Of a DNA stretch of 64,000 bases, positions 1 to 64,000 are shown in pieces. The position numbers were made by a program, and so were the translations under genes. The notes beneath the pieces were generated by a model, which saw only the letters and a program-made list of their open reading frames with translations, did not search any database and was not told the origin of the DNA. The stretch lies in the NCBI GenBank assembly GCA_037305845.1, contig CP147778.1, forward strand, positions 608,001 through 672,000, read 5' to 3'. Position 1 is the stretch's first letter, and every line of letters begins with the position of its first letter. The DNA is from Candidatus Freyarchaeum deiterrae. GTDB lineage: Archaea; Asgardarchaeota; Jordiarchaeia; Jordiarchaeales; Jordiarchaeaceae.

Positions 1-72
1 TCCCTTCATCGCTTTAAATAATTCCACCATCTGCTCGGATCTTTTTTTAATTTCGTCCTGTTCGTTTGACAT
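1..72 (-). CDS. 5' end of a hypothetical protein running off the window
   Basis: ATG at 72-70 preceded by a GAGGAG RBS; reads MSNEQDEIKKRSEQMVELFKAMKG to the window edge. Confidence 0.6.
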   Translation of the reverse strand, partial: MSNEQDEIKKRSEQMVELFKAMKG

Positions 73-205
73 AGAGATATCTCCTCTATCAGTTTTACAC
101 TTAAATTTCTAATGCTAATAAGCAACTAAAAAGTATTTGTATATGGCATTACAAAGATTTGAGCGAGAGAATAGACACACCACTTCAATTGATTATCTTT
201 GTATC

Positions 206-892
206 CTAAATTCTTCGAAGCCCATTAATGTTAGGGCAGACCTTTCTACAGATGTTGCACGAGAGAACCCATCCACCGCCTTCTGTGGTAGAGGTAGAGC
301 GTTCTCTACAAAGTTTTTGATTAATGGTTATCCCATCAAGAGCATGTTGCGGGCACGAATCTATGCACAACGTACATTTAGGGATACAGCTCTCATAAGA
401 GGCAATGGGATCCGGCTCTAGATCTATAGGTACAAGAATAGCACCGAGCCATATCATGTTTCCATATTTATCATTTATGAGAAGGGTGTTCTTTCCGATT
501 ACTCCAAGACCGGCTAGTTGTCCTGCATGCTTCAGTGAGAGAATACCTCTCCCCTGTCTTTTATCTGAATCCCAGTATTCGTAAGGGTCAGCGGAAGGTA
601 TAGGAATTGACATAATATTCTCTTTTTCTAGCCACTGGGAAAGATTAAACGCGATCCCATCTAGTTTATGCACCATCATGTTTCTTACGAAGGTGTATGG
701 AACGTTAGTCGTTGCTTGGAGGGTGCTAAGGGGGAAATGAGATGCAAAGACAATCACTGACTTGCAATCAACATAAATATCACATGGATGAAAACCTTTT
801 GGAGCATTTGCGAACCGAGCCACAGGAGCGATTCCACAAATATCTGCTCCTTCTTGAATTGCTCTCTTCTTAATTATTTTGGAGTTAATCAC
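206..892 (-). CDS. Epoxyqueuosine reductase (QueG)-like 4Fe-4S protein
   Basis: GADICGIA, SLKHAGQLAGLG.IGKN.LL, CxxCxxCxxxCP and CxxCxxxCP clusters. Confidence 0.8.
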   Translation of the reverse strand: MINSKIIKKRAIQEGADICGIAPVARFANAPKGFHPCDIYVDCKSVIVFASHFPLSTLQATTNVPYTFVRNMMVHKLDGIAFNLSQWLEKENIMSIPIPSADPYEYWDSDKRQGRGILSLKHAGQLAGLGVIGKNTLLINDKYGNMIWLGAILVPIDLEPDPIASYESCIPKCTLCIDSCPQHALDGITINQKLCRERSTSTTEGGGWVLSCNICRKVCPNINGLRRI

Positions 893-965
893 GATTCAAC
901 CTCGGAACTATTGAAAGACAGATTAATACTGTCATTACAATTTAGACAAATATATATGGGATTTT

Positions 966-2210
966 TTATGTGAAGCAGTATTTTGTTTCGCTGTATTCTT
1001 TTTTGAATTGGATTACTTCTTCTCTCACTTTTTCGGGTTTTTCACCCTTTATTATTACTCTATTTATTAGGTTAGCGATGTGTTCCATTTCGCTTTCTTT
1101 CATTCCTGTTCTGGTGCATTCTTGGGTTCCCAGTCTGATACCCGAAGGATCCTCGGTGTTTTCGTCTTTGTCCCAAGGTAGGAGGTTTTTGTTGCAGATT
1201 ATGTTTGCCCTTTCGAGCGTTTCGGCTACGGTTTTTCCACCCTTGTTTTCCCTCACGTCGACTACTACTTGGTGGGATTCTGTGAAACCTTTATGTTCGC
1301 AGAGAACGTTGAAGCCCATTTCGTATAGGCTGCTGGCTAGTTTCTTGGAGTTCTTCACTGTCTGATCCGCATATTTTTCTCCGAACTCTAGCATCTCAAT
1401 TAGAGTTATTGCTAGGGAAGGAAGTCGGAATAGGTGGTGGTTGGAAATCAGTCCGGGTAGAATGGCTTGTGCCACTTGCTTTGACATCTTATCGTTATCC
1501 GTATAAACCATGCCTCCTTGAGGCCCGGGGAATGTTTTGTGGCTTGATGAGGCGACCACATCGGCTCCCTCTCTCAAAGGATCTTGAAACCTCTTTCCCG
1601 CAATCAATCCTAAAACGTGAGAGGCATCATACAAAATTTTAGTATCACCTAGTAGTACTTCTTTAATCTCTTTTACTGGATGAGGGAACAGGAACAGGCT
1701 TCCTCCAAGGATAACTAGTTTGATTTCCTCATTTTTGAGGAGTGGTTTTAATTTGTCTACATCAATGTTCATTTCCTGGGGGTCGAACGGCATGTTTAAG
1801 GTTTTTAACCCTCTTACTCCTGCGGTTCCGACTGTGGAGTGGCTGATGTGCCCTCCGTCGTGAATATTCAGGTTTGCTATTTTGTCTCCGGGTTCGGTTA
1901 GGGCTACGTAAACACAGAGATTCGCTATCATACCAGATATTGGGCGGGGATCGAAATGTTTGCAATGGAAGAGTTTTTTGCCCAAATCTATTACTAGGGT
2001 TTCTATTTCATCGACATACTTTGTTCCTTGATAATGTCTTTTGTATGGTAGACCTTCAGCGTATCGGTGCATCATGTCGGAGTTGAAAACTTCTATCGCT
2101 TGAGGACTCATTATATTCTCACTTGCAATCAGATTAATGCATTCTTTTTCTCGCCAAGTGTTCTGTTTCTCCACTATTTCCAGTGTTTTTTGGAGCTGTT
2201 GCTTGGACAT
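966..2210 (-). CDS. glyA: Serine hydroxymethyltransferase
   Basis: LIASEN, YAEG.P.KR.Y.G, GGHISH, SSHKTFPGPQGG (PLP lysine), SGIRLGT. Confidence 0.97.
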   Translation of the reverse strand: MSKQQLQKTLEIVEKQNTWREKECINLIASENIMSPQAIEVFNSDMMHRYAEGLPYKRHYQGTKYVDEIETLVIDLGKKLFHCKHFDPRPISGMIANLCVYVALTEPGDKIANLNIHDGGHISHSTVGTAGVRGLKTLNMPFDPQEMNIDVDKLKPLLKNEEIKLVILGGSLFLFPHPVKEIKEVLLGDTKILYDASHVLGLIAGKRFQDPLREGADVVASSSHKTFPGPQGGMVYTDNDKMSKQVAQAILPGLISNHHLFRLPSLAITLIEMLEFGEKYADQTVKNSKKLASSLYEMGFNVLCEHKGFTESHQVVVDVRENKGGKTVAETLERANIICNKNLLPWDKDENTEDPSGIRLGTQECTRTGMKESEMEHIANLINRVIIKGEKPEKVREEVIQFKKEYSETKYCFT

Positions 2211-2485
2211 GTTCTGTATCTCCGCTAAATAGTAGAGAGACTAAAAGAATTTGACATTAAAAATATATCTCTTTAAAATCACACTAAATTAACACCGAGT
2301 TATAATTAATTAAAAACATAATCAGTAGAGCATCGGTTTTCCTGCTAAATAAACGTTGAAACCTGGTAATGGTTCCTTTTCTAAAAGTAAGTTGACTATT
2401 ATTTGCAAAACAACTTTTTATTTATCTATTTTTAGTAGATTGTTTCGACTAAGTTACTTTGAATAATGTGGGATGACTTCAACAG

Positions 2486-3019
2486 TTACTGTAATAAATT
2501 CTTCTTTTGATAATCCCTGATTTTTGTTTTACACTTTGCCATTGAAACAAGGTTGCAATCGAAGTTCCCCGCCTGCTCACCATCTATTTCACAAGAGAGT
2601 TCTTGTAGCTCTTTACTCAAGTGAGGACAGGGAATTTGTGACAATTCAGAAATTATTGAGTCACCTACCGTCCCATTAATATCACTGGGATCCGCATCGA
2701 AAATTTCAAACAAAGACCTATTGTCTTTTATAACCCTCAATATAGAGTCCTGAGCCTTTTCTACAAGCCCCGGCTTTTCCGCATCGGTTATCAGAAGAAG
2801 ATACCAGCCCTTTTTCTTAATGGAAAAAGACTTGATGTAAGCGTTCATGTCCTGAAAAGAAATTGTTTGGGGCGCTTCTCCTGTAACCTCTTTCCAGAAT
2901 GTCTGGGTGGCTGAGAAGATTCCCGCAACTAGGTCGGGGTCGGCCTCGATGGAGCCTAGTTTCAGACTCAGTGGGCAGATTCCGTCATCGTTTATTATGT
3001 ATATGTTGTGTAGGACCAT
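2486..3019 (-). CDS. Longin/roadblock-like protein with Cys-rich C-terminal tail (paralogue 1)
   Basis: HNIYIIN.DG.C...DPDLVAGIFSA..F..E pattern typical of Asgard longin-like domains; close paralogue at 5240-5779. Confidence 0.65.
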   Translation of the reverse strand: MVLHNIYIINDDGICPLSLKLGSIEADPDLVAGIFSATQTFWKEVTGEAPQTISFQDMNAYIKSFSIKKKGWYLLLITDAEKPGLVEKAQDSILRVIKDNRSLFEIFDADPSDINGTVGDSIISELSQIPCPHLSKELQELSCEIDGEQAGNFDCNLVSMAKCKTKIRDYQKKNLLQ

Positions 3020-3118
3020 ATGATCATCCCAGTTAACTTTCCAAAGCTTAGAGTTAGTTAGCTGTTTTATGTGATTTGATAAAACAGTTATACTATTTCG
3101 TTTCTATTAACGAATAAT

Positions 3119-3209
3119 TATTTAATAAAAATACCCGATATAATTTATTGCCGTTTTGATTTATCATGTTATAAATTATAAGGTTTTATGGAAATTGCGC
3201 AATATTCTT
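3119..3209. promoter_or_regulatory. Conserved promoter block, copy 1 (between longin-like gene and nadE)
   Basis: TATTTAATAAAAATA, TTATAAATTATA and TGCGCAATATTCTT recur at identical spacing at 6264-6354. Confidence 0.65.
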
Positions 3210-3442
3210 CATAATTTAAAAAGAGGTATAACAATCAGTAAAAAATGGCAAGCATATTCTTAGGCTAGACAAAAAGATTCTTGAGGAGATAGCACTCCTA
3301 AGCGAAAAATGAGAAACTCGCCATAAAAACCCTAAAAAGAAAAAAATCACCCGTTTCATAAACTATTTATTTAAAAAAAGAGAATTTATCGTAGTTTCAA
3401 CTTTTGCATCAAAAGGTAAAAAGTGCGTGTAAGCATTGAGAG

Positions 3443-5122
3443 GTGCTTTGCTTGAAAATTGCAATGGTTCAAATAAATTCTACCATGGGAGATTTAGAGG
3501 GAAACATAGAGAATATAAAAAAGTTCATTAATGAAGCAGAGGAACACCAAGCCGATCTGGTGGTTTTTCCAGAACTGGCAGTTCCTGGTTATCCACCTCA
3601 GGATTTGCTGCTTGAGAAAGCATTTGTGGAAAAAAACAAAGAGCTCCTTTTGAAATTAATCGAACAAAATAATGTTGACATAGCTGGAATAATTGGCTTC
3701 GTCGATTATAAAGGAAAAAAGCTGTATAATGCAGCAGCCATTTTTCACCGAAACAGGATTGTTGGTGTAATCTACAAAACTCTTTTGCCGACGTATGATG
3801 TGTTTGACGAGGACAGGTACTTCGAACCCCAAAACGAAGGGGAGATTAAGCCCATACCGATGCGCATTAATGGTGAGAAACTCAATCTGGGGGTTGAAAT
3901 TTGCGAGGACCTCTGGGATGAAAGTTATGATATAAAAGTTACAGATTTACTTGCAGAGAGAGGAGCCAACCTAGTTGTTAATATTTCCGCTTCTCCTTTT
4001 CATGTTGGAAAAAGGTTTGAGAGGGAAAGACTGCTAAGAGAGAAGTCTACCAAAAATAGGATTCCAATTTTTTATGCGAATCTGGTTGGTGGGCAGGATG
4101 AGCTCGTCTTTGATGGACAGAGCCTCGCGGTAGATAGTTCTGGTAATTTGATAGCTATTGGTAAACAATTCGAGGAAGATTTGGTGATAACTCAAATAGA
4201 CCTAAAGAGCGGTAAAACGGAGAAAATAAATCCTCCACCTTATCATAAAGAAAAAGAAATGCTTGAAGCCCTGGTGTTAGGAATACGTGACTATTATAGA
4301 AAAACTGGTTTTGAGAAAGCAGTCGTTGGTATGAGTGGAGGAATCGATTCATCACTCACAACCTGTATTGCAGTTGAAGCCTTGGGCAGAGAGAATGTCA
4401 TCGGCGTTTCCATGCCTTCCAAGTTTTCTAGTGGACATAGTAAAGGGGATGCTCAGAAATTGGCTGAAAATCTAGGGATATGCTTTGTTCAGGTTCCTAT
4501 TCAGGAAATTGTAGACACTTATCATAGAGTCTTGGAAGAACCTTTGGAGGAAATAAGAAAATATTATGGTGTGACGAAAGAAAGCGACGATCCAGTTGCA
4601 GATGAAAACATTCAGCCCAGAGCTAGGGGAAACAGTTTAATGGACATATCTAATCGGCTGAAAGATTTGAGAATATTAGTTCTGAACACGGGAAATAAGA
4701 CTGAGCTAGCCCTTGGTTACTGTACTTTATACGGAGACATGACCGGTGGAATTGGAGCTATCGGTGATGTGAGCAAGCTTGAGGTCTACAAATTAGCAAG
4801 ATATGTGAATGAAAAAGCGGGTAAAGAGATAGTGCCTGAGAATGTTTTTAAGAAAAAACCCTCTGCGGAGCTTGAGGCAGGGCAATTTGATCCCTTCGAT
4901 TTCGACATTGTCAGTCCATTAGTTGATGAGATTATCGAAAATAGGAGAAGCAAACAAGAGTTAATCGATATGGGTTACCCTGAGGAAGTTGTGGAGGATA
5001 CTTATAGAAGGATTAGAAGAGCGGAGTATAAGAGATGGCAGGCTCCACCTTGTGTAAAGATTACACCTAAAGCGTTTGGCATAGGATGGAAAATGCCCAT
5101 AGTTAATAGGTATAAGGGATAA
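3443..5122 (+). CDS. nadE: Glutamine-dependent NAD+ synthetase (likely start TTG 3452)
   Basis: Nitrilase domain (FPEL..PGYPP.D, K.LLP.YDVFDE.RYF, EICEDLW) plus SGGIDS, ENIQPR.RG, TGNKTE.ALGY.TLYGD, PSAEL. Confidence 0.97.
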   Translation: MLCLKIAMVQINSTMGDLEGNIENIKKFINEAEEHQADLVVFPELAVPGYPPQDLLLEKAFVEKNKELLLKLIEQNNVDIAGIIGFVDYKGKKLYNAAAIFHRNRIVGVIYKTLLPTYDVFDEDRYFEPQNEGEIKPIPMRINGEKLNLGVEICEDLWDESYDIKVTDLLAERGANLVVNISASPFHVGKRFERERLLREKSTKNRIPIFYANLVGGQDELVFDGQSLAVDSSGNLIAIGKQFEEDLVITQIDLKSGKTEKINPPPYHKEKEMLEALVLGIRDYYRKTGFEKAVVGMSGGIDSSLTTCIAVEALGRENVIGVSMPSKFSSGHSKGDAQKLAENLGICFVQVPIQEIVDTYHRVLEEPLEEIRKYYGVTKESDDPVADENIQPRARGNSLMDISNRLKDLRILVLNTGNKTELALGYCTLYGDMTGGIGAIGDVSKLEVYKLARYVNEKAGKEIVPENVFKKKPSAELEAGQFDPFDFDIVSPLVDEIIENRRSKQELIDMGYPEEVVEDTYRRIRRAEYKRWQAPPCVKITPKAFGIGWKMPIVNRYKG

Positions 5123-5239
5123 TGATGATGATGCGAAAAGAAGGTTTCCGATTTATCTTATATCCAAAATTTAGGACAATATGATTTGTGTTGGCATTTA
5201 TTAAGGTGAGTATGAACAACGTGATGAGTTCAACAGTGA

Positions 5240-5779
5240 CTATGATAAATTCTTCGTTTGGTAATCTCTGATTTTTGTTTGACATGATGACATAGAAACA
5301 ATGTTACAATTAAGGCCCACTATCGGCTTATAATCGATTTCACAAACGTCTTCGATCGATTTTTTCTTTGCGTGAGGACAGGAAATTTGTGACAATTTAT
5401 TAGTTATCAATTCACTCATGGTACTAGTTATATCTGTGGTATCAGCAAAAAAATTTTTAAATAACTCATTATTTTCTTCCACAATCTTCAATATATAATC
5501 CTGAACCTTTTCAACAAGCATCATCTTCTCCTTGTCGGTTACTAGGATGAGATACCAGCCCTTTTTCTCAATAGAAAAAGACTTGATGTAAGCATTCATG
5601 TCCTTAAAAGAAATTATTTTGGGCGTTTCCCCAGTAATCTCTTCCCATAGCTTCTGGGTGGCTGCGAAAATTCCAGCAACTAGGTCGGAGTTAGCTTCAA
5701 TAGAGCCTAGTTTCAAGTTCAGTGGACAGAGCCCTTCGCCATTTATTATGTATATATTGTGTATTACCATCATACTCAT
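5240..5779 (-). CDS. Longin/roadblock-like protein with Cys-rich C-terminal tail (paralogue 2)
   Basis: Colinear paralogue of 2486-3019 with the same four C-terminal Cys. Confidence 0.65.
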   Translation of the reverse strand: MSMMVIHNIYIINGEGLCPLNLKLGSIEANSDLVAGIFAATQKLWEEITGETPKIISFKDMNAYIKSFSIEKKGWYLILVTDKEKMMLVEKVQDYILKIVEENNELFKNFFADTTDITSTMSELITNKLSQISCPHAKKKSIEDVCEIDYKPIVGLNCNIVSMSSCQTKIRDYQTKNLS

Positions 5780-5915
5780 CTCGGTTCGCTCGGTTCGCTT
5801 TCTAAAGCTTGGCTTTAGATTTCTCTTTTTTGAGTATTTAAGTTCCCCCTGTTCATAACAAACATTTTCTTTCCTTGTTTTTCAAAAAATTTACGTGTTA
5901 ATTATGTGGGCAGGT

Positions 5916-6071
5916 TTATTGTTTGTTTATTTCAAATGTGTTATTAGTTTCATATGGATTAAAAGTTCCACAGTTATTGCAGATATATCCTCTAGTATAA
6001 CATTCCTCACACTCACAGTTTAATTTGGTAAAGGATCGACATTTTTCGCATAGTGCATAGATGATTTTCAT
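5916..6071 (-). CDS. Small Cys-rich zinc-finger-like protein (51 aa; not in ORF track)
   Basis: Hand translation MKIIYALCEKCRSFTKLNCECEECYTRGYICNNCGTFNPYETNNTFEINKQ*; GGGGG upstream of ATG. Confidence 0.65.
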   Translation of the reverse strand: MKIIYALCEKCRSFTKLNCECEECYTRGYICNNCGTFNPYETNNTFEINKQ

Positions 6072-6263
6072 TCATAAACCCCCTAAGCTTTCACATTGAT
6101 GTTTGAATTGTTCAGGGTTTTTTTCTAAGTTCAAATTTTATAACGATTTCCGAGAAATGTTTTTGGGAATAATTTCCTTTGCTTTCCAACACCTCTCGTA
6201 ACGCAAGTTCGGATAAGTTACTCCATTTTACTTAGCTTTGCGTTATTCTAATTGGTATATTAC

Positions 6264-6354
6264 TATTTAATAAAAATATCCAATATATTTTATTTTTGTT
6301 TTAGCAGATTTAATTATAAATTATACGAATTATTCGAAAATGCGCAATATTCTT
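6264..6354. promoter_or_regulatory. Conserved promoter block, copy 2 (between Zn-finger/longin unit and gdhA)
   Basis: Same three motifs and spacing as 3119-3209. Confidence 0.65.
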
Positions 6355-6510
6355 TGAGTTAAGGAAATACCACAAGCAAGGTAGAAATCAAAACCATTAC
6401 ACTAATAGCCTTGCTAAGCGACAACCAATTCAACCACAAAAATTTTATTTATGAAAGATTTTAAATTACCAAGCTCAAGTTTTGTACTGAGAAAAGCGCG
6501 AAACAATTAT

Positions 6511-6526
6511 CATTATTTAAATAATG
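6511..6526. promoter_or_regulatory. Perfect palindrome over the probable gdhA TATA box
   Basis: CATTATTTAAATAATG is self-complementary and contains TTTAAATA. Confidence 0.5.
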
Positions 6527-6631
6527 TGAATAGGAATCCGGTGAAGATTTTTGTCTTCTAATCTTCAACGGGTTTTCGAAGAGGTTGTGCTTCATATATA
6601 CAGGGAAATTTGATGAGAGGTGATTTGTTAA

Positions 6632-7951
6632 ATGAGTTCTAAGGAACGGTCTGAAAGGGAAGAGGAATTGGACTTTCTTAAGAGACTCAGGTCAGAATTT
6701 GAAGAATCTGTCCAGTTTATAGACAGAGAAGTAGAAACCCTTGAAAAAGGAATTGTTAAGTTATTAGAAGTGCCCTACAGGCAATTAATTGTTAGATTCC
6801 CGGTGCAAACAGATGATGGGTTAGTAAAAATGTATACGGGATACCGGGTTCAGCATAGTCGAGTGTACGAACCCACTAAGGGAGGCATAAGATTCGCTCC
6901 GGACGTGGATTTAGATTTGATTACTGCTCTCGCATTTGAGATGACACTGAAATGTCGTGTTGCGGATCTTCCTTTTGGCGGCGCAAAGGGAGGAGTATGT
7001 TGTAATCCGAAGGGTATGTCACGGAGAGAGCTTGAAAGGTTAACAAGAAGATACACTTACGAAATCTTTCCCACAATAGGCCCAGATTCTGATGTACCAG
7101 CACCAGATGTTGGTACAGGTGAGAGAGAAATGGGGATTATCTATGACACTTATAAAATGTTCAACCCAAAATCCCCAAATACCGAGGCCGTGGTGACTGG
7201 GAAACCAATCAATTTAGGCGGCTCAGTGGGCAGGACCGAAGCGACAGCAGAAGGCGGTTCCTATATTCTAGAAGAGGCTGTTAAACAAAAACACATCGAA
7301 GGATTAAACTCCCTGAGAGATGCTGCTGTCGTCATCCAAGGATTCGGGAATGTGGGATACTATACCGCAAAAATTCTCCAAGAGGATTATGGATGTAGAA
7401 TTGTAGGAGTATCTGATTCAAAGGGAGGAATATACAGCGAAAATGGATTGAACCCGAAAGATGTATTGAATCATAAAGGAAAGGTAAGTCGTGAAAGATC
7501 CGTAGTGGAATATAATGGACTTCAGCGTCTAACCACGGAGCAACTGTTGACAAAACCTTGTGATATTCTAGTCCCCGCTGCTAAAGAGACGCAAATTACG
7601 AATACAATTGCGAATGGCATAAAAGCCAAAGTAATCTTGGAACTAGCAAATGGACCCACCACCATTTCTGCCGATAAAATATTAATCGATAAAAACATCC
7701 TTGTACTACCCGATATACTTGCAAACGCTGGCGGAGTTACAGTGAGTTACTTCGAATGGCTTCAAAACAAAGCAGGTGAAAGCTGGGAACTGAGTCAGGT
7801 TAATGAAAGGCTGCATAAAAAAATGAAAAACGCTTACGAAAATGTATTCAAATTCGCTAAGGACTATAATCTCAGTATGAGAAAAGCTGCATTTGCCTAC
7901 GCTATCTTGGGATCTGTAAAAGTTTTACAGAATAGAGGCATCTTTCCCTAA
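6632..7951 (+). CDS. gdhA: Glutamate dehydrogenase (Glu/Leu/Phe/Val DH family)
   Basis: KGGIRF, LPFGGAKGG, DVPAPDVGT, VTGKP..LGGS.GR.EAT, QGFGNVG, PDILANAGGVTVSYFEW. Confidence 0.96.
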   Translation: MSSKERSEREEELDFLKRLRSEFEESVQFIDREVETLEKGIVKLLEVPYRQLIVRFPVQTDDGLVKMYTGYRVQHSRVYEPTKGGIRFAPDVDLDLITALAFEMTLKCRVADLPFGGAKGGVCCNPKGMSRRELERLTRRYTYEIFPTIGPDSDVPAPDVGTGEREMGIIYDTYKMFNPKSPNTEAVVTGKPINLGGSVGRTEATAEGGSYILEEAVKQKHIEGLNSLRDAAVVIQGFGNVGYYTAKILQEDYGCRIVGVSDSKGGIYSENGLNPKDVLNHKGKVSRERSVVEYNGLQRLTTEQLLTKPCDILVPAAKETQITNTIANGIKAKVILELANGPTTISADKILIDKNILVLPDILANAGGVTVSYFEWLQNKAGESWELSQVNERLHKKMKNAYENVFKFAKDYNLSMRKAAFAYAILGSVKVLQNRGIFP

Positions 7952-7955
7952 ATTC

Positions 7956-7972
7956 CCCTTACACTTTAAGGG
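7956..7972. terminator. Short hairpin between convergent gdhA and Lrp genes
   Basis: CCCTTA-CACTT-TAAGGG. Confidence 0.35.
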
Positions 7973-8003
7973 TTTAGTGATCCTACACATTTAGGGTTAG
8001 AAG

Positions 8004-8570
8004 TTAAAATTTTCCCCTATACAAGTTTGTTGTGGGGCAGGCTACACATTTCTCTTCTTGGTATCTAACACAATTTTTGCAGTCTACTCCGCATGGTGGT
8101 TTATCATTTTTTTGTGTAGGGGAGAGATTCACATCGAGGTAAGAGTCATAGAAGACTTCACTTATGGGGTAGAAATCTGATCTTCGGACGCCTTTCTGAC
8201 TTCTTATCGAACATTTTCCCATCGATATGCACTCTAATGTGCTTTGATCCTCAGCAATTACTATGGCGGCTAAGTTGTATCCACCTATGGATGTGAACAC
8301 TTTCGCTACTCTGGGGCATTTCTGGAATCTTTCTATGATGTTTTTCATATCTTCTAAAGTTTCGATTTCAAGAAAAACTAGTGCGGGCATTAGTTTTGTC
8401 TGCGAAACGTTAAGTAGTGCTTTTATTTTGATTGTCCCGCTTTTAGTTAGTTTGTCGAGCCTTTTTTTGATGCCCATACTGGTGTAGCCGGTCTTTTTGC
8501 TTATCTCTTGAAGGGTGGATCTTCCATCAATGCTTAACTGTTCAATTATTTTTTTATCAAGTTCGTCCAT
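8004..8570 (-). CDS. Lrp/AsnC-family regulator with C-terminal Cys cluster
   Basis: MDELDKKII..L..DGR.....I HTH; tail PCGVDCKNC...C.ACP. Confidence 0.85.
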   Translation of the reverse strand: MDELDKKIIEQLSIDGRSTLQEISKKTGYTSMGIKKRLDKLTKSGTIKIKALLNVSQTKLMPALVFLEIETLEDMKNIIERFQKCPRVAKVFTSIGGYNLAAIVIAEDQSTLECISMGKCSIRSQKGVRRSDFYPISEVFYDSYLDVNLSPTQKNDKPPCGVDCKNCVRYQEEKCVACPTTNLYRGKF

Positions 8571-8641
8571 TTTTCATTCCCGTAGCCTGATTATTGATTG
8601 GAAGCGGGTCATTCTTGCACTATTGCTAGAGTTAATGGCTT

Positions 8642-9181
8642 TTAGAGTTTTTTAGATATATTTTCTACTTCCGCTTCTAATTCCTCAATTTTGTTTCTTA
8701 AAAATTCTATTGTTTTTTCATTGTTTACTGTTTGTAGGGGGTTGGAGCAAACTGGACATTTAAACTTGGAATCTGCGGCTTCCTCGAAAGTGAGCTCTGG
8801 ACATTCTTTTGTGCCGCAGCAGAAGAAAACGTTTCTTTCGCATTCGAGTCTCTGCTTTAGCTTATCGATTGTAAGCAGAGCCTTTCTCCTATAGGCTAGG
8901 ATACTAGATTTCATGGGTAATAGTTTCCAAAAATGTGTAAAGTAACTTGTCTTAAGGTCCCGGACTGTGTGATAGGTTGCAACACGAGAATCGTAAAGTT
9001 TGTATAAGGTCTTTCTAACTTCATTAACAGTCATACCAGTCCTTGACGCGAGTTGTTCATCGGTAGATTCGTAATCAAAGGTGAGATGTTCTATGACCCT
9101 GAGAATGTCTTCGTCAAATTGTTCTCCAATGAGTGTTTGATAGGGTATACTTTCGGTTTCTTGACGGGCTGTTGATGCCAT
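8642..9181 (-). CDS. tfe: Transcription factor E (TFE/TFIIE-alpha)
   Basis: TDEQLA..TG..VNEVRK.LYKLY winged helix; zinc ribbon C..C...FEEA....F.CP.C..PL. Confidence 0.88.
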   Translation of the reverse strand: MASTARQETESIPYQTLIGEQFDEDILRVIEHLTFDYESTDEQLASRTGMTVNEVRKTLYKLYDSRVATYHTVRDLKTSYFTHFWKLLPMKSSILAYRRKALLTIDKLKQRLECERNVFFCCGTKECPELTFEEAADSKFKCPVCSNPLQTVNNEKTIEFLRNKIEELEAEVENISKKL

Positions 9182-9504
9182 TCTTCCAGTCCCTCCTTTT
9201 TTTTAATACCTGAATTGAAGTGTTTTTATTTTGTTGATTTACAATTGTAAACACTTCGCTATATAATTTATAAAGTAAACTACTTTTATACTTTGCGGTT
9301 AAAATATAAACTCTTCTTGTTTGAAACCTCTTCCCCGAGCCCCTGCACCACTAATTACGCAAAAAGAACCAATTAAACAACACCTGAGAAAGAAATACGT
9401 TATAAATGAATCAGAAGTAGCGCTTGCAACTTACTATTTTTTATAAAATTGAACCTTATTCCGAAAAGAGATATTTAAAACAGTATAAAGGACTAAATTA
9501 AAAC

Positions 9505-10410
9505 ATGAAACTAACAATAAATCCCATTTCACCGTTTGACTTTGATTTAAGTGCAAAAATTTTTTCTGATGATGATAAACAAATTCGCAAATATGAGAAC
9601 GGGAAGTACTGGCAGGTTTTAAGGGTAAATAATAAACTGATTTTTACTTCCATAACTTCTTCAGGGACAGCTGATGAAGCAAAACTATTAGTGAGGTTGG
9701 AATCTAACGAAGAAATTTCTAATAACGACAAGAAAATAGCCAAAGAAATCATTTACTCCCTTTTCAATTTAGGATTTGACCTTAAACCGTTTTATGAATA
9801 TGTAAAAAAGGATAAAATCATGTCGAATTTGACCCGGAAGCTCAATGGCTTAAAGAGCCCAACAACTTCCACAGTTTACGAAGCGTTGATCGACTCAATA
9901 GTTGAACAACAAATTTCTCTAAATGTGGCACACAGCATGGAAAGAAAAATAATCAAAACCTTCGGCGACATTTTGAAGGTAGACGATGAAGTCTATTACG
10001 CATATCCAACACCACAAAAATTGGCTTCCTTAACCATAGAACAACTTCGCGAGTGTGGTTTGAGTTCAAGAAAAGCGGAGTACATCCGAGACATATCAAA
10101 ATTGGTGGCGGATGGGAAATTAGATTTGGAGAAATTCAAAGGCTACGAGGATATAAATGATATTATTAATGAACTACGTGAAATACGGGGAATCGGGGTT
10201 TGGACAGCGGAAATGACTATGGTCAGAGGAATGCAGAAACTGGAGGCTATACCTGCTGACGATATAGGTTTAAGGAGAACCATTTCGCACTACTACTGTA
10301 AAGATAGGAAAATCTCTAACGATGAGACGCGTAGAATTGCGGAGAAATGGGGAAAGTGGAAAGGTTTGGCTAGTTTTTATTTAATAATAGCTGTAAGATT
10401 GGGGTTATAG
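9505..10410 (+). CDS. alkA: DNA-3-methyladenine glycosylase II (AlkA family)
   Basis: YEAL...IVEQQIS, GLS.RKAEYI, HhH L..IRGIG.WTA, PADDIGLR. Confidence 0.9.
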   Translation: MKLTINPISPFDFDLSAKIFSDDDKQIRKYENGKYWQVLRVNNKLIFTSITSSGTADEAKLLVRLESNEEISNNDKKIAKEIIYSLFNLGFDLKPFYEYVKKDKIMSNLTRKLNGLKSPTTSTVYEALIDSIVEQQISLNVAHSMERKIIKTFGDILKVDDEVYYAYPTPQKLASLTIEQLRECGLSSRKAEYIRDISKLVADGKLDLEKFKGYEDINDIINELREIRGIGVWTAEMTMVRGMQKLEAIPADDIGLRRTISHYYCKDRKISNDETRRIAEKWGKWKGLASFYLIIAVRLGL

Positions 10411-10724
10411 GAATATAGAATTTCAGCAGCTCATTCACGCCCTCGCAGCTAATTAAAGTTTGTTTGTATATTTCTCGGTTTACGAAGTGGCACAGTTAAC
10501 TCCGTTTCCTGCCGTGAGTTATGACTAACCACAACACCCCAAAAATAAAAGAAAGCAACACGAGAGCAGAAGAATAGAACAAAACGAAACGAAAAAAAAC
10601 AAAACGAAAAAACAGGGAAAAGAACCTAAAAGTTGGACGATAAACACCTGAGAAATAAAACAAAAAAAAGAGCGTAGAGCAAGGCTCCCGAATAATCGGT
10701 CAAAAGTCCTCTAGCCCCTATTTT

Positions 10725-13628
10725 TTAAGCTTTCATTCTTCGGAAGTAGTAGACCAAACCAGCAACAAGCACCACACCCACCACAACGGCAACGCCCACA
10801 GCAGCGTAGACCATGGGACTAACGCCGCCCTGCATACCAGACAGTATCAATGCGTAAAACGCTGGAAGCATTAGAGTCACATTCACCTGGAACGGTTCCA
10901 CGTGTGATGTGGACATGTTAACCGTCCTAGGGTTGCTTCCTGAGACGGAGATCCCCTGGTAGTACACGGTAACAACGGTGGTGTTCGTAATCATGGTATC
11001 GTTTGTTATGAATGTCCTGTAGGTGACCGCAATCCAGGGGGTGACACCATTAGAATCGGTTGTGGGGTCTGTACCACCACTAAAGTGTGACGAGCGATAC
11101 ACACTTGTTCCATCGGTCACAACATTAACGTCCGCACCCGAAATAGGGAAGCCCAGAAGATCGATGACATTCACACGCAGATAGTAAGTCACTGCGCAAC
11201 CCGTAAAATCATTGATGCCAGTACAAGTAGACCAGTCATATCCCCCATTTGTATTGTTTAAAGCAGTGTTACCTGTGATGTTATTACCCGTAGAACTCCC
11301 ACTCAAATAGAAACCCCAATAGTTGTTGTTTGCATAGTTATTTGTAAGATTGTTGTTCGAGCTGGAGTCTAGGATGAAGCCGTAACCTGTATTGTTGGTT
11401 GCGTTGTTACCCGAAAGAATATTGTACGAGCTGGGATCTATGAGGAAGCCGCCGTAGCCGTTGTTGTTTGCAGTGTTACCTGTAAGATTGTTGTTCGAGC
11501 TGGAGGATAGGTGGAAGCCGTATTGGTTGTTGTTGTTTGCGGTGTTACCCGAAATAATGTTGTTGTTCGAGCTGATGTTAAGGTAGAAGCCGCTGTTGGT
11601 GTTTTTGTTTGCGGTGTTGCCCGAAAGAGTATTATTGTTAGCGCTGGCGATTAGGCCGAAGCCGTATTGGTTGTTGTTGTTTGCTGTGTTACCCGTAAGA
11701 GTATTGTAAGAGCTGCTCCATATGTAGAAGCCGCCGTTGGTATTGTTTGTGGCATTGTTACCCGAAAGAATATTGTTGTTCGAGCTGGAGTACACCCAGA
11801 AGCCGATGGTGTTGTTTGTAGCTGTGTTACCCGAAAGATTATTGTTTTCCGCGCTATTGTACAGCAAGAAGCCTCTTTGTTGGTTGTTGTTTGCTGTGTT
11901 ACCCGAAAGAGTATTGTTCGAGCTGGAGAGTAGATAGAAGCCGTCGAAGGTGTTGTTGTTTGCAGTATTACCCAAAAGAATATTATTGCTATAGCTTTGA
12001 TACAGGTAGAAGCCGTCGCCGGTGTTGTTGTTAGCGTTGTTACCCGAAAGATTATTGTAAGAGCTTTCGTCTAGGTAGAAGCCGTAGTTGTTGTTTGTGG
12101 CGTTGTTACCCGAAAGAGTATTGTAAGAGCTGTAGTACAGGTGGAAGCCGTAGGCGGTGTTGTTGGTTGCGTTGTTACCCGAAAGAGTATAGTTCGAGCA
12201 AAAGTATAGGAAGAAGCCGTCGGGGTTGTTGTATGCAGTGTTACTAGAAAGAGTATTGTAAGAGCTGGAGTTTAGGTAGAACCCCAAAACGTGGTTGTTG
12301 TTTGCTGTGTTACCCGTAAGAGTATTGTTGGTCGAGCTGGAGTCTAGCCAGAAGCCGTATTGAGTGTTGTAGTTTGCCGTGTTACCCGTAAGAGTATTGT
12401 TAGAGCTGGATAGGTAGAAGCCATATTGGGTGTTGTTTGCTGTGTTACCCGAAAGAGTATTGTTAGAGCTGGATAGGTAGAAGCCGTAGTGGGTGGTGTT
12501 GGTTACTTTGTTACCCGAAAGAGTATTGTTGTACGAGCTGCTCCATAGGTAGAAGCCGTCTTGGATGTTGTTGTTTGCTGTGTTATTTGTAAGATTGTTG
12601 TACGAGCTGGCGTATATGTCGAAGCCGTCTTGGGTGTTGTTGTTTGCGTTGTTAACAGAAAGAGTATTGTTTGCGCTATTGTCTAGGTAGAAGCCGCTGT
12701 TTGTGTTGTTTGTGGCGTTGTTACCCGAAAGAGTATTGTTGTTCGAGCTGACGTTAATGTAAAATCCGTCGGTGTTTTTGGTTGCCGTGTTACTCGAAAG
12801 AGTATTGTTGTTAGCCGTCGCGATTAGGTTGAAGCCGTCTCTACTGTTGTTGGTTGCATTGTTACCCGAAAGAGTATTGTTACGGCTGGCGGCTACGAAG
12901 AAGCCGTCTCTACTGTTGTTGGTTGCATTGTTACCCGAAAGAGTATTGTAGTAGCTGCTGTGTAGGTAGAAGCCGTCGATGCTGTTGTTGGTTGCGGTGT
13001 TATTTGTAAGATTGTTGTTTGAGCAGGAGAGTAGGCCGAATCCTAATTGGGTGTTGTTGTTTGCAGTGTTACCCGAAAGAATGTTGTTAGAGTTATTGAA
13101 CAGGTAGAAGCCGTACCAGTAGTTGTTGTTTGCGGTGTTACCAGAAAGAATATTGTAGTTCGAGCTATTGTCTATTAAGAAGCCGTATTGTGTGTTGTTG
13201 TTTGCCGTGTTACCTGAGAGCGTGTTGTTTGAGCTGGAGTTTAGGAAGAAGCCGATTTCCCACCCTGTGACTTTGACGTTCTTTATGGTCACGTTGCTTC
13301 TGCCAGTCAAGTTGAAGCCCAACCCGGATCCAGAGCCCAGCAGGTAGTATCCGTGTCCGTTTATCACTATGTTGTCAGCCGTAACATTTATCGGTTGAGA
13401 TTGGTTTCCTGAAAAATCCCAGTTAACCCCGATGTCCTGCTTGGGTTGAATGATGGTGTTAGGACTCTGGTGGATGCCCTGCATATAAACGCTGATTAGA
13501 GGATACGAGTTTCGGTTCTGGTTTTGGGTTTGGTTTATGGTAAATGTGAGGATGGTTGCTGTGAGTAGAACTGCTGCTAAAACTACTGCTATCCTTAGGG
13601 TTTTTTTGTTTCCCCTGATGTTTCTCAT
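10725..13628 (-). CDS. Secreted, membrane-anchored right-handed beta-helix (NosD/PbH1-like repeat) surface protein
   Basis: N-terminal signal/TM segment, about 30 repeats of GF.L.SSSNNTLSGNTANNN, C-terminal TM plus RRMK. Confidence 0.9.
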   Translation of the reverse strand: MRNIRGNKKTLRIAVVLAAVLLTATILTFTINQTQNQNRNSYPLISVYMQGIHQSPNTIIQPKQDIGVNWDFSGNQSQPINVTADNIVINGHGYYLLGSGSGLGFNLTGRSNVTIKNVKVTGWEIGFFLNSSSNNTLSGNTANNNTQYGFLIDNSSNYNILSGNTANNNYWYGFYLFNNSNNILSGNTANNNTQLGFGLLSCSNNNLTNNTATNNSIDGFYLHSSYYNTLSGNNATNNSRDGFFVAASRNNTLSGNNATNNSRDGFNLIATANNNTLSSNTATKNTDGFYINVSSNNNTLSGNNATNNTNSGFYLDNSANNTLSVNNANNNTQDGFDIYASSYNNLTNNTANNNIQDGFYLWSSSYNNTLSGNKVTNTTHYGFYLSSSNNTLSGNTANNTQYGFYLSSSNNTLTGNTANYNTQYGFWLDSSSTNNTLTGNTANNNHVLGFYLNSSSYNTLSSNTAYNNPDGFFLYFCSNYTLSGNNATNNTAYGFHLYYSSYNTLSGNNATNNNYGFYLDESSYNNLSGNNANNNTGDGFYLYQSYSNNILLGNTANNNTFDGFYLLSSSNNTLSGNTANNNQQRGFLLYNSAENNNLSGNTATNNTIGFWVYSSSNNNILSGNNATNNTNGGFYIWSSSYNTLTGNTANNNNQYGFGLIASANNNTLSGNTANKNTNSGFYLNISSNNNIISGNTANNNNQYGFHLSSSSNNNLTGNTANNNGYGGFLIDPSSYNILSGNNATNNTGYGFILDSSSNNNLTNNYANNNYWGFYLSGSSTGNNITGNTALNNTNGGYDWSTCTGINDFTGCAVTYYLRVNVIDLLGFPISGADVNVVTDGTSVYRSSHFSGGTDPTTDSNGVTPWIAVTYRTFITNDTMITNTTVVTVYYQGISVSGSNPRTVNMSTSHVEPFQVNVTLMLPAFYALILSGMQGGVSPMVYAAVGVAVVVGVVLVAGLVYYFRRMKA
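11280..13260 (-). repeat. Tandem ~66-72 bp coding repeats (beta-helix rungs)
   Basis: Recurrent gttacccgaaagagtattgt and gtagaagccgt units; near-identical ~50 bp copies at 12831 and 12900. Confidence 0.9.
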
Positions 13629-13914
13629 AATTTTCCCTTTTATTTTATTTTTTTATGGTTGTTTGTTTGTGTTTCGTTTAGTAGAAACAATTAAGTTTTT
13701 CCAGAGGGCAGGCTCCGTGTTTAGTTAGTTTGGGAGGGCTTGTTTCTCTTTTCTGCTATTTCTTGTGGTCAAGATGAGTGGAGAAGGATAGTTGGCTATT
13801 TGTTAGATTTTCCTGCCGCTCTGCCTTCTTCCTCTATGGGTTAGAAGCTAAATGTTTATGTTTGAGTAACTTTGAATATAACATATTTATATTTTGTGTT
13901 TTCCTTCTTTTTCG

Positions 13915-13933
13915 TGCCTAATTCAATTAGGCA
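13915..13933. promoter_or_regulatory. 9-1-9 inverted repeat upstream of the beta-helix gene
   Basis: TGCCTAATT-C-AATTAGGCA. Confidence 0.4.
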
Positions 13934-14450
13934 ATAAATGGGATTCCTCCAAAAAAAGAGCACAAGTAAGCATGTTTAATAAAGGCAAAAAAAACAAAAA
14001 CTACTGAAAAGGGGGGGGTGCGGCGCAAGCATCCACACACGTATTCTTGGTGTCCTTACCTACCTATTATTCCGAAAAATGGGTGCCTGTTCCTTATCTT
14101 ATTCTTTTGAGCGTTCTTGAATCTATTTTGTAAAATTATAGGATGATGTAGAATTAGCTGATCTCACTTCTCTTTTTTGAGGCTTGGCTTTAAGTCGAGA
14201 ATGTTCATAAGCTTTATTGAATGCTTTTTCGAGGCGGGAGCGAACCATTCTGTTCCGCGTCACCGTTGTGGTTTTCAGTAACTTTTTTCAGCCCTTTTGG
14301 TATTCAAACGAACAATTATATTTCCCTTTTCTTTTCTAAACACTTCTGTAAATTAATTTAGAGGCGTCTTCTATACGTCTGAACTTAGCTCATATCAGGA
14401 AACGCGGGGATAACTGTGTCTACGAAGTAACCGAAAGGTTTATTAAATTT

Positions 14451-14507
14451 ACTGTAATATTACAGTCGTTGACTATAATATATTGCTTCGAACTGTAATA
14501 TTAAGGT
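14451..14507 (+). promoter_or_regulatory. Operator array for the adjacent wHTH regulator
   Basis: Perfect palindrome ACTGTAATATTACAGT (14451-14466) just after a TATA-like TTTATTAAA; degenerate copies at 14472 and 14492. Confidence 0.75.
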
Positions 14508-14838
14508 GTTCAAAATGTGTGGCGAAAACTATCCAAACAATAGACTGAATAAGCTGCAAAATTTGATGGGAGTGCTCCATTGCCCAACCCGTTGGTTAAT
14601 CATTGATTTTATAGGTGAAGGAACCAAAAGCACCAAGGAAATCTATGAGCATCTTATAGAAAATAATGAGAAACTAACCCCTTCGGGATTATACTATCAC
14701 TTATCCGAATTAAAGAATGGCGAAATCATCGAGGTTGCAGAGTATAAAGAAGATGGCGGAGGAGCACCAAAGAAGGTTTGGAAATTAAAGCAGAAAAAAA
14801 TAGTAATCGATTTGCTAAAGCCTGAAGGAGATGAGTAA
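14506..14838 (+). CDS. ArsR-like winged-helix transcriptional regulator
   Basis: LHCPTR..II..I, GLYYHLSEL...IIE HTH. Confidence 0.8.
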   Translation: MFKMCGENYPNNRLNKLQNLMGVLHCPTRWLIIDFIGEGTKSTKEIYEHLIENNEKLTPSGLYYHLSELKNGEIIEVAEYKEDGGGAPKKVWKLKQKKIVIDLLKPEGDE

Positions 14839-15049
14839 AATGTGTGGACCGGAAACAGGTAGACATCACGGAACGAAGGGCATGTGTGGATGCCAGAGTT
14901 ATTATCTGAAACCAGGATTTAAAGGAAGTATTATAATGGAAGACTTGACAAATGAGGAAAGGATAGAAATTCTAAAGGATTACAAAAAAATTCTGGAAAA
15001 AGAGCTTGAAAGCGTGAATAAGGAAATAAAAAGTCTCAAAGAAGAATAG
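14831..15049 (+). CDS. Small Cys/His N-terminal, coiled-coil protein (DUF5320-like)
   Basis: MCG...HHG..GMCGC then EERIE.LKDYKK.LEKELE.V.KEI..L. Confidence 0.65.
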   Translation: MSKMCGPETGRHHGTKGMCGCQSYYLKPGFKGSIIMEDLTNEERIEILKDYKKILEKELESVNKEIKSLKEE

Positions 15050-15068
15050 AGAAGGAGCAGTAAGCAGA

Positions 15069-16004
15069 TTGACCAGCGTCATAGAAGTAAGCAATCTCAC
15101 CAAGTACTACGGCGAGCAAACAGCGGTCGACCACATAAGCTTCAAGGTGAAGGCGGGTGAAGTCTTCGGCTTTCTTGGTCCAAATGGTGCAGGTAAGACC
15201 ACAACCATCAGGATGCTCACCGGAATAATTGAGCCGGATGAAGGAACAGCACAAATAATGGGATACGATATTCGCCGCCAAACAGTAAAAGCCAAGGAGC
15301 TAATGGGAATTTTGCCAGAAACATCAAATGCATACGTAGACCTCTCCGCTTGGAACAACCTTATGCTCATGGGAGAAATATACGGAGTTCCAAAAAAAGA
15401 GAGAGAAGAAAAGGCTAAGGAATTACTTCAGAGGCTCGGTCTTTACGAGAGAAAGGATGATCACGTAAAAGGCTTTTCCCAAGGGATGAAGAAAAGACTA
15501 ATGATATGTATGGCTCTGATACACAGCCCCCCGCTCCTATTTCTGGACGAACCCACAAGTGCACTCGATGTTCAGAGCACTAGACTCATCCGAGATATGC
15601 TCAGAGAACTAAATGAAAACGACACAAGCATATTTTTAACTACCCACAACATGGAAGAGGCGAATCTGCTATGCGACAGAGTCGCCATAATTAACCATGG
15701 GAAAATAGCAGCAATAGATAGCCCTGAAAAGCTGAAAAGCAGAATTGGTGGATTGAACTCGGTGGAGGTTAGCTTTACTTCTTCCCCAAAATTAGAAAGA
15801 TTAGCAGAAATAACCAACGTAAGAGAAGTTAAAAAGTTTGGAGATAAGTTCAGATTGTACACAAGCAATCCCAGTGAAGTAATAGCTCAAATAATGGAAT
15901 ACACCCAGAAAAACGATTCACAAATTGTGACTCTTCAAACTCTTGCTCCAACCCTAGAGGATATATTCGTCAAGCTCACAGAAGAGAAAGGAAGGAGTAA
16001 ATAA
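15069..16004 (+). CDS. ABC-2 exporter ATP-binding subunit (copy 1)
   Basis: GPNGAGKTT, FSQGM, LFLDEPT, TTH. Confidence 0.95.
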   Translation: MTSVIEVSNLTKYYGEQTAVDHISFKVKAGEVFGFLGPNGAGKTTTIRMLTGIIEPDEGTAQIMGYDIRRQTVKAKELMGILPETSNAYVDLSAWNNLMLMGEIYGVPKKEREEKAKELLQRLGLYERKDDHVKGFSQGMKKRLMICMALIHSPPLLFLDEPTSALDVQSTRLIRDMLRELNENDTSIFLTTHNMEEANLLCDRVAIINHGKIAAIDSPEKLKSRIGGLNSVEVSFTSSPKLERLAEITNVREVKKFGDKFRLYTSNPSEVIAQIMEYTQKNDSQIVTLQTLAPTLEDIFVKLTEEKGRSK

Positions 16005-16007
16005 ACT

Positions 16008-16763
16008 ATGACAGTTAAAGTGAGACATATTACGCAAAGTAAGCGTGCCTTTGTTATCGCAAAGAAGAATATTCGCATATACTACCTTAAAGGACCGGTA
16101 ATCACTTTCGGGATATTGATGCCGGTGTTCCTTGCCTTAGCTTTCTCTATTGGAAGAAATGTTTCCTTAAGCTCACTAATGCCCGGCTTATTTGCAATGA
16201 CTCTGTTCTTTACGGCAACAGCTGTAGGCCCACTAATCATGCCATGGGAAACTACCATGAGAACCCTTGAGAGATTGGTATCCACTCCAGCGAGCCTCCC
16301 CGCAATCATATTAGGGGACGTAATTGCCTCAGTTATCTTTGGGATCATCATATCTGTCGTGCCTCTTGTAGTTGGAGTATTTACGGGCGTAACCATAGCA
16401 AATTTCCTAATACTAATAGTAGGTATGGTAATTGCAGCATTCTGCTTTTCTTGCCTCGGAGAATTGTTCTCTGTACCTCCTACATCTATGCCAGCCCCGG
16501 TAATGATGCTTGCATCGGTTGTAAGATTCCCCTTGGTATTCATCAGTGGAATTTTTATACCAGTAGAACAATTGCCCGGATGGGGGCAAGCAATAGCACT
16601 CTTCTCCCCCCTCACTTATTTTACAGACCTAGTAAGATACGCTACTCAGGGGTCAGGGTATTTCCCAGTATTTGTGGACATAGGAATGCTCATACTGTTT
16701 AGTGCGATCTTCCTTTTTGCAGCAATAATCATCCACAAACGAAACCTATCAAAAAGGTTTTAG
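16008..16763 (+). CDS. ABC-2 permease (copy 1)
   Basis: Six TM segments, TLERL..TP, FISGIF.P...LP.W. Confidence 0.92.
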   Translation: MTVKVRHITQSKRAFVIAKKNIRIYYLKGPVITFGILMPVFLALAFSIGRNVSLSSLMPGLFAMTLFFTATAVGPLIMPWETTMRTLERLVSTPASLPAIILGDVIASVIFGIIISVVPLVVGVFTGVTIANFLILIVGMVIAAFCFSCLGELFSVPPTSMPAPVMMLASVVRFPLVFISGIFIPVEQLPGWGQAIALFSPLTYFTDLVRYATQGSGYFPVFVDIGMLILFSAIFLFAAIIIHKRNLSKRF

Positions 16764-17300
16764 AAACGATTTTAAGAGGCTTGAAGCCTCAACTTTTTTT
16801 CTCATCAGGTCTAAATATTTACCTAGCTATGCAAGTCTAGCACAAGTGAATCATTTTAAAAAAAGCCCTAGAAGAATCATATAAAATCCAAAATAGGTAT
16901 ATATTTAGCCTTTTTTGGTTTTTCAGCTTTAGAACGTACTTAAGCATGATTCGCAAGATTATTGCAATGATGGATGTGTCTGACAAAGAATCCGTTGCCG
17001 AAGCCCTTGGAAATCACCATGCTGGGCTATGAGGTAGTCGAGAAGATAGAAGCTCTACACCACATCGGCCAGAATACTACTCCCAAAAGATTGGGTCGGA
17101 AAAAGGGTCAGAGTTGTCCGACTGGCCTCCTAAAAGGACGGTTGGGAGAAGAGCTAAGTACATACGATAATAAAAAAGATTTTTTTATAAATCTAATAAT
17201 CTTAAAATAGATAAGAGGCTTCAATCTCCGAAAGGCGTAAATTTAGACATGGTTACACATGCTAATTGTAAAATTTTAGATTATTACTAGAGGACTTGAA

Positions 17301-17495
17301 ATGTTTATTAATATTCTCGGAACTACTGGCATGTGCGGATGTCCAAGTCATTATTTGAGACCAGGATTCGGAGAAGGCGTAACGGAAATCTTAACAAAAG
17401 GGGAAAGGACAGAAACGCTAAAGGATTACAAAAGAATCCCAGAGAAAGAGCTTGAAAGTGTGAATTGGGGAATGAGAAGGCTCAAAGGAGAATAG
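17301..17495 (+). CDS. Degenerate paralogue of the small Cys/coiled-coil protein
   Basis: GMCGC..Y L.PGF and LKDYK.I.EKELESVN shared with 14831-15049; altered N-terminus and a Pro in the coiled coil. Confidence 0.5.
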   Translation: MFINILGTTGMCGCPSHYLRPGFGEGVTEILTKGERTETLKDYKRIPEKELESVNWGMRRLKGE

Positions 17496-17513
17496 AGGGG
17501 GGCATTAAGTACA

Positions 17514-18440
17514 TTGAGCAGTATCATAAAAGTAAGTAATCTTACCAAGTATTATGGCGAGCTAACAGCTGTCGATCACCTAAGCTTCGAGGTTGAGAAG
17601 GGAGAGTTCTTCGGCTTTCTTGGCCCAAATGGGGCGGGTAAAACCACCACCATCAGGATGCTCACCGGGATAATTGAGCCGGATGAAGGAACAGCACAAA
17701 TAATGGGTCATGATATTCGCCGCGAAACAGTAAAGGCCAAGGAGGTTATGGGAATTTTGCCAGAAACGGCAAATGCGTACGTAGACATCTCCGCTTGGCA
17801 CAACCTTATGCTCATGGGAGAGCTCTATGATGTTCCCAAAAAAGAGAGAGAAGAGAGGGCTAAGGAATTACTTGAGAGGTTTGATCTTTACGATAGAAAG
17901 GATAGTCATGTAAAAGATTTTTCTCATGGAATGACGCAAAGATTGATGATATGTATGGCTCTAATACACACGCCCCCGGTTCTATTTCTGGACGAACCTA
18001 CAACTGCACTCGATGTTCATAGCACTAGGCTCATCCGAAGCATGCTTCGAGAACTAAATGAAAATGGAGTCACCATATTTTTAACAACTCACAATATGGA
18101 AGAGGCTAATCTACTGTGTGAGAGAGTAGCTATCATTAACCATGGGAAAATAGCAGCAATAGATAGCCCTGAAAAGCTTAAAGTCAGAATTGGCGGATTG
18201 AACTCGGTGGAGGTTAGCTTCACCTCGCCCCCTAATTTAGAAGAATTAGCTGAAATACCTTCAGTGAGGGAAGTGAAAAGATTTGGAGATAAGGTCAGAC
18301 TGTACACCAGTAATCCTGGTGAGGTAGCAATGAGCGTAACTGAGTATGCGCAAAAGATTAATTCGAGTATAGTGACTATTCAGACGCTTTCCCCAAACCT
18401 TGAGGAAGTGTTTGTTATGCTCACAGAGGGAAAGGAGTGA
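17514..18440 (+). CDS. ABC-2 exporter ATP-binding subunit (copy 2)
   Basis: Walker A/B motifs; close paralogue of 15069-16004. Confidence 0.95.
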   Translation: MSSIIKVSNLTKYYGELTAVDHLSFEVEKGEFFGFLGPNGAGKTTTIRMLTGIIEPDEGTAQIMGHDIRRETVKAKEVMGILPETANAYVDISAWHNLMLMGELYDVPKKEREERAKELLERFDLYDRKDSHVKDFSHGMTQRLMICMALIHTPPVLFLDEPTTALDVHSTRLIRSMLRELNENGVTIFLTTHNMEEANLLCERVAIINHGKIAAIDSPEKLKVRIGGLNSVEVSFTSPPNLEELAEIPSVREVKRFGDKVRLYTSNPGEVAMSVTEYAQKINSSIVTIQTLSPNLEEVFVMLTEGKE

Positions 18441-18449
18441 AAGGCAACT

Positions 18450-19205
18450 ATGATATTTAACGGAGGATTCAATAAGCAAATGAAACATGCACTTGCTATA
18501 GCAAAAAAGGACATTCGTATATACTACTTAAAGGGCTCAGTATTCACTTTCGGAGTATTAATTCCTTTATTCCTCTTCTTAGCGTTCTCCGTTGGAAGAA
18601 ATATTCCTATAGGTCAACAGATATCCGGCTTATTGGGAATGACTCTGTTATTTACGGCAACAGCTGTAAGCCCGATAATCATGCCATGGGAAGGGACTAG
18701 GAGAACACTTGAGAGATTGGTTTCTACTCCGGTCTCTCTTTCAACGATCATACTGGGGGATGTAATTGCTTCGTTCATATTTGGAATTATTATATCTATT
18801 GTGCCTATTGCTGCCGGGCTAATTATTGGCGTACCCATAGAGAATCCTATAATACTGGTAGTGGGGATAATACTTGCATCATTCTGCTTTTCTTGCATCG
18901 GAGAACTGTTCGCCACACCACCCACAAACGTACCCTCCACGATAATGATGCTTTCGTCGCTAATAAAATTCCCACTATTATTTGTCAGCGGAATCTTCGT
19001 ACCAATTCAACAATTGCCCGGATGGGGGCAGGCAGTAGCGGTCTTCTCTCCCCTCACCTATTTTACAGACCTAGCAAATTATGTAACTCAGGGGTCGGGG
19101 TATTTCCCAGTATTTGTGGACATAGGAATGCTCATACTGTTTAGCGCGATCTTCCTCCTCGCAGCAATATATCTCCACAAGCGAACTCTATCAAGCAGAC
19201 TATAA
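18450..19205 (+). CDS. ABC-2 permease (copy 2)
   Basis: Paralogue of 16008-16763. Confidence 0.92.
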   Translation: MIFNGGFNKQMKHALAIAKKDIRIYYLKGSVFTFGVLIPLFLFLAFSVGRNIPIGQQISGLLGMTLLFTATAVSPIIMPWEGTRRTLERLVSTPVSLSTIILGDVIASFIFGIIISIVPIAAGLIIGVPIENPIILVVGIILASFCFSCIGELFATPPTNVPSTIMMLSSLIKFPLLFVSGIFVPIQQLPGWGQAVAVFSPLTYFTDLANYVTQGSGYFPVFVDIGMLILFSAIFLLAAIYLHKRTLSSRL

Positions 19206-19434
19206 ACACAATCACGAGACTCTGAAGCCTTTAACTTCTTAATTATTATTCGTTCAGCCTCAATATTTGATCTTGTCAACACAAATCCAGCATACGCTAT
19301 CAGTTTAAAAGAATCTATAAGATAATCATTTAAAAATCAAGATATAAATTCTAAAATTTTAAAGGCTAAATGTATTTTTTCGTATATTCTCATATTTGTC
19401 GTCTAAAAAAGGGAAATTGGTGTGTGTTGTTTTT

Positions 19435-20601
19435 CTATTTACAACTAGTCTTGGTTATTTTCTCGGGAACAGGGGTTATTTTCTCCTTGAATAGTTTCTT
19501 TTTGAGCCAGAAGGAAACGGTTACCAGGTTTATGAGTACTGGAACCTCTATTAGTGGTCCTATAACTGCGGCGAATGCCTGACCCGAGGCTATGCCGAAA
19601 ACCCCTATGCAGACCGCTATTGCCAACTCAAAGTTATTACTTGCAGCCGTGAAGGATATGGTTGCTGTTTGCTCATAGCTAAATCCTAGACGCCAAGACA
19701 TCACGTAAGACACTAGGAACATTATAAAGAAGTATATGAGCAAGGGTATCGCAATTCTTAGGACATCAAAGGGATGAGTAAGGATTTTTCCACCCTGCAG
19801 TGAGAACATTACAACAACGGTGAAGAGTAGACCCACCAAAGCTGTTGGAGCAAGTTTGTTAACAAAGTGGCCATCGTACCACGCTTTTCCTCTTCTCTTG
19901 ACCAGAGCGTATCTAGTGATCATACCCGCAAAGAGTGGTACGCCCAAATAAATTGTAACACTCTTAGCTATATCAAGAAGTGATATGTTTACCGTCACAG
20001 CGCCTGTTAGGCTCAGTATCCAGGTGGGTACCCCTAGGAGTGTTAGAATCCCGCTTGATCCCGCAAGCCATGTCGGTGTTCCGGTGAGCCATGAGGGCAG
20101 TAGGGTGATAAACAGGTAAGCTAATGGAGAGTACATTATTATTTGGAAAACCGAATTTAGGGCGACCAGAACCGCGCAGAGTTCACACTCTCCTCTTGCG
20201 AGCTGGTTCCAAACAAGAACCATTGCTATGCAGCGAGCTAGGCCAACAATTATAAGCCCCATCCGGTATTCTGGTAAATCCGGGAGGAAAATCCATGCTA
20301 GTATAAACATTAGGATTGGACCAATGATCCAGTTTTGAACTAGGGAGACCCCGAACGCTTTTTTTTCTCCGCGGAGTTTTGAGAGTTCTTCGTATTTTAC
20401 TCTAGCAAGAGGCGGATACATCATCCATACGAGGCCTATAGCGATGGGTAGTGAAACAGCACCTAAACTCAATTCGTTAAGGAATCCGGGAATCTCAGGA
20501 AACAGGGCGCCTAGTAGAACGCCTATAGCCATGGCAATAAAAATCCACAGGGTTAGAAATCTGTTCAAAAGTGAGAGCTTTTCAGCTTGTTGCCCCGACA
20601 T
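19435..20601 (-). CDS. acr3: ACR3-family arsenite efflux transporter
   Basis: [65 protein letters not shown]. Confidence 0.96.
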
Positions 20602-20683
20602 AAACTGTTTCCTCTCATTTTTGGAATACTATCATTATTCTCTTTTTTTGGCTTATAATTACAGTGTTCGGTTTTAGTTTATA

Positions 20684-20708
20684 TATCGATAAATGTAAAT
20701 ATATCTAT
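20684..20708. promoter_or_regulatory. Putative ArsR-type operator upstream of acr3
   Basis: TATCG-N4-ATG-N3-ATATATCTAT, shared with 26318-26342. Confidence 0.55.
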
Positions 20709-21128
20709 TTTAGGGTAACTTTTTGCGTTATAGTATTTAAATATAATGGTGTTACTCTTAGCTGTGAGACTTTAATTTCAAAGGCTTTTGACCTTTTTAA
20801 TTTGGGGAGGTACCAGTAACTTGTTAGGGGAAAGCCTTTTTTCTGAGCATTAACCATATGCTTTTCCTTAACCAACACCAATATTAAAGATTGGATTGGA
20901 GTCTTACGAATTGCATTTTGGACTTTCCCAAGTCAATATTTACCTACGGTACCCGGATTCAATATTGAAAACTAAACAGTTAAACTTATCAATTTATGAT
21001 AATATAGATACAACAAAAATGTCGGAAACGGAAAAAGATTAACCACTATAATGCTTTATTAAAAGCATCAAGTATTGTTAGAGGAGTGCACAACTCAAAT
21101 CTTTTATGAGATTTGAATAGAAGGAGGA

Positions 21129-22586
21129 GTGACCACGAGCGGGATAACATCTTCGGTAGAGGTTTTAAAATCTACCATCGATAACAGATTTGTGCGTTTT
21201 CTTTTAAGAAGGCTAACCAGTAAGTGCGAAAAGGATGGCAAGAGCCGCCTAGGTGTCGCTCTGGAGCTCTTCTCAGGCGCAAGAGAAAAGGGTTGTTTCA
21301 CGTGCAGCCATTTAGCTCTACCTATTGTTCGCTGGGCTATAGGCAGGGGAGGATCGGCATTTGGTGTTTCGGGAGAGGATATGAAAAATAGATTCAAGGA
21401 TCCTTACTGGTGCACTGGTCTTATAGATGTGATTAAGGGAATTGCAAAGTATGGCATAAAAAAACCATTCGTTCCCGGTGCGCCGTTCCTGATTGTGTGG
21501 GATTACACAAACGCCTGCAACTTGAAATGCAAACACTGCTACGCCTCTGCTGGAAAACCCTTACCTAACGAGTTGAGTAGTGAAGAGGCACTTAGAATTG
21601 CGGACGAGCTTGCCGATGCCGGAGTTACCGCTGTTGCCTTTTCAGGTGGAGAACCCTTGATGCGAAAAGACATTTTCAAAACCATAAAACGTCTGAGAGA
21701 CCATGGAGTGTACCCAGCCGTGGCATCAAACGGGACTCTCATAAACAAAGAAATGGCTAAGAAACTTGCGAAAAGTGGTGTGGGTTTTGTGCAGATAAGC
21801 CTCGACGGAGCAAATTCCAATACCCACGACAGTTTTCGTGGCATACCCGGAGCGTACGAGGAAACGCTCTTAGGAATAAAGAACTGCGTCGAAAACGATT
21901 TATTTGTTGAGGCATCAACTACAGCCACAAAACTGAACTATTTGGAGATTCCAAGAATCGCAGATCTATGCGAGGAGCTTGGCGTTGACTGGTACATGAT
22001 TTACAACTTTGTGCCGACGGGTAGAGGGAACTTCATCACAGAAAACGACCTCTCTCCAGAGGAGAGAGAAGAACTACTCAAAACGCTGTGGAAAAGACTA
22101 CGTAATGGTGGAAAAATGCAATATCTGTCCACCGCTCCTCAGTTTGCAAGAGTCGCCCTACAAGATGAAAATGGATCGGAAAATAGGATTATACCAGGGC
22201 ACTTCTACAATCCTGTTCTTGCGGACCAGCTTCAAAACTTGGGAGATTTTATCGGTGGATGTGGAGCGGGGAGAATGTATGCAGGTCTTGAACCAGATGG
22301 TACTCTTAAGCCATGTGTTTTCCTGCCATTAAAATTGGGAAATCTTCGGGAGCAGAAACTTGAAGAAATATGGGACAGCCACCCTATTCTGAAAACTCTT
22401 AGAGACAGAACCCAGCTGAAAGGAAATTGTAGGAAATGCCAGTATAGAGAAATGTGTGGAGGATGCAGAGCCAGAGCCTACGGATACTTCGGTGACATCA
22501 CCGCTCCTGACCCGGGATGCATAAACAACACAGATGCTTTCGAAAAAATAGTAGAAAAAGAAAAGGAAAAAGAGATCAGTATTTGA
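21129..22586 (+). CDS. Radical SAM/SPASM-domain protein
   Basis: CNLKCKHC, FSGGEPL, SPASM GCGAGR...PC and C..C.....CGGCRARAY...DPGC. Confidence 0.93.
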   Translation: MTTSGITSSVEVLKSTIDNRFVRFLLRRLTSKCEKDGKSRLGVALELFSGAREKGCFTCSHLALPIVRWAIGRGGSAFGVSGEDMKNRFKDPYWCTGLIDVIKGIAKYGIKKPFVPGAPFLIVWDYTNACNLKCKHCYASAGKPLPNELSSEEALRIADELADAGVTAVAFSGGEPLMRKDIFKTIKRLRDHGVYPAVASNGTLINKEMAKKLAKSGVGFVQISLDGANSNTHDSFRGIPGAYEETLLGIKNCVENDLFVEASTTATKLNYLEIPRIADLCEELGVDWYMIYNFVPTGRGNFITENDLSPEEREELLKTLWKRLRNGGKMQYLSTAPQFARVALQDENGSENRIIPGHFYNPVLADQLQNLGDFIGGCGAGRMYAGLEPDGTLKPCVFLPLKLGNLREQKLEEIWDSHPILKTLRDRTQLKGNCRKCQYREMCGGCRARAYGYFGDITAPDPGCINNTDAFEKIVEKEKEKEISI

Positions 22587-22739
22587 ACAAATCGCTGCAT
22601 ATCAATCTGAACTTCTCTATTTTTCTTCAATTGCAGGATGCCCTTCAATTTCTTCTCAAATGATTCTGTGCTAAAAAGGTTTTAGAGATTTATTTGAAAG
22701 AGACATTAAGTTACATCTATTTTATCAATTTAATGGAAA

Positions 22740-23165
22740 TCATTGGTTTTCATAAAGTTCGTCTACTTTTTTTACAATTTCTTCCGCGATTTTCTCTGCT
22801 AATTTGTAACCCGCATCGCCTAATTCTTCTCTGGAATTAGGAATCAGATCAGGGTGTTTTTCCATTATTTCTTTTACTCGAACAGTTGCTGCCACAGGAC
22901 CGCTATAATTTTCTACTGCAATTTTGGCGCATTCTTCTTCGCATCCTTCAATTGTGATGGTTGGGTGGGTTTCTGCGAATTCTCTTTCTTCATTTCCACC
23001 ATGTCTTTCTAATCCCCCTGCCATGAATAGTGGTTGACACAGAATTACAGTCTTATCTGGGCGTAGCTTTTCAACAACTATTCTGGCAGCAGCTCGAGAC
23101 AGGGTGCCCTCAACTAAATTTTCTCCGCTGCATGCGATAATCCCAATTTTCTGTTTTATGGGCAC
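22740..23165 (-). CDS. DGC-domain putative zinc-binding protein (type B)
   Basis: IIACSG...GTLSR, C, IEGCEEECA. Confidence 0.85.
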   Translation of the reverse strand: MPIKQKIGIIACSGENLVEGTLSRAAARIVVEKLRPDKTVILCQPLFMAGGLERHGGNEEREFAETHPTITIEGCEEECAKIAVENYSGPVAATVRVKEIMEKHPDLIPNSREELGDAGYKLAEKIAEEIVKKVDELYENQ

Positions 23166-23602
23166 TAGTAATCACCCTCCTTTTTTTCTCCCAGTAACTC
23201 ATCAATTTTTTGTGTGATTTTTTCCGCAAGTTTACGAGATAATTTTTTCGCGTTTTTTCCTAAAGGAAAAACACTTTCCTCGGGTTTTAAATCACGGTTT
23301 TCTTTCAATATATCTGTGGTCATGAATTGAGCATCAACTTTTCCAACAGCTTCGGAAACATCATTATACGCACACTTGAGAGGGCAACCATCAATCACAA
23401 TGACCTTGTTCGATTTTAGTTTATCAATCACTTCCTTTTTACCTTTAACAATTAATGGAAGACATTCAATATCAGACTTGCCTTTAGCTAACTCATTCAC
23501 CACAATATATGCAGCTTCTCTGCCTAGTCCACCAAAAACTTTTCCGATTCCACTGCAAGGAAGTACATAAACTATTTTATTTGTTAATTTAATCGCCTCC
23601 AC
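23165..23602 (-). CDS. DGC-domain putative zinc-binding protein (type A)
   Basis: VLPCSGIGKVFG, CLPL, IDGCPLKCA. Confidence 0.88.
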   Translation of the reverse strand: MEAIKLTNKIVYVLPCSGIGKVFGGLGREAAYIVVNELAKGKSDIECLPLIVKGKKEVIDKLKSNKVIVIDGCPLKCAYNDVSEAVGKVDAQFMTTDILKENRDLKPEESVFPLGKNAKKLSRKLAEKITQKIDELLGEKKEGDY

Positions 23603-24470
23603 TTTTTTTCATGTGTTTTCTTTCCTCTTCTATTTTCTTTTTCATATGCTCAAAATAAGCAGGTCCGTCCATTAGCAATTCTTTATCTTCTTCAAAATTT
23701 TTCAATTCTACTTCTACAAACCATCCTCCACCATAAGGGTCTTGATTCAATAGATGCGGTGAAGCTTCTAATTCCTTGTTCACAGCAGTAACTTTGCCTG
23801 AAGCGGGAGTAATCAGTTGAAGAATAGTCTTAATAGATTCAAAGGATCCGACATCACCGAACTGCTCAAATTCTAAACCAATTTCGGGAAGTTCGACAAA
23901 AATTATGTCACTCGCTTTATTTTGGAGAAAATCGGAAATACCCATAAGTGCTTTTTCACCATTGGGTTTTACCCAACAATCATTTTCATTAAAATAGTAG
24001 CCAGACTTAGGAACTTTGAAATGAAATTTGTCTACAGTAGTTTCAAAATATTCAATTTTGCCTAATTCCCGAACTTCAGTTACTTCTTCCCTTGATTCTT
24101 TTAGATAATCCAAAATCTCTGTTGCCATACACCCCGCTAACTTTTGCCCTTCCTCACTCAAAATGAGAGATTTTCCCGGCTTTAACTTATATTTTTTAGT
24201 CATGTCAGGAGTAAAGATTTTTTTCCTCGGTTTTAGGGATTTTTGATCAATCAACTTGGTTGCACAGCGAGTCATACACCCATCAATCACAATTATATCA
24301 GATTCCTTCAAAATCTCTTCATATTTTTCGTTACCAGTATTTAATAGAACTGGACATATTAGCTCAATATCAGGATCTTTTTCTATTACTTTTAATGCAG
24401 CATTTCTAGTAATTACGCCTAGAGATTTATCAAGTCCATTGCACGGTAAAATGCAGACTTTTTTTTTCAT
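23589..24470 (-). CDS. DGC domain fused to a glycine cleavage H-like lipoyl-carrier domain
   Basis: N-terminal ILPCNG..CP..IDGCMTRCA; C-terminal WV....A.MGISDFLQ...DI.FVELP..G, ESIK lipoyl lysine, VN..L...P.L.N.DPYG.GW. Confidence 0.9.
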   Translation of the reverse strand: MKKKVCILPCNGLDKSLGVITRNAALKVIEKDPDIELICPVLLNTGNEKYEEILKESDIIVIDGCMTRCATKLIDQKSLKPRKKIFTPDMTKKYKLKPGKSLILSEEGQKLAGCMATEILDYLKESREEVTEVRELGKIEYFETTVDKFHFKVPKSGYYFNENDCWVKPNGEKALMGISDFLQNKASDIIFVELPEIGLEFEQFGDVGSFESIKTILQLITPASGKVTAVNKELEASPHLLNQDPYGGGWFVEVELKNFEEDKELLMDGPAYFEHMKKKIEEERKHMKKSGGD

Positions 24471-24476
24471 TGAGGC

Positions 24477-24785
24477 TCACCTTGTTTCGTTTTCCTTTCT
24501 TTGTTTTTTAATTAATTCGGTAATTTCCTTTTTATCTGGAAATGAAAGAGCATCCGGGGCACATGTTTTGGCGCAAGCCCGACAAAAAACCACACAATTG
24601 TATGGATTTTTAACTATCAATTTCTTGTCTTCATTTTCTCTTCTTTCATAGACATTGTGAGGACAAAACTTGTCGCATTCCATGCAGAAATTACATTTAT
24701 TATAATCGATTGTAGGGAACCAAGGAATTTTTTTTCGAGGAACCCCCATAAAAGTCTCTTTATCTGCATCATATTCTTTACTCAT
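24477..24785 (-). CDS. 2x[4Fe-4S] ferredoxin
   Basis: CNFCMECDKFCP and CVVFCRACAKTC. Confidence 0.9.
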   Translation of the reverse strand: MSKEYDADKETFMGVPRKKIPWFPTIDYNKCNFCMECDKFCPHNVYERRENEDKKLIVKNPYNCVVFCRACAKTCAPDALSFPDKKEITELIKKQRKENETR

Positions 24786-25168
24786 TTTTTCCCCTCCTTC
24801 TTTTCATTGTACTCGTTTAATGTTTTTTCGACCAATTCTACAGCTTCATCAGTTGTCTTTTCTCGTACATCAAGTGGTATAAGGTCTTTTTCTACATCAA
24901 GTCCTGCTTTTTTAAAAGCGTCTCGAAACAATTTGTATTGCATATTAGGAGCACATCCGGCAACCAGATACTTTCTTCCAGGACGCAAAAAATCACCTAG
25001 AAAGCGATCTCCATCAACCTCACAAAGCTGAGGATGAATAAACGCATACTCCACGGGGAGTTCTACCCGTACTCGGTTAATAAAATCCCAAATATCCATT
25101 TTTGCAAACCCAGGACATTTACCAGTGCATACGCACATTATAACTCCAACATTTTTTTCTTCGCTCAT
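24782..25168 (-). CDS. Stand-alone HdrA N-terminal-like domain protein
   Basis: VGV.MC.C...C, LC..DG, LVAGCAP......FR.A...AGL, DVRE resemble the HdrA N-terminal domain. Confidence 0.75.
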   Translation of the reverse strand: MSEEKNVGVIMCVCTGKCPGFAKMDIWDFINRVRVELPVEYAFIHPQLCEVDGDRFLGDFLRPGRKYLVAGCAPNMQYKLFRDAFKKAGLDVEKDLIPLDVREKTTDEAVELVEKTLNEYNEKKEGKK

Positions 25169-25272
25169 TTTAATTATTCTCCTTTTTTATGATATTCATC
25201 AAAATTTTTTGATGCTTCTAAATAACTATGCCTTTTTACTCGATTAACTAAAGCTAATTTATCAACTATTTT

Positions 25273-25713
25273 TCATTTCTCTTGTTCTTCCTCGTTCGTC
25301 TGTTTCATTTCGCTTAGTATTCTGTCCACTTCCTCTGCGATTTTCTCCGCAACTCTCTGAGCCAGCTTTTCGCCTTCTTCATCTAGTTTAGCTCTGGATT
25401 CAGCTTTGAGCTTACATTCATTCATTATCTCGGGAATCTGAATTACCGCAGCCAAGTTTCCTTTATGCTTTCTAATACTCTTTTCAGCACATCTCTTGTC
25501 ACAACCATCAACGACAATTGTGGGTTGTTTCTTAACAAAATCCTGATCTTCTTTTCCACCAGCAAGGTAGAGAGGTAAGCAGATTGTCATGGTTTGGGTG
25601 GGTCTTAACTTCTCCAAAACGATACGCACAGCAATCCTGGTGACTGTTCCCTCCGGTATTTCTTCACCACTGCAAGGTACAATTCCCACTATAGGTATCA
25701 TCAACACCTTCAA
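25273..25713 (-). CDS. DGC-domain protein (type B)
   Basis: IVPCSGE...EGT.TR, CLPLYLAGG, VDGCDKRCA. Confidence 0.87.
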   Translation of the reverse strand: MKVLMIPIVGIVPCSGEEIPEGTVTRIAVRIVLEKLRPTQTMTICLPLYLAGGKEDQDFVKKQPTIVVDGCDKRCAEKSIRKHKGNLAAVIQIPEIMNECKLKAESRAKLDEEGEKLAQRVAEKIAEEVDRILSEMKQTNEEEQEK

Positions 25714-26123
25714 CCTCCTTCAGACTCTAATATCCTATCAATTTCTAGTGCAATTTTTTGAGCCATTATTTCTGCTAACCTTTTCCCCTTTGGGTCAAGT
25801 TCTCTTATGGCAGTTTGATTAGGCTTCAAGTCTCTGTTTTCTTTCAGCACACTGGTAACATTAACTTTGTTAACTATTCTTCCGCCAGCGTTTTTGACCG
25901 CTAACTCTGCACACTCTGTTGGGCAACCGTTAATAACGATACATAGGTTCTCTTGAACGAGCCTCCTAGCATCATCGTCCCCCACCACCAGCAACGGTAG
26001 ACAAGTGATTAAGGTTTTTTCTGGTCTCAGTTGCTCGACAACCTTGTAGGCTGCTTCGCGTGTAATTGTTCCAAAAACTTTTCCCACACCACTGCACGGT
26101 AAAACCACAACTTTTTTAGTCAG
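25710..26123 (-). CDS. DGC-domain protein (type A); start uncertain (CTG 26123 or GTG 26108)
   Basis: VLPCSGVGKVFG, CLPL, INGCPTECA. Confidence 0.87.
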   Translation of the reverse strand: MTKKVVVLPCSGVGKVFGTITREAAYKVVEQLRPEKTLITCLPLLVVGDDDARRLVQENLCIVINGCPTECAELAVKNAGGRIVNKVNVTSVLKENRDLKPNQTAIRELDPKGKRLAEIMAQKIALEIDRILESEGG

Positions 26124-26317
26124 CTTTCAATTCCTCCTTTATTACTTTCTTTACGCCTAGGTTCCATCCACCCTTTGCGATAGATACTGGCAAAATTCTA
26201 ACCTCTTGTTCCTTTTTGAATTTCTCATTCCCATATGAGATTTCCTCCTAATTGTAAAGATAGGTAAGGGATCAGATTTTCTGTTATTGACACAACTGGC
26301 GTGGAAGGATTTAAATT

Positions 26318-26342
26318 TATCGTTTCATGACGATATATCTAT
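26318..26342. promoter_or_regulatory. Putative ArsR-type operator upstream of the DGC operon
   Basis: Palindrome TATCGT-N6-ACGATA next to a minus-strand TTTAAATA TATA box; matches the acr3 upstream motif. Confidence 0.6.
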
Positions 26343-26399
26343 ATTTAAAATTGTGTTTTGAAGGATTGTCTGGTTGTTTCGTCATCTTGAATCTCAATT

Positions 26400-26760
26400 T
26401 TCTCTTCTACCACCTTTCATTATCCTACATAATTGGTAGAAGGCTAAAACGGTGAACATTTGGAATGCAAAACCTAATGCAACAGGTAAGGAAAACCAAA
26501 CCCCCAAACAATGTAAGGACTATTCCCAGAAGCAATTGGTAGATTTTTCATCCTAACGAATAGGTTATTGCGATGTTCTTTTTGAATAAAGTATTTGGTT
26601 GACAAAATGTAGGAAGTAAAGAGCAACACTAGAAAAATGGCGATTGTAGACACCATAAGCGGCGTGATTAATGATACATTTGAGCCAACAGGATACAATA
26701 ATATACTCAATGGTTTCTCAGCCAAGCGGATTTTATCAAGTTTATAGCTCTTCTCTTTAG
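26400..26760 (-). pseudogene. Frameshifted C-terminal remnant of an Acr3/bile-acid:Na+ symporter-like transporter
   Basis: Joining frames gives ...MKNLPIA/GIVLTLFGGLV/PVALGFAFQMFTVLAFYQL, resembling BASS/Acr3 terminal helices. Confidence 0.55.
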
Positions 26761-26875
26761 ACTTAATGAGAACAGATTTGAGTAATTATTGAATTCTTTT
26801 CTATTGGGACGTATACTTTGTTTAATAATTTGTTGTTGCGTTTTTTAGATAAGCCGTATAATAGAAAATATTGAA

Positions 26876-27166
26876 TTAAACGTTTGATGCCTTTATAGCA
26901 TCCTGAGGTGCCTTTAGGGCATCTTGAATTGTTTTTTCCAATTTTTCTGCTTTGAAAAACTCGGGAAACTTTTCGGTGCCGTTTACCACCAGTCCCTTAC
27001 TACCGATATTGAGTTCTCTGGCTTCCTCCGATGAGGAAGATTTTATATCAAATTCGACCTGGTTTCGGTATTTTGTGAGTACATTAAAAACTCGATCCAT
27101 GAATGCGGAGAATTGACAGGAACAGGAGCCTACGGGAATGAAAATATCTATTTTAACTTTGGACAT
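26876..27166 (-). CDS. Small thioredoxin-fold protein with CxC (possibly ArsD-like)
   Basis: KIDIFIP.GSCSC N-terminus, LVVNG strand; GGAGG RBS. Confidence 0.55.
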   Translation of the reverse strand: MSKVKIDIFIPVGSCSCQFSAFMDRVFNVLTKYRNQVEFDIKSSSSEEARELNIGSKGLVVNGTEKFPEFFKAEKLEKTIQDALKAPQDAIKASNV

Positions 27167-27706
27167 AGAACTTTTCCTCCTATTATTTTAAACATAATTT
27201 TTGAACACCGTAAATACATAATTTTTGTTTTGATCATGTCTTGAGAGATTGTGATTTGAGCTCAGCGTCAGCGTTCCGGTTCTTTCTTGTGTTATAATTA
27301 AATTGCAAGTTTTTAAATTTATTGGTATATGACAATATATCAATAATAGTAAAATTACATACTCTAAACAAAGCAGTATCACTTATTTTGATATATTTAT
27401 ATTTTCTATTTTATTATTTAGGATATGGCTCAGGATCAGAGTTAACCTTTTAGACATCACTGTTCATAGGAGCTATGAATTGTGCGTTGAAGTGCCTGCT
27501 AATTTATATATTCAAAATCTCGAAATCTATGCGAATATTACTATATTTCAATAATTTTATAATAGTCATGTACATTAAATATTATTTAGAGAATAGACAA
27601 AGAAAGATTCGAAAACTCCTATCAGACTATCCTTGCACATATTGTTGAAGACTAGAAAAAATATGTCAATGGGTTAACGCTTGCCTCAAGTTAAGGAGGG
27701 AATTTA

Positions 27707-28036
27707 TTGGCCATCGAGAAATTAATTACGAAAAAAAATGTGGAGTTATTGAAAGCATTAGCAGATGAAACAAGATTGAAAATACTTCAGTTTTTGGGCG
27801 TGGAGGAGAAGTGTCAGTGTGATATTGTCCCTGCTATGGAAAAATCGCAGTCCACAATTTCTCAACACCTTCAAATTCTAACAAATTCGGGAGTTCTGGA
27901 GTACCGAAAAGATGGACAGAGAAGCCTCTACAAATTGAGAGATGAAAGAATACACAAAATAACCGAATTAATTAATAGCATTTCCAAAGATTCCCTTTTA
28001 GAAATATCCAAACTAGCAAAATCAATCAAAAAATAG
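27707..28036 (+). CDS. arsR: ArsR/SmtB metalloregulator
   Basis: KALADETRLKIL, EKCQCDI (alpha3 CxC site), SQSTISQHL..L...G. Confidence 0.92.
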   Translation: MAIEKLITKKNVELLKALADETRLKILQFLGVEEKCQCDIVPAMEKSQSTISQHLQILTNSGVLEYRKDGQRSLYKLRDERIHKITELINSISKDSLLEISKLAKSIKK

Positions 28037-28237
28037 GAAAGAAACGATCTGCTTTACCATCGCTTGAAAAAATGAGCCTTAATAGAGATGGTTTTATCTC
28101 TTTTAGAATTCAATTAATTTAAAAATAAGAATAAAAAAATAAAGGTAGAATATTAATATATTGTATTTCACTATGGGTTTGTAACTCATTAGGCAAGGGG
28201 ATATCTTATTGAAATAACGCGTTTTGTGTAGATGTTT

Positions 28238-28672
28238 TTACGGGGCTTTCACCTATGTGGTGAATTTGTAGTGATGATCCTCTTCTTATTGGAGTATTTG
28301 CTCAAAGAGGAATTTAGTTGTGACATCCTTTTCTTTCGTGGCTACATCGATTATCTTTTTGTACATGTCAATTGCGCTTTGTTCAGCGTTAATGTCCAGT
28401 TTAATCATTTCTTCCAAGTTTTTACCTATGGTGATGGGGGCGGGTTTGGTTGTTGGGTCACCGCCGAGATAGTTGAGTCTTTCCGCGATGCTTTCGGCGT
28501 GTTTCATTTCTTGAATGGCTATCTGTTTTAGTTCCTCAACTATTGCTACACTTATATAGCCGGTGGCCTTTACGTGCTGACACATGTACTGGATAGATAC
28601 TTGTAGTTCTGCGGCTATGGCCTTGTTTAGCCAATCTTTTAACTCCGCACTCGCTAATTCGTCCACCTCCAA
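28238..28672 (-). pseudogene. Bacterioferritin/ferritin-like gene with premature stops
   Basis: LNKAIA.EL..SIQY, EMKHAE.IAERL.YLGG, E..AI..Y; in frame it continues ILQ*EEDHHYKFTT*VKAP* (TAA 28288-28286, TAG 28255-28253). Confidence 0.8.
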
Positions 28673-29166
28673 TTCGAAACAAAATTTTTTGTGACTATAT
28701 AGACAAAGTGATACATATAAATAGTCGATTGATTTTCACTAGTGTCTTATTTAATCTTAAACGAGTTATTTTTTATGAATAGGTAAGTATGCGAAATCTA
28801 CCTTGGAAGTCTGCTGAAATAGAGTCAGGTATTGCAAGGGGGAAAAGGAATGCTAGTTTGCTTTGGCAAACTAAGGATTTTTCAAAGAAGGTGAGTAAGT
28901 TTCAGGTACTATTCTTTTCTCGTTCTTAGGTGGAGAGATATAACGGAATTTCTCTGAGGGGCTGAGCATTCAAGGCATGAGAATCTTTTTCATTTTTTTG
29001 TATGATTATAGATTTCATTACACATGTTATAAAGAGGACAGATGGGGTGAAATTAAATCTTTAGATGCGGTATAAGTGTAGGTATGGACCATAAGCGATA
29101 ACCATAAAAGATTTATGGATAAACAGCTTAAAGAATTAGATATGCTGTCAAGCGGTATAGATAGAC

Positions 29167-29598
29167 TTGAGTCTATATAAAAAAAATATTGAATTTAAGG
29201 GGTTAATGAGAATGAGTACGAGTACAAGACCTGTTCCAATAACTTTTTTTACAATAATAGCGCTAATCATGGGCGTGCTTGGAATAGTTGCAAGCATGTT
29301 AATTTTCTTCGTTTATGCAGTGCCTTCTATTACAAATCTATCAACTGACGGGGATGCAACAATTGGGGTAATTGTATTAATCGTGGCTGTGGTCTATCTG
29401 ATTACGAGTTTCGGTCTCTGGATGTTAAAGAACTGGGCAAGACTTTTGATGCTAATCCTCGTTATTCCGACCATTATAGGAAGTTTTTTGGCTCTATTTG
29501 TTTTCCCAATTGGTACTGTGGCAGGAATCATAGGATTTATTTTTTGTATAATAATAGTGGTCTACATGACTGGAGAAGTTAAAGTCTATTTCGGGTAG
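29167..29598 (+). CDS. Four-TM membrane protein (probable start ATG 29212)
   Basis: RP..IT...II, GLW.LKNWAR, hydrophobic helices. Confidence 0.75.
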   Translation: MSLYKKNIEFKGLMRMSTSTRPVPITFFTIIALIMGVLGIVASMLIFFVYAVPSITNLSTDGDATIGVIVLIVAVVYLITSFGLWMLKNWARLLMLILVIPTIIGSFLALFVFPIGTVAGIIGFIFCIIIVVYMTGEVKVYFG

Positions 29599-29600
29599 AA

Positions 29601-29922
29601 CTAATAATAAATATAATTATTTTTTTTGTTTTTTATTTTATTACTATGGTTTAGAGAAGTTGCTCCCCATCTATCGTTTGAAGTTATTTTTTTTCTTGAA
29701 TCCACAATTAAAATTAGAGACGGAGTACCAAAAGCATCATCATTTCTAAATTCGCCAGACATGTACGTTCTCGGGTTTAATGCAACAGGGACTACAGGCA
29801 ATCCCTTGTAATCTTGATGCGTGTTTAGGAAATCCGCTCTCCCCGGAGCTGAAGCAATAATATTTGAACCCCCCCCTAGTAAATGGTACCTCTGAGGTTT
29901 TACCAGACGAAGGAATATTCAT
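29601..29922 (-). pseudogene. galK: Galactokinase (GHMP kinase) N-terminal fragment
   Basis: ASAPGRADFLNTHQDYKGLPVVPVALN matches the galactose-binding signature; out of frame with ATG 29922 across a G8 run; truncated. Confidence 0.75.
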
Positions 29923-29937
29923 TTATAATCCCTTTTT

Positions 29938-30780
29938 CTAGTGCTCTTCGGTTTTTGATTCATAAATTTTCTTCAAGAGCAGTGCGTCAAACTCTATGTT
30001 AGGGCTTTCTGAGATTACAATCCCTTTTATCTTGTAGTCTTTCCAGGATTTTATCAGCTCCTCATAATTTATGTCTGACTCCGCCAGCGTAATGTGTCTT
30101 ATCTCGCCCTTTGGAGAGTATTCTACTCCTGAGATGTGGATGTGCATGTTATCTAGAATTTCCCTTCCCAGACCATTCTCTAATTTACTGAGGACTGATT
30201 CAAAGTGTTGGTATCTGTTTGATTCACCGTTTGTGCGGGCGTTAAGATGCGCAAAGTCAACAGCTGGAAGAACCTGTTCTATTTCTTGGCTCAGTTTTAT
30301 TAGCTCTCCGAGGGTCCCGAATTGACTTTTTTTGCCCGTAGTCTCCGGCCTTATCCAAACATTATTTCCCTCTTCTTGAAGGGCCTTAATAATTGGGGAA
30401 AGATGTTCCTTAACGGTTTTATAAACGGATTCTGGTTTGGCTTCTCCGTAGGTTGCTACGTGAAAGGTTATGGATTTTCCCCCTGCTATCTTGGTGGTTC
30501 TGGCCGTTTTTAGTATTCTGTCGATACTAGCTTTAACAGTTTCTCTTTTGAGAGAGTTTAAATTGATGTAGTAAGGTCCATGAGCTGTGAGGTGAACATT
30601 GTGTTCTTTTGCCACCATTTTTATTTTCTGGGCGAGAGTTTTACTCATTTTTACTCCGTAAACGAATTCAAGTTCCAAAGCATCCAGTCCAAGTTCTCTC
30701 ACTCTTTTTATACCATTTATGGAGCTTTTTTTCTGAGTAGTTATTGGTATTCCAGCTGTGCCGAAAAACAACATCTCCAA
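29938..30780 (-). CDS. nfo: Endonuclease IV-like AP endonuclease (TIM barrel)
   Basis: FGTAG.P, H.PYYINLNS, ETTGK.SQFG, DFAH..AR, H.H.SG.EY...GE..H. Confidence 0.88.
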   Translation of the reverse strand: MEMLFFGTAGIPITTQKKSSINGIKRVRELGLDALELEFVYGVKMSKTLAQKIKMVAKEHNVHLTAHGPYYINLNSLKRETVKASIDRILKTARTTKIAGGKSITFHVATYGEAKPESVYKTVKEHLSPIIKALQEEGNNVWIRPETTGKKSQFGTLGELIKLSQEIEQVLPAVDFAHLNARTNGESNRYQHFESVLSKLENGLGREILDNMHIHISGVEYSPKGEIRHITLAESDINYEELIKSWKDYKIKGIVISESPNIEFDALLLKKIYESKTEEH

Positions 30781-31089
30781 TCAACTATCTTCGTTTAAGT
30801 TTTAGAAAATAATTCATTTTATACGAGAATTGGCGCTTGTATTTGTACTGAATTTTTAATCGCAAGAAAACTTTTGAAAGGCGTTAATTATACTTTCTTA
30901 TAAGGTACTAGGAATATTTATTTCTGTATCGTTACAAACAATCACTAAAAATAAAATTTTTAAACCTTCTCAACTTGAAGATGTTATATTAATCTCTAGT
31001 TGTGTAACAAAAAATAGCCTACCATAATATATGGAACAATTTGGAAAACTTTTAAGGCGATAATACATATTTATATTCTAAGGGAAAAA

Positions 31090-32208
31090 GTGGGTGGTTT
31101 ATTGTTCGTAAAGCAAGGTGTCTGTTTCGCTGTCTTTGACGAAAATGAAGGACCAATTTGTGTTCATTTTAAGGGAATTGAAAGACCTATTGCGGAAAAG
31201 ATCGCCTTAAAGAGTATGGTTGCCGCACTATCTTTTAGTCAGCAGGTAGAAGAGGGAGAATCCATAATCCCTCTTCAAGAGGAAAAGCGTAACGCTTTTG
31301 TCTACTATTTCTCTGTAGCCGACGAGAAAGCTAGAGGGAAAGAGAGAGTCGGAACACTCAATTTCGTTGTTAACCGTGAGGACGGTGATGCGCTTTACCG
31401 TTTTGCTCCGATTCTCTTAGAGCACTCGAAAAGAATAGTGCAGGATATTAAAAAATACTATGTTTACAGGCAGCCGATTCCCCAAGTTCTAATGGACAGC
31501 GTGAATAGTATTTTATCAATCGACTTTGAGAGAGTAGCTCTGCCCGTTATTTTTGAAGAATATTTAATTCAAATATATCTCTCTAGGAATACTACTTTTC
31601 ACCGTTCGATTGTGGAAAAAACAAATAGCATTTCTCGGAATGAAGAAATTTTTGGAGACAAAATTGGTATCGTGGGGAGAGACGAGAATCAAAATATTGT
31701 TTGGATACTTCTCTCTTGTAATTTTTCAAAAATGAGTAATGAGCAGAAACAGAAGTTATATGGTGTTATAGATAAACTAGGAAATAATATCCCGTCATTA
31801 GAGGTAACATTTGTTCTTAACGAATTGGGTCTGAGAAAAGACGGCTCATTCGATGAGAAGATGATTGAAAAAATTACCCGAATTTCCAGAACAAAAGAAG
31901 TTGAGGGAAAAGAATTCGACCTATGCGGAACGAACGCTGGTAAAAAAATTGTTTGGGCACTTTTATCGAAAAACTTTCTAGCCATGGACGAATCTGATAT
32001 GGATGAATTAAACAGGAAAATTTACAGACTTAAGAGAGAAAACCCCTCAATGGAAGCATTCTTCACTCTGGCAGAAATACTTAGAACAACTAAACTGCAG
32101 CCTCCAAAATCAGATTTTGAAGAAAAACCCACAGGAATTAAAAAAAGAATTGGAATAAAAACAGAATTTCAAAGTTATATGAAAACTCTTAGAGAGGAAA
32201 AAAAGTAA
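31090..32208 (+). CDS. Folliculin/SMCR8-like longin (uDENN) domain plus duplicated C-terminal domain (paralogue 1; probable start TTG 31102)
   Basis: FAVFDENEGP; F.V.D.KARG..R...L.FVV; internal ~80-aa repeat. Confidence 0.6.
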   Translation: MGGLLFVKQGVCFAVFDENEGPICVHFKGIERPIAEKIALKSMVAALSFSQQVEEGESIIPLQEEKRNAFVYYFSVADEKARGKERVGTLNFVVNREDGDALYRFAPILLEHSKRIVQDIKKYYVYRQPIPQVLMDSVNSILSIDFERVALPVIFEEYLIQIYLSRNTTFHRSIVEKTNSISRNEEIFGDKIGIVGRDENQNIVWILLSCNFSKMSNEQKQKLYGVIDKLGNNIPSLEVTFVLNELGLRKDGSFDEKMIEKITRISRTKEVEGKEFDLCGTNAGKKIVWALLSKNFLAMDESDMDELNRKIYRLKRENPSMEAFFTLAEILRTTKLQPPKSDFEEKPTGIKKRIGIKTEFQSYMKTLREEKK

Positions 32209-32513
32209 AGGGACTGAACATACTTTACAATTAGAGTTTTTTAAAGCATAAAATTAAACAGAGCGCGATAAATTATACTCTCCGATTTAAGAGTTTTGGA
32301 ATTATCCTAAGCACAACATAAGTAGCTTTGTTAAACAGTATCCCCTGTGCAGTATCTGCCTAACTACAAAAGTTTTTAGATTTTCTCAATAAGTTTATAT
32401 CAGGGTGTTATAAGAAGAGTTACTATTACTTTTATTAATAATAGGAGTATTCAGAAAACATTTAATACCAATGCTTGTTGCCTTTTATTTAAGGGAAAAG
32501 CGAGAGTGATAAT

Positions 32514-33641
32514 TTGTTTGAAAAACGCGGTGTTTGCTTTGCTATTTTCGATGAAGAAACCGGTCCAACTAGTGTTTATTTTAAGGGAATCAGCAAAACA
32601 ATTGCCGATAAGATCGCTTTGAAGACCATAGTTGGTGCACTTTCTTTGAGCCAGCAAGTGGATGAGGGAGAATCTATAATTCCCATTCAGGAAGAAGAGA
32701 AGAACGTTTTTGTCTACTATTTCTCCGTAGCCGACGAGAAAGCGAGAGGGAAAGAGAGAGTCGGAACACTCAATTTCGTTGTTAACAGGGAGGATGGTGA
32801 TGTGCTTTACCGTTTTGCTCCGATTCTCTCAGAGCACTCGAAAAAAGCGGTGGAGGACATTAAAAAATACTACGTTTACAGGCAGCCGATTCCTCAAGTC
32901 CTAGTGAATAGCTTGGAAGGTATTTTATCAATCGAAGACTTTGAGAGAGCAGTTCTGCCTGATAGTTTTAAAGAGTATCTAATTAGAAGCTATCTTTCAA
33001 GGGATACTACTTTCCATCGTTCAATAGTGGAAAAAACAAGCAGTATTTCTCGGCATGAAGAAAATTTGGAGGAAATAGTGGATATCGTGGGAAGAGACAA
33101 AAACAAAGATATTGTTTGGGTGCTTCTTTTTCGTAATTTTTCTAGAATGAGTGATGAAGAGAAAAGAAGTCTATATTTGTATTTAGATAAGCTTAGAGAG
33201 AATATTTCTTCTCTGGAGGTAATATTTGTTCTTAACGAATTGGGTCTTAGAAGAGGGGGCGCATTCGACGATAAAACAATTGAAGAAATTACTCGAATTT
33301 CCAGAACCAGTGAAGCTGATGGAAAAGATTTTGATTTATACGGAACAGACAATAACGATAATATTGTTTGGGCCCTTTTATCGAAAAACTTTCTAACCAT
33401 GAACGAATCAGAAATGGATGAATTAAACAAAAAAATTTACCAACTTAAGAGAGCGAACCCCTCAATGGAAGCTTTCTTCGCCCTAGCTGAAATACTCAGA
33501 TCAACCAAACTAGAAACTCCACCACCAAAAAAACCGGAATTTGAAGGAAAACCCATAAGACTTAGGAGGATTATGGGAGCAAAAACAGAATATCAAAGTC
33601 TTATAGAATCGCTTAGGAAAAAAGAAAAAGAAAAAAAGTAG
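32514..33641 (+). CDS. Folliculin/SMCR8-like longin protein (paralogue 2)
   Basis: Colinear paralogue of 31090-32208. Confidence 0.6.
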   Translation: MFEKRGVCFAIFDEETGPTSVYFKGISKTIADKIALKTIVGALSLSQQVDEGESIIPIQEEEKNVFVYYFSVADEKARGKERVGTLNFVVNREDGDVLYRFAPILSEHSKKAVEDIKKYYVYRQPIPQVLVNSLEGILSIEDFERAVLPDSFKEYLIRSYLSRDTTFHRSIVEKTSSISRHEENLEEIVDIVGRDKNKDIVWVLLFRNFSRMSDEEKRSLYLYLDKLRENISSLEVIFVLNELGLRRGGAFDDKTIEEITRISRTSEADGKDFDLYGTDNNDNIVWALLSKNFLTMNESEMDELNKKIYQLKRANPSMEAFFALAEILRSTKLETPPPKKPEFEGKPIRLRRIMGAKTEYQSLIESLRKKEKEKK

Positions 33642-33894
33642 TTTTTTAGACCCAAAATTAAGCATAGAAGAGCGAATTGGGCCTATTTATAAAGGGCGGG
33701 GATTTATCCTGAGCATTTATCATAATCAGCAATTCTAAATAATATTACTCAAATTATAAAGTTTTAAGATGCTTTCAATAAGTTTATATCTGTGTATGCA
33801 AAAAATAACATAATTACAATGTTTGCAGGATTTCGAAAAATATTTAAGACGATGCTCGTGAGCCCTTAATTAAGGGAAAAGTGGGCGTGATGAT

Positions 33895-34395
33895 TTGTTT
33901 GAAAATCGTGGAATTTGTTTTGCTATTTTCGACGAAACGGCGGGTCCAACAAGTGTTTATTTTAAGGGAATCGATAAGACAATTGCGGATAAAATCGCTT
34001 TAAAAACTATGGTTGGTGCACTTGCTTTGAGTAGGCAAGTGGACGAGGGAGAATCTATAATTCCCATTCAGGAAGAACAGAAGAATGCATTTGTGTACTA
34101 TTTTTCGATAGTCGATGAGAAAGCCAGGGGAGGAGTTAGAATAGGTGTACTTAGTTTCGTTGTGAATAAGGAAGATGGTGACGCATTATACCGTTTGGCT
34201 CCGATTCTCTCAGAGCACTCGAAAAAAGTTGTGGAGGACATTAAAAAATACTATGTTTACAGGCAACCGATTCCCCAGGTTCTAATGGACAGCGTGGATA
34301 GTATTTTGTCAATCGAATTTGAGAAATTATTATTAAAAAAAGATAAAGAATCCAGAATTAAGGGTGCTCTAAAACACGAAGAGGATATTTGGTAG
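33895..34395 (+). CDS. Folliculin/SMCR8-like longin-only protein (paralogue 3)
   Basis: Same N-terminal domain (DEKARGGVR) with no C-terminal repeats. Confidence 0.6.
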   Translation: MFENRGICFAIFDETAGPTSVYFKGIDKTIADKIALKTMVGALALSRQVDEGESIIPIQEEQKNAFVYYFSIVDEKARGGVRIGVLSFVVNKEDGDALYRLAPILSEHSKKVVEDIKKYYVYRQPIPQVLMDSVDSILSIEFEKLLLKKDKESRIKGALKHEEDIW

Positions 34396-34657
34396 CCTTG
34401 AACTTGTATCCTGATTTTATCCAATTCTATCTACGAACTGTTTTAAAAACACCTCTCAAACTTTTTGGCAGTGGGACTTTTCAATCTTTATAAAAACTAT
34501 AAGAACATTAAAAAGTCGAGTAGCGTCGGGTAAGCTTTAACTATTATAAGAAAACTATATTACCGTTGAATAAAAGGATTTGAAAGAAATTTATGGGAAA
34601 AGTTATCCTTTAGTTTCTAGGAACGCCAAAACGCTTCAATAACGGAGGGCTATCTGG

Positions 34658-35578
34658 TTGAATTTAAATAAACGCCTCTTATCATATTCGCTTGTTATTC
34701 TTGCTCTCGAAGCTTTAGGATTATTCGGTTCTTTTTTCATTTTGTGGCAGTCCGTATTCTACTTTTATTCGGCAAGTTTAATTTACGAGAATGTTTACGG
34801 AGTTTTCACCACTTTTTATTACATTAGTTACTCTGTTGAACCCTTGCCTACGTTACTGGCTTATTGGTTGTACAGTAGGTCTGCTCTTCCAATGCTATGG
34901 ATCGCTATTCCAATATATGTAATTTTAAAACTGGTTTTATTAGCCTTAAAAAGATTTAATTTAGCCGGCTTATCAATACTTATGCCATTACTCTTCGCTG
35001 GGGAAAGGTTCTTTACCACCCTGAATATTTCTGATATTCAAAAATGGCTGTTCTCGCTTTCAGGGATCTTTATTTATCAGCAACAAGGGATAGGTCCAAT
35101 CGTATTAATGGTAGTACTCTTTCTAGGAGTCTACGGGGTTAGTTTCTTTGAGAACGCCCTCAGGCTTCCAATGATTAAACGAGTTATAAAACTCTTGAAG
35201 GAGAATCCGGAACTTGAGCTTTCCGAGATTGCTAAGGGTAGTGGATATAGTGTAAAGCAGTTATACAATATACTCACCAAAACTATTTACCAGGGAATGA
35301 TTCTCGCAGTTCTAACTGAAAAAGAATTAGTAGCATACGAAAAACCTAAGGCTCAGGAATTGATTGTCGAAGCCTTTAGAAGGGTTCTTCAGAAAAATGA
35401 AAGACTAGACATTAATGATTTACGCTATGTCATGCAGAACTCAAAAATATGGTTTTCTCCAAAAGGAGAAGATGCTCTAGGTATCATCAAAAATGCTCAG
35501 GAAGAAGGAAAGCTCTTGGCACTTATTATTGATAACAAAATAATTATACGACAATCAGAACCAAAATTCTCATACTAA
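34658..35578 (+). CDS. Membrane protein with C-terminal winged-helix/PCI-like repeats
   Basis: About four hydrophobic helices, then LELSEIAK...G.I.A and LDINDL...EGKL.A.I patterns. Confidence 0.6.
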   Translation: MNLNKRLLSYSLVILALEALGLFGSFFILWQSVFYFYSASLIYENVYGVFTTFYYISYSVEPLPTLLAYWLYSRSALPMLWIAIPIYVILKLVLLALKRFNLAGLSILMPLLFAGERFFTTLNISDIQKWLFSLSGIFIYQQQGIGPIVLMVVLFLGVYGVSFFENALRLPMIKRVIKLLKENPELELSEIAKGSGYSVKQLYNILTKTIYQGMILAVLTEKELVAYEKPKAQELIVEAFRRVLQKNERLDINDLRYVMQNSKIWFSPKGEDALGIIKNAQEEGKLLALIIDNKIIIRQSEPKFSY

Positions 35579-35621
35579 ATTCTAGGCTTCCGATTAGATA
35601 AAAACTCTATAAAATTATTTT

Positions 35622-36356
35622 TCAAATGTAGTACTGGTCGTTCTCTGGGAAAATTCTGTTTACTGAAGCAATCATTTTTTCAGCTGCTTCTGGTTTACCA
35701 GCGTTCAGGTAGCTCTGGGAGGCCCAAATGTATTTATCTCTTGCTTCATTCACATCACCCATTTCTTCAAAGAGTTCTCCACTTTTGAGATAGAGAGCTG
35801 CCGCTTCTTCATGCCTGTTCATTGCGTCCCCGTATAATATACCCAAGAGCCCGAGTACTATAGCTTGCTGGTATTTATCACCCAGCTCTTCAGATAATTT
35901 TAGCGCTTTTTTGTAGCAGCTTTCAGCTCTTTGATAATCCGCCTGTTGCTTGTATGAGAAACCTGCCCGCCAATAGCTTTCAGTCGCGTTTTTGAATGAT
36001 TTCTCCTTATCATAAATTTTCGCTGAGGTCATATAACTTTCTGCTGCCTTCTCGAACTTTTCCAATATAAAATAATTAAATCCCAAATGGCTGAGATAAA
36101 ACGCAGTGTTTTCATTTTCAAGATTCAGGTTTTGTAGTATGGTTACCGACTTTAGAAGGTATTCTAATGCCTTCGCATTTTTTTGAACAGATTCTGATAA
36201 TAGTCCTGCTTTTGCAAAGGCTGTGCTGCATTTTTCCAATTTATTATCTTCTTCAAGCTTTTTTGCAGAAGCCAGGTAAAGTTCTAAGGCTTCTCCGTAG
36301 TTTCCAGACTTCTCCATTCTCTCAGCTTCAGAAAAGAGTTCATCTGAATCCGTCAA
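35622..36356 (-). CDS. TPR/alpha-SNAP-like helical repeat protein
   Basis: Repeated A.E.Y..SA..Y and YQRAE.CY.KAL motifs. Confidence 0.8.
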   Translation of the reverse strand: MTDSDELFSEAERMEKSGNYGEALELYLASAKKLEEDNKLEKCSTAFAKAGLLSESVQKNAKALEYLLKSVTILQNLNLENENTAFYLSHLGFNYFILEKFEKAAESYMTSAKIYDKEKSFKNATESYWRAGFSYKQQADYQRAESCYKKALKLSEELGDKYQQAIVLGLLGILYGDAMNRHEEAAALYLKSGELFEEMGDVNEARDKYIWASQSYLNAGKPEAAEKMIASVNRIFPENDQYYI

Positions 36357-36882
36357 ACATTTCCGCCTCTAGCCTCTGTTCACTTAACACCGTGCACAAG
36401 AATTATTAAATTTTTATTATCTCTCTAAAAAACTAATCTAATAAAATAATGTACTATACACATAACATAAGGATAAGTGGTGAGTAACGTCAACTATCAT
36501 TGCTAAATTAATTAAAAACTGGACAACTGTGTTCCAGAATTAGATAACAGCCCATTAAATTTGAATAAGATAAACCATAGTATATACAGAAAACACAAAT
36601 GAATAATAGAGAAAGAGGTTAAGAATAAAAATTTCCAGTGATAATAGGTACTAAAGAAACCGAGTGTTGTTATGCCCTATTAGGGGGACTCTTTAAAACT
36701 GGTGGGTTACAAACCAATAGATAACTTATCCAGAATCTAAGGGAGCACCTTTAGGAAAAAAAGAAAACAAACAATTTAAAAAGCAGTAGATAGTCGTTCA
36801 GATGAGGATTCCTAATAGGTTTATGAATACAAAAATCTTAAATTCACATCGAGAATAATCTAAATAAACATTTCAAAATTCG

Positions 36883-38409
36883 GTGAAATTTATGAAATTT
36901 GCGGAAAAGTTGGGAATGCGTTATGATAATAACATCAACGAGCATCTAGCTTTTGATGATGTTTCTCTGCTGCCGGGAAGGAGTGACTTTGAACCAAACG
37001 AAGCGGACATTTCAGTATTAATAACACCTGAGCACCTGTTAGCTATTCCCTTTATAGCTTCTCCCATGGATCGTGTTACTGAGTCGGAAATGTGCATAGC
37101 CTTAGCTAGGGAAGGAGCATTGGGTGTACTTCACAGGAACTGCCCCATGCAAGTGGAAGTGGACATGGCAAAGAGGGTTAAGCGTGAGGAGATATCTGGA
37201 ATAATAAGAGACCCTCTGACTGTAACACCTGATACTCAAATATCAACAGTAATTAGAATGATGCGTGAAAAAAACATTTCAGGATTACCAGTTCTGGATA
37301 AATCCGGCGAATTAGTGGGAATAATCACAAACAGAGACGTTGTCACCGCTAATCCAGAAACTCTTGTAAGTAAGGAGATGACTCCCAAGGAAAAACTAGT
37401 AACAACCTTGGAGAAGGATATACTCGAAAATGGAAAGCTCGACACAGAGAAAGTTAAACAATTACTCCACCTTCACCGAATCGAGAAACTTTTGGTTCTG
37501 GATGAACTCCTAAAACTCACTGGTCTAATAACTCTCAAAGACCTCAAAAGATTAGAGGATTCACCACATGTCTCTCGGGACGCGGAAGGACGATTAACAG
37601 TGGGTGCAAGCATTAGCCCCTTCGACCATGAGAGAGCTATAAGATTAGATCTAGTGGGAGTAGACATCCTAGTCATAGATATCGCCCACGGAATGAACGT
37701 AAACGCAATAAACGCGGTAGAAAAAATCTCAAAAGACGTAAACGCATGGATTATGTACGGCAACATAGCAACAGACGAGGGCGCAAACGAAGTAATCACA
37801 AGTAACATAGACAAACTAGCAAGTCTACGAGTGGGACTAGGCGGAGGAAGCATCTGCCAAACAACACAAGTTACAGGAGTAGGAGTCACAACGCTCTCAG
37901 CAACAGCACTCGTCGCGGACGCCGTTCAGGAACACGATGCAAACATTAGTGTAGTTGCAGATGGCGGCATTCGATCGAGCGGAGACATAGCAAAGGCGCT
38001 AGGTGTTGGTGCGAGCGCCGTTATGTGCGGCTACCTATTCGCAGGCACGGACGAGGCTCCAAGTGAGAAGGTCTACATCAGAGGCGTCCCAATGAAAAGG
38101 TACCGCGGAATGGCATCCCCATCGGCCATCAGAGAGCGATACGCAGTTGACAGATATACAAGGGGCTCCAAGAGGATAGCTGAAGGTGTTGAGGGTATGG
38201 TACCTTATAGGGGTTCTGTTAGAACTCTGGTCAGAGACCTAGCATCAGCAGTTAAAGCGGGTTATGGTTATGTAGGTGCGAGGAACACGAAGGAAATGTG
38301 GGAGAAGGCACGTTTCTCAAAGAGGACAATGATTGGTGTTAGAGAAGGACTTCCACACGATGTAATCCCAGAATCGCAGTTCCAAGATTTACATGACACA
38401 TTCTTCTAG
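36883..38409 (+). CDS. guaB: IMP dehydrogenase with CBS pair
   Basis: FDDV.LLP, PMD.VTE, D.AHG, VG.GGGSICQT, ADGGIR.SGDI.KAL, K.YRGM.S, EGVEG.VPYRG. Confidence 0.96.
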   Translation: MKFMKFAEKLGMRYDNNINEHLAFDDVSLLPGRSDFEPNEADISVLITPEHLLAIPFIASPMDRVTESEMCIALAREGALGVLHRNCPMQVEVDMAKRVKREEISGIIRDPLTVTPDTQISTVIRMMREKNISGLPVLDKSGELVGIITNRDVVTANPETLVSKEMTPKEKLVTTLEKDILENGKLDTEKVKQLLHLHRIEKLLVLDELLKLTGLITLKDLKRLEDSPHVSRDAEGRLTVGASISPFDHERAIRLDLVGVDILVIDIAHGMNVNAINAVEKISKDVNAWIMYGNIATDEGANEVITSNIDKLASLRVGLGGGSICQTTQVTGVGVTTLSATALVADAVQEHDANISVVADGGIRSSGDIAKALGVGASAVMCGYLFAGTDEAPSEKVYIRGVPMKRYRGMASPSAIRERYAVDRYTRGSKRIAEGVEGMVPYRGSVRTLVRDLASAVKAGYGYVGARNTKEMWEKARFSKRTMIGVREGLPHDVIPESQFQDLHDTFF

Positions 38410-38521
38410 AAATTGAGACCCCAGCCAACATCATACATTACCCAATTTTTCTCTTCGGTTAATTTTTATCAAGATTTCTGGTTTTGACAGAAATTAGAGA
38501 CGAAGGGGAGAGAATTAAATC

Positions 38522-39367
38522 TTGAAGTTAATGGAGACACTCAGAGGGGTGGTTCCAGAAAATTATCGGCACCTGGTTCCTAGTGGATATGAAGAGATTG
38601 GGGATATTTGTTTATTGAGACTTCCCGAGGAATTATCAGATTTTTATCCCGATATAGGTAAAGTCATTCTTGAACGCCGCCCTCGCTTGCGAGTAGTTGC
38701 TGTGCGAACCGGACGTATAACAAATGAGGAGCGGGTTGGGGACGTAAAAATTATTGCTGGAGAGAATAGAACCGAAACCATACACAGAGAGCATGATTGC
38801 AGGTATAAGATTGATTTGGCAAAGGTGTTTTTTACTCCTCGTTTGAGTTATGAACACGACCGGGTATCAAAACTCGCTAGAAGCGGAGAAGTTGTGCTAA
38901 ACATGTTTTCGGGAATGGGGGCATTCTCAATACTGATCGCAAGGAGGGTAAAACACTGTAAAGTGTTTTCGGTTGACATTAACTCCTCTGCGGTTGAATA
39001 TTTAAAAGAAAACATCCGACTTAACAAGGTAGAAGATAAGGTCTTCGCCATTCTCGGAGACGCAGCCGAAATCAAAGAGCCTACTCTAGCTGATCGGATA
39101 ATAATGCCCTTACCAATCAAGGCTTACGACTATTTGGAAATCGCAGCCAAAAAAATCTCTCCAGGAGGAACTATTCACTACTACGATACTGTACTGGCAA
39201 GAGGGACAAAAACCCAACAATTAGATAGGCTAAGTGAAAAGGTTACCAATAGACTTAAAGAATTAAATTTAGAGATTGAAATCCCGTATAAGAGGCGGAT
39301 AAGGAGTCTAAATTCTGGTTTTTATTTGAGTGTTTTGGATATTTTGGCGCTAAAAAAGGCTATATGA
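38522..39367 (+). CDS. Trm5/Taw2 (Met-10+)-family SAM-dependent tRNA-modifying enzyme
   Basis: IGDI, ET.HRE..C.Y..D..KVFF.PRL..E, MFSG.G.F, DR.IM.LP. Confidence 0.88.
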   Translation: MKLMETLRGVVPENYRHLVPSGYEEIGDICLLRLPEELSDFYPDIGKVILERRPRLRVVAVRTGRITNEERVGDVKIIAGENRTETIHREHDCRYKIDLAKVFFTPRLSYEHDRVSKLARSGEVVLNMFSGMGAFSILIARRVKHCKVFSVDINSSAVEYLKENIRLNKVEDKVFAILGDAAEIKEPTLADRIIMPLPIKAYDYLEIAAKKISPGGTIHYYDTVLARGTKTQQLDRLSEKVTNRLKELNLEIEIPYKRRIRSLNSGFYLSVLDILALKKAI

Positions 39368-39472
39368 TATACTCGTAAATATCTGCGGATGAAAATACTA
39401 AAATGTTTAAAAATAGGCAGTTGTCCTCGGTTCTCATATATAACCCTTTAGGAATTACTCAGGGTGTAAACC

Positions 39473-39976
39473 TTGGAAGACACAATAGGAAAAAAGCAGG
39501 AAAACAAGACAGAGGAGTTGGACCCATTAATTCAGGATGACTGCGTTAGAGCACTTATTTCAGGTTACACATCCGATGTGGGAGAATGCCGCTTCTTTTC
39601 AGATTCGGTTGAATCAAAATGTTTTCTCGACCCTTACTCAAGAAGGCCATGGAACTGCGAGGGCAAGTGCTTCGTTAAGGGGTACAGATGCGAGTATATT
39701 AGCGACGCTTTCTCTTTCAAGAGTTCTCTTGAAGAAATTTACTTTCTGATATCGTTAATCGGACAAAACGGAACAAACATTATTAGCAGTCTAGGCTGGA
39801 GCGTTTTGTCAACGGAGGAGGTTTTAGCCGTTAGCGGCATTAAGAAAGAAGAAGCAGACTTTACAGTAAGCGTTTTAAAACTTCTAAAACTCATTTGTCA
39901 AAAAAATGGAAAGTTGACATTAACGGATCGGGGAAGAACAGTGCATGATTATTTACTAACCAGAAATTTAGTATGA
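39473..39976 (+). CDS. Hypothetical protein: Cys-rich N-terminus plus C-terminal winged helix
   Basis: Six Cys in the first 73 aa; L..L.LI...G...LTDRGR wing. Confidence 0.6.
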   Translation: MEDTIGKKQENKTEELDPLIQDDCVRALISGYTSDVGECRFFSDSVESKCFLDPYSRRPWNCEGKCFVKGYRCEYISDAFSFKSSLEEIYFLISLIGQNGTNIISSLGWSVLSTEEVLAVSGIKKEEADFTVSVLKLLKLICQKNGKLTLTDRGRTVHDYLLTRNLV

Positions 39977-40022
39977 GGACAAATAAAATAAAAAAGGGAA
40001 TTTTTATCTGTTTAATGATTGT

Positions 40023-40694
40023 TTACCTTAGATTGATGTATTCTCGTATTTTGCTTGGTGTTAGGTGGTCTAGTATCATATCTTTGTGTGCCATTACGAA
40101 TCTGCATGTTTTTCCACCGATTGCTTTGCACATTATTTCTTTTGCTTCGAGTGGGACACCGAAGCTCTCTGAACACCAGCCGGCAGAGTAGCCGGCGTTG
40201 AAGTGGCAGACGGGTTTAGTTGGTTTATACCCGCTCGGCAAAGCTAACTCAAAGGAGTTTGGGTGGTCATAAATTAGAAAGTATTTCTCATCAGGGGATG
40301 GAGCGGATTCGGGGAATATGTCAACAAGGGCGAAGCCTCGGAAACTGAACTGGATGGGGCCCACACTTAGCTTTTCCATCGGGTCGGTTAAGCCCATTCT
40401 CTTGTTAAAGACTTTTGCCTCACGAGTTCCACAGGCTTTCCCGAAATTGTAGATTAGCATATTTGCAGTGTTTTCACCCAGCATCTTTTCCATATTGACT
40501 CTGGCTTCTGGTAGCGAATCTGCGCCTAGTAAGATAAATCTCTGACCGCTGATTTGTATAGTACCCTTTGATCGTTCTTTAGATTCATCAGTAAAGAACT
40601 TCTCTACGTAGCTCTGAGCTTTAAGAAAAGCATCGACCATTTGTTCAGGAACCTTAGCAGAGTACAACACTTTTACTTCTTTGCCTTTAATCAT
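40023..40694 (-). CDS. V4R-domain protein (XylR-N/V4R)
   Basis: GTI.I.GQRFIL, NSFE, C....GYS.GW, E..C.A.G...CRF. Confidence 0.88.
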   Translation of the reverse strand: MIKGKEVKVLYSAKVPEQMVDAFLKAQSYVEKFFTDESKERSKGTIQISGQRFILLGADSLPEARVNMEKMLGENTANMLIYNFGKACGTREAKVFNKRMGLTDPMEKLSVGPIQFSFRGFALVDIFPESAPSPDEKYFLIYDHPNSFELALPSGYKPTKPVCHFNAGYSAGWCSESFGVPLEAKEIMCKAIGGKTCRFVMAHKDMILDHLTPSKIREYINLR

Positions 40695-40910
40695 TTTTTT
40701 ACCTCAAAGCCTTTTTGAAAATATAATAAAATTATAAAATAGTTTACATTTTGACTTCTACATCTGGATGTGCATCTGCTATAAATTTGGGTTAATTTTA
40801 GGTATCTTTCAGTTTAACCCCGCACTTACACTTGCATCAAAATTTCCAATTGCTAATTGGATAAGAATACATGTGCAAAAATAATATTAAAATGTTTCTA
40901 AGCAAACCAA

Positions 40911-40938
40911 TTATCTAAAGAAGGCAGCCTTTAGATAA
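40911..40938. promoter_or_regulatory. 10-8-10 inverted repeat in the V4R / ubiquitin-like divergent spacer
   Basis: TTATCTAAAG-AAGGCAGC-CTTTAGATAA. Confidence 0.45.
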
Positions 40939-41107
40939 AAGATTAGATTGCTATGAGAGAAGAGGTGTTAGAAGGACAGGATTTAAGGCGTCTTAATTGG
41001 GTGCTTATAGCGCCCCCTTTTTGTGGATTTCTTGCGACATAAAGCTTATATTTTTTGACAACAAGGTTTTACTTGTTTTGCTGAGAGTTATAGCGGGCTG
41101 TGAAGTG

Positions 41108-41305
41108 ATGAGTAGCGATTCTGGTAAATTAAAGCTGTTTAGGTTTGTGAGTAATAGGGGCATTATGGTTAAGCAGCTTCTTGAAGAGTTAGGGTTGAGT
41201 GAGGGTTACTTTGCAGTTTTTGTGGGCGGTAAGAGAGCTAATCTTGATTCTTACGTTGACGAGGGAAGCTTTGTTATTGTTCTACCACGCATAGCTGGAG
41301 GCTAA
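41108..41305 (+). CDS. MoaD/ThiS/SAMP ubiquitin-like protein
   Basis: V..LL.ELG, V.V.G, C-terminal VLPRIAGG; ATG 41108 gives a typical ~65-aa size. Confidence 0.85.
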   Translation: MSSDSGKLKLFRFVSNRGIMVKQLLEELGLSEGYFAVFVGGKRANLDSYVDEGSFVIVLPRIAGG

Positions 41306-41323
41306 ATATTTAGAGGGGCTAAT

Positions 41324-42274
41324 TTGATGTTGAGTTCGGAGTTTGTTTTTAAGGTGTTGGTTGTCGGTCCTAGGGAGGAGGTTAAGGATCGTTTTCTTTT
41401 GTCTATGGGTCCGGATAGTTATTTTCTGGAGTGTTTCAAGTCTATTGTGGGTGTTAGCCTTCAGGTGAATGTTGTCAATGTTAGGGGCAAAATGGTTAAG
41501 GTTCAGATTTGGGATGTTTATGATTCTCCGCCTTTCAAAGCCATGTTTCACCATTACTCAAAGGGAGCTTATGGTGCTATAGTTCTCTTAACAGAAAGAG
41601 GCGAGCATGAGGCTCCTAAATATATTAGTGAAATTTACAAGTATTGCGGGGAAATTCCGGTGCTGGTTATCATTGTGGATGAGAAAGACCCACATGAAAT
41701 CGCCCTTGAGTATGGGGACCGTTCCATTGAGGAACCAGCGAAAAGTTTGGAGATTATCTCAAAGAGAATATTTGACAGAGAAATTGAACCCGTTTATTTG
41801 CGGCTCTCATACAACGCCCTTCCCCCTTACTCGCAGCTTCTGAACCATAGAAGATTAGATAATCTAACAACCATTCCATTAAATGTACCCCTTGTAAAGG
41901 AAATATTAGAGACAATGGGATTCAAAGCTGAAAACGATGAGATAATTTTGAAAAATGAGAAAGCAACTTTCACGGTTGACCTGAGAAACGGCGAAGTTTA
42001 CATGGAACCAGCTCAGTGTGAAAATTGTGAAAGAGACTGCGTTAAAAAGGAGAAGGTGTGTATGGTTCTGGCTACCTCCGGATGGTCGAGCAGTCCAGAC
42101 ATTTCACAAGCAGACCTACTTCTAATCTCAAAAGTTTACGCCATCGCCAACAATGAAATACCACAAGAAGTACAAGAAAAAATATATGAGATTCTGAACT
42201 GTCCGAATAAGAATTCTAAAAAACCAAAAGGGAGCAGAGCACGGCGTAACAGAGTGGAAGAACCCCGAGTATAA
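41324..42274 (+). CDS. Rab-like small-GTPase fold with degenerate G motifs plus Cys-rich C-terminal domain
   Basis: FKVLVVG, VGV, VKVQIWD, F.AM...Y.KGA.GAI; G1 reads GPREEVKD and G3 reads DVYD. Confidence 0.75.
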   Translation: MMLSSEFVFKVLVVGPREEVKDRFLLSMGPDSYFLECFKSIVGVSLQVNVVNVRGKMVKVQIWDVYDSPPFKAMFHHYSKGAYGAIVLLTERGEHEAPKYISEIYKYCGEIPVLVIIVDEKDPHEIALEYGDRSIEEPAKSLEIISKRIFDREIEPVYLRLSYNALPPYSQLLNHRRLDNLTTIPLNVPLVKEILETMGFKAENDEIILKNEKATFTVDLRNGEVYMEPAQCENCERDCVKKEKVCMVLATSGWSSSPDISQADLLLISKVYAIANNEIPQEVQEKIYEILNCPNKNSKKPKGSRARRNRVEEPRV

Positions 42275-42319
42275 AGCATTAAGAACACAACTCACAATTG
42301 GGATTGGTTTGACTCCTTT

Positions 42320-43081
42320 TTAGATGAATTTGATTTTTGGCGGTAGATAATTTTGAATATTTTCCAGTTTATTCCAAGCTTCATCCTCAATTTTTACCAG
42401 TTGTGGTAGCTTTCCCACCAGCCCCGCGTATTCACCGCGAACAACAAGTGAACTTCTCACTCCCCGTATCGTTTCTGCGGTTTCCAGTCCACTTTGCACC
42501 GATTTTTCGAAATCATCTCCCTGAACTGCATTTCCCACTGCAGTGGCAGCAGCATCAGCAAGAGCAGCATCATCAGCGATTACTGTTGCGGCGTCCGCTT
42601 CCCCAAAACTGACTGCGTGGCTCACAGTCCCAGAGCTTGTCGCAATACCTATGGGAAAATCTCCCTGTTTTAACCTGAAACCAATCTTGCCTGACAACGA
42701 AGAGTAGCCCGCCAGTAAACCTACTATAATAGAGGTGTTGGAGTTGGCTGAAATTTCTCCACCGTCCTCCACTACGGCCACTTTTGCTTCTATCAGCATT
42801 GCATTAACCGCCAAGTCCGCTAGGGCACCCGCTACTGCCGCCATAGGGCCCACTCTTGCCTCAAATGCGGCGTTTGCCATATTTTGGACGACTTCTGGCG
42901 CGTCTTTGACTTCTAGAGGCTCGTAGGCGGTTAAAAATTCTGGGTTTTTCAGTATGTAATCTTCTAAATCGGCTCTGTTCTTTTTAACAGAATCTACTGC
43001 AATTTTTATGGACGGGGGATGGTCTGTTTCTATTGTGAGTTTTGATTGTTTAATAGTGTATGTCGCTCGAGTTAGTTTCAT
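42320..43081 (-). CDS. UPF0280/ApbE-like protein
   Basis: VGPMAAVAGALA, DGGEI, GIATSSGTV.H.VSFGEADA, ADAAAT. Confidence 0.9.
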   Translation of the reverse strand: MKLTRATYTIKQSKLTIETDHPPSIKIAVDSVKKNRADLEDYILKNPEFLTAYEPLEVKDAPEVVQNMANAAFEARVGPMAAVAGALADLAVNAMLIEAKVAVVEDGGEISANSNTSIIVGLLAGYSSLSGKIGFRLKQGDFPIGIATSSGTVSHAVSFGEADAATVIADDAALADAAATAVGNAVQGDDFEKSVQSGLETAETIRGVRSSLVVRGEYAGLVGKLPQLVKIEDEAWNKLENIQNYLPPKIKFI

Positions 43082-43481
43082 GCTGGCACTCTCAACTTAT
43101 TATAAAAGGTATACTCAATAAACGGAATACTGATGTTTATATATATTTTGCTCATATTTTATGATAAAAATATTACCTCAAATCATAATAGTAATAGTTT
43201 TGCGGGTAGAAATTAAGACCACCCCAAGCTAAACCAAAAGTTACACAATCATTTTGAAGATGGTAGAAGGTCTACAATCATAATGAAATTTTTGAGACCA
43301 AACTTTTTTTTAGGTCCTCCATTGATTCTGACTCACCCGAACATGTTAACACAATAGTGATACAATAAAACGTATTAACCTTATTACGCTACTTATTTTC
43401 ACAATTTTTAATGTTTAACATAAAAACATAAATAGGGCGAACCACAAAGGAGTTGAAAGAACTATAGGAGCGAGACCGAAA

Positions 43482-45284
43482 ATGGCTACGTTTGAGGTGT
43501 GGTCAAAAAAAGGAATGACCGCTTTCCTTATTATCTGTATTTTTTTAGTGGCCTTGTCTCCCGTATTAACTTCTGTTCTACACATAACCCCATACGTACT
43601 CCAGTTCACTAATGGAAGCAGCCCTAATTCCAACTGGGTTATTGACCCTCAAATTAAACAAATGACGAACGGCAATGACAGCGAATGGATTCCAGTCATA
43701 ATACGTTTCAAGAATTACATTGATACGAGTATGATAGAGGAACTGGAAAACCTAACCTATTTAAAAATCAGATACACTGCCCAAGGTGATCCCCTCTTAG
43801 TAAACCTAGGTAATATAAACGCCCTAGGGTGTGAGATTCAAGGGTACAACAGTGTGGAAGAATTCACCAAACAATATCAGGATAAAATACTATATGTGGA
43901 AAACAGCTTTGAACAACACATCTCCCCCGACAGCATGGTTAATGAAACGTCAGATATGCTTCAGACCGCAAACTCCTATGGTACAAACGGAGGATTAAAC
44001 CAAATAAATGATATACAACAACAAGGGATTAAGTGGTGGGTATCGATAACCCAAGCGCCCGAAGTCTGGAACTCACAGGTGAATGGGCATAATATAACTG
44101 GTCAGGGTGTGAGTATAGCCTTCTTGGATGCGGGAATAGATGACTCGGCATTTGATACACCAGGGGGGCAATTTTACAAAAACGGCACTGGTAAAGTAAT
44201 ATTAGACATTAATGGATTTATAGGAATTGTTTATGATACCAGTAATACCACTTATGACCCTGTTCCAGATACTCACCCATATGGGGTAGACCATGGTACC
44301 GCTGTTGCTGGTACCGCCGCCGGTGGTAATGGTTCAGGCACTGCGCCGGGTGCGAATATAATTGATATTTTGGTCATTAACTGGGATTTCACCTATGATC
44401 CAACGAATATCATGTTTTGGATGGGCTGGTGTGTAGCAAACCGGGACAAGTACAATATTACAGTCATCAATTTCAGCGATGGAACAGATAACCCTCTTCT
44501 TATGAGCCAAACCCTCATGGATACGATAAACTACATTCAAAACTACTGCGGAATAGTAGTCAGCTTAGCAGCAGGGAACAGCGGTAATCAAATAAGGACT
44601 ATTGGAAATCCGGGTGATGCTGAGTACGCTATAACGTCAGGCTCTTGTAACAGCCTCGGTCTTCCATCATACATCACCAGTTTTGGACCATCATGGGATG
44701 GTGACCCTAAACCGGAGCTGCTTGCTCCATCGGCTAGCGGGCACACAAGTTTATCTGCCCCAGCGACCGCTGGAGTTGCAGCTTTACTCGCGCAAACCTG
44801 TGAGGAACTTAACATACCAAGAGGGGAATGGGCTCTCCGGATACGCGCCGCGTTAATTAGAGGGGCCTCGATGAATGATATTATACTTCTGGGTTGGGAT
44901 CCCGCCTCGGGATACGGATTACTAAACGCGTTAGACTCCTTCCAACAAATTAATGATACATCTTCCTGGACTAAGCATGTAGAGGTTGCTAAGTGGCCCT
45001 ACACTTATGCTACCCCCGACGGATTGTACATTTTACTCATAGGCCCCATCGCATTGACGATTTATTACTGGAATGTAAGGGTTACAGTGGAGTGCGATGG
45101 CCAAAATGCGAGTCTCTATCTTGTTGGGGTTCAAGACTTCGTACCTATTAACGGTCTAGGAGCTATAGGAAGCCTTCAGGGAGAATGGCTTATGGCCCTG
45201 GGGCAAAAAAACAGTATAAGCTACCAAGCTTTGTCACTAACACAAAATGCGTTCTTTACACCCGCGGTAGTTGGCTGGATTTAA
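43482..45284 (+). CDS. Secreted subtilisin-like S8 serine peptidase
   Basis: Signal peptide, G.GV.IA.LD.GID, HGT.VAG, AAGNSG, KP.L.AP, TSLSAP..AG.AAL, GYG..NA. Confidence 0.9.
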   Translation: MATFEVWSKKGMTAFLIICIFLVALSPVLTSVLHITPYVLQFTNGSSPNSNWVIDPQIKQMTNGNDSEWIPVIIRFKNYIDTSMIEELENLTYLKIRYTAQGDPLLVNLGNINALGCEIQGYNSVEEFTKQYQDKILYVENSFEQHISPDSMVNETSDMLQTANSYGTNGGLNQINDIQQQGIKWWVSITQAPEVWNSQVNGHNITGQGVSIAFLDAGIDDSAFDTPGGQFYKNGTGKVILDINGFIGIVYDTSNTTYDPVPDTHPYGVDHGTAVAGTAAGGNGSGTAPGANIIDILVINWDFTYDPTNIMFWMGWCVANRDKYNITVINFSDGTDNPLLMSQTLMDTINYIQNYCGIVVSLAAGNSGNQIRTIGNPGDAEYAITSGSCNSLGLPSYITSFGPSWDGDPKPELLAPSASGHTSLSAPATAGVAALLAQTCEELNIPRGEWALRIRAALIRGASMNDIILLGWDPASGYGLLNALDSFQQINDTSSWTKHVEVAKWPYTYATPDGLYILLIGPIALTIYYWNVRVTVECDGQNASLYLVGVQDFVPINGLGAIGSLQGEWLMALGQKNSISYQALSLTQNAFFTPAVVGWI

Positions 45285-45458
45285 AAATTAAGTTTTAACC
45301 CATGTCGGTCGCATCCAAATTTTTTCATTTTTTATACGGATTTGAAAATTTAAAAATAGGAGTTAGCATCTTATGATTTATTGTGAATGCTGAGAAGCAG
45401 AATTTTGTTTGCGGATTGAAAAGTGGCTGTGACTGTTTAGCTAGGAGGAGTTTTTTAA

Positions 45459-46157
45459 TTGTGTTCTAACAAGTTAAAAAGAGGAAGCAGTTGGAACGAG
45501 GAGTTGGGTAAAATTGGTTTTACGCTGGAGGAGGCAAGAGAGCTTCAAAAAAAACTAGCTTCCCAAGTGATTGAGGAGGACAGGTTTGATAAAATTGAAA
45601 ATATTTGCGGGTTGGATGTATCTTACTATAAGGATACAGCTATTGCGTGTGCAGTTGTTTTAAACAGGAAAGACCTGCAAGTCTTGGAGGAAAGTGTAGT
45701 TTATACGGAAATCTCTTTCCCGTACGTACCAACACTTCTTTCGTTTAGGGAAACTCCCCCGATTATTAAGGTTGCTAAAAGTTTGAAGAGTGATGTGGAT
45801 TTGTTTATGGTGGACTCTAACGGGAGACTGCACCCCTTTCTTCTGGGAGCCGCATCACATTTCGGAATACTTATTGACCGACCGACCGTCGGTGTTGCCA
45901 AAACTTTACTCTGCGGAGAGATACTTCCTAAAAAAGATGAAAGTAGATATTCGTTAATTACGCTTAACGGAAAGGTGGTGGGAGCTGCTGTCAACACCCG
46001 AATTGAAGCAAAGCCGGTGTTTGTCAGTGTGGGACACAAAATCTCTCTTGAAACAGCAGTAGCGATCGTGCTCGAAACCTCAAAGTTCCGTATACCAGAA
46101 CCCTTAAGACAGGCGGATCTTCTGTCAAAATTGAGCAAAAGAGAATTGAAAAAGTAG
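45459..46157 (+). CDS. nfi: Endonuclease V
   Basis: G.DVSY, FPYVP..LSFRE, D.NG.LHP...G.A.H.G, GVAK, PVFVSVGH, R.PEP.R.AD. Confidence 0.95.
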   Translation: MCSNKLKRGSSWNEELGKIGFTLEEARELQKKLASQVIEEDRFDKIENICGLDVSYYKDTAIACAVVLNRKDLQVLEESVVYTEISFPYVPTLLSFRETPPIIKVAKSLKSDVDLFMVDSNGRLHPFLLGAASHFGILIDRPTVGVAKTLLCGEILPKKDESRYSLITLNGKVVGAAVNTRIEAKPVFVSVGHKISLETAVAIVLETSKFRIPEPLRQADLLSKLSKRELKK

Positions 46158-46201
46158 CAAAAACGGTTTAAGAAAGTCAAGCCGAAAAAGTTTTTGATTT
46201 T

Positions 46202-47116
46202 TCATTGGGTGTTACTTGTTTTTTGGGGTGGATGTTGTTTCCATAATTCTTTTCTTCTTGCTTCTAGTAGATCGTTTTTTGAGCCCCTGAATTCAGCGGC
46301 ACTAATAATTTCCATTCCTTTCTCCTCGGCAACTGGGAAAAGGTCTTTAACGCTTTCTTTCCAGTCAAGGTCTCTGAGGAGGTGATGGTCCAGTATGAGT
46401 TTCTTAACGTGTGTCTTATCCATTATTTCTAATAAATTCCGGATTGAGTCCTGCAAGCTTTGCTTAGAATAATTATAAGGCATATAGGTCATTGGTCCGT
46501 CACAGAAAATAATATCGGGGTCTTGTTCTATGATAAAAGAGTTTTGCGGTTTGAGGCTAGGCCCTTCAACATCAGATGTGTGTAGAAAAGTGTCTTTCCC
46601 CTCTTTTATTCCGACCTCGGTTACGTATCCCAGCTTAGAATCTGTTCCATGATACACTGGTTCACTAAAAATTATAGTGGTGTTTCCGAATTCAAATGTT
46701 TGCCCATCGGAGTGCCGAATCTCACTTGGCAAATTCTTTATCTGACTCAGGAAATACTTTGACCTCTTCTTTTGACTAAAGTTTATATTCTCCTCTGGGT
46801 GTTTTATCAGAACGGTTTTACCGCGGTATATTTCTATTTCCTTAGGATTGTAATGATCATAGTGATAGTGAGTGATGACTAAGATATTCGAATTTTCTGA
46901 ATAAGATTTGATTTCGCTCCAATGCTGTAACAATCTCTCCAGTTCTATCTCGTGAGGTTCAAGGCCGTATCTCAGGGGGCCAAGAGCAACGCCAGGGTCA
47001 ATAAGAATACTGCAATCCTTAGTTTCAACAAAAGTAGCCATACTTCTAGTACCAAGACTTTCAAATGCTAAAGGAATAACCTTCATTAGACATTTCTCCA
47101 GAAAACAATCATCCAT
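46202..47116 (-). CDS. UPF0282 metallo-beta-lactamase-fold hydrolase
   Basis: PLAFESLG.RSMAT, IDPGVAL.P.RYGL.P, THYHYDH, SDV.GP, DHHLLRD. Confidence 0.9.
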   Translation of the reverse strand: MDDCFLEKCLMKVIPLAFESLGTRSMATFVETKDCSILIDPGVALGPLRYGLEPHEIELERLLQHWSEIKSYSENSNILVITHYHYDHYNPKEIEIYRGKTVLIKHPEENINFSQKKRSKYFLSQIKNLPSEIRHSDGQTFEFGNTTIIFSEPVYHGTDSKLGYVTEVGIKEGKDTFLHTSDVEGPSLKPQNSFIIEQDPDIIFCDGPMTYMPYNYSKQSLQDSIRNLLEIMDKTHVKKLILDHHLLRDLDWKESVKDLFPVAEEKGMEIISAAEFRGSKNDLLEARRKELWKQHPPQKTSNTQ

Positions 47117-47698
47117 ATATTGACGGGTATTTAATCAAATTTATTATTGAAGTAGTGATGATGATTTAAATTTTTGTTAAAAACCGCTCCTTTTGAAATT
47201 ATTTGTGTGACAATTAATTCCTGAAATTTACAGTCTTAAGATTTGGAAGATTATTCAAATCCTTTTTTGGGGTTTTAAATAAAAATAATGAAGAAAAAGG
47301 TAGTTGAAAAAAAAGGTGCCCTCAAGATGAAAATTAGGTTAGATTTATCCCATTTATTGAATCTTGCTGGGATATAAAGAGGATAAAGGGAATAATTTTG
47401 AAGTAAAGACTTTAAACCCTTTAGAAACTTGAAAAGAAGCATTATCACCTATATTTTTTAAATATGCGAAAATTTTATACTTTGTTTAAATAAAATTCAT
47501 TTATCATGGTTTTGAGTGAGATATTACGAATTGGAGATTCCTAAAATATTTTTTCTTGTTGTTTGGAGGTCTTTTATTGAGAATGAAAGCATAGGTTGTC
47601 TTAAAAATTTTGATGAATAATGGTTATAACATACTTTTATTAGTAGCATTTAAATAAAACGAGTTTAATTATTCTGCTAAAACTAAGGAGGATTTAAT

Positions 47699-47905
47699 AT
47701 GCTACTACTACCTCTACAAGAAATTCTGGGTTTAACCGGTATTACATTGATTATCATTATAATATGGTGTGTCCTAGCAGTAGTTCTAGCAATCTGGGTG
47801 TACCGGGACGCTAGTTCCAGACGTATGATGGCTGTTCTTTGGCTCATCATTGTTCTCATTACAGGTTTAATCGGACTTATTATTTACCTAATTGTAAGAG
47901 ATTAA
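47699..47905 (+). CDS. Small PLDc_N-like membrane protein
   Basis: WVYRDA..R....LWL.IVL..G.IGLIIYL.VR; GGAGG RBS. Confidence 0.8.
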   Translation: MLLLPLQEILGLTGITLIIIIIWCVLAVVLAIWVYRDASSRRMMAVLWLIIVLITGLIGLIIYLIVRD

Positions 47906-48182
47906 AACAGGAATTAATTCCTGCACAAATTCCTCCTATTTTTTTAATTTTTAATGAATTCAAGAAACAGTTGCATCAAAAGCTACAAAACGAAAAGCTC
48001 AAAATATGAGCCGTTTCTTGAATGGAATGCCTTAGAAAAGATATTTTAAGCTCGCAAGATTAGTTTGGTTACCGGAACACGGATTGGGCGGCGCTTTTCA
48101 TGCATGAGTAAACGGTTTATTCCGTTAAGAGGTTGTTCTAAAATACTTGGTTTGATTTATTCCGGATTTTATAAGCGGTGAT

Positions 48183-48668
48183 TTGATGGTTAATCGGGAG
48201 GATCTAAAAAAAGGCATGCTATATTTATTATCGCATCATACTGAAGATCATCTTGACAGGGCTCTTCGTTTGAAATTTTTTGGTAGGAATCTCTATATTT
48301 GTGCCCGATGTACTGGCATGATTCTCGGGTTTGTTTCCGGTATCTTGTTGCAGAGATTTGGTTTTATTCCCAATTTGGATGCGAATTTGAGCCTGTTTTT
48401 GGCGATTGGTTTAGCTCTGCCTGCAATGGTGGATTGGTGGACTCAGAGTGTTTTCGGTAGGGAGAGTAAAAACTATATTAGGACACCGACTGGGTTCTCT
48501 CTGGGTTTCGGTATAACGTTTTTAAGATTTTCGAATATTATCTGGACCGTAGTTACAATCGCTATATTTTTCGCGTTTGCAATCGTTGGGGTTTATCGAA
48601 GAGTGATTAGAGAGTACGGTCCTGAATCGGGTAAGTATGAGGGGGAAAAGAAGGAAAAAAGGGCATAA
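48183..48668 (+). CDS. DUF2085-like membrane protein
   Basis: HH, CARCTG...G, P...D...Q, RES.N..R..TG. Confidence 0.8.
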   Translation: MMVNREDLKKGMLYLLSHHTEDHLDRALRLKFFGRNLYICARCTGMILGFVSGILLQRFGFIPNLDANLSLFLAIGLALPAMVDWWTQSVFGRESKNYIRTPTGFSLGFGITFLRFSNIIWTVVTIAIFFAFAIVGVYRRVIREYGPESGKYEGEKKEKRA

Positions 48669-48696
48669 AACTTTTACAGAGTAGTAACCGCAGTAT

Positions 48697-49275
48697 TTGT
48701 ATTTTTGCTATTGGTTAGTGATGTGCATGGAGTCCTTGAATTCACTTTTATCTCGTTATGAGAGCGCTAGGAAAAGAATCATTGAGATCCCCGTAGTGAG
48801 GTCCATATTCAACTTTTTTAAAGACGAGCAATGGGTCAGGGTGGTCGCCGTCGTTAAGTTGGGCAAGGGTGTAGTTATGATTAAAAAGCCAGTGGTCATC
48901 AGAGATGCCAACGGTATGCCCAAGAAAATGAATGGTTGGATTCTGGCTGGCGGAAAACCCGAAGGAAACGAGAGCTATGAGGAAACCGCGATCAGGGAAA
49001 TCGAGGAGGAAACCGGCGTGCAGGTAGTTGTGGAGAGACTTTTGGGAGTTTACATTTTCCGATTCCTGAATCAGGGGGAGCAGGCGGACGCGGTTCTTAT
49101 CGCTTTTTCGACACAAGCGGTTGGTGGAACTTTGAAATCGGGGAAAGAGGTGCGAAAGGTTAAGCATTTCGAGAAAATAAGCAAGAAAGACATTATAATG
49201 GTTCCAAATTGGTGGTATGGGTTTCAAATCGAAATGCTGAAAGATGCCGGTGTGGCCGTATCAAGAATCGGATAA
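48697..49275 (+). CDS. NUDIX hydrolase
   Basis: Nudix box GG.PE.NES..ETA.REI.EETG. Confidence 0.9.
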   Translation: MYFCYWLVMCMESLNSLLSRYESARKRIIEIPVVRSIFNFFKDEQWVRVVAVVKLGKGVVMIKKPVVIRDANGMPKKMNGWILAGGKPEGNESYEETAIREIEEETGVQVVVERLLGVYIFRFLNQGEQADAVLIAFSTQAVGGTLKSGKEVRKVKHFEKISKKDIIMVPNWWYGFQIEMLKDAGVAVSRIG

Positions 49276-49440
49276 GTTATGACATCGGTTCCACTGAAAG
49301 GACACTCTTGCGAGAAAAGTGACTACTTAAAGTTGCGGAAAAAAATTCTAAAAAGAAAAATAAATATAAAAATAGATAATAAAAACAATTAATTATGTGA
49401 TAGAAGATGAGGGATTAGGTATGGCTAACTCTCATCTTTT

Positions 49441-49749
49441 CTACTTTACACTCTTAAGATAGGTCACTCTTTCCTTGACCTTCTTCGCAGTGGCGACTTT
49501 TGTTTTCGACTTTTGTAATTCCTCTGCTAACTTCTTGTCACCTATAACCTGAGTCACCCAGTTGTAGAAATCGTTTTTGGAATCGCTTCTGTGATGATTG
49601 AACTGCTCATCACTCATTTTATCCAATGCCTGACCTAGTTGCTCCATGTTTCTTAGTGTTGGCCCCTTGAAAACATAGAAACTTTTGTCCATAGGTACGT
49701 CTGCCAGATACTTCTTAGCCGCCACGGGTGCTAGTTTCTCCTCCACCAT
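49441..49749 (-). CDS. DUF5752-like small protein
   Basis: VP..K.FY...G..L.N..QL..AL..M..E.F.HH....NDF..WV..VIGD..LA. Confidence 0.7.
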   Translation of the reverse strand: MVEEKLAPVAAKKYLADVPMDKSFYVFKGPTLRNMEQLGQALDKMSDEQFNHHRSDSKNDFYNWVTQVIGDKKLAEELQKSKTKVATAKKVKERVTYLKSVK

Positions 49750-49750
49750 T

Positions 49751-50971
49751 TTACATCACCTCCATAACTTTATTCTGATTCCTCACCATTTCAACATTTT
49801 CCAATCTATTGTTAGCATCATTGATAATGTTCATAAAAGCAATAAATGCATCGTATGGTGAATCATAAGGATTAAAATATTTGTGAACATCCCCGTCTGC
49901 GAACCATTTAGTGCACATGTAGTAAAAATTATCACTTATCTGCAATTTTCTCCAGTCTTCTATCAGTTTGGGATCTCCGCTAGCTTTAACCCTGTCCTCC
50001 ATCTCGTAAATCTTTGCTAATGCCGCTCTTTGCATATTATTACCCAACCATGCACTTAGGTCGCGTTCAATATCAGCCCATGAAATAAGTTGAGGAATAT
50101 CAAGCCCTGCAACTACATTATATTTATCAACGACTTCGCTTGGAGTGAGGAAATCGTTATCAGGATTCTTCAATAATTCTTGGGGCAAAGCCTCTAAGAA
50201 ATTAAATATTCCAGTATCAGCCCACTGGTGCTCCCCAAACGTTTCATAATCGATAAATAGATTAACCACATTCCCGTTCCCATTAGCAGCGCTAATCCAT
50301 TGTGCATACTTGGGTGCTGTTAAGGGATACTCCTTCCAGGTTCTATCTGAAAACCTGAAGGCGATGTCATCAGAAAGCTTGTAATTTTTAAGTAACAGTT
50401 TAATACTCTCACAAGTAGCAGGTCTATACAGAAAATTGGGGCTCCTCCATCCCAAAATGTAATCTGCTCCCTCTGCAAGTATTCCTTTATATCCCATATC
50501 TTCTGCAAACTTTGCAAGCTCATTATTGTAGATTAATTCAGTATTTCTGAATACTCTAGGCTTGTAATTGAAAAGTGACCTTATTTTTTTGTTGTGCATA
50601 ATTATTTGTTTCTTGAACTCCTTTTCCGAATAAATGAAAGCTAAGCTATGATAATACGTTTCGTCAAGAACCTCTACCTGGCCTGTATCTACTAATTCCT
50701 GAAAACACTGCAGCACATCTGGGGCATACTCCTGGAATTGGTCTAGAACTACTCCTGAAAAAGAATAGCTTATCTTAAAATCCGGATTATTTTGGAGCAG
50801 TCTGAGTAAGAGTTTACTGGTGGGTAAATAGCATTTATCAGCTACCTTTTGAAGTACCTCTCTGTTTTTCTGCTCAAAGAAATAATCACTATTATTACCA
50901 ATATCGAAAACAGAATACCGCCTTATCCTATAGGGCTGATGTACCTGGAAATAGAAGCATATGCTAACCAT
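49751..50971 (-). CDS. Glycoside hydrolase family 57 (alpha-amylase-like)
   Basis: FQVHQP.R, ETYYHSL, FRNTELIY, LSDDIAFRFS, DYETFGEHQW, SWAD.ERD.SAW. Confidence 0.95.
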   Translation of the reverse strand: MVSICFYFQVHQPYRIRRYSVFDIGNNSDYFFEQKNREVLQKVADKCYLPTSKLLLRLLQNNPDFKISYSFSGVVLDQFQEYAPDVLQCFQELVDTGQVEVLDETYYHSLAFIYSEKEFKKQIIMHNKKIRSLFNYKPRVFRNTELIYNNELAKFAEDMGYKGILAEGADYILGWRSPNFLYRPATCESIKLLLKNYKLSDDIAFRFSDRTWKEYPLTAPKYAQWISAANGNGNVVNLFIDYETFGEHQWADTGIFNFLEALPQELLKNPDNDFLTPSEVVDKYNVVAGLDIPQLISWADIERDLSAWLGNNMQRAALAKIYEMEDRVKASGDPKLIEDWRKLQISDNFYYMCTKWFADGDVHKYFNPYDSPYDAFIAFMNIINDANNRLENVEMVRNQNKVMEVM

Positions 50972-52189
50972 TCAACCCACGCCCCTTAGTATATTATTAT
51001 AAACATCGATGCATTTCATAGCTGATTTGTTCCAATCAAACTTTTTTATCTCCATACTTCCATTCTGCCTTAGAGTATTCTGCAATTCTTGATATCTTAG
51101 GACACCCAGTATTTTGTCCACCAGTTGATTAATATCCCAGAAATCAACTTTCAAGCAATGCTTTAGCACCTCTGATACGCCGCTTTGTTTTGATATTATA
51201 ACTGGTGTTCCGTTCTTCAAAGACTCTAATGGAGCTATCCCGAACGGCTCGGAAACAGAAGGCATAACATACACATCAGCCATCCGGTAAAGTCTATCCC
51301 GCTCTTCATCCGTCACAAAACCCGCAAAAAGAACCTTATCTGCTATCCCCAGCTCTGCAACTCTCTCTATGAGACGCCATTCCATACTCCCTGTCCCCGC
51401 TATGATGAACTTTATATTGGGATCAAACTCGAGACATTTCTTGGCGGCTTCCACAAAGTAGTCAGGACCCTTCTGAAGAGTTAATCTTCCTAAAAATAGC
51501 ACTATCCTGTCCTTTTTATTTATTTTAAAGTTGTTTTCAAACGGGGTAGATTCAACATCTATAGCATTATAAATTACAGTTACTTTATCTGGATTTATGT
51601 CATAATGCCGTACAATCTTATCCTTGGTAAATTGTGAAACTGCAATAATTTTATCAGCCTCATGCATGCCTCTTCTCTCTGCGTCATAGACTAGCGGATA
51701 AACATTCCCTCCGGTTCTATCAAGTTCCGTAGCGTGCACCTGAACTATGAGAGGTTTGCCTGACGCTTTTTTAGCTCTTATTCCAGCTTGAAAGGTCATC
51801 CAGTCATGGCAATGTATCACGTCAAACTCTTCTTTTTCAGCTAATAGAGCAGCCTTCGTAGAGAACCTATCGACTTCCTGAAAAAGATCTTCCCCGTACA
51901 ATATTCTCTCTTTGGGATTTCTCGAGTATTTCAGATAGGCATTTCGATATTGAGAAGAGCTTATGTAAGCGCGTAAAGGTGAATTAACACCTATAATCTT
52001 CATCCTATTCGGATTATTGGTTGAAACAAGCCTAACGTACTCCGCTTCCGTGTTTTCCGCGGCGTAAGGCATAACAAAAGTAATTTCAGCACCTTGATTA
52101 CTTAAACCTCTGGTGAGTCCGTAACATGCTGTTCCTAAACCTCCCGAACTCATAGGAGGAAATTCCCAACCAAACATTAGTATTTTCAA
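50972..52189 (-). CDS. GT4 glycosyltransferase (glycogen synthase-like); start TTG 52189
   Basis: LMFGWEFPP..SGGLG, HCHDW, GR...QKG, PSVSEPFGI..LE. Confidence 0.93.
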   Translation of the reverse strand: MKILMFGWEFPPMSSGGLGTACYGLTRGLSNQGAEITFVMPYAAENTEAEYVRLVSTNNPNRMKIIGVNSPLRAYISSSQYRNAYLKYSRNPKERILYGEDLFQEVDRFSTKAALLAEKEEFDVIHCHDWMTFQAGIRAKKASGKPLIVQVHATELDRTGGNVYPLVYDAERRGMHEADKIIAVSQFTKDKIVRHYDINPDKVTVIYNAIDVESTPFENNFKINKKDRIVLFLGRLTLQKGPDYFVEAAKKCLEFDPNIKFIIAGTGSMEWRLIERVAELGIADKVLFAGFVTDEERDRLYRMADVYVMPSVSEPFGIAPLESLKNGTPVIISKQSGVSEVLKHCLKVDFWDINQLVDKILGVLRYQELQNTLRQNGSMEIKKFDWNKSAMKCIDVYNNILRGVG

Positions 52190-52696
52190 ATTACATCCTT
52201 CCCATAGATTATAGAAGACCACCCTCCACACACGCACACTAAATTGATGATTTGGTGCGAGTGCTGTCTGGATAAATTATAGGTAAACATCAATTTTTAG
52301 TTATACATTATATGGGGTTTCCCTAGAAATTTTACTTAAGGAAATTAATTACTCCAAAAGTCTTCCTCGCATATGAAACCCTTTTTTATATTATCAAGAA
52401 ATGCTTGGTAATTCTTAAGCTTTTCGCAATTCGAAGTTGTTTGACAGACACCGTGCCCAGTCGGTGAGCGCGTAATATTTTTGGGAAGCGAGTGAAAAAA
52501 GGTCGAGTTTTCCAACTAGAACCTTTCGATCTATTCGCTAACACTTGAATGGAGCTCGGAAATATTGAAATTAATAAGAAAGAGGTTTATCTCCTCTCCT
52601 ACGAGTTGAGAGGGGAACTTCATACATGGAGAGGCAAGGATTTAATCTGAGGGTTTAAGGGTGGATAGAAAAAAAATTTAATATAGTTAATAGAAC

Positions 52697-53413
52697 TTGT
52701 TGAGGAATAATCTAGGAATCAAAATAAGGTGTTCACAAATGCGCAGAATGGAGTTTGAGGGCAAAGAATTAAGAATGGTAGTTTTCGATTTCGACGGAGT
52801 TTTGTATGATGGAGATAGCCACAGCGTGGAATTGGCTGAAAAGCTGGGAATACGTGGAGAAGTCACGAAGATCTTTAAAGATATGCGAGGGGGAAAAATT
52901 TCTGTTGAAGACGCCATAACCAGATCCGCACTCTACTGGAAGGACATTGACGTAGACAGAGTTCTGAAAATGATGAGAGAAATGAAGCTACGGAAGGGCT
53001 CTAAGGAAACCATTCAAAAACTGAAGAAAGCAGGATACTTAACAGCTCTTGTCAGCTGCGGTGGAAGTAACACCGGATTTCAAGCAACCAAGGAAAAACT
53101 AGGACTTGACTATGTTTACAGTAATTCCGCCGAAGTGGTGAATGGAAAGTTTACGGGAATGCTTACAGCGCCACCTGTAGGAGCCAAGGAGAAAGCAGAA
53201 CTATTCTTAAAAGTAGCCCAAGAGGCTGATGTTGACCCCTCAGAGTGCGCCGTGATTGGCAACGACGAAATGGACATACCAATGTTCTTGAAGGCGAAAT
53301 ACAGCATAGCCGTAAATCCTTCTGAGGGCCTAAAAAAATATTCCAAGTTCATTTTAAATTTAAAGGATATGAGGGAAATACTCCCTTACTTAATTGTGGA
53401 AAATAAAAAATAA
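52697..53413 (+). CDS. HAD-IB phosphatase (phosphoserine phosphatase-like)
   Basis: FDFDGVL, K, IGNDEMD..M. Confidence 0.85.
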   Translation: MLRNNLGIKIRCSQMRRMEFEGKELRMVVFDFDGVLYDGDSHSVELAEKLGIRGEVTKIFKDMRGGKISVEDAITRSALYWKDIDVDRVLKMMREMKLRKGSKETIQKLKKAGYLTALVSCGGSNTGFQATKEKLGLDYVYSNSAEVVNGKFTGMLTAPPVGAKEKAELFLKVAQEADVDPSECAVIGNDEMDIPMFLKAKYSIAVNPSEGLKKYSKFILNLKDMREILPYLIVENKK

Positions 53414-53503
53414 AAAAAGATTTCATCTTTCTCAGCTTTGAGAAAGTTTAACGGATTTTCTTTCTCTTTTTGGGAATTATTTCTTCTGGTCTGCTTTGTT
53501 TGG

Positions 53504-54370
53504 TTATTTGATGTTTAGTATTTTTTGTGCGTTTTCACCCAAGATTTTTCTTTTGAAGCTCTCACTTATTGGTAGATCCTCGACGGCTTTTATTCCCGCA
53601 TCGAATGGAGAGAATGGAAAATCGGTGGCAAAAAGTAGCTTGTGTTCTAGCCCATTGTCGGTAAACGCTTGCCAAGGAAAGTACTGGTATAGGCTAAGCC
53701 AGACGGAAATGTCCAGATACGCGTTTTCGTGGCGTAGACAAATCGACCAAGCGTCCATGTACCAGGGTGCGGCGAGGTGCCCCATAATGATGGTTAGGTC
53801 GGGGTATTTTAGTGCTACTTCATCCCAGAGCATGGGTTGCCCGTATTTCGCCACGGATGTGGGAACGGAGGCTTGGTGGCCTGTGTGCGACCACACTGGT
53901 ATTTTCAGTTCTAGTGCCTTTTCCCACAAGGGATAGTATTTTTCATCGTTTGGATAGAATTTTTGCAGTGGTGGAACTAGTTTTAATCCCCTTAACTTCA
54001 GTTTGTGGACTCCGTACTCAAGGACGTTTACGGCGAATTTTCGGTTTGGGTCAACGGAGGCGAATCCTATTAGTTTGTCGGGGAATTTACTCGCCATTCT
54101 GGAGATATCTTCGTTTGTGCCCAGTTGGCATCCGTAGGAGGCTGATAGGTCCATGGGAACTATTACCGCCTTGTCTATTCCCGCGGCGGTTAAAGCCTTT
54201 ACAAAGTCTTCGATGGTTTGGTTTTGGTGTAGGAACAAGAAACCGTTTATGACCATTTGAGATTTTTCAGTTTTCGCTCTTTCTCCAAACATGCTCTTAA
54301 TAAGCGTATTCTGGTCTGGTAAAGGCGTCAAATCTTTACATACCGGATGCGTGTGAATATCAATTATCAT
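53504..54370 (-). CDS. Amidohydrolase family 2 protein (start ATG 54370)
   Basis: IIDIHTH, GLKL.P, HTG, .H, LLFATDFP, ILGENA. Confidence 0.9.
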   Translation of the reverse strand: MIIDIHTHPVCKDLTPLPDQNTLIKSMFGERAKTEKSQMVINGFLFLHQNQTIEDFVKALTAAGIDKAVIVPMDLSASYGCQLGTNEDISRMASKFPDKLIGFASVDPNRKFAVNVLEYGVHKLKLRGLKLVPPLQKFYPNDEKYYPLWEKALELKIPVWSHTGHQASVPTSVAKYGQPMLWDEVALKYPDLTIIMGHLAAPWYMDAWSICLRHENAYLDISVWLSLYQYFPWQAFTDNGLEHKLLFATDFPFSPFDAGIKAVEDLPISESFKRKILGENAQKILNIK

Positions 54371-54554
54371 CCAAGAGGCTCTCCCTTTTTTCAAGTACAT
54401 TAATAGAATATTTTTTGAACTCTTATTTAAGCACTCTGCATCGAGGTAAGTTAAACCAAACATTTTTTCGGCGAATTTGTGGAGAAAATTCGAATTTCCC
54501 AAACAGAAAAATAAATAAATTTAGAAGAAAGATAAGTATAAGACGTTTATAATC

Positions 54555-55610
54555 TTGGTGAGTTGGAACCGTATGGACAGGCGGAAGTGGAAAAGGAATG
54601 TCACTATAATGGTGTTGGGTGCTTTCAATGCAGAATCACTCTCATCATCAACTCCGCCTTACCAGTGGGTTTCTAACGGGTGGGCTATTTTTGTTACGTT
54701 TATGTTCTACGGGCTAATGCTGCTTGTTATTGAGGATTTGGTTTCCCGTTACTCTTTGGATTACCGCAAACTGCTTCTGATAGGATTCATATACGGCATA
54801 CTGGAAGAGGGGTTTTTAGCTCTCACCAATGAATTACCAGCTCCACCAGGATTTATGGCGGGGTTTGGGCGTTACTATGGGTTGAATGTTCCTTGGACCA
54901 TTTTTATTTCGGAGTTTCACGCGATATACACTGTGGTTTTAACCTTCATGATTGCGGATCTCATTATTCCCAGGGAGAAAACGGGCCCCGTGCTTTCCAA
55001 AAAACAATATGTCCCTGTCCTAGCGTACTTAGCATTTCTTTACCTGTTTGTACCAAACGCTGTGATAAATATGGTTAGTACGAAAAGCAATTTTGCTATG
55101 CTTCTGTTTGAGCCCCAGTTTTATCTGAGTAACTTCTTCCTGATTAACTCAATTAAAATTTATCCAACAGGGGAGTCTGTTGTAATTCAGTTGGTTGCTA
55201 TTCTGGTACTGTCTGTACTGGTGATACGGTTACCGAGATTGAACATGGATGGTTCTGGGAAGGAGGTTGTCAGCAGAAGAAGTTATGCAATTCGAGTATT
55301 GGCATTTGAGCTAATGTTTTGGGTTCCCTATATGATACAGTTTCTGCATGGTTCTGATTTTTTAGCTGTGATTTACTATCTACTGCTCCCGATTGTTTTC
55401 TGGAGGTTGATTCTATCCAAAATTAGGAGAGACAATCTATTTGACACTAAGAAGATTGCTGCGATAAGTTTGACTCTACTGCTATTCTTTGGAGGGTTTG
55501 GCGTCTTCATCTACTTTTTGAGAGGCGACCTTCTCGATGGTTTAATAGTTATAGCAGCTTTGGGGATTGAAGTTTGGTTAATAATCCGTAAATCTTCACA
55601 TAGCAATTAA
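54555..55610 (+). CDS. Multi-pass membrane protein
   Basis: About nine TM segments; NAE.LS.S, YG, G.IYG..EEG, H motifs. Confidence 0.75.
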   Translation: MVSWNRMDRRKWKRNVTIMVLGAFNAESLSSSTPPYQWVSNGWAIFVTFMFYGLMLLVIEDLVSRYSLDYRKLLLIGFIYGILEEGFLALTNELPAPPGFMAGFGRYYGLNVPWTIFISEFHAIYTVVLTFMIADLIIPREKTGPVLSKKQYVPVLAYLAFLYLFVPNAVINMVSTKSNFAMLLFEPQFYLSNFFLINSIKIYPTGESVVIQLVAILVLSVLVIRLPRLNMDGSGKEVVSRRSYAIRVLAFELMFWVPYMIQFLHGSDFLAVIYYLLLPIVFWRLILSKIRRDNLFDTKKIAAISLTLLLFFGGFGVFIYFLRGDLLDGLIVIAALGIEVWLIIRKSSHSN

Positions 55611-55746
55611 GCGATGAAGCAAAAATAAATGTGAACCTAAGGGGGGGATAAAACATTTTTTAAAAGAAGATATGTCCGAAGGATTTGCCTCCTCGGACGA
55701 GTATTAGCTTACGAACCTTTTACTTTTTTTAAAAAGTGGAGAGTTA

Positions 55747-56829
55747 CTATTTGATATGTTCCCAGTATTCCGAGTTGATTATCACTTTTGAGTAATCACG
55801 AACGTATTCAAGTGATTGTTTAAGAGCGCAGTTGATTACTTCTAGATTTAGTAGTATTTTTGGCTCAATGGATTTTTCCGATTCTGCCTTTCTTATTTCG
55901 CTACGTGTTTTGAATATTTTATCTATTTTCCTTATTATTTCGTGAGCAGCCTTAGGATCTTTTTGAGTTCCAGCCGTTAGAACCTCGTCTATTAGGGTGA
56001 TTGCCTCATCACTGAGTTTCGAGTAGAGTTTTTGAATATCGCTCGGAATCTTAATGTTCTTGAAAGATTCTGTTTGTTGGGATATTTCCATCGAGGCATC
56101 AGCAATTCTTTCTATGCTCCTTACTACAACGCTCCAACCCATCGCGGCTCCGCCATTGTCTAAACCAATTTTTCGGGCAATAGCTTTATCGCGTATTCCC
56201 AGGGTTAGTAATCTTTGTATGAGCAGGTATAGTCGGTCGACCTCATCGTCCTGCGCTTCTATTTCTTTCATATTTTCGAGATTCGTGTCTACAATGCCTT
56301 TTATTGCTTTTTTGAACATGGACGAGGCGACTAGTGCCAATCGATTAACAACCTCTTCCAAGTTGAAGTCGGACGGTTCTAAAAGATTTTTGACTTTAAT
56401 TGAATTGGCGGATTCCGAGATGACCTCAAAACCGATGAGGTTGCGTATAGAGTCCACTGCTGCCCTTTTTTGTGAGGAATCCATATCCTTTTTCTTGGAA
56501 ATTATTTCCAGATTATCAACGCCCATCACATAGTTACCCAGAATTGTTGTTACTAATTCCGAATCGGAAAGACTATCCAAGAGTATTTTCGGAGCTGGTT
56601 TCTCTTTCTTTTTGGTTTCAAGAACTTTATTTATTCTCAGTTGACCTTCTTCTTCCTGTGTTATGGCGATAGTGTCTCCCCTCTTGATATTGTTAATTTT
56701 TATCCAATTTTTGGGGAGAGATACAATATAGGAAGACTTGCCAGTTATTTGCACTTTCCGAAATTCGATGTTTTCCTTTCCATCACTACTATCCATCGGC
56801 GACACCTTAATTATAACAGTGATGTACAA
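55747..56829 (-). CDS. phoU: AbrB-PhoU phosphate uptake regulator
   Basis: RKVQ.TG.SSY.VSLPK.W; DDEVDRLY.L..R; ER.AD. Confidence 0.9.
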   Translation of the reverse strand: MYITVIIKVSPMDSSDGKENIEFRKVQITGKSSYIVSLPKNWIKINNIKRGDTIAITQEEEGQLRINKVLETKKKEKPAPKILLDSLSDSELVTTILGNYVMGVDNLEIISKKKDMDSSQKRAAVDSIRNLIGFEVISESANSIKVKNLLEPSDFNLEEVVNRLALVASSMFKKAIKGIVDTNLENMKEIEAQDDEVDRLYLLIQRLLTLGIRDKAIARKIGLDNGGAAMGWSVVVRSIERIADASMEISQQTESFKNIKIPSDIQKLYSKLSDEAITLIDEVLTAGTQKDPKAAHEIIRKIDKIFKTRSEIRKAESEKSIEPKILLNLEVINCALKQSLEYVRDYSKVIINSEYWEHIK

Positions 56830-57056
56830 AATATATACAATATATATATAAAGTTTTTTAAAAAAAAGAAGCGTGAAAATCTATAGACTCCTTGGTGTAC
56901 GAACCCGAAAATGCAGACAAGAACCCAGCTTCAAATTTGTAACCCAATAGTTTGTCATTATCCCGTGAAACTATAAGCTCAAAGCAAAGTATTCCTCTTC
57001 AAGAACTAGAATAGAATTATAATTTAACAGAGCAGAGGAGCTTTGGGGAAGAGTAT

Positions 57057-57752
57057 CTACAAGAAACTAGGGCCAAGCAGGGGATAAAATAGGACATAAA
57101 CACCTAGTGTAACAAGTGTTCCAACTATTGCTCCCGCTATTGATTGCCAAGTTGTATGCGCTTTTAATTTGATTCTGCTCCAAACAACCAACACTATCAA
57201 AGCGACAACCGGAAGCGCTACCAGTCCAAAAACGCCCACGAGAGCAGTTGAAGGCCCAGAAACTCCGGCTGTATGCACACTAATTTTCCATTTTAGATTA
57301 ATTATAGCAACACTCAGAGTAACGAAAACATAAGACAGGGAAATAGCATACATAGCGGTTGATTTTCCGTAAAAAAATATCAGTGAACCAATTAAATAAA
57401 TCAAGATAGCAAAAATGAAGAAAGGAGTTCTACGAGTACGAGAAGACACCCAAATATCAACTCTTCCCAGAGCATATGCAACCAATACCGGAGAAACCGG
57501 GAGGAAAACAATGAAGATTATTCCAAGTAAAAAGCAATATAAAGAATTCAGTATGGGCCCGGTGCCAATGGGTGATGCAAAAGCTAAAATTAAGACAACT
57601 AAAAAAGCAAAGGGCTGAGGTGCAAGAACCTTAGAAATCAAGTCCGCAGCACGGTAAGCGGTGTCCCTCCTATTTCCCACAGTAGACTTGGTTCTTCGAA
57701 TTTTTTTAGCCTTATTATATCCATCATTTTTCCTTGTGGAATCAGGATTCAA
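57057..57752 (-). CDS. PAP2-like membrane protein
   Basis: R..R..P, KIS.H..G, WSR..L.AHT..Q...G. Confidence 0.75.
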   Translation of the reverse strand: MNPDSTRKNDGYNKAKKIRRTKSTVGNRRDTAYRAADLISKVLAPQPFAFLVVLILAFASPIGTGPILNSLYCFLLGIIFIVFLPVSPVLVAYALGRVDIWVSSRTRRTPFFIFAILIYLIGSLIFFYGKSTAMYAISLSYVFVTLSVAIINLKWKISVHTAGVSGPSTALVGVFGLVALPVVALIVLVVWSRIKLKAHTTWQSIAGAIVGTLVTLGVYVLFYPLLGPSFL

Positions 57753-57939
57753 ATACTTGCCTCCAAATTGTCTTAAAATATTCTCAATAATGTAGATTTT
57801 AACAGATAAAAAAATATTGCGAAACGGAGAGGGAAACCGGAACTTGTTGATAGTCTAACTAGTTGAATTGACGCTTCCTAAGATTTATATAAAATAAACG
57901 GATAGAGCCAATTTCTATTGCAGTTACTAATTGGGGTTT

Positions 57940-58146
57940 TCACTTTCCAATTATGACTTCTGTACTCTTTATTATTGCCTCTACCTTGTCTCCCACTTTC
58001 AACTTCATTTCTTCTGCGGAATCCTTGGTTATAACCGCGGTTATTGTTACTGGTGCATCAATTTTTATTTTGATTTTTGCGGTGATAACTCCCAGTTCAA
58101 CTTCTGTAATGCTACCTTTCATTTGGTTTCTTGCACTTAACTTCAA
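57940..58146 (-). CDS. TOBE/Mop molybdate-binding protein
   Basis: MKLSARNQ.KG, ITAVIT..S.E...L..G..V.A.IKS. Confidence 0.92.
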   Translation of the reverse strand: MKLSARNQMKGSITEVELGVITAKIKIKIDAPVTITAVITKDSAEEMKLKVGDKVEAIIKSTEVIIGK

Positions 58147-58170
58147 TTTCGATCTCCTCCTCTATTCATA

Positions 58171-58830
58171 CTAAATCTGTTCGGGTTTATCTATCATTAC
58201 CTCTGTGGACTTTATGAATATTTTTACCTCACTACCCTTGTTAATTTCGAGTTCCTTAGTTGATTTCGTGGTAATCATGGATGTTATTGTAAAAGGTTTT
58301 TTCAATTCTACCTGAACAAAGGCGGCATTGTCTCCGACTTCCACATTGACTATTTCACCGCTTAATCGATTTTTATCAGGAATGGAAAAACCACAGGCCT
58401 CCCACAACTCAGAATTCTCCATAGCGTGTTCGATAAAGCTTTCAAAACGTTTGTATTTTTTGAGAAGATACTTCCCCATGGGAGTAAGCTTCATACCACC
58501 TCCGCCTTCTCTTCCACCCTTAAAGGGTTCGACTATTGGTTTGCCTATTCTTTTTTCGATTTTTTTTAAGTATCCCCAAGCGTATCTATAAGAAAGATTC
58601 AGGTTTTTCGCAGCTTTGGTGAGGGATCCCTCCTTCTCAATCTTTTCCAAAAGTTCAGCTCCGCCTTTTCCTAGAAGAGATTCGCCCTCTAATTCCAACC
58701 AGATTTTGGTCTTAATCATTACTTCCAAAAGCATCACCAACCCGAAGGCACCTATAAACCAGGAGGCCAGAATAATACTATATTTTCTTTCCGCTATTTC
58801 TACATATCTGCGATAAGAGAAGTTTTCCAA
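58171..58830 (-). CDS. modE: ModE-family regulator (wHTH plus TOBE)
   Basis: LL..I...GSL..AA..L.LSYR.AW, GG..GGG..LT, C-terminal TOBE. Confidence 0.9.
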   Translation of the reverse strand: MENFSYRRYVEIAERKYSIILASWFIGAFGLVMLLEVMIKTKIWLELEGESLLGKGGAELLEKIEKEGSLTKAAKNLNLSYRYAWGYLKKIEKRIGKPIVEPFKGGREGGGGMKLTPMGKYLLKKYKRFESFIEHAMENSELWEACGFSIPDKNRLSGEIVNVEVGDNAAFVQVELKKPFTITSMITTKSTKELEINKGSEVKIFIKSTEVMIDKPEQI

Positions 58831-58840
58831 GTTATAAAAT

Positions 58841-59233
58841 CTATTTCGTAGTTTTTCCCTTGATTCTGTTCAGTCCCCTATCTATGAGTATGTCTCCTGT
58901 TTCGTTGTTTTTAATCTGAATCACTCTGTGGAAGGGGATTGGGGCCTCGTCCCCCATGTAGGAGTATGTGAAGAAGCCGCCAGCGATTTCAGTGATACTT
59001 GAGTAGGGGATTTCCTTTATGTTACCCTCATCAGTTCTGTGGATAAAAATTACAGAGTATGAATCCGGGTCGTGTCTCTTATCCCATCTAATCTCGTTGA
59101 GTAGGTCTCTAATGGTGATTCTCTTTCCTTCACGGCAATTCCTGCAGAGTAAAACAGTTCTACCCTTTTCTTTTACTTCCTCCACATCGAGGGTGCTGCC
59201 ACACTTTTCACAATGAATCTTCAAATCAGCCAC
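58841..59233 (-). CDS. Zn-ribbon plus DUF504/MJ1316-like domain protein
   Basis: CEKC...CRNC; IRDLLN.IRWD, IPFHRV..I. Confidence 0.8.
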   Translation of the reverse strand: MADLKIHCEKCGSTLDVEEVKEKGRTVLLCRNCREGKRITIRDLLNEIRWDKRHDPDSYSVIFIHRTDEGNIKEIPYSSITEIAGGFFTYSYMGDEAPIPFHRVIQIKNNETGDILIDRGLNRIKGKTTK

Positions 59234-59367
59234 TGAAACAATTTTTCAAGAGAGAAACATACTTCTGACAAAAATAAACCTTAGCCAAAGAAGGGAAATG
59301 ACTGAGGGTTAAGCAGCTCAAATTAATGTTTGATAACTCCTCTCAGATACATAGTTATTATTTAATT

Positions 59368-59934
59368 TTAGGAATCTTCTCCTTCATTTAATTTTTGCTC
59401 GGAGTTGTTACTGTCTGTTTTTTGTTCCGGTTTTTCGAATCTTTGTCGAATACTACCTGGAAGGTAGAATAATATCACAAAACCGAATGCTAGAGGAATA
59501 TAGTATGAGATTTGTACTAGTATTAAGTTAGAAGTTAGCGAGGATAGAAAGTATAATACGTTCAGATTTAACCCAGCGGGTATGAAGGGAAGAATTAGGT
59601 TAAACGCAGCATAGCAGCCCGTGAAATAGAAAGCCCATCTTTTCTGCCTGTAAAATCCTATGCCAGATACAAACAGGCCAACTCCCAAAACGAAGAGAGC
59701 TATCATAATTACAAGAATTTGAGGGATTGAGGGTAACTGAAGTAAGTAACTCAAGATCCAAGAGGATAAAAGATCCGGGGAATAAACATAAACTAGAAAA
59801 CCTGTCTGAAAGCTCATTACCTGCCAATTAAGCACAGGCAGCAGAGAGGAAAGATACCCGCTCAGTATAGTCATAAAAGACATGAAGAATAAGAAGATGG
59901 AAATTATCATTATATCCCAAGGTTTTGCGACCAT
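59368..59934 (-). CDS. Four-TM membrane protein
   Basis: KP..I.IISI, G.G....K.WA; similar layout to 29167-29598. Confidence 0.7.
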   Translation of the reverse strand: MVAKPWDIMIISIFLFFMSFMTILSGYLSSLLPVLNWQVMSFQTGFLVYVYSPDLLSSWILSYLLQLPSIPQILVIMIALFVLGVGLFVSGIGFYRQKRWAFYFTGCYAAFNLILPFIPAGLNLNVLYFLSSLTSNLILVQISYYIPLAFGFVILFYLPGSIRQRFEKPEQKTDSNNSEQKLNEGEDS

Positions 59935-60160
59935 AAATAAAGCCTCAAAACAGTTTCAATAAACTACGATTATTTATGTATGAGGTAATAAAGTAGTGCT
60001 ATTGTTTAATAAGTGGGAAGAACCTTTATTTACTTTCTTGTTTATAAAAACCGATAAAAACGTTGTTAATTTTGTAAGCGAATCATGCTTGGTTAGATGT
60101 TTGGGAAGATGTTATAATTGTTTAATATAAAATGATTATATTGCTGTCCAAGAGGGTTTT

Positions 60161-60553
60161 GTGATGACTTTGGATGAGTTGGAGTATGGCGAGGTTGTTT
60201 CTATTATAAACGGTAATTTGACTCATGCCCAGCGATTATATGGAGAGGCGAAGATAAATTGGGTTGAGAGGGATATCCTTATCGCCGCCAGTGGACTTGC
60301 AAGGAGAGATAGGGGTGCTGAAGACCAGCTCCTTAAGCTTTCTGAGTACGTAGATGAGAAGAATTTTAAACAATTGAAAGATTTCGTGGAAAATCAGAAC
60401 AAAGTTACATGGCTAATTTTCGCGAAATCGTGCAGAGTTCACAGGGACGTACCTCCAACGGAGGAGAAGAAATGGAATTTAGTGGAGTATCGTAAGAAGA
60501 GCGTGATAGTTAGAGACTCCCTTGTTGAGGTTGTGGAGAAGAAACGCATGTAA
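60161..60553 (+). CDS. Hypothetical protein
   Basis: 130-aa ORF with GAGGG RBS, co-oriented with the next gene. Confidence 0.65.
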   Translation: MMTLDELEYGEVVSIINGNLTHAQRLYGEAKINWVERDILIAASGLARRDRGAEDQLLKLSEYVDEKNFKQLKDFVENQNKVTWLIFAKSCRVHRDVPPTEEKKWNLVEYRKKSVIVRDSLVEVVEKKRM

Positions 60554-60575
60554 GTCAAATTTGGAGGGATTTGGT

Positions 60576-62225
60576 TTGGCTTGCAGGGAGATTGCAGAAA
60601 AAGCAAAACAAGCACAGGAAAAAGGAGAAAGTAAAGAAGCAATTGAACTCTACAAACAAGCCGCCGATTGCTTTGATAAAGCCGGAGAAAACGAACAGGC
60701 AGCCAAGACATTGTACCTCTTAGCTGAGGTATACCGCGGAAAAAAGGATTACTTTAGCGCGGCTAACGCTTTAAAAGACTCGATAATGCGCTATTCATTA
60801 TTGGGCAATGTAGAAGCAGCGGAAGAAATCTCGAATAATATCACTGAAAAAGAAATAAAGTCATCCCAGACTTTTCAGTTTGCAATTAACTTTATGAAGG
60901 AGAGAGCGAGAGCCTCAGGCTCAGATGGGGGAACCTATGAGGAACCCCTAACAAATGAAGGAATGGAAACCGCTCTGAAAGAGATTGAGAAGAAATTTGA
61001 AGTCGTACCAGTGGATGACAAAATTTATGGTATCCTCGGTGATAAAACTGCTAATTTTATTCCAGCCATAGAAAGAATTCGGCTAAAAGGCAAACCAACA
61101 ACAAACCAGTTACAGAAATTAATCGGAACTGCTCTGGAGAGCAAAAGAGTAAGAGTAAAAAACGAGATCATTTCTACAATTACGGCTAAAAGGGAAAAAG
61201 AAGACTTCGAAGTGAGCTTCAAAACCAACATTGAAAAAGAGGATACTCAAGGCATGGCCCGGGTTTATTTTGATAATAGCTACGAATCGCTCTTGAGGGA
61301 CGCCGTCCTCACGTGCTTTATCCCTGCTTGCTACAATGTGGAGAAAATAGATTCCCCAGTTCGACCGAAAACGCGCCCGGTCCTTGAAGGAATGGAAGCA
61401 TCGTTCGACTTGAAAAAATTATCATCTGGGGAAAAAATTAATGTCAATTTTACACTAAGAAGAAACCTCTCCCGTACGATGATAATGGGGCAGGGTAAAG
61501 AAATATGGGTGATTCGAACGCATGTTCCAATCATTCAGGAAACACCCACTCGTTTCAGAGCAAATCTAACCACCCTAAATAACACGGGAAAAGTGATGGA
61601 TAACGTTATTCTGGAGGATGTAATTCCTCTAGAATTATCGGTTGTAGAGATCTCCCCGAGTGATGTTCAACTATATGCGAAGGATATGGAAGACACTCTA
61701 TTACAACGGATAACATCCAGCTTTGGGAAAAATGAAAAATTGGAAATTACATATCTGTTGGAGCCACGAAAAACATTCAGAATAATTGAAAAACAGATTC
61801 AGTTAAAGGATGGGCGAAACATAGGAAAGTTGACAAAAATCATCGAGCCAATTAGCACGCAAAACAAATTTCTGGTAAACATAGAATTTCAAAATCTCAC
61901 ACACACCGACCTTGAGAATGTTATAATAAAAGACAAATTGCCTACAACCCTAAAGCTGCCAAAAGCAACCATTGACGCAGAGATAACAACTATCGAAAAA
62001 GGGTACCACTTAACATGGAAGTTCCCCAAAATTATGGAAGGGCAATCAATCGAAATTTCCTACCTAACAGAGGGAGAAGAAGCAACGTATAAAGAAGTAC
62101 CAGAAATCGAGCTAGAGGGATACCAGAGCTACGAGGACAGACACATATCCTCAGACCGATATCAAGGCATTATAAGAGAATCAAAGGGATTAATGGAATT
62201 CAAAAAAGCAAGTCGCTTAACTTAA
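60576..62225 (+). CDS. Alpha-SNAP/TPR-like N-terminus plus three Ig-like beta-sandwich repeats (start TTG 60576)
   Basis: AIELYKQAADCF.KAG helical repeats; three N....L.NV...D..P...I.Y units; GGAGG RBS. Confidence 0.65.
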   Translation: MACREIAEKAKQAQEKGESKEAIELYKQAADCFDKAGENEQAAKTLYLLAEVYRGKKDYFSAANALKDSIMRYSLLGNVEAAEEISNNITEKEIKSSQTFQFAINFMKERARASGSDGGTYEEPLTNEGMETALKEIEKKFEVVPVDDKIYGILGDKTANFIPAIERIRLKGKPTTNQLQKLIGTALESKRVRVKNEIISTITAKREKEDFEVSFKTNIEKEDTQGMARVYFDNSYESLLRDAVLTCFIPACYNVEKIDSPVRPKTRPVLEGMEASFDLKKLSSGEKINVNFTLRRNLSRTMIMGQGKEIWVIRTHVPIIQETPTRFRANLTTLNNTGKVMDNVILEDVIPLELSVVEISPSDVQLYAKDMEDTLLQRITSSFGKNEKLEITYLLEPRKTFRIIEKQIQLKDGRNIGKLTKIIEPISTQNKFLVNIEFQNLTHTDLENVIIKDKLPTTLKLPKATIDAEITTIEKGYHLTWKFPKIMEGQSIEISYLTEGEEATYKEVPEIELEGYQSYEDRHISSDRYQGIIRESKGLMEFKKASRLT

Positions 62226-62326
62226 TAAAAACCTAGAGAACTCAAAAGGCAATTTTAAAAAAATAAGAAAATAAAAAAAAGAAACAAGCTTATAGTGGTA
62301 TCTAATATATACCGGCCCAAACAAGT

Positions 62327-62650
62327 CTACAAATGCAATGGCGATGATGATTTAGCTGCTTTTGGTTTTGCCGACGCCTTTGCTTTAGCCGCCTTTTCTC
62401 TTTCTATCTTCGCTTTTTCTCTCTGCTTAGCTTCGTCTTTTTTAATGCTCTCTGAGGTGCTCTCGATGTTTTTTACATGTTTCTCCGCATCGCTTCTCAG
62501 ACCACGGAAAAGGCTTATTTCCTTACTCTTGTTCTTCTTTGTAGCGTCGGCTTCCATTTTCTGGTAGGTGGCTACACTTGCCTTCTCCCTAGAGAGGGCG
62601 GTAGCTAATGGGCCTGTAGGCTTAGGCTTTGATTTTGGTTTCGCTGCCAT
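62327..62650 (-). CDS. Small basic Lys/Ala-rich protein with a ferritin/rubrerythrin-like helix pair
   Basis: L..ALSRE.....Y ... LF..L...AEKH; tails AAKPKSKPKP and KAAKAKASAKPKAAK. Confidence 0.6.
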   Translation of the reverse strand: MAAKPKSKPKPTGPLATALSREKASVATYQKMEADATKKNKSKEISLFRGLRSDAEKHVKNIESTSESIKKDEAKQREKAKIEREKAAKAKASAKPKAAKSSSPLHL

Positions 62651-62965
62651 TCTATTACCCCAACAAATTTTATTTTTTTGTAATTGTTTGTATAATTTTA
62701 GTTAGGTTATACAATTTATTATTATGGTGTCTTATAAGTTCTTCGATTTTTAAAAAGGTTTCTATTCCCAGTTGAAAAATCTCTAAAAAAATTGTGTTAT
62801 CATCTCGCGCTTCGAGGTGAAAAATCCTTCCAAACGTTCCCTCCAAAAATTTTTGCTACCTGAATCAGAAAAACCATTTGAATACTATTCGAAATAGCCT
62901 CAACAGCCTCTTTTATGATTGGATTTCGAATAAGAGGCTTTGATTTTCTAATTTAGGCGCCCATT

Positions 62966-64000
62966 TTATAAGTCGAATCTTTTCTCAATCTCTGGGAGTC
63001 TCAAGGTGTTAATCAAGTTGTTTTTTGTGCACCATCCTCTCCTAGCCTGGTCTACACCGTACTCCATAAAATCTAAATGGTTTTTATTATGAGAATCCGT
63101 TCCAATAGCCAGACCCACGCCTCTATCCACAGCGGATTTGATTTGGATATCTCTGAGATCCAGTCTATCTGGAAATGCGTTTATCTCCAGAATTATTCCA
63201 AGTTCCTTGGCCCTCTCTATTATAGTAAGCAAATCTATCTCGTACGGGATTCTCCTGTTGATTATTCTCCCAGTTGGATGTACCAGTATATGCATTAAGC
63301 CGCTTTCCATAGCTTTTATTACTCTTTTTGTGGTAACCTCTTCGCTAGCTTTGAAGCCGGAATGCACTGCCGCGAGAACCACGTCTAGCTCTTCAAGGAG
63401 ACCTCGGCTTAGATCGAGCTCCCCGTCCGCTTTTATGTTAACCTCAGCCGACTTTAGAATTCTGAAATCGCCAAACTTGTTATTAAGCTGGTCTATTTCC
63501 TTCATTTGTTTTTTTAATTTCTCATCATCCATAGCTCCAGCGATTTTGAGGGAGCCCACATGGTCAGAAATGCTGATGTACTCGTATTTTCTTTCCCGGG
63601 CGACCTGTGCTAAATCGGATATGGAGTCCACTCCGTCGCTCCATTGGCTGTGGACATGAAAATCTCCCCGAATATCGGATAGCTGCACTAGGTTGGGCAG
63701 TCTGTTTTTCGCAGCGGCCTCGACTTCACCCATGTCCTCCCTAAGCTCGGGCTCAATGTAACCTAAGCCTAGTGCACTATAGCATTCTTCCTCGGTTCTC
63801 CCAGCTATTCTGGTATCGTCTCTGAATACTCCGTATTCGCTCAGTTTTAGACCCTTTTCTATGGCTATGATTCTCAACTTAACGTTGTGCTCCTTAGACC
63901 CGGTGAAGTAGAGCAGAGCCGAACCATAGATTTCCTCATCAAACACTCGGATATCAACCTGCAAGCCTTCCTTTAACACAATCGAAGATTTCGCGGCTCC
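62966..64000 (-). CDS. polX: DNA polymerase X / PHP domain protein (5' end outside the window)
   Basis: VD.R, YFTGSKEHN..LR, LSEYG, PELRE, D.H.HS.WSDG, HPTGR, EINA.P.RLDL, TDSH. Confidence 0.95.
   Translation of the reverse strand, partial: GAAKSSIVLKEGLQVDIRVFDEEIYGSALLYFTGSKEHNVKLRIIAIEKGLKLSEYGVFRDDTRIAGRTEEECYSALGLGYIEPELREDMGEVEAAAKNRLPNLVQLSDIRGDFHVHSQWSDGVDSISDLAQVARERKYEYISISDHVGSLKIAGAMDDEKLKKQMKEIDQLNNKFGDFRILKSAEVNIKADGELDLSRGLLEELDVVLAAVHSGFKASEEVTTKRVIKAMESGLMHILVHPTGRIINRRIPYEIDLLTIIERAKELGIILEINAFPDRLDLRDIQIKSAVDRGVGLAIGTDSHNKNHLDFMEYGVDQARRGWCTKNNLINTLRLPEIEKRFDL

Follow-up and report, generated by a model that had tools for sequence, protein, structure and literature searches.

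A candidate dihydrolipoamide-based arsenic-defence module in Asgard archaea and anaerobic bacteria

Introduction

Lipoamide and lipoic acid have long been seen as the classic target of arsenite, and arsenic is mobilised in anoxic sediments, aquifers and wetlands. A locus of Candidatus Freyarchaeum deiterrae, at positions 19435-28036 of the 64,000-nucleotide stretch of DNA analysed here (the window; GCA_037305845.1 CP147778.1:608001-672000), places a GcvH-like lipoyl carrier between an arsenite efflux gene and an arsR gene, in the company of DGC domains, an HdrA-N-like protein and a ferredoxin, which raises the question of what a lipoyl arm does among arsenic genes. An initial annotation had suggested a ferredoxin- or Hdr-fed dithiol relay delivering arsenic to the exporter Acr3 in place of the usual ArsC/thioredoxin route.

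Results

The initial annotation had every gene at the position where we found it. All five of the DGC domains (PF08859) that it claimed score above the Pfam cut-off, and its minus-strand order of DGC-A1, DGC-B1, HdrA-N-like protein (HdrN), ferredoxin, DGC-GcvH, DGC-A2 and DGC-B2 was recovered with the mostly overlapping or abutting junctions that it described (four overlaps, one 6-bp gap and one 104-bp gap at the junction from DGC-B1 to HdrN). Of 69 homologous loci from Asgard archaea and anaerobic bacteria, 61 preserve the gene order of the core, which comprises five minus-strand genes: a stand-alone homologue of the HdrA N-terminal domain (gene 1, 24782..25168), a ferredoxin with two [4Fe-4S]-type cysteine motifs (gene 2, 24477..24785), the DGC-GcvH fusion, in which a flexible linker joins the DGC and H-protein domains (gene 3, 23589..24470), DGC-A2 (gene 4, 23165..23602; C16, C47, C73 and C77 invariant) and DGC-B2 (gene 5, 22740..23165; C12, C43, C75 and C79 invariant). 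Across the module homologues the DGC cysteines are conserved at 91-100%, the HdrN cysteines at 100% and the lipoyl lysine, Lys214, at 99%. No description of the module was found in the literature searched, which left most subscription journals outside, and the sole mention of PF08859 there misreads DGC as diguanylate cyclase; a search for plasmid copies at E 1e-30 returned none.

Several further genes accompany the core. The second, accessory DGC pair, consisting of DGC-A1 (25710..26126, minus strand) and DGC-B1 (25273..25713, minus strand), is found in close relatives and in two other loci (L001 and L018); the ORF tool starts DGC-A1 at 26108, and because homology extends to 26126 its start is probably a CTG at about that position. 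The small CxC protein with a thioredoxin fold (26876..27166, minus strand) is a recurrent companion in archaea (22 loci), and the fold claimed for it agrees with an Atlas TM of about 0.7 to Thioredoxin_3 clusters, which we treat as a lead only. The radical SAM/SPASM gene (21129..22586, plus strand) is NirJ/AhbD-like, falls under every equivalog cut-off and is syntenic in close relatives only; with its cluster present in just 3 loci, we rejected it as a core member and class it as accessory. What had been called an Acr3-like relic (26415..26680, minus strand) is a pseudogene as claimed, but not of Acr3 proper: it is the frameshifted C-terminal remnant of an Acr3-related SBF-family permease. Its pieces (~26415-26680) align with an intact SBF protein of 391 aa in a relative (E 7.9e-13), the intact orthologue occurs in L116/L006 (PF01758 SBF), and this orthologue gives zero matches to NCBIfam at 1e-25, Acr3 (TIGR00832) included. 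An origin as a duplicate of acr3 was rejected, the pieces showing no match to the Acr3 of the window.

The arsenite efflux permease gene acr3 (19435..20601, minus strand) is secure, at 427.7 bits against a TIGR00832 cut-off of 282.8. It was the single match and only copy found in the genome, and in our tree it groups with bacterial Acr3 rather than with the Loki-type. The initial annotation had staked its reading on the ars linkage of homologous operons, and our survey found a strong enrichment of such operons next to ars genes, acr3 among them: acr3 lies within ~10 kb of the module in 17 of 50 loci against 0.23 expected, a comparison in which kin are not independent, and the module-adjacent acr3 genes are drawn from three separate Acr3 clades. 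Among the 51 loci of at least 15 kb, whose counts are likewise inflated by kinship, 30 have ars genes and 46 an ArsR, while 21 have no ars gene within ~10 kb and 12 have neither ars nor lipoyl genes; near the module of the four nearest relatives Acr3 proper was not found.

The ArsR/SmtB repressor gene (27707..28036, plus strand) encodes the CQC motif that had been claimed for it, placed in alpha3 and containing the only two cysteines of a protein that passes NF033788, and is of the As(III)/Sb(III)-sensor type. Four minus-strand sites carry a 22-bp motif: one ahead of acr3, one ahead of the radical SAM gene and one before each of the module's two promoters. Its seed sites lie upstream of the DGC/HdrN operon (26315..26336) and upstream of the thioredoxin-fold gene, between that gene and arsR (27317..27338), and a weaker copy precedes the radical SAM gene (20984..21005; genome rank 5-6). 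The putative operator of acr3 (20681..20702) is an imperfect palindrome 80 bp upstream of the gene and abuts a TATA-like box. With a matrix trained without it, this site ranked third in the 3.58-Mb genome, the best rank it reached with 60 shuffled matrices being 149; with a symmetric 20-bp core it ranked ninth. ArsR is the putative binding protein of the motif, and the genome's only arsenite pump and the five-protein set appear to stand under one DNA control site. An As(III)-type ArsR, a linked arsenite exporter and a motif common to exporter and module together give the locus the features of an ArsR-controlled ars regulon. The oriented motif overlaps the TATA-like box. A candidate operator nearer arsR (~27515-27536) was rejected at rank 17271. 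Searches for the Freyarchaeia-type motif were negative in Loki, Heimdall and Bathy loci and before the arsM, lplA and gcvH genes of this genome.

The wider neighbourhood could also be read as that of a module for thiol, sulfur or soft-metal stress in general, for example an LbpA-like persulfide relay or a means of handling Sb, Hg or Cd, gathered in ars islands through common ArsR-family regulators. Sulfur-relay genes (DsrE/F/H, TusA, YeeE, TauE or cysteine desulfurase) occur in 21 of the 51 long loci, P1B-ATPases with an HMA protein and CDF pumps adjoin some copies, the Eubacterium copies are located among ABC transporters, and the HdrA-N homology recalls sHdr-LbpA. We nevertheless give this reading little credence: the alpha3 CxC is present in 35 of 35 divergent ArsRs adjacent to the module, most of which lack other cysteines, the dsrEFH genes of a relative (L003) showed no preceding copy of the motif, full HdrA, HdrB and HdrC subunits of sHdr are absent from the recurrent neighbours, and the arsenic-specific ArsA, ArsD and ArsM neighbours of module copies score above their cut-offs.

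The fusion carries a DGC domain (Pfam, aa 7-97) with four cysteines and a GCV_H domain (aa 158-278) whose lipoyl acceptor is Lys214 (codon 23831-23829). The fold of the H domain is that of GcvH (1dxm; Z 22.4, rmsd 1.0, 131 aligned), yet the fusion stays under the H-protein cut-offs (109 < 115.85 bits for TIGR00527; 111.3 < 117 bits for NF002270), whereas another H-protein copy in the genome scores 172.7 bits. At the position of the glutamate in the HEW motif of solved GcvH structures it has Cys165 (codon 23978-23976), and the resulting DCW is found in 111 of 120 homologues collected without use of that motif. The position is Ser or another residue in 10 of 47 bacterial copies, and an unrelated stand-alone H protein of the same genome also has Cys there; in the literature searched we found no paper on a role for Glu14 of H protein. 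As had been noted, GcvP, lipoamide dehydrogenase and arsM are absent from the window. Elsewhere the genome encodes an ArsM-like gene, two lipoamide dehydrogenases, a canonical GcvH and GcvP, with gcvP ~630 kb from the module, and neither gcvP nor gcvT is among the recurrent neighbours of the homologous loci.

Lipoylation genes, outside the view of the initial annotation, lend support to its idea of a lipoyl dithiol. LplA or LpdA is present in 23 of the 51 long loci (LplA in 13), and LipA adjoins the module in 3 loci. In 9 loci an LpdA gene, whose product passes TIGR01350, shares the strand of HdrN and precedes it by 12-247 bp. The same LplA and LipA genes, together with a cysteine desulfurase and an E2-E3 fusion near some copies and the occurrence of the motif before LplA operons in relatives, would suit damage compensation, in which arsenic induces a spare lipoyl/Fe-S pool and the fusion is a lipoyl or octanoyl donor or repair platform instead of an arsenic carrier, much as Firmicutes GcvH donates lipoyl via LipL (PMC10332631). 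We find this improbable, as it leaves unexplained at least three conserved Cys4 DGC domains, the ferredoxin and the change from HEW to DCW, and no LipL/LipM-like cluster is prominent among the recurrent neighbours.

The identity claimed for HdrN is borne out by a sequence match to 7bkb_A (E 5.7e-4; CxC, C and C aligned) and by its fold, for which the seven best Foldseek matches are all HdrA. The match spans only HdrA residues 5-93 of a 128-aa protein, and five cysteines and one histidine are invariant; the protein is predicted to bind Fe-S. The ferredoxin, whose conservation is unusually high, is likewise predicted to carry two [4Fe-4S] clusters. These two proteins had been proposed as the electron source; they stand as candidates, but LpdA/NADH is equally likely.

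The DGC domains find their best fold match in 3pu6 (Z 10.6, rmsd 2.9, 114 aligned) and also resemble HybD-like and flavodoxin-like folds. A reading of DGC as MvhD-like, forming a split HdrA-MvhD arm, was unsupported, MvhD being absent among the best 50 fold matches. The predicted DGC-A/DGC-B complex scored 0.54 against 0.01 for the best control, with contact agreement between runs of at least 79% and partner pLDDT of at least 84. The mark used was reached by 58 of 80 solved pairs and 2 of 110 mismatched pairs; those reaching it at scores of 0.60 or less were 7 of the 80 solved pairs and both mismatches. The prediction hints that DGC-A and DGC-B may form a complex.

The absence of arsC from the window, also noted initially, extends to both ArsC types in the complete genome, although it has acr3, and to the vicinity of the module in all 20 long archaeal loci (0/20). 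This would suit the version of the initial annotation, in which the module supplies electrons for arsenate reduction, passing them from NADH/LpdA or ferredoxin through the lipoyl arm and a DGC or thioredoxin-fold protein to As(V) directly or to ArsC, on the pattern of the Lpd-DlaT-AhpD-AhpC relay; LpdA is co-operonic in the 9 loci above, and a neighbouring bacterial ArsC could be the acceptor. Against it, the DGC consensus lacks the CX5R oxyanion loop, the DGC fold resembles LMW-PTP only in a general way (Z 6.9, rmsd 3.7, 110 aligned), PF01451 (the LMWPc domain with its CX5R loop) has zero matches genome-wide, module included, and many module-bearing Asgard genomes have LMWPc-family genes elsewhere. 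Bacterial module loci often carry an intact CX5R thioredoxin-type ArsC, and the module therefore does not replace ArsC there, so that the proposed replacement of the ArsC/thioredoxin route fails in general and is possible only for archaea. We regard electron supply for arsenate reduction as an unlikely role of the module.

Discussion

Many anaerobes carry the five-gene set next to arsenic genes, and lipoic acid may therefore serve against arsenic. We cautiously favour a new arsenic-defence chemistry common to Asgard archaea and anaerobic bacteria, in which a dihydrolipoamide arm would bind or reduce arsenic, LpdA or the HdrA-derived Fe-S pair would recharge it, and Cys4 DGC domains would lead on to efflux. 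A tentative, though quite conceivable, form of this is an ArsR-controlled arsenite module of anaerobes whose protein-bound dihydrolipoyl dithiol is both trap and carrier feeding efflux. Here As(III) would free ArsR from the motif and induce acr3 and the module, while LplA, with LipA or LipS1/S2, would lipoylate Lys214. The arm, kept reduced by LpdA/NADH and/or the ferredoxin-HdrN pair, would capture As(III) or methyl-As(III) through S6/S8, with Cys165 perhaps supplying a third thiolate, before metabolic lipoyl enzymes are reached. Arsenic would then be taken from the arm by Cys4 DGC domains, namely the one in cis together with a DGC-A/B pair, and handed to the available exporter, be it Acr3, ArsP or ArsD/ArsA. 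As(III) is known to target dihydrolipoamide (PMC3368394), and in Pseudodesulfovibrio mercurii an arsR-arsP-arsE-DGC operon is induced by arsenic (10.1101/2022.10.17.512643).

If the proposal is true, arsenic resistance would gain a new, widespread branch that deploys lipoamide in anoxic sediments, aquifers and wetlands, the DGC family (PF08859) would acquire its first function, and a stand-alone HdrA N-domain would be seen to operate outside Hdr. The module is open to testing in the cultured acetogens Acetobacterium malicum, A. carbinolicum, Clostridium ragsdalei and Eubacterium callanderi.

Comparison with known systems highlights how the parts have been recombined. HdrN is a true homologue of the N-terminal domain of methanogenic HdrA (7bkb, 5odc), and the module places a ferredoxin after it just as HdrA includes one; unlike HdrA it is without the FAD/thioredoxin-reductase-like domain, and the module genes alone would therefore not perform bifurcation. 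The fusion shares with GcvH (PF01597/TIGR00527) its fold, lipoyl lysine and LpdA as likely partner, but differs in the attached DGC domain, the sub-cut-off equivalog score and DCW in place of HEW. In M. tuberculosis, the Lpd-DlaT-AhpD-AhpC relay of stress defence runs from NADH through Lpd and a protein-bound lipoyl group to a Cys adaptor. The module would follow the same path, but with a dedicated carrier instead of an E2, with added Fe-S proteins and with neither AhpD nor peroxiredoxin among its recurrent neighbours. The sHdr-LbpA system (PMC10332631) likewise uses a GcvH-like carrier outside glycine cleavage, with lipoylation genes of its own, and combines it with parts related to Hdr and in some cases with DsrE/TusA, whereas the module contains nothing of HdrA beyond its N-terminal domain, lacks the FAD domain and HdrB/C, and belongs to anaerobes that are not sulfur oxidisers, in an ars-gene context. 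In the literature searched we met no ars operon with a lipoyl carrier, an HdrA-N domain, a dedicated ferredoxin, a DGC-A/B pair or LplA/LpdA close by. In gene content the locus also resembles those ars regulons that include accessory thiol proteins (ArsR-Acr3/ArsP-ArsC-ArsD/ArsA, ArsE/MTH895), with which it shares a CxC ArsR, Acr3, a small thioredoxin-fold protein and DGC, and the arsR5-arsP-arsE-DGC operon of P. mercurii (10.1101/2022.10.17.512643) likewise has DGC domains within an arsenic regulon.

Results

All genes that the initial annotation had placed at this locus were found there. Each of the five DGC domains lies above the Pfam cut-off; Pfam likewise recovers the DGC-lipoyl-carrier fusion (DGC plus GCV_H), the ferredoxin, the radical SAM/SPASM protein and ArsR, and acr3 passes TIGR00832. 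The 128-aa HdrA-N-like protein (HdrN) has no match in Pfam; a PDB search with its profile retrieves the N-termini of HdrA, whose cysteines align with its own, and the top seven folds matched by its structure model (pLDDT 87) are HdrA. The supposed Acr3 relic, which lies between DGC-A1 and the thioredoxin-fold gene, is indeed a frameshifted, C-terminal remnant, but of a permease of the SBF family, and a relative has this permease intact; comparison with the window's acr3 rules out a copy of that gene. The host genome is complete (3.58 Mb), and the nearest named homologues are from Jordarchaeia/Freyarchaeota (82-83% identity), so the host is probably an Asgard archaeon.

An HTH regulator opens the region directly downstream of acr3, on the other strand (14506-19205). 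Behind it, a small Cys/His-rich peptide (DUF5320-like), an ABC ATPase and a permease form a unit that is duplicated; at locus L007, too, there is an ABC pair of this kind near the module. A ferritin-like gene adjoins arsR (28286-28672), possibly truncated C-terminally (128 aa vs 139 aa), and similar genes stand beside ArsR at loci L003 and L114. Three tandem paralogues (31090-34395) are likely longin/DENN-type eukaryotic-signature proteins, judging by a weak match of the first to Folliculin (PF11704). The window also encodes a 967-aa, Asn-rich NosD/beta-helix surface protein with membrane segments at its termini (10725-13628).

Homologue searches returned 833 matches with the fusion, the best 120 being nearly all full fusions, and 1350 with HdrN. 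GTDB held 252 stretches encoding relatives of the fusion, and the best 80 plus three others were examined. Module hosts include Loki-, Heimdall-, Jord- and Bathyarchaeia, Acetobacterium, Eubacterium, Desulfosporosinus, Clostridium, Synergistia and Actinomycetota, among others. The strict order HdrN, ferredoxin, DGC-GcvH, DGC-A, DGC-B is kept in 61 of the 69 loci with enough flank, and three more depart from it solely through a C-terminal extension of DGC-B. In several bacterial copies (L034, L035, L055, L057, L064, L073, L083) DGC-B has a C-terminal extension of about 90 aa, often with CxC at its start. Invariant cysteines number five in HdrN, four in DGC-A and four in DGC-B; in the fusion four cysteines are conserved at 91-100% and Lys214, the lipoyl acceptor, at 99%. 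Accessory to this core are the second DGC pair and the genes of the thioredoxin-fold and radical SAM proteins. The HdrN-ferredoxin pair may be a separable sub-module, because in a 1.4-Mb Asgard genome (L114:8323-10269) it occurs with ArsR and a ferritin-like gene and with DGC genes absent nearby.

The DGC domain has a generic alpha/beta fold (best match 3pu6, Z 10.6). DGC-A and DGC-B might form a complex, predicted with a score of 0.54 against 0.01 for the best control, at least 79% contact agreement between runs and partner pLDDT of at least 84. The score mark was reached by 58 of 80 solved pairs and 2 of 110 mismatched pairs, yet at the level of DGC-A/DGC-B only 7 of the 80 solved pairs are found together with both mismatches.

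A gene-neighbourhood survey bore out the proposed arsenic linkage: of the 51 loci of at least 15 kb, 46 have an ArsR and 30 have ars genes. Representatives of the neighbouring ArsA, ArsD and ArsM exceed the NCBIfam cut-offs; that of ArsC falls just under, and CX5R is kept in the ArsC neighbours. Against whole-genome acr3 counts, acr3 lies beside the module in 17 of 50 loci versus 0.23 expected by chance, an excess inflated by kin. These acr3 genes fall into three well-supported clades, and the window's acr3 clusters with bacterial rather than Loki-type Acr3 while its fusion clusters with Asgard fusions, which suggests that acr3 was repeatedly recruited to the module. All 35 divergent ArsRs carry the alpha3 CxC, a pair sufficient for As(III) binding in R773 ArsR (10.1101/2022.10.17.512643).

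Counting against the arsenic link, no Acr3 proper lies within about 10 kb of the module in the four nearest relatives. Also against it, all but one of the Acetobacterium genomes are without acr3, though in most of them the module has arsA, arsD and arsC as neighbours. We consider a general role in thiol, sulfur or soft-metal handling improbable. As judged from genomic context, the arsenic link is well supported. In Acetobacterium loci L039-L065, where arsA and arsD adjoin the module and the genome has no acr3 match, MFS, CDF and ArsP-type genes lie nearby; in a relative (L116), a P1B-ATPase and an HMA protein directly follow the module.

A 22-bp imperfect palindrome occurs at 26315, 27317 and 20681 (minus strand). 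The initial pattern was circular; a further search was seeded with the two module sites alone. By this search, matching sites in relatives precede HdrN, the DGC pair, a thioredoxin-DUF5714-LplA operon and an FeS-ArsR-LplA operon. With a matrix of seven relative sites, acr3 and SBF promoters left out, a scan of both genome strands ranked the window's acr3 site third and its radical SAM site (20984) fifth, ranks 1 and 2 being the seed sites and hence circular; the best rank from 60 column-shuffled matrices was 149. In its oriented form the motif overlaps with a TATA-like box; with the symmetric core alone, the acr3 site is still ninth. We infer that ArsR binds the motif. In the relative at L116:3143-9000 it also lies upstream of a molybdopterin oxidoreductase operon and of the intact SBF permease.

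Of the 51 long loci, 23 encode an LplA-type ligase or lipoamide dehydrogenase. In 9 loci LpdA (TIGR01350 passed) shares its strand with HdrN and precedes it by 12-247 bp, with only 1-6 copies per genome in the five genomes checked; LipA adjoins the module in 3. Elsewhere in the host genome there are ligase genes, LipS1 and two LpdA-like genes. The LplA and LipA neighbours would also suit a role in replenishing or repairing lipoyl and Fe-S cofactors, a reading to which we give a small chance. Canonical GcvH and GcvP are encoded in the host genome, so glycine cleavage does not require the fusion.

In the model of the fusion, two confidently predicted domains have no fixed mutual orientation (pLDDT 92, pTM 0.59), as expected of a mobile carrier. 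Its H domain shares the fold of pea H protein (Z 22.4, rmsd 1.0, 131 aligned) and has DCW in place of the HEW of solved H proteins. Of 120 homologues gathered without using the DCW motif, 111 have this cysteine (Cys165), as do 37 of 47 bacterial copies. The Glu of HEW in GcvH lines the cleft holding the loaded lipoyl arm, and Cys165 could therefore offer a third thiolate to As(III). Another, stand-alone H protein of the host genome likewise has Cys at this position (HCW; L120:8198-9782), which weakens the argument; its gene adjoins lplA and a membrane hydrogenase-like complex.

Discussion

Our most likely reading, held tentatively, is that the module is induced by As(III) and serves as a trap and relay. 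In its reduced form, the lipoyl arm of the fusion would capture trivalent arsenic, which is known to target dihydrolipoamide (PMC3368394). The arm would be kept reduced by LpdA or the ferredoxin-HdrN pair, and the DGC cysteines would take arsenic off it toward whichever exporter is available. The initial proposal that the module replaces ArsC fits the complete host genome, in which neither ArsC family was found, but not the bacteria, where intact ArsC is often beside the module. Electron supply for arsenate reduction appears unlikely, if less so than the other alternatives.

By membership tests, the fusion falls outside GcvH proper and HdrN outside HdrA, and the module is neither an sHdr-LbpA system nor an ArsC. 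By genomic context it belongs to ars regulons. Within the limited literature searched no paper describing it was found, and we regard it as a real, undescribed system whose chemistry we infer from its genes. In its workings it presumably resembles Lpd-DlaT-AhpD, a lipoyl relay with a role other than glycine cleavage. It would likewise resemble LbpA, another such relay (PMC10332631). The closest published hint of the module itself comes from an arsR-arsP-arsE-DGC operon, induced by arsenic, whose single DGC has no known function (10.1101/2022.10.17.512643).

Follow-up and report, generated by a model that had tools for sequence, protein, structure and literature searches.

A DGC–GcvH fusion protein with an invariant lysine at the lipoyl position in an arsenic-associated gene cassette of Asgard archaea and anaerobic bacteria

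Described lipoyl carriers and the fusion locus

The closest functional precedent for the locus described here is LbpA, a GcvH-like protein that goes together with an Hdr-like complex and dedicated ligases and is encoded in or next to the hdrC1B1A-hyp-hdrC2B2 cluster of sHdr sulfur oxidation (Cao et al. 2018, eLife, PMC6067878). LbpA has a strictly conserved lysine and a conserved cysteine on both its N-terminal and its C-terminal side (PMC6067878), and LbpAs present basic recognition surfaces (preprint 10.64898/2026.10.01.755906). Another GcvH-like lipoyl carrier is GcvH-L of Streptococcus pyogenes (5a35), which belongs to a SirTM/macrodomain stress operon and has an LplA of its own. In Mycobacterium tuberculosis, Lpd, DlaT, AhpD and AhpC form an NADH-dependent peroxidase relay, in which a protein-bound lipoyl group reduced by Lpd serves as dithiol donor. 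Finally, the ArsD-ArsA metallochaperones and the thioredoxin-coupled LMW-PTP ArsC are ArsR-controlled proteins for binding or reducing arsenicals, which then pass to an efflux system.

We analysed a window of 64,000 nucleotides from the closed, 3.58-Mb genome of Candidatus Freyarchaeum deiterrae, in which one gene encodes a DGC domain fused to a GcvH domain (Table 1). The fusion resembles LbpA in its GcvH fold, its conserved lipoyl lysine, a cysteine on the N-terminal side and an apparent role outside glycine cleavage, as well as in the Hdr-related Fe-S proteins nearby and the dedicated LplA-type ligase present at some loci. Unlike LbpA, it has no conserved C-terminal cysteine in its GcvH domain, its H-domain is joined to a DGC Cys4 domain, and its surface is acidic. 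Furthermore, the sHdr complex, HdrB/C and CCG proteins of the LbpA context are replaced by only a 128-aa HdrA-N homologue and a ferredoxin, and the setting is an arsenic regulon of anaerobic fermenters, acetogens and Asgard archaea.

With canonical GcvH (PF01597, TIGR00527) the fusion shares the fold, the E-S-x-K hairpin and the acidic surface, but it falls below the TIGR00527 and NF002270 equivalog cut-offs, is unlinked to gcvT/P, has a cysteine in place of the HEW glutamate, and carries an N-terminal beta-hairpin extension in addition to the DGC domain, while a separate canonical GcvH is encoded in the same genome. GcvH-L is a structural match (Foldseek E 2.8e-7); nevertheless, the fusion scores 45.7 against a TIGR03077 cut-off of 144.05, and no sirtuin or macrodomain occurs among the recurrent neighbours of its cassette. 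The M. tuberculosis relay offers the best mechanistic analogy for the Lpd-bearing bacterial loci, a lipoyl dithiol acting on a small cysteine protein in stress defence, although its carrier is an E2 lipoyl domain, its acceptors are AhpD and AhpC, the stress is peroxide, and there is no ferredoxin or HdrA-like input. The thiol accessories of ars systems resemble the cassette in being small, Cys-rich and under ArsR control, and they share bacterial loci with it; however, they have no sequence relation to DGC, and none uses lipoate or Fe-S proteins. The cassette is apparently an undescribed conserved gene set: we found no paper describing it or the fusion, in a search that covered subscription journals thinly and leaves absence unproven, and in which every hit for 'DGC domain' was a diguanylate cyclase.

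Table 1. Features of the fusion locus, in positions of the window
Feature	Position	Strand	Basis
DGC::GcvH fusion gene	23589..24470	-	293 aa ORF; Pfam DGC + GCV_H
DGC domain, residues 7-97, Cys10/Cys39/Cys65/Cys69	24180..24452	-	PF08859 E 3.5e-18
GcvH (lipoyl-carrier) domain, residues 158-278	23637..23999	-	PF01597 E 2.3e-30
Lys214 codon, predicted lipoyl-attachment Lys	23829..23831	-	AAG read directly
DGC-A paralogue, 145 aa	23165..23602	-	PF08859 E 1.2e-16; four invariant Cys in 46 orthologues
DGC-B paralogue, 141 aa	22740..23165	-	PF08859 E 2e-11; four conserved Cys + CSGE, ER.FA motifs
2x[4Fe-4S] ferredoxin, 102 aa	24477..24785	-	Fer4 families; eight invariant Cys in 63 homologues
HdrA-N-terminal-domain-like Fe-S protein, 128 aa	24782..25168	-	profile A3 vs HdrA
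Second DGC pair, 132 aa + 146 aa, operon head	25273..26108	-	PF08859 E 4e-16, 1.7e-14
Acr3-type arsenite efflux permease, 388 aa	19435..20601	-	PF01758 SBF E 1.4e-50
ArsR-family regulator, CQC motif in helix alpha-3	27707..28036	+	HTH_5 E 1.2e-13
Small CxC protein, 96 aa	26876..27166	-	ORF; no family
Operator-like motif upstream of operon	26318..26339	+	repeat family D3
Operator-like motif copies	20684-20705 (acr3/rSAM intergenic); 27320-27341 (CxC gene/arsR intergenic)		repeat family D3

The two domains of the fusion and the capacity for lipoylation

The original prediction, made from the letters of the window, was that a GcvH domain retaining its lipoyl-acceptor lysine is joined to a four-Cys DGC domain. 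Pfam, alignment and an AlphaFold2 model all confirm this. The DGC part scores 66 bits (PF08859 cut-off 27), while the GcvH part scores 105.4 bits against the PF01597 gathering cut-off of 22.2, which places it in the GCV_H superfamily; the DGC–GcvH architecture with its retained lysine is far beyond chance. A total of 833 homologues were found, headed by fusions from Asgard archaea that are 285-301 aa long, and public records label fusion homologues 'glycine cleavage system protein H'. The DGC part is basic (pI 9.3) and the GcvH core acidic (pI 4.3). The model has a mean pLDDT of 94.3 but a pTM of 0.63 and a low-confidence linker (residues 121-140), so that it leaves the orientation of K214 relative to the DGC domain undefined.

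Judged by sequence and modelled fold, the C-terminal part is a genuine lipoyl-acceptor H-protein domain with its lysine at the true lipoyl position. Residues 208-215 read GSFESIKT, of which 'fesikt' aligns on 'vesvkt', the lipoyl-lysine hairpin of the Thermus thermophilus H-protein 1onl (phmmer, E 9.7e-24). The modelled domain superposes on the solved H-proteins 3klr, 1onl and 1htp with TM 0.90-0.94 and rmsd 0.9-1.4 A (Foldseek), at 30-40 % sequence identity. Conservation of the lysine among fusion homologues, on which the prediction had staked itself, is complete: K214, and with it E211-S212-x-K214, is invariant in all 74 full-length fusion ORFs drawn from 80 loci of Archaea and Bacteria (40-83 % identity), and K214 is also invariant in a wider alignment (A2; 62 sequences, down to 23 % identity). 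The strict invariance of E-S-x-K over 23-83 % identity argues that the lysine is in use. The glutamate of the canonical HEW motif is replaced by Cys or Ser in 70 of the 74 homologues; its position, in the N-terminal part of the GcvH domain, is that of C165, which 63 of them have.

The closed genome was searched for lipoylation genes and lipoyl acceptors. The check for lipoate ligase and synthase genes, which the original prediction had named, is positive: the genome encodes an LplA-large protein (255 aa) and an LplA-LplB fused ligase (365 aa), together with LipS1 (278 bits, cut-off 230). For LipS2 the highest score is 63 bits, far under the cut-off of 270, and de novo lipoate synthesis is therefore uncertain. 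Lipoyl acceptors in the genome are confined to five proteins of GcvH type, each with the lysine retained; no E2 or biotin/lipoyl domain was found. The two ligases and LipS1 show a capacity for lipoylation, with K214 as the predicted site. The canonical GcvH1 (172 bits), encoded elsewhere in the genome, is 40 % identical to the fusion's GcvH domain, and gcvT and gcvPA/gcvPB map to 1.265-1.269 Mb, which puts some 630 kb between them and the fusion.

As for the DGC domain, the fusion belongs to the family by its PF08859 match, its four cysteines and the D-G-C at residues 63-65; three of these (C10, C65 and C69) never vary, and position 39 is a cysteine in 68 of the 74 homologues. All five DGC domains of the genome sit in the cluster around the fusion. 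The AlphaFold2 model of DGC-A (pLDDT 90.8) has a flavodoxin-like alpha/beta fold, and the four cysteines, kept in all three DGC orthologue groups, are placed at the C-terminal ends of strands 1-3, an arrangement that in the modelled fold should bring them together into one site. No PDB entry is related to DGC by sequence; Foldseek returned nothing for the fold at E <= 0.001, and VIA-align gave generic flavodoxin-like or HybD-like matches only (best Z 8.8 and 8.7, against a typical background of 7-8). Bacillus subtilis ArsC was dismissed as a fold relative, its Foldseek match being weak (E 0.06, rmsd 11.5 A).

The conserved cassette and its arsenic context

To describe the neighbourhood, related loci were collected, their ORFs called and the proteins clustered. 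The gene order HdrA-N-like/ferredoxin/fusion/DGC-A/DGC-B recurs at every one of the 80 loci, and the ferredoxin adjoins the fusion in 78 of them. There were 238 genome hits overall. Hosts include Asgard archaea (about one in seven sampled genomes), Bathyarchaeia, Acetobacterium, A. woodii among them, Clostridium ljungdahlii, Eubacterium, with E. limosum, Desulfosporosinus and others. The HdrA-N-like protein has no Pfam match, but its profile (A3) matches residues 5-93 of HdrA 7bkb_A (E 6.7e-4) and also 9sfi and 5odc. It has five invariant cysteines (C12, C14, C18, C49 and C72), and its Asgard and Firmicutes versions share 62-91 % identity. Among the 45 loci with full flanks (5 kb or more on both sides; 28 bacterial, 17 archaeal), an Lpd-like flavoprotein is encoded at 14 of the bacterial loci (one bacterial Lpd gene is at L092:7801-9204) and at none of the archaeal loci, and LplA at 8 and 4, respectively; over all 80 loci, LplA stands beside the cassette in 14. 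An Lpd::GcvH fusion that keeps the lysine also exists (P0245). A seemingly reversed GcvH-DGC fusion (P0186) was rejected, as its middle is non-homologous and of low complexity; it probably arose from neighbouring genes merged by a frameshift.

The link to arsenic genes is real: in other genomes the cassette is accompanied by CxC-type ArsR, Acr3, ArsA, ArsD, ArsC or ArsP, a dedicated LplA and the Lpd-like flavoprotein. A CxC-type ArsR and/or ars genes are found in 40 of the 45 full-flank loci, so that the cassette co-localises with an ars regulon across genomes. Acr3, ArsA, ArsC, ArsD or ArsP is present in 26 of the 45, and among the 28 bacterial loci ArsA occurs in 11, ArsD in 8 and LMW-PTP ArsC in 13. 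In the window, the operon lies between the genes for Acr3 and ArsR; this Acr3 is 51 % identical to an Acr3-like gene beside the cassette in another locus (L043), and homologous ArsR regulators adjoining the cassette elsewhere carry the helix-3 C-x-C motif as C[VAGQ]C. The small CxC protein has no Pfam or NCBIfam match, and its homologues adjoin ArsR in 20 archaeal loci. An operator-like motif, TATYGNTNNATGNNNATATATC, is common to the regions upstream of acr3, the operon and arsR; the 22-nt pattern, which was derived from these same three copies, has three matches in the window and none in 100 shuffles. The operon appears to be ArsR-controlled. It should also be noted that CxC-motif ArsR/SmtB regulators sense Cd, Pb and Sb as well, and that genes for CDF transporters, cysteine desulfurase-like proteins (14 of 28 bacterial loci) or TauE turn up at some loci. 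Hence, sulfur or a soft metal(loid) other than arsenic could be the substrate.

A candidate mechanism and competing readings

On balance, we lean towards the view that the fusion is a lipoylated subunit providing the swinging arm of a conserved thiol/iron-sulfur module that handles arsenicals under ArsR control. The original prediction, which had a lipoyl arm exchange metalloid, sulfur or electrons with the DGC cysteines in cis, is in this respect partly supported. Lys214 would be lipoylated by the cell's own lipoate ligase or ligases, possibly with LipS1. Electrons would pass from the 2x[4Fe-4S] ferredoxin to the HdrA-N-like [4Fe-4S] protein and reduce the lipoyl disulfide, with, in many bacteria, an additional entry from NAD(P)H via the adjacent Lpd-like flavoprotein. 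The dihydrolipoyl arm may then serve the Cys4 centres of DGC-A, of DGC-B and of the DGC domain to which it is fused. A thiophilic arsenical would be bound, relayed or reduced at these centres, and Acr3 would export the product. Here we infer lipoylation itself, the direction of electron flow, the substrate and the nature of the DGC cofactor, be it a metal, an Fe-S cluster or cysteines with redox activity. What the reading builds on is the observed domain architecture, the invariance of the lysine, the H-protein fold, the lipoylation genes, the synteny of the cassette, the presence of Lpd and LplA, and the arsenic context. Against it we count the lack of a recognisable LipS2, the absence of Lpd from the 17 archaeal loci, the uncharacterised DGC domain, the alternative substrates noted above and the undefined inter-domain geometry.

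A narrower version, which we consider unlikely but deserving of attention, is a dedicated disulfide-reductase relay analogous to the thioredoxin system, whose arm would move electrons without ever taking up the metalloid itself. The path would run from ferredoxin or NADH through lipoyl-GcvH to the DGC dithiols. These would reduce arsenate or pentavalent organoarsenicals themselves, or would do so by regenerating LMW-PTP-type ArsC. Two strictly conserved Fe-S proteins and a frequent Lpd do suggest a continuous flow of electrons, and Lpd-DlaT-AhpD-AhpC of M. tuberculosis is a precedent for such a relay. Moreover, LMW-PTP ArsC accompanies the cassette in 13 of 28 bacterial loci. The closed genome has neither an LMWPc nor a PF03960 arsenate reductase despite its Acr3 and ArsR, and its own genus likewise lacks both, with LMWPc in none of four genomes. 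However, LMWPc proteins are found in 15 of the 20 other fusion-bearing Asgard genomes, and given the bacterial ArsC as well, the cassette was rejected as a general replacement for ArsC; conversely, the genus that lacks ArsC keeps the cassette, which is therefore not strictly dependent on ArsC. As(V) is also probably scarce in the anoxic habitats of the hosts. An LbpA-like carrier, whose arm would move sulfane sulfur or a thio-arsenical between cysteine centres, is in our judgement improbable. The LbpA precedent, the HdrA-domain relative in the cassette, C165, the desulfurase-like genes and TauE all speak for it, but HdrB/C, CCG-domain proteins, DsrE and TusA are missing from the recurrent neighbours, the C-terminal cysteine of LbpA is absent, the acidic GcvH core contrasts with the basic LbpA surfaces, and the hosts live by fermentation or acetogenesis rather than by oxidising sulfur.

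The original prediction had also offered a decoy, that is, an induced lipoylated fusion that passively soaks up arsenite and spares the essential lipoyl proteins. Dihydrolipoyl is a classic high-affinity target of As(III), the operon appears to respond to ArsR, and the genome's lipoyl proteins are all of GcvH type. Nevertheless, this option is disfavoured, and we hold it to be very improbable: a stoichiometric sink needs no ferredoxin, HdrA-like Fe-S protein, pair of ordered DGC proteins or Lpd, yet the fusion never stands alone and is locked in fixed order to two Fe-S and two DGC proteins, often with Lpd, which argues for electron flow or catalysis. The cross-domain identity of the HdrA-N-like partner similarly points to a multi-subunit machine. 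We give least credence of all to an ordinary glycine-cleavage H-protein fused by chance, or a structural GcvH module with an unmodified lysine, even though the NCBIfam scores lie just below their cut-offs (111.3 against 117 and 109 against 115.85), and the identity to GcvH1 and the naming in public records fit such a protein. A canonical GcvH1 is encoded elsewhere, with gcvT/gcvPA/gcvPB far from the fusion; in none of the 80 loci does the fusion adjoin gcvT/P, lying always within the Fe-S/DGC cassette; and the HEW glutamate is mostly lost while E-S-x-K is strictly kept.

A bolder form of the swinging-arm reading, attractive though we would not yet bet on it, is that the dihydrolipoyl arm and the Cys4 (DGC) proteins make up an arsenical machine, an As(III) chaperone and/or reductase, as a third and undescribed role of lipoate; the arm would be reduced by ferredoxin via a free HdrA-type Fe-S domain, or by NADH via Lpd. 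Dihydrolipoyl groups are a textbook target of arsenite, and a conserved lipoyl carrier with an arsenic-type sensor and Fe-S wiring would, if real, reverse this picture, lipoate being turned against arsenic. To our knowledge, the ars systems of strict anaerobes are without the O2-dependent detoxifiers ArsH and ArsI, and such a machine would give them a new component, one shared widely among Asgard archaea, acetogens and further strict anaerobes. It would also provide a first functional context for DGC (PF08859), a domain family in which no member has been characterised or structurally solved, and would add to the non-canonical roles of lipoate that have lately come to light (LbpA/sHdr). The share of sampled Asgard genomes with the cassette makes it relevant to the metal(loid) physiology of that lineage, and the genetically tractable acetogens that carry it (Acetobacterium woodii, Clostridium ljungdahlii and Eubacterium) make the idea directly testable.

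A minor observation concerns the HEW glutamate at the position of C165, which we take to contact aminomethyl-lipoamide in pea H-protein. The canonical GcvH1 of the same genome itself has a glutamine there, and the replacement by C165 is offered as a minor remark only.

The fusion protein and its lysine

Pfam assigns residues 7-97 of the fusion ORF to DGC (PF08859, E 3.5e-18) and residues 158-278 to GCV_H (PF01597, E 2.3e-30), so that GcvH and DGC are indeed joined in one protein, as the original prediction proposed. Residues 208-215 read GSFESIKT, and on re-reading the Lys214 codon falls where that prediction had placed it. Its assignment of this stretch to the GcvH lipoylation motif is borne out by phmmer, in which the T. 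thermophilus H-protein 1onl matches the fusion (E 9.7e-24) with 'fesikt' over 'vesvkt', the lipoylation hairpin. The AlphaFold2 model (62 homologues as input) has a mean pLDDT of 94.3, and its C-terminal domain aligns structurally, at TM 0.90-0.94 and rmsd 0.9-1.4 Å, with the H-proteins of cattle, human, pea, Thermus and E. coli.

A database search returned 833 homologues. The best 120 of these are nearly all DGC+GcvH fusions, mostly of 285-301 aa, from Jord-, Loki-, Thor-, Heimdall- and Hermodarchaeota by name, the closest being from Jordarchaeaceae (82-83 % identity); by these matches the window belongs to an Asgard archaeon of the Jord/Freyarchaeia lineage. A scan of species-representative genomes gave 238 fusion loci, many of them bacterial, with Acetobacterium, Eubacterium callanderi, Clostridium ljungdahlii and ragsdalei, Desulfosporosinus and Lucifera among the carriers. 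Among full-length fusion ORFs from fetched loci, E211, S212 and K214 are unchanged in 74/74, as are C65 and C69; C10 is Cys in 70/70 ungapped rows and C39 in 68/74. In a 62-sequence alignment, K214, C10, C65 and C69 are still invariant down to 23 % identity. Given that K214 is invariant in both alignments, the lysine, whose variability among fusion homologues had been named beforehand as grounds for giving up the prediction, is as conserved as any position in the fusion. The Asgard distribution is patchy (about 21 of 151 sampled genomes), which fits an accessory resistance module.

Features of the window, the rest of its genome and other cassette loci
Feature	Position	Strand	Description
DGC::GcvH fusion	23589-24470	-	ORF call, 293 aa
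Lys214 codon	23831-23829	-	AAG
Seven-gene operon		-	in transcription direction: DGC 132 aa, DGC 146 aa, 128-aa Cys-rich, 2x[4Fe-4S] ferredoxin, DGC::GcvH, DGC-A 145 aa, DGC-B 141 aa
acr3, arsR	either side of operon		Acr3-type permease; ArsR-family regulator with CQC motif
22-nt motif	20684-20705, 26318-26339, 27320-27341		three copies
Small CxC protein	26876-27166	-	96-97 aa across archaeal loci
Radical SAM/SPASM protein	21129-22586	+	485 aa, between acr3 and operon
ABC-2 type transporter pair	15069-19205	+	tandem-duplicated, upstream of acr3; ATPase 311/308 aa, permease 251/251 aa
Basic GcvH paralogue and LplA-LplB ligase	G000:C1:2456197-2457781 (L009:6197-7781)		same genome
SelD-like ORF	L009:8271-9005		covers only positions 99-342 of SelD model
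Recurrent bacterial neighbours, examples	L074:12394-13545, L062:6084-6623, L056:5228-5929		fetched loci

The conserved cassette and its arsenic neighbourhood

The fusion lies within an operon whose genes overlap or abut and which holds all DGC domains of the genome (5/5). Five cysteines of the 128-aa protein are invariant, and its profile matches the HdrA N-terminal domain (7bkb_A residues 5-93, E 6.7e-4; 9sfi and 5odc too). Four cysteines are invariant in DGC-A, and likewise four in DGC-B. By tblastn, the order HdrA-N-like protein, ferredoxin, fusion, DGC-A, DGC-B is common to the 80 fetched loci, with gaps essentially at contig ends only, and the Asgard and Firmicutes versions of the HdrA-N-like protein share 62-91 % identity.

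Neighbours were counted within 10 kb in the 45 loci (17 archaeal, 28 bacterial) whose flanks each span 5 kb or more. Of these, 40/45 have an ars structural gene or a C-x-C ArsR. Archaeal loci have C-x-C ArsR (16/17) and Acr3 (8/17); bacterial loci have LMW-PTP ArsC (13/28), ArsA (11/28), ArsD (8/28), Acr3 (7/28) and ArsP (5/28). In the window, the AT-rich, partly palindromic 22-nt motif occurs only in the island's three promoter-bearing intergenic regions, upstream of acr3, the operon and arsR; as a candidate ArsR operator it is suggestive only, since the pattern was built from the same three copies.

The small CxC gene, whose product has no Pfam or NCBIfam family, regularly adjoins arsR, divergent from the cassette (window and 20 archaeal loci), and in 17 archaeal loci it adjoins an extra 158-aa DGC protein. 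The 485-aa radical SAM/SPASM protein is AhbD/NirJ2-like, yet far under those cut-offs, and its near homologues accompany the cassette in L013 alone, the nearest relative (77 % identity); 7 bacterial cassette loci share a different rSAM/SPASM of 338 aa. Other recurrent bacterial neighbours are, in 17 loci each, a cysteine desulfurase-like class-V aminotransferase and a 179-aa protein bearing the PF04060 'FeS' motif, and, in 12 loci, a membrane thiol-disulfide transporter of the DsbD type.

Capacity for lipoylation

The genome, one closed contig of 3.58 Mb, was checked for lipoate ligase and synthase genes. It encodes a 255-aa LplA-large protein, a 365-aa fused LplA-LplB ligase and LipS1 (278.5 bits against a cut-off of 230), which a divergent radical-SAM gene adjoins; no LipS2 scores above cut-off (best 63 bits against 270). 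Hence the gene content supports salvage ligation of lipoate well and sulfur insertion de novo in part only. No 2-oxoacid dehydrogenase E2 or biotin/lipoyl domain was found in this genome, and its lipoyl acceptors are five GcvH-type proteins only, all with the lysine (5/5). Canonical GcvH1 (172 bits) and gcvT/gcvPA/gcvPB sit apart from the fusion, which scores slightly below the GcvH equivalog cut-offs. Ligases are reported to distinguish GcvH from LbpA chiefly by surface charge (2026 preprint, 10.64898/2026.10.01.755906); by this crude criterion the fusion, with an acidic GcvH core (pI 4.3) as in GcvH1, is GcvH-like. GcvH2 (pI 8.9) and GcvH3 (pI 8.6) are basic.

In the bacterial full-flank loci, an Lpd-like flavoprotein is encoded in 14/28 and LplA in 8/28; in L092, a locus examined, the Lpd-like gene is directly upstream of the cassette. 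No other indirect evidence speaks as strongly for lipoylation and redox cycling of the GcvH domain as this dedicated ligase and Lpd.

Elsewhere in the genome, a 150-aa GcvH paralogue (pI 8.9, 'DHCW' where HEW is expected) directly precedes the LplA-LplB ligase. By charge and dedicated ligase the two resemble an LbpA-type acceptor/ligase pair; no sHdr genes were seen, and Nuo/Mbh-like subunit genes and the SelD-like gene adjoin. A different reading frame may hold the missing N-terminal part of the latter, or this part may be disrupted, possibly through a selenocysteine codon or a gene split.

Proposed role and related proteins

We favour a reading in which the fusion acts as a lipoylated swinging arm within a thiol/Fe-S module under ArsR control. 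Ferredoxin would feed in electrons through the HdrA-like protein or, in many bacteria, NADH would do so through Lpd; the Cys4 DGC centres would be acceptor or ligand sites, and the arm would carry electrons, As(III) or a thio-arsenical. The original prediction also offered a decoy, the lipoylated fusion shielding lipoyl enzymes from arsenite; the obligatory Fe-S partners of the fusion make this unlikely.

That the cassette replaces ArsC was rejected as a general rule, since LMWPc is present in 15/20 other fusion-bearing Asgard genomes; the proposition holds for this genome and its genus, where neither LMWPc nor PF03960 was found.

No sequence relatives of DGC were found in the PDB. The DGC-A model is confident (pLDDT 90.8), with generic flavodoxin-like structural matches only. 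Its four cysteines come after strands 1, 2 and 3, and strand ends are the usual ligand-binding edge of flavodoxin-like folds, which suggests that they form one metal, cluster or dithiol site.

Our literature search found no paper describing the DGC::GcvH fusion or the cassette. The nearest precedent is LbpA of the sHdr system (PMC6067878), but the cysteines and Hdr partners that define LbpA are not matched here. Among database homologues, P0245 (605 aa) joins a dihydrolipoyl-dehydrogenase-like flavoprotein to a GcvH of the fusion's subfamily, with the lipoyl lysine kept. Another, P0152 (1391 aa), combines three GcvH domains, FAD_binding_4/FAD-oxidase_C, a 4Fe-4S dicluster and two CCG (HdrB/D-type) domains in one protein, an arrangement that suggests lipoyl arms served by a heterodisulfide-reductase-type catalytic domain.
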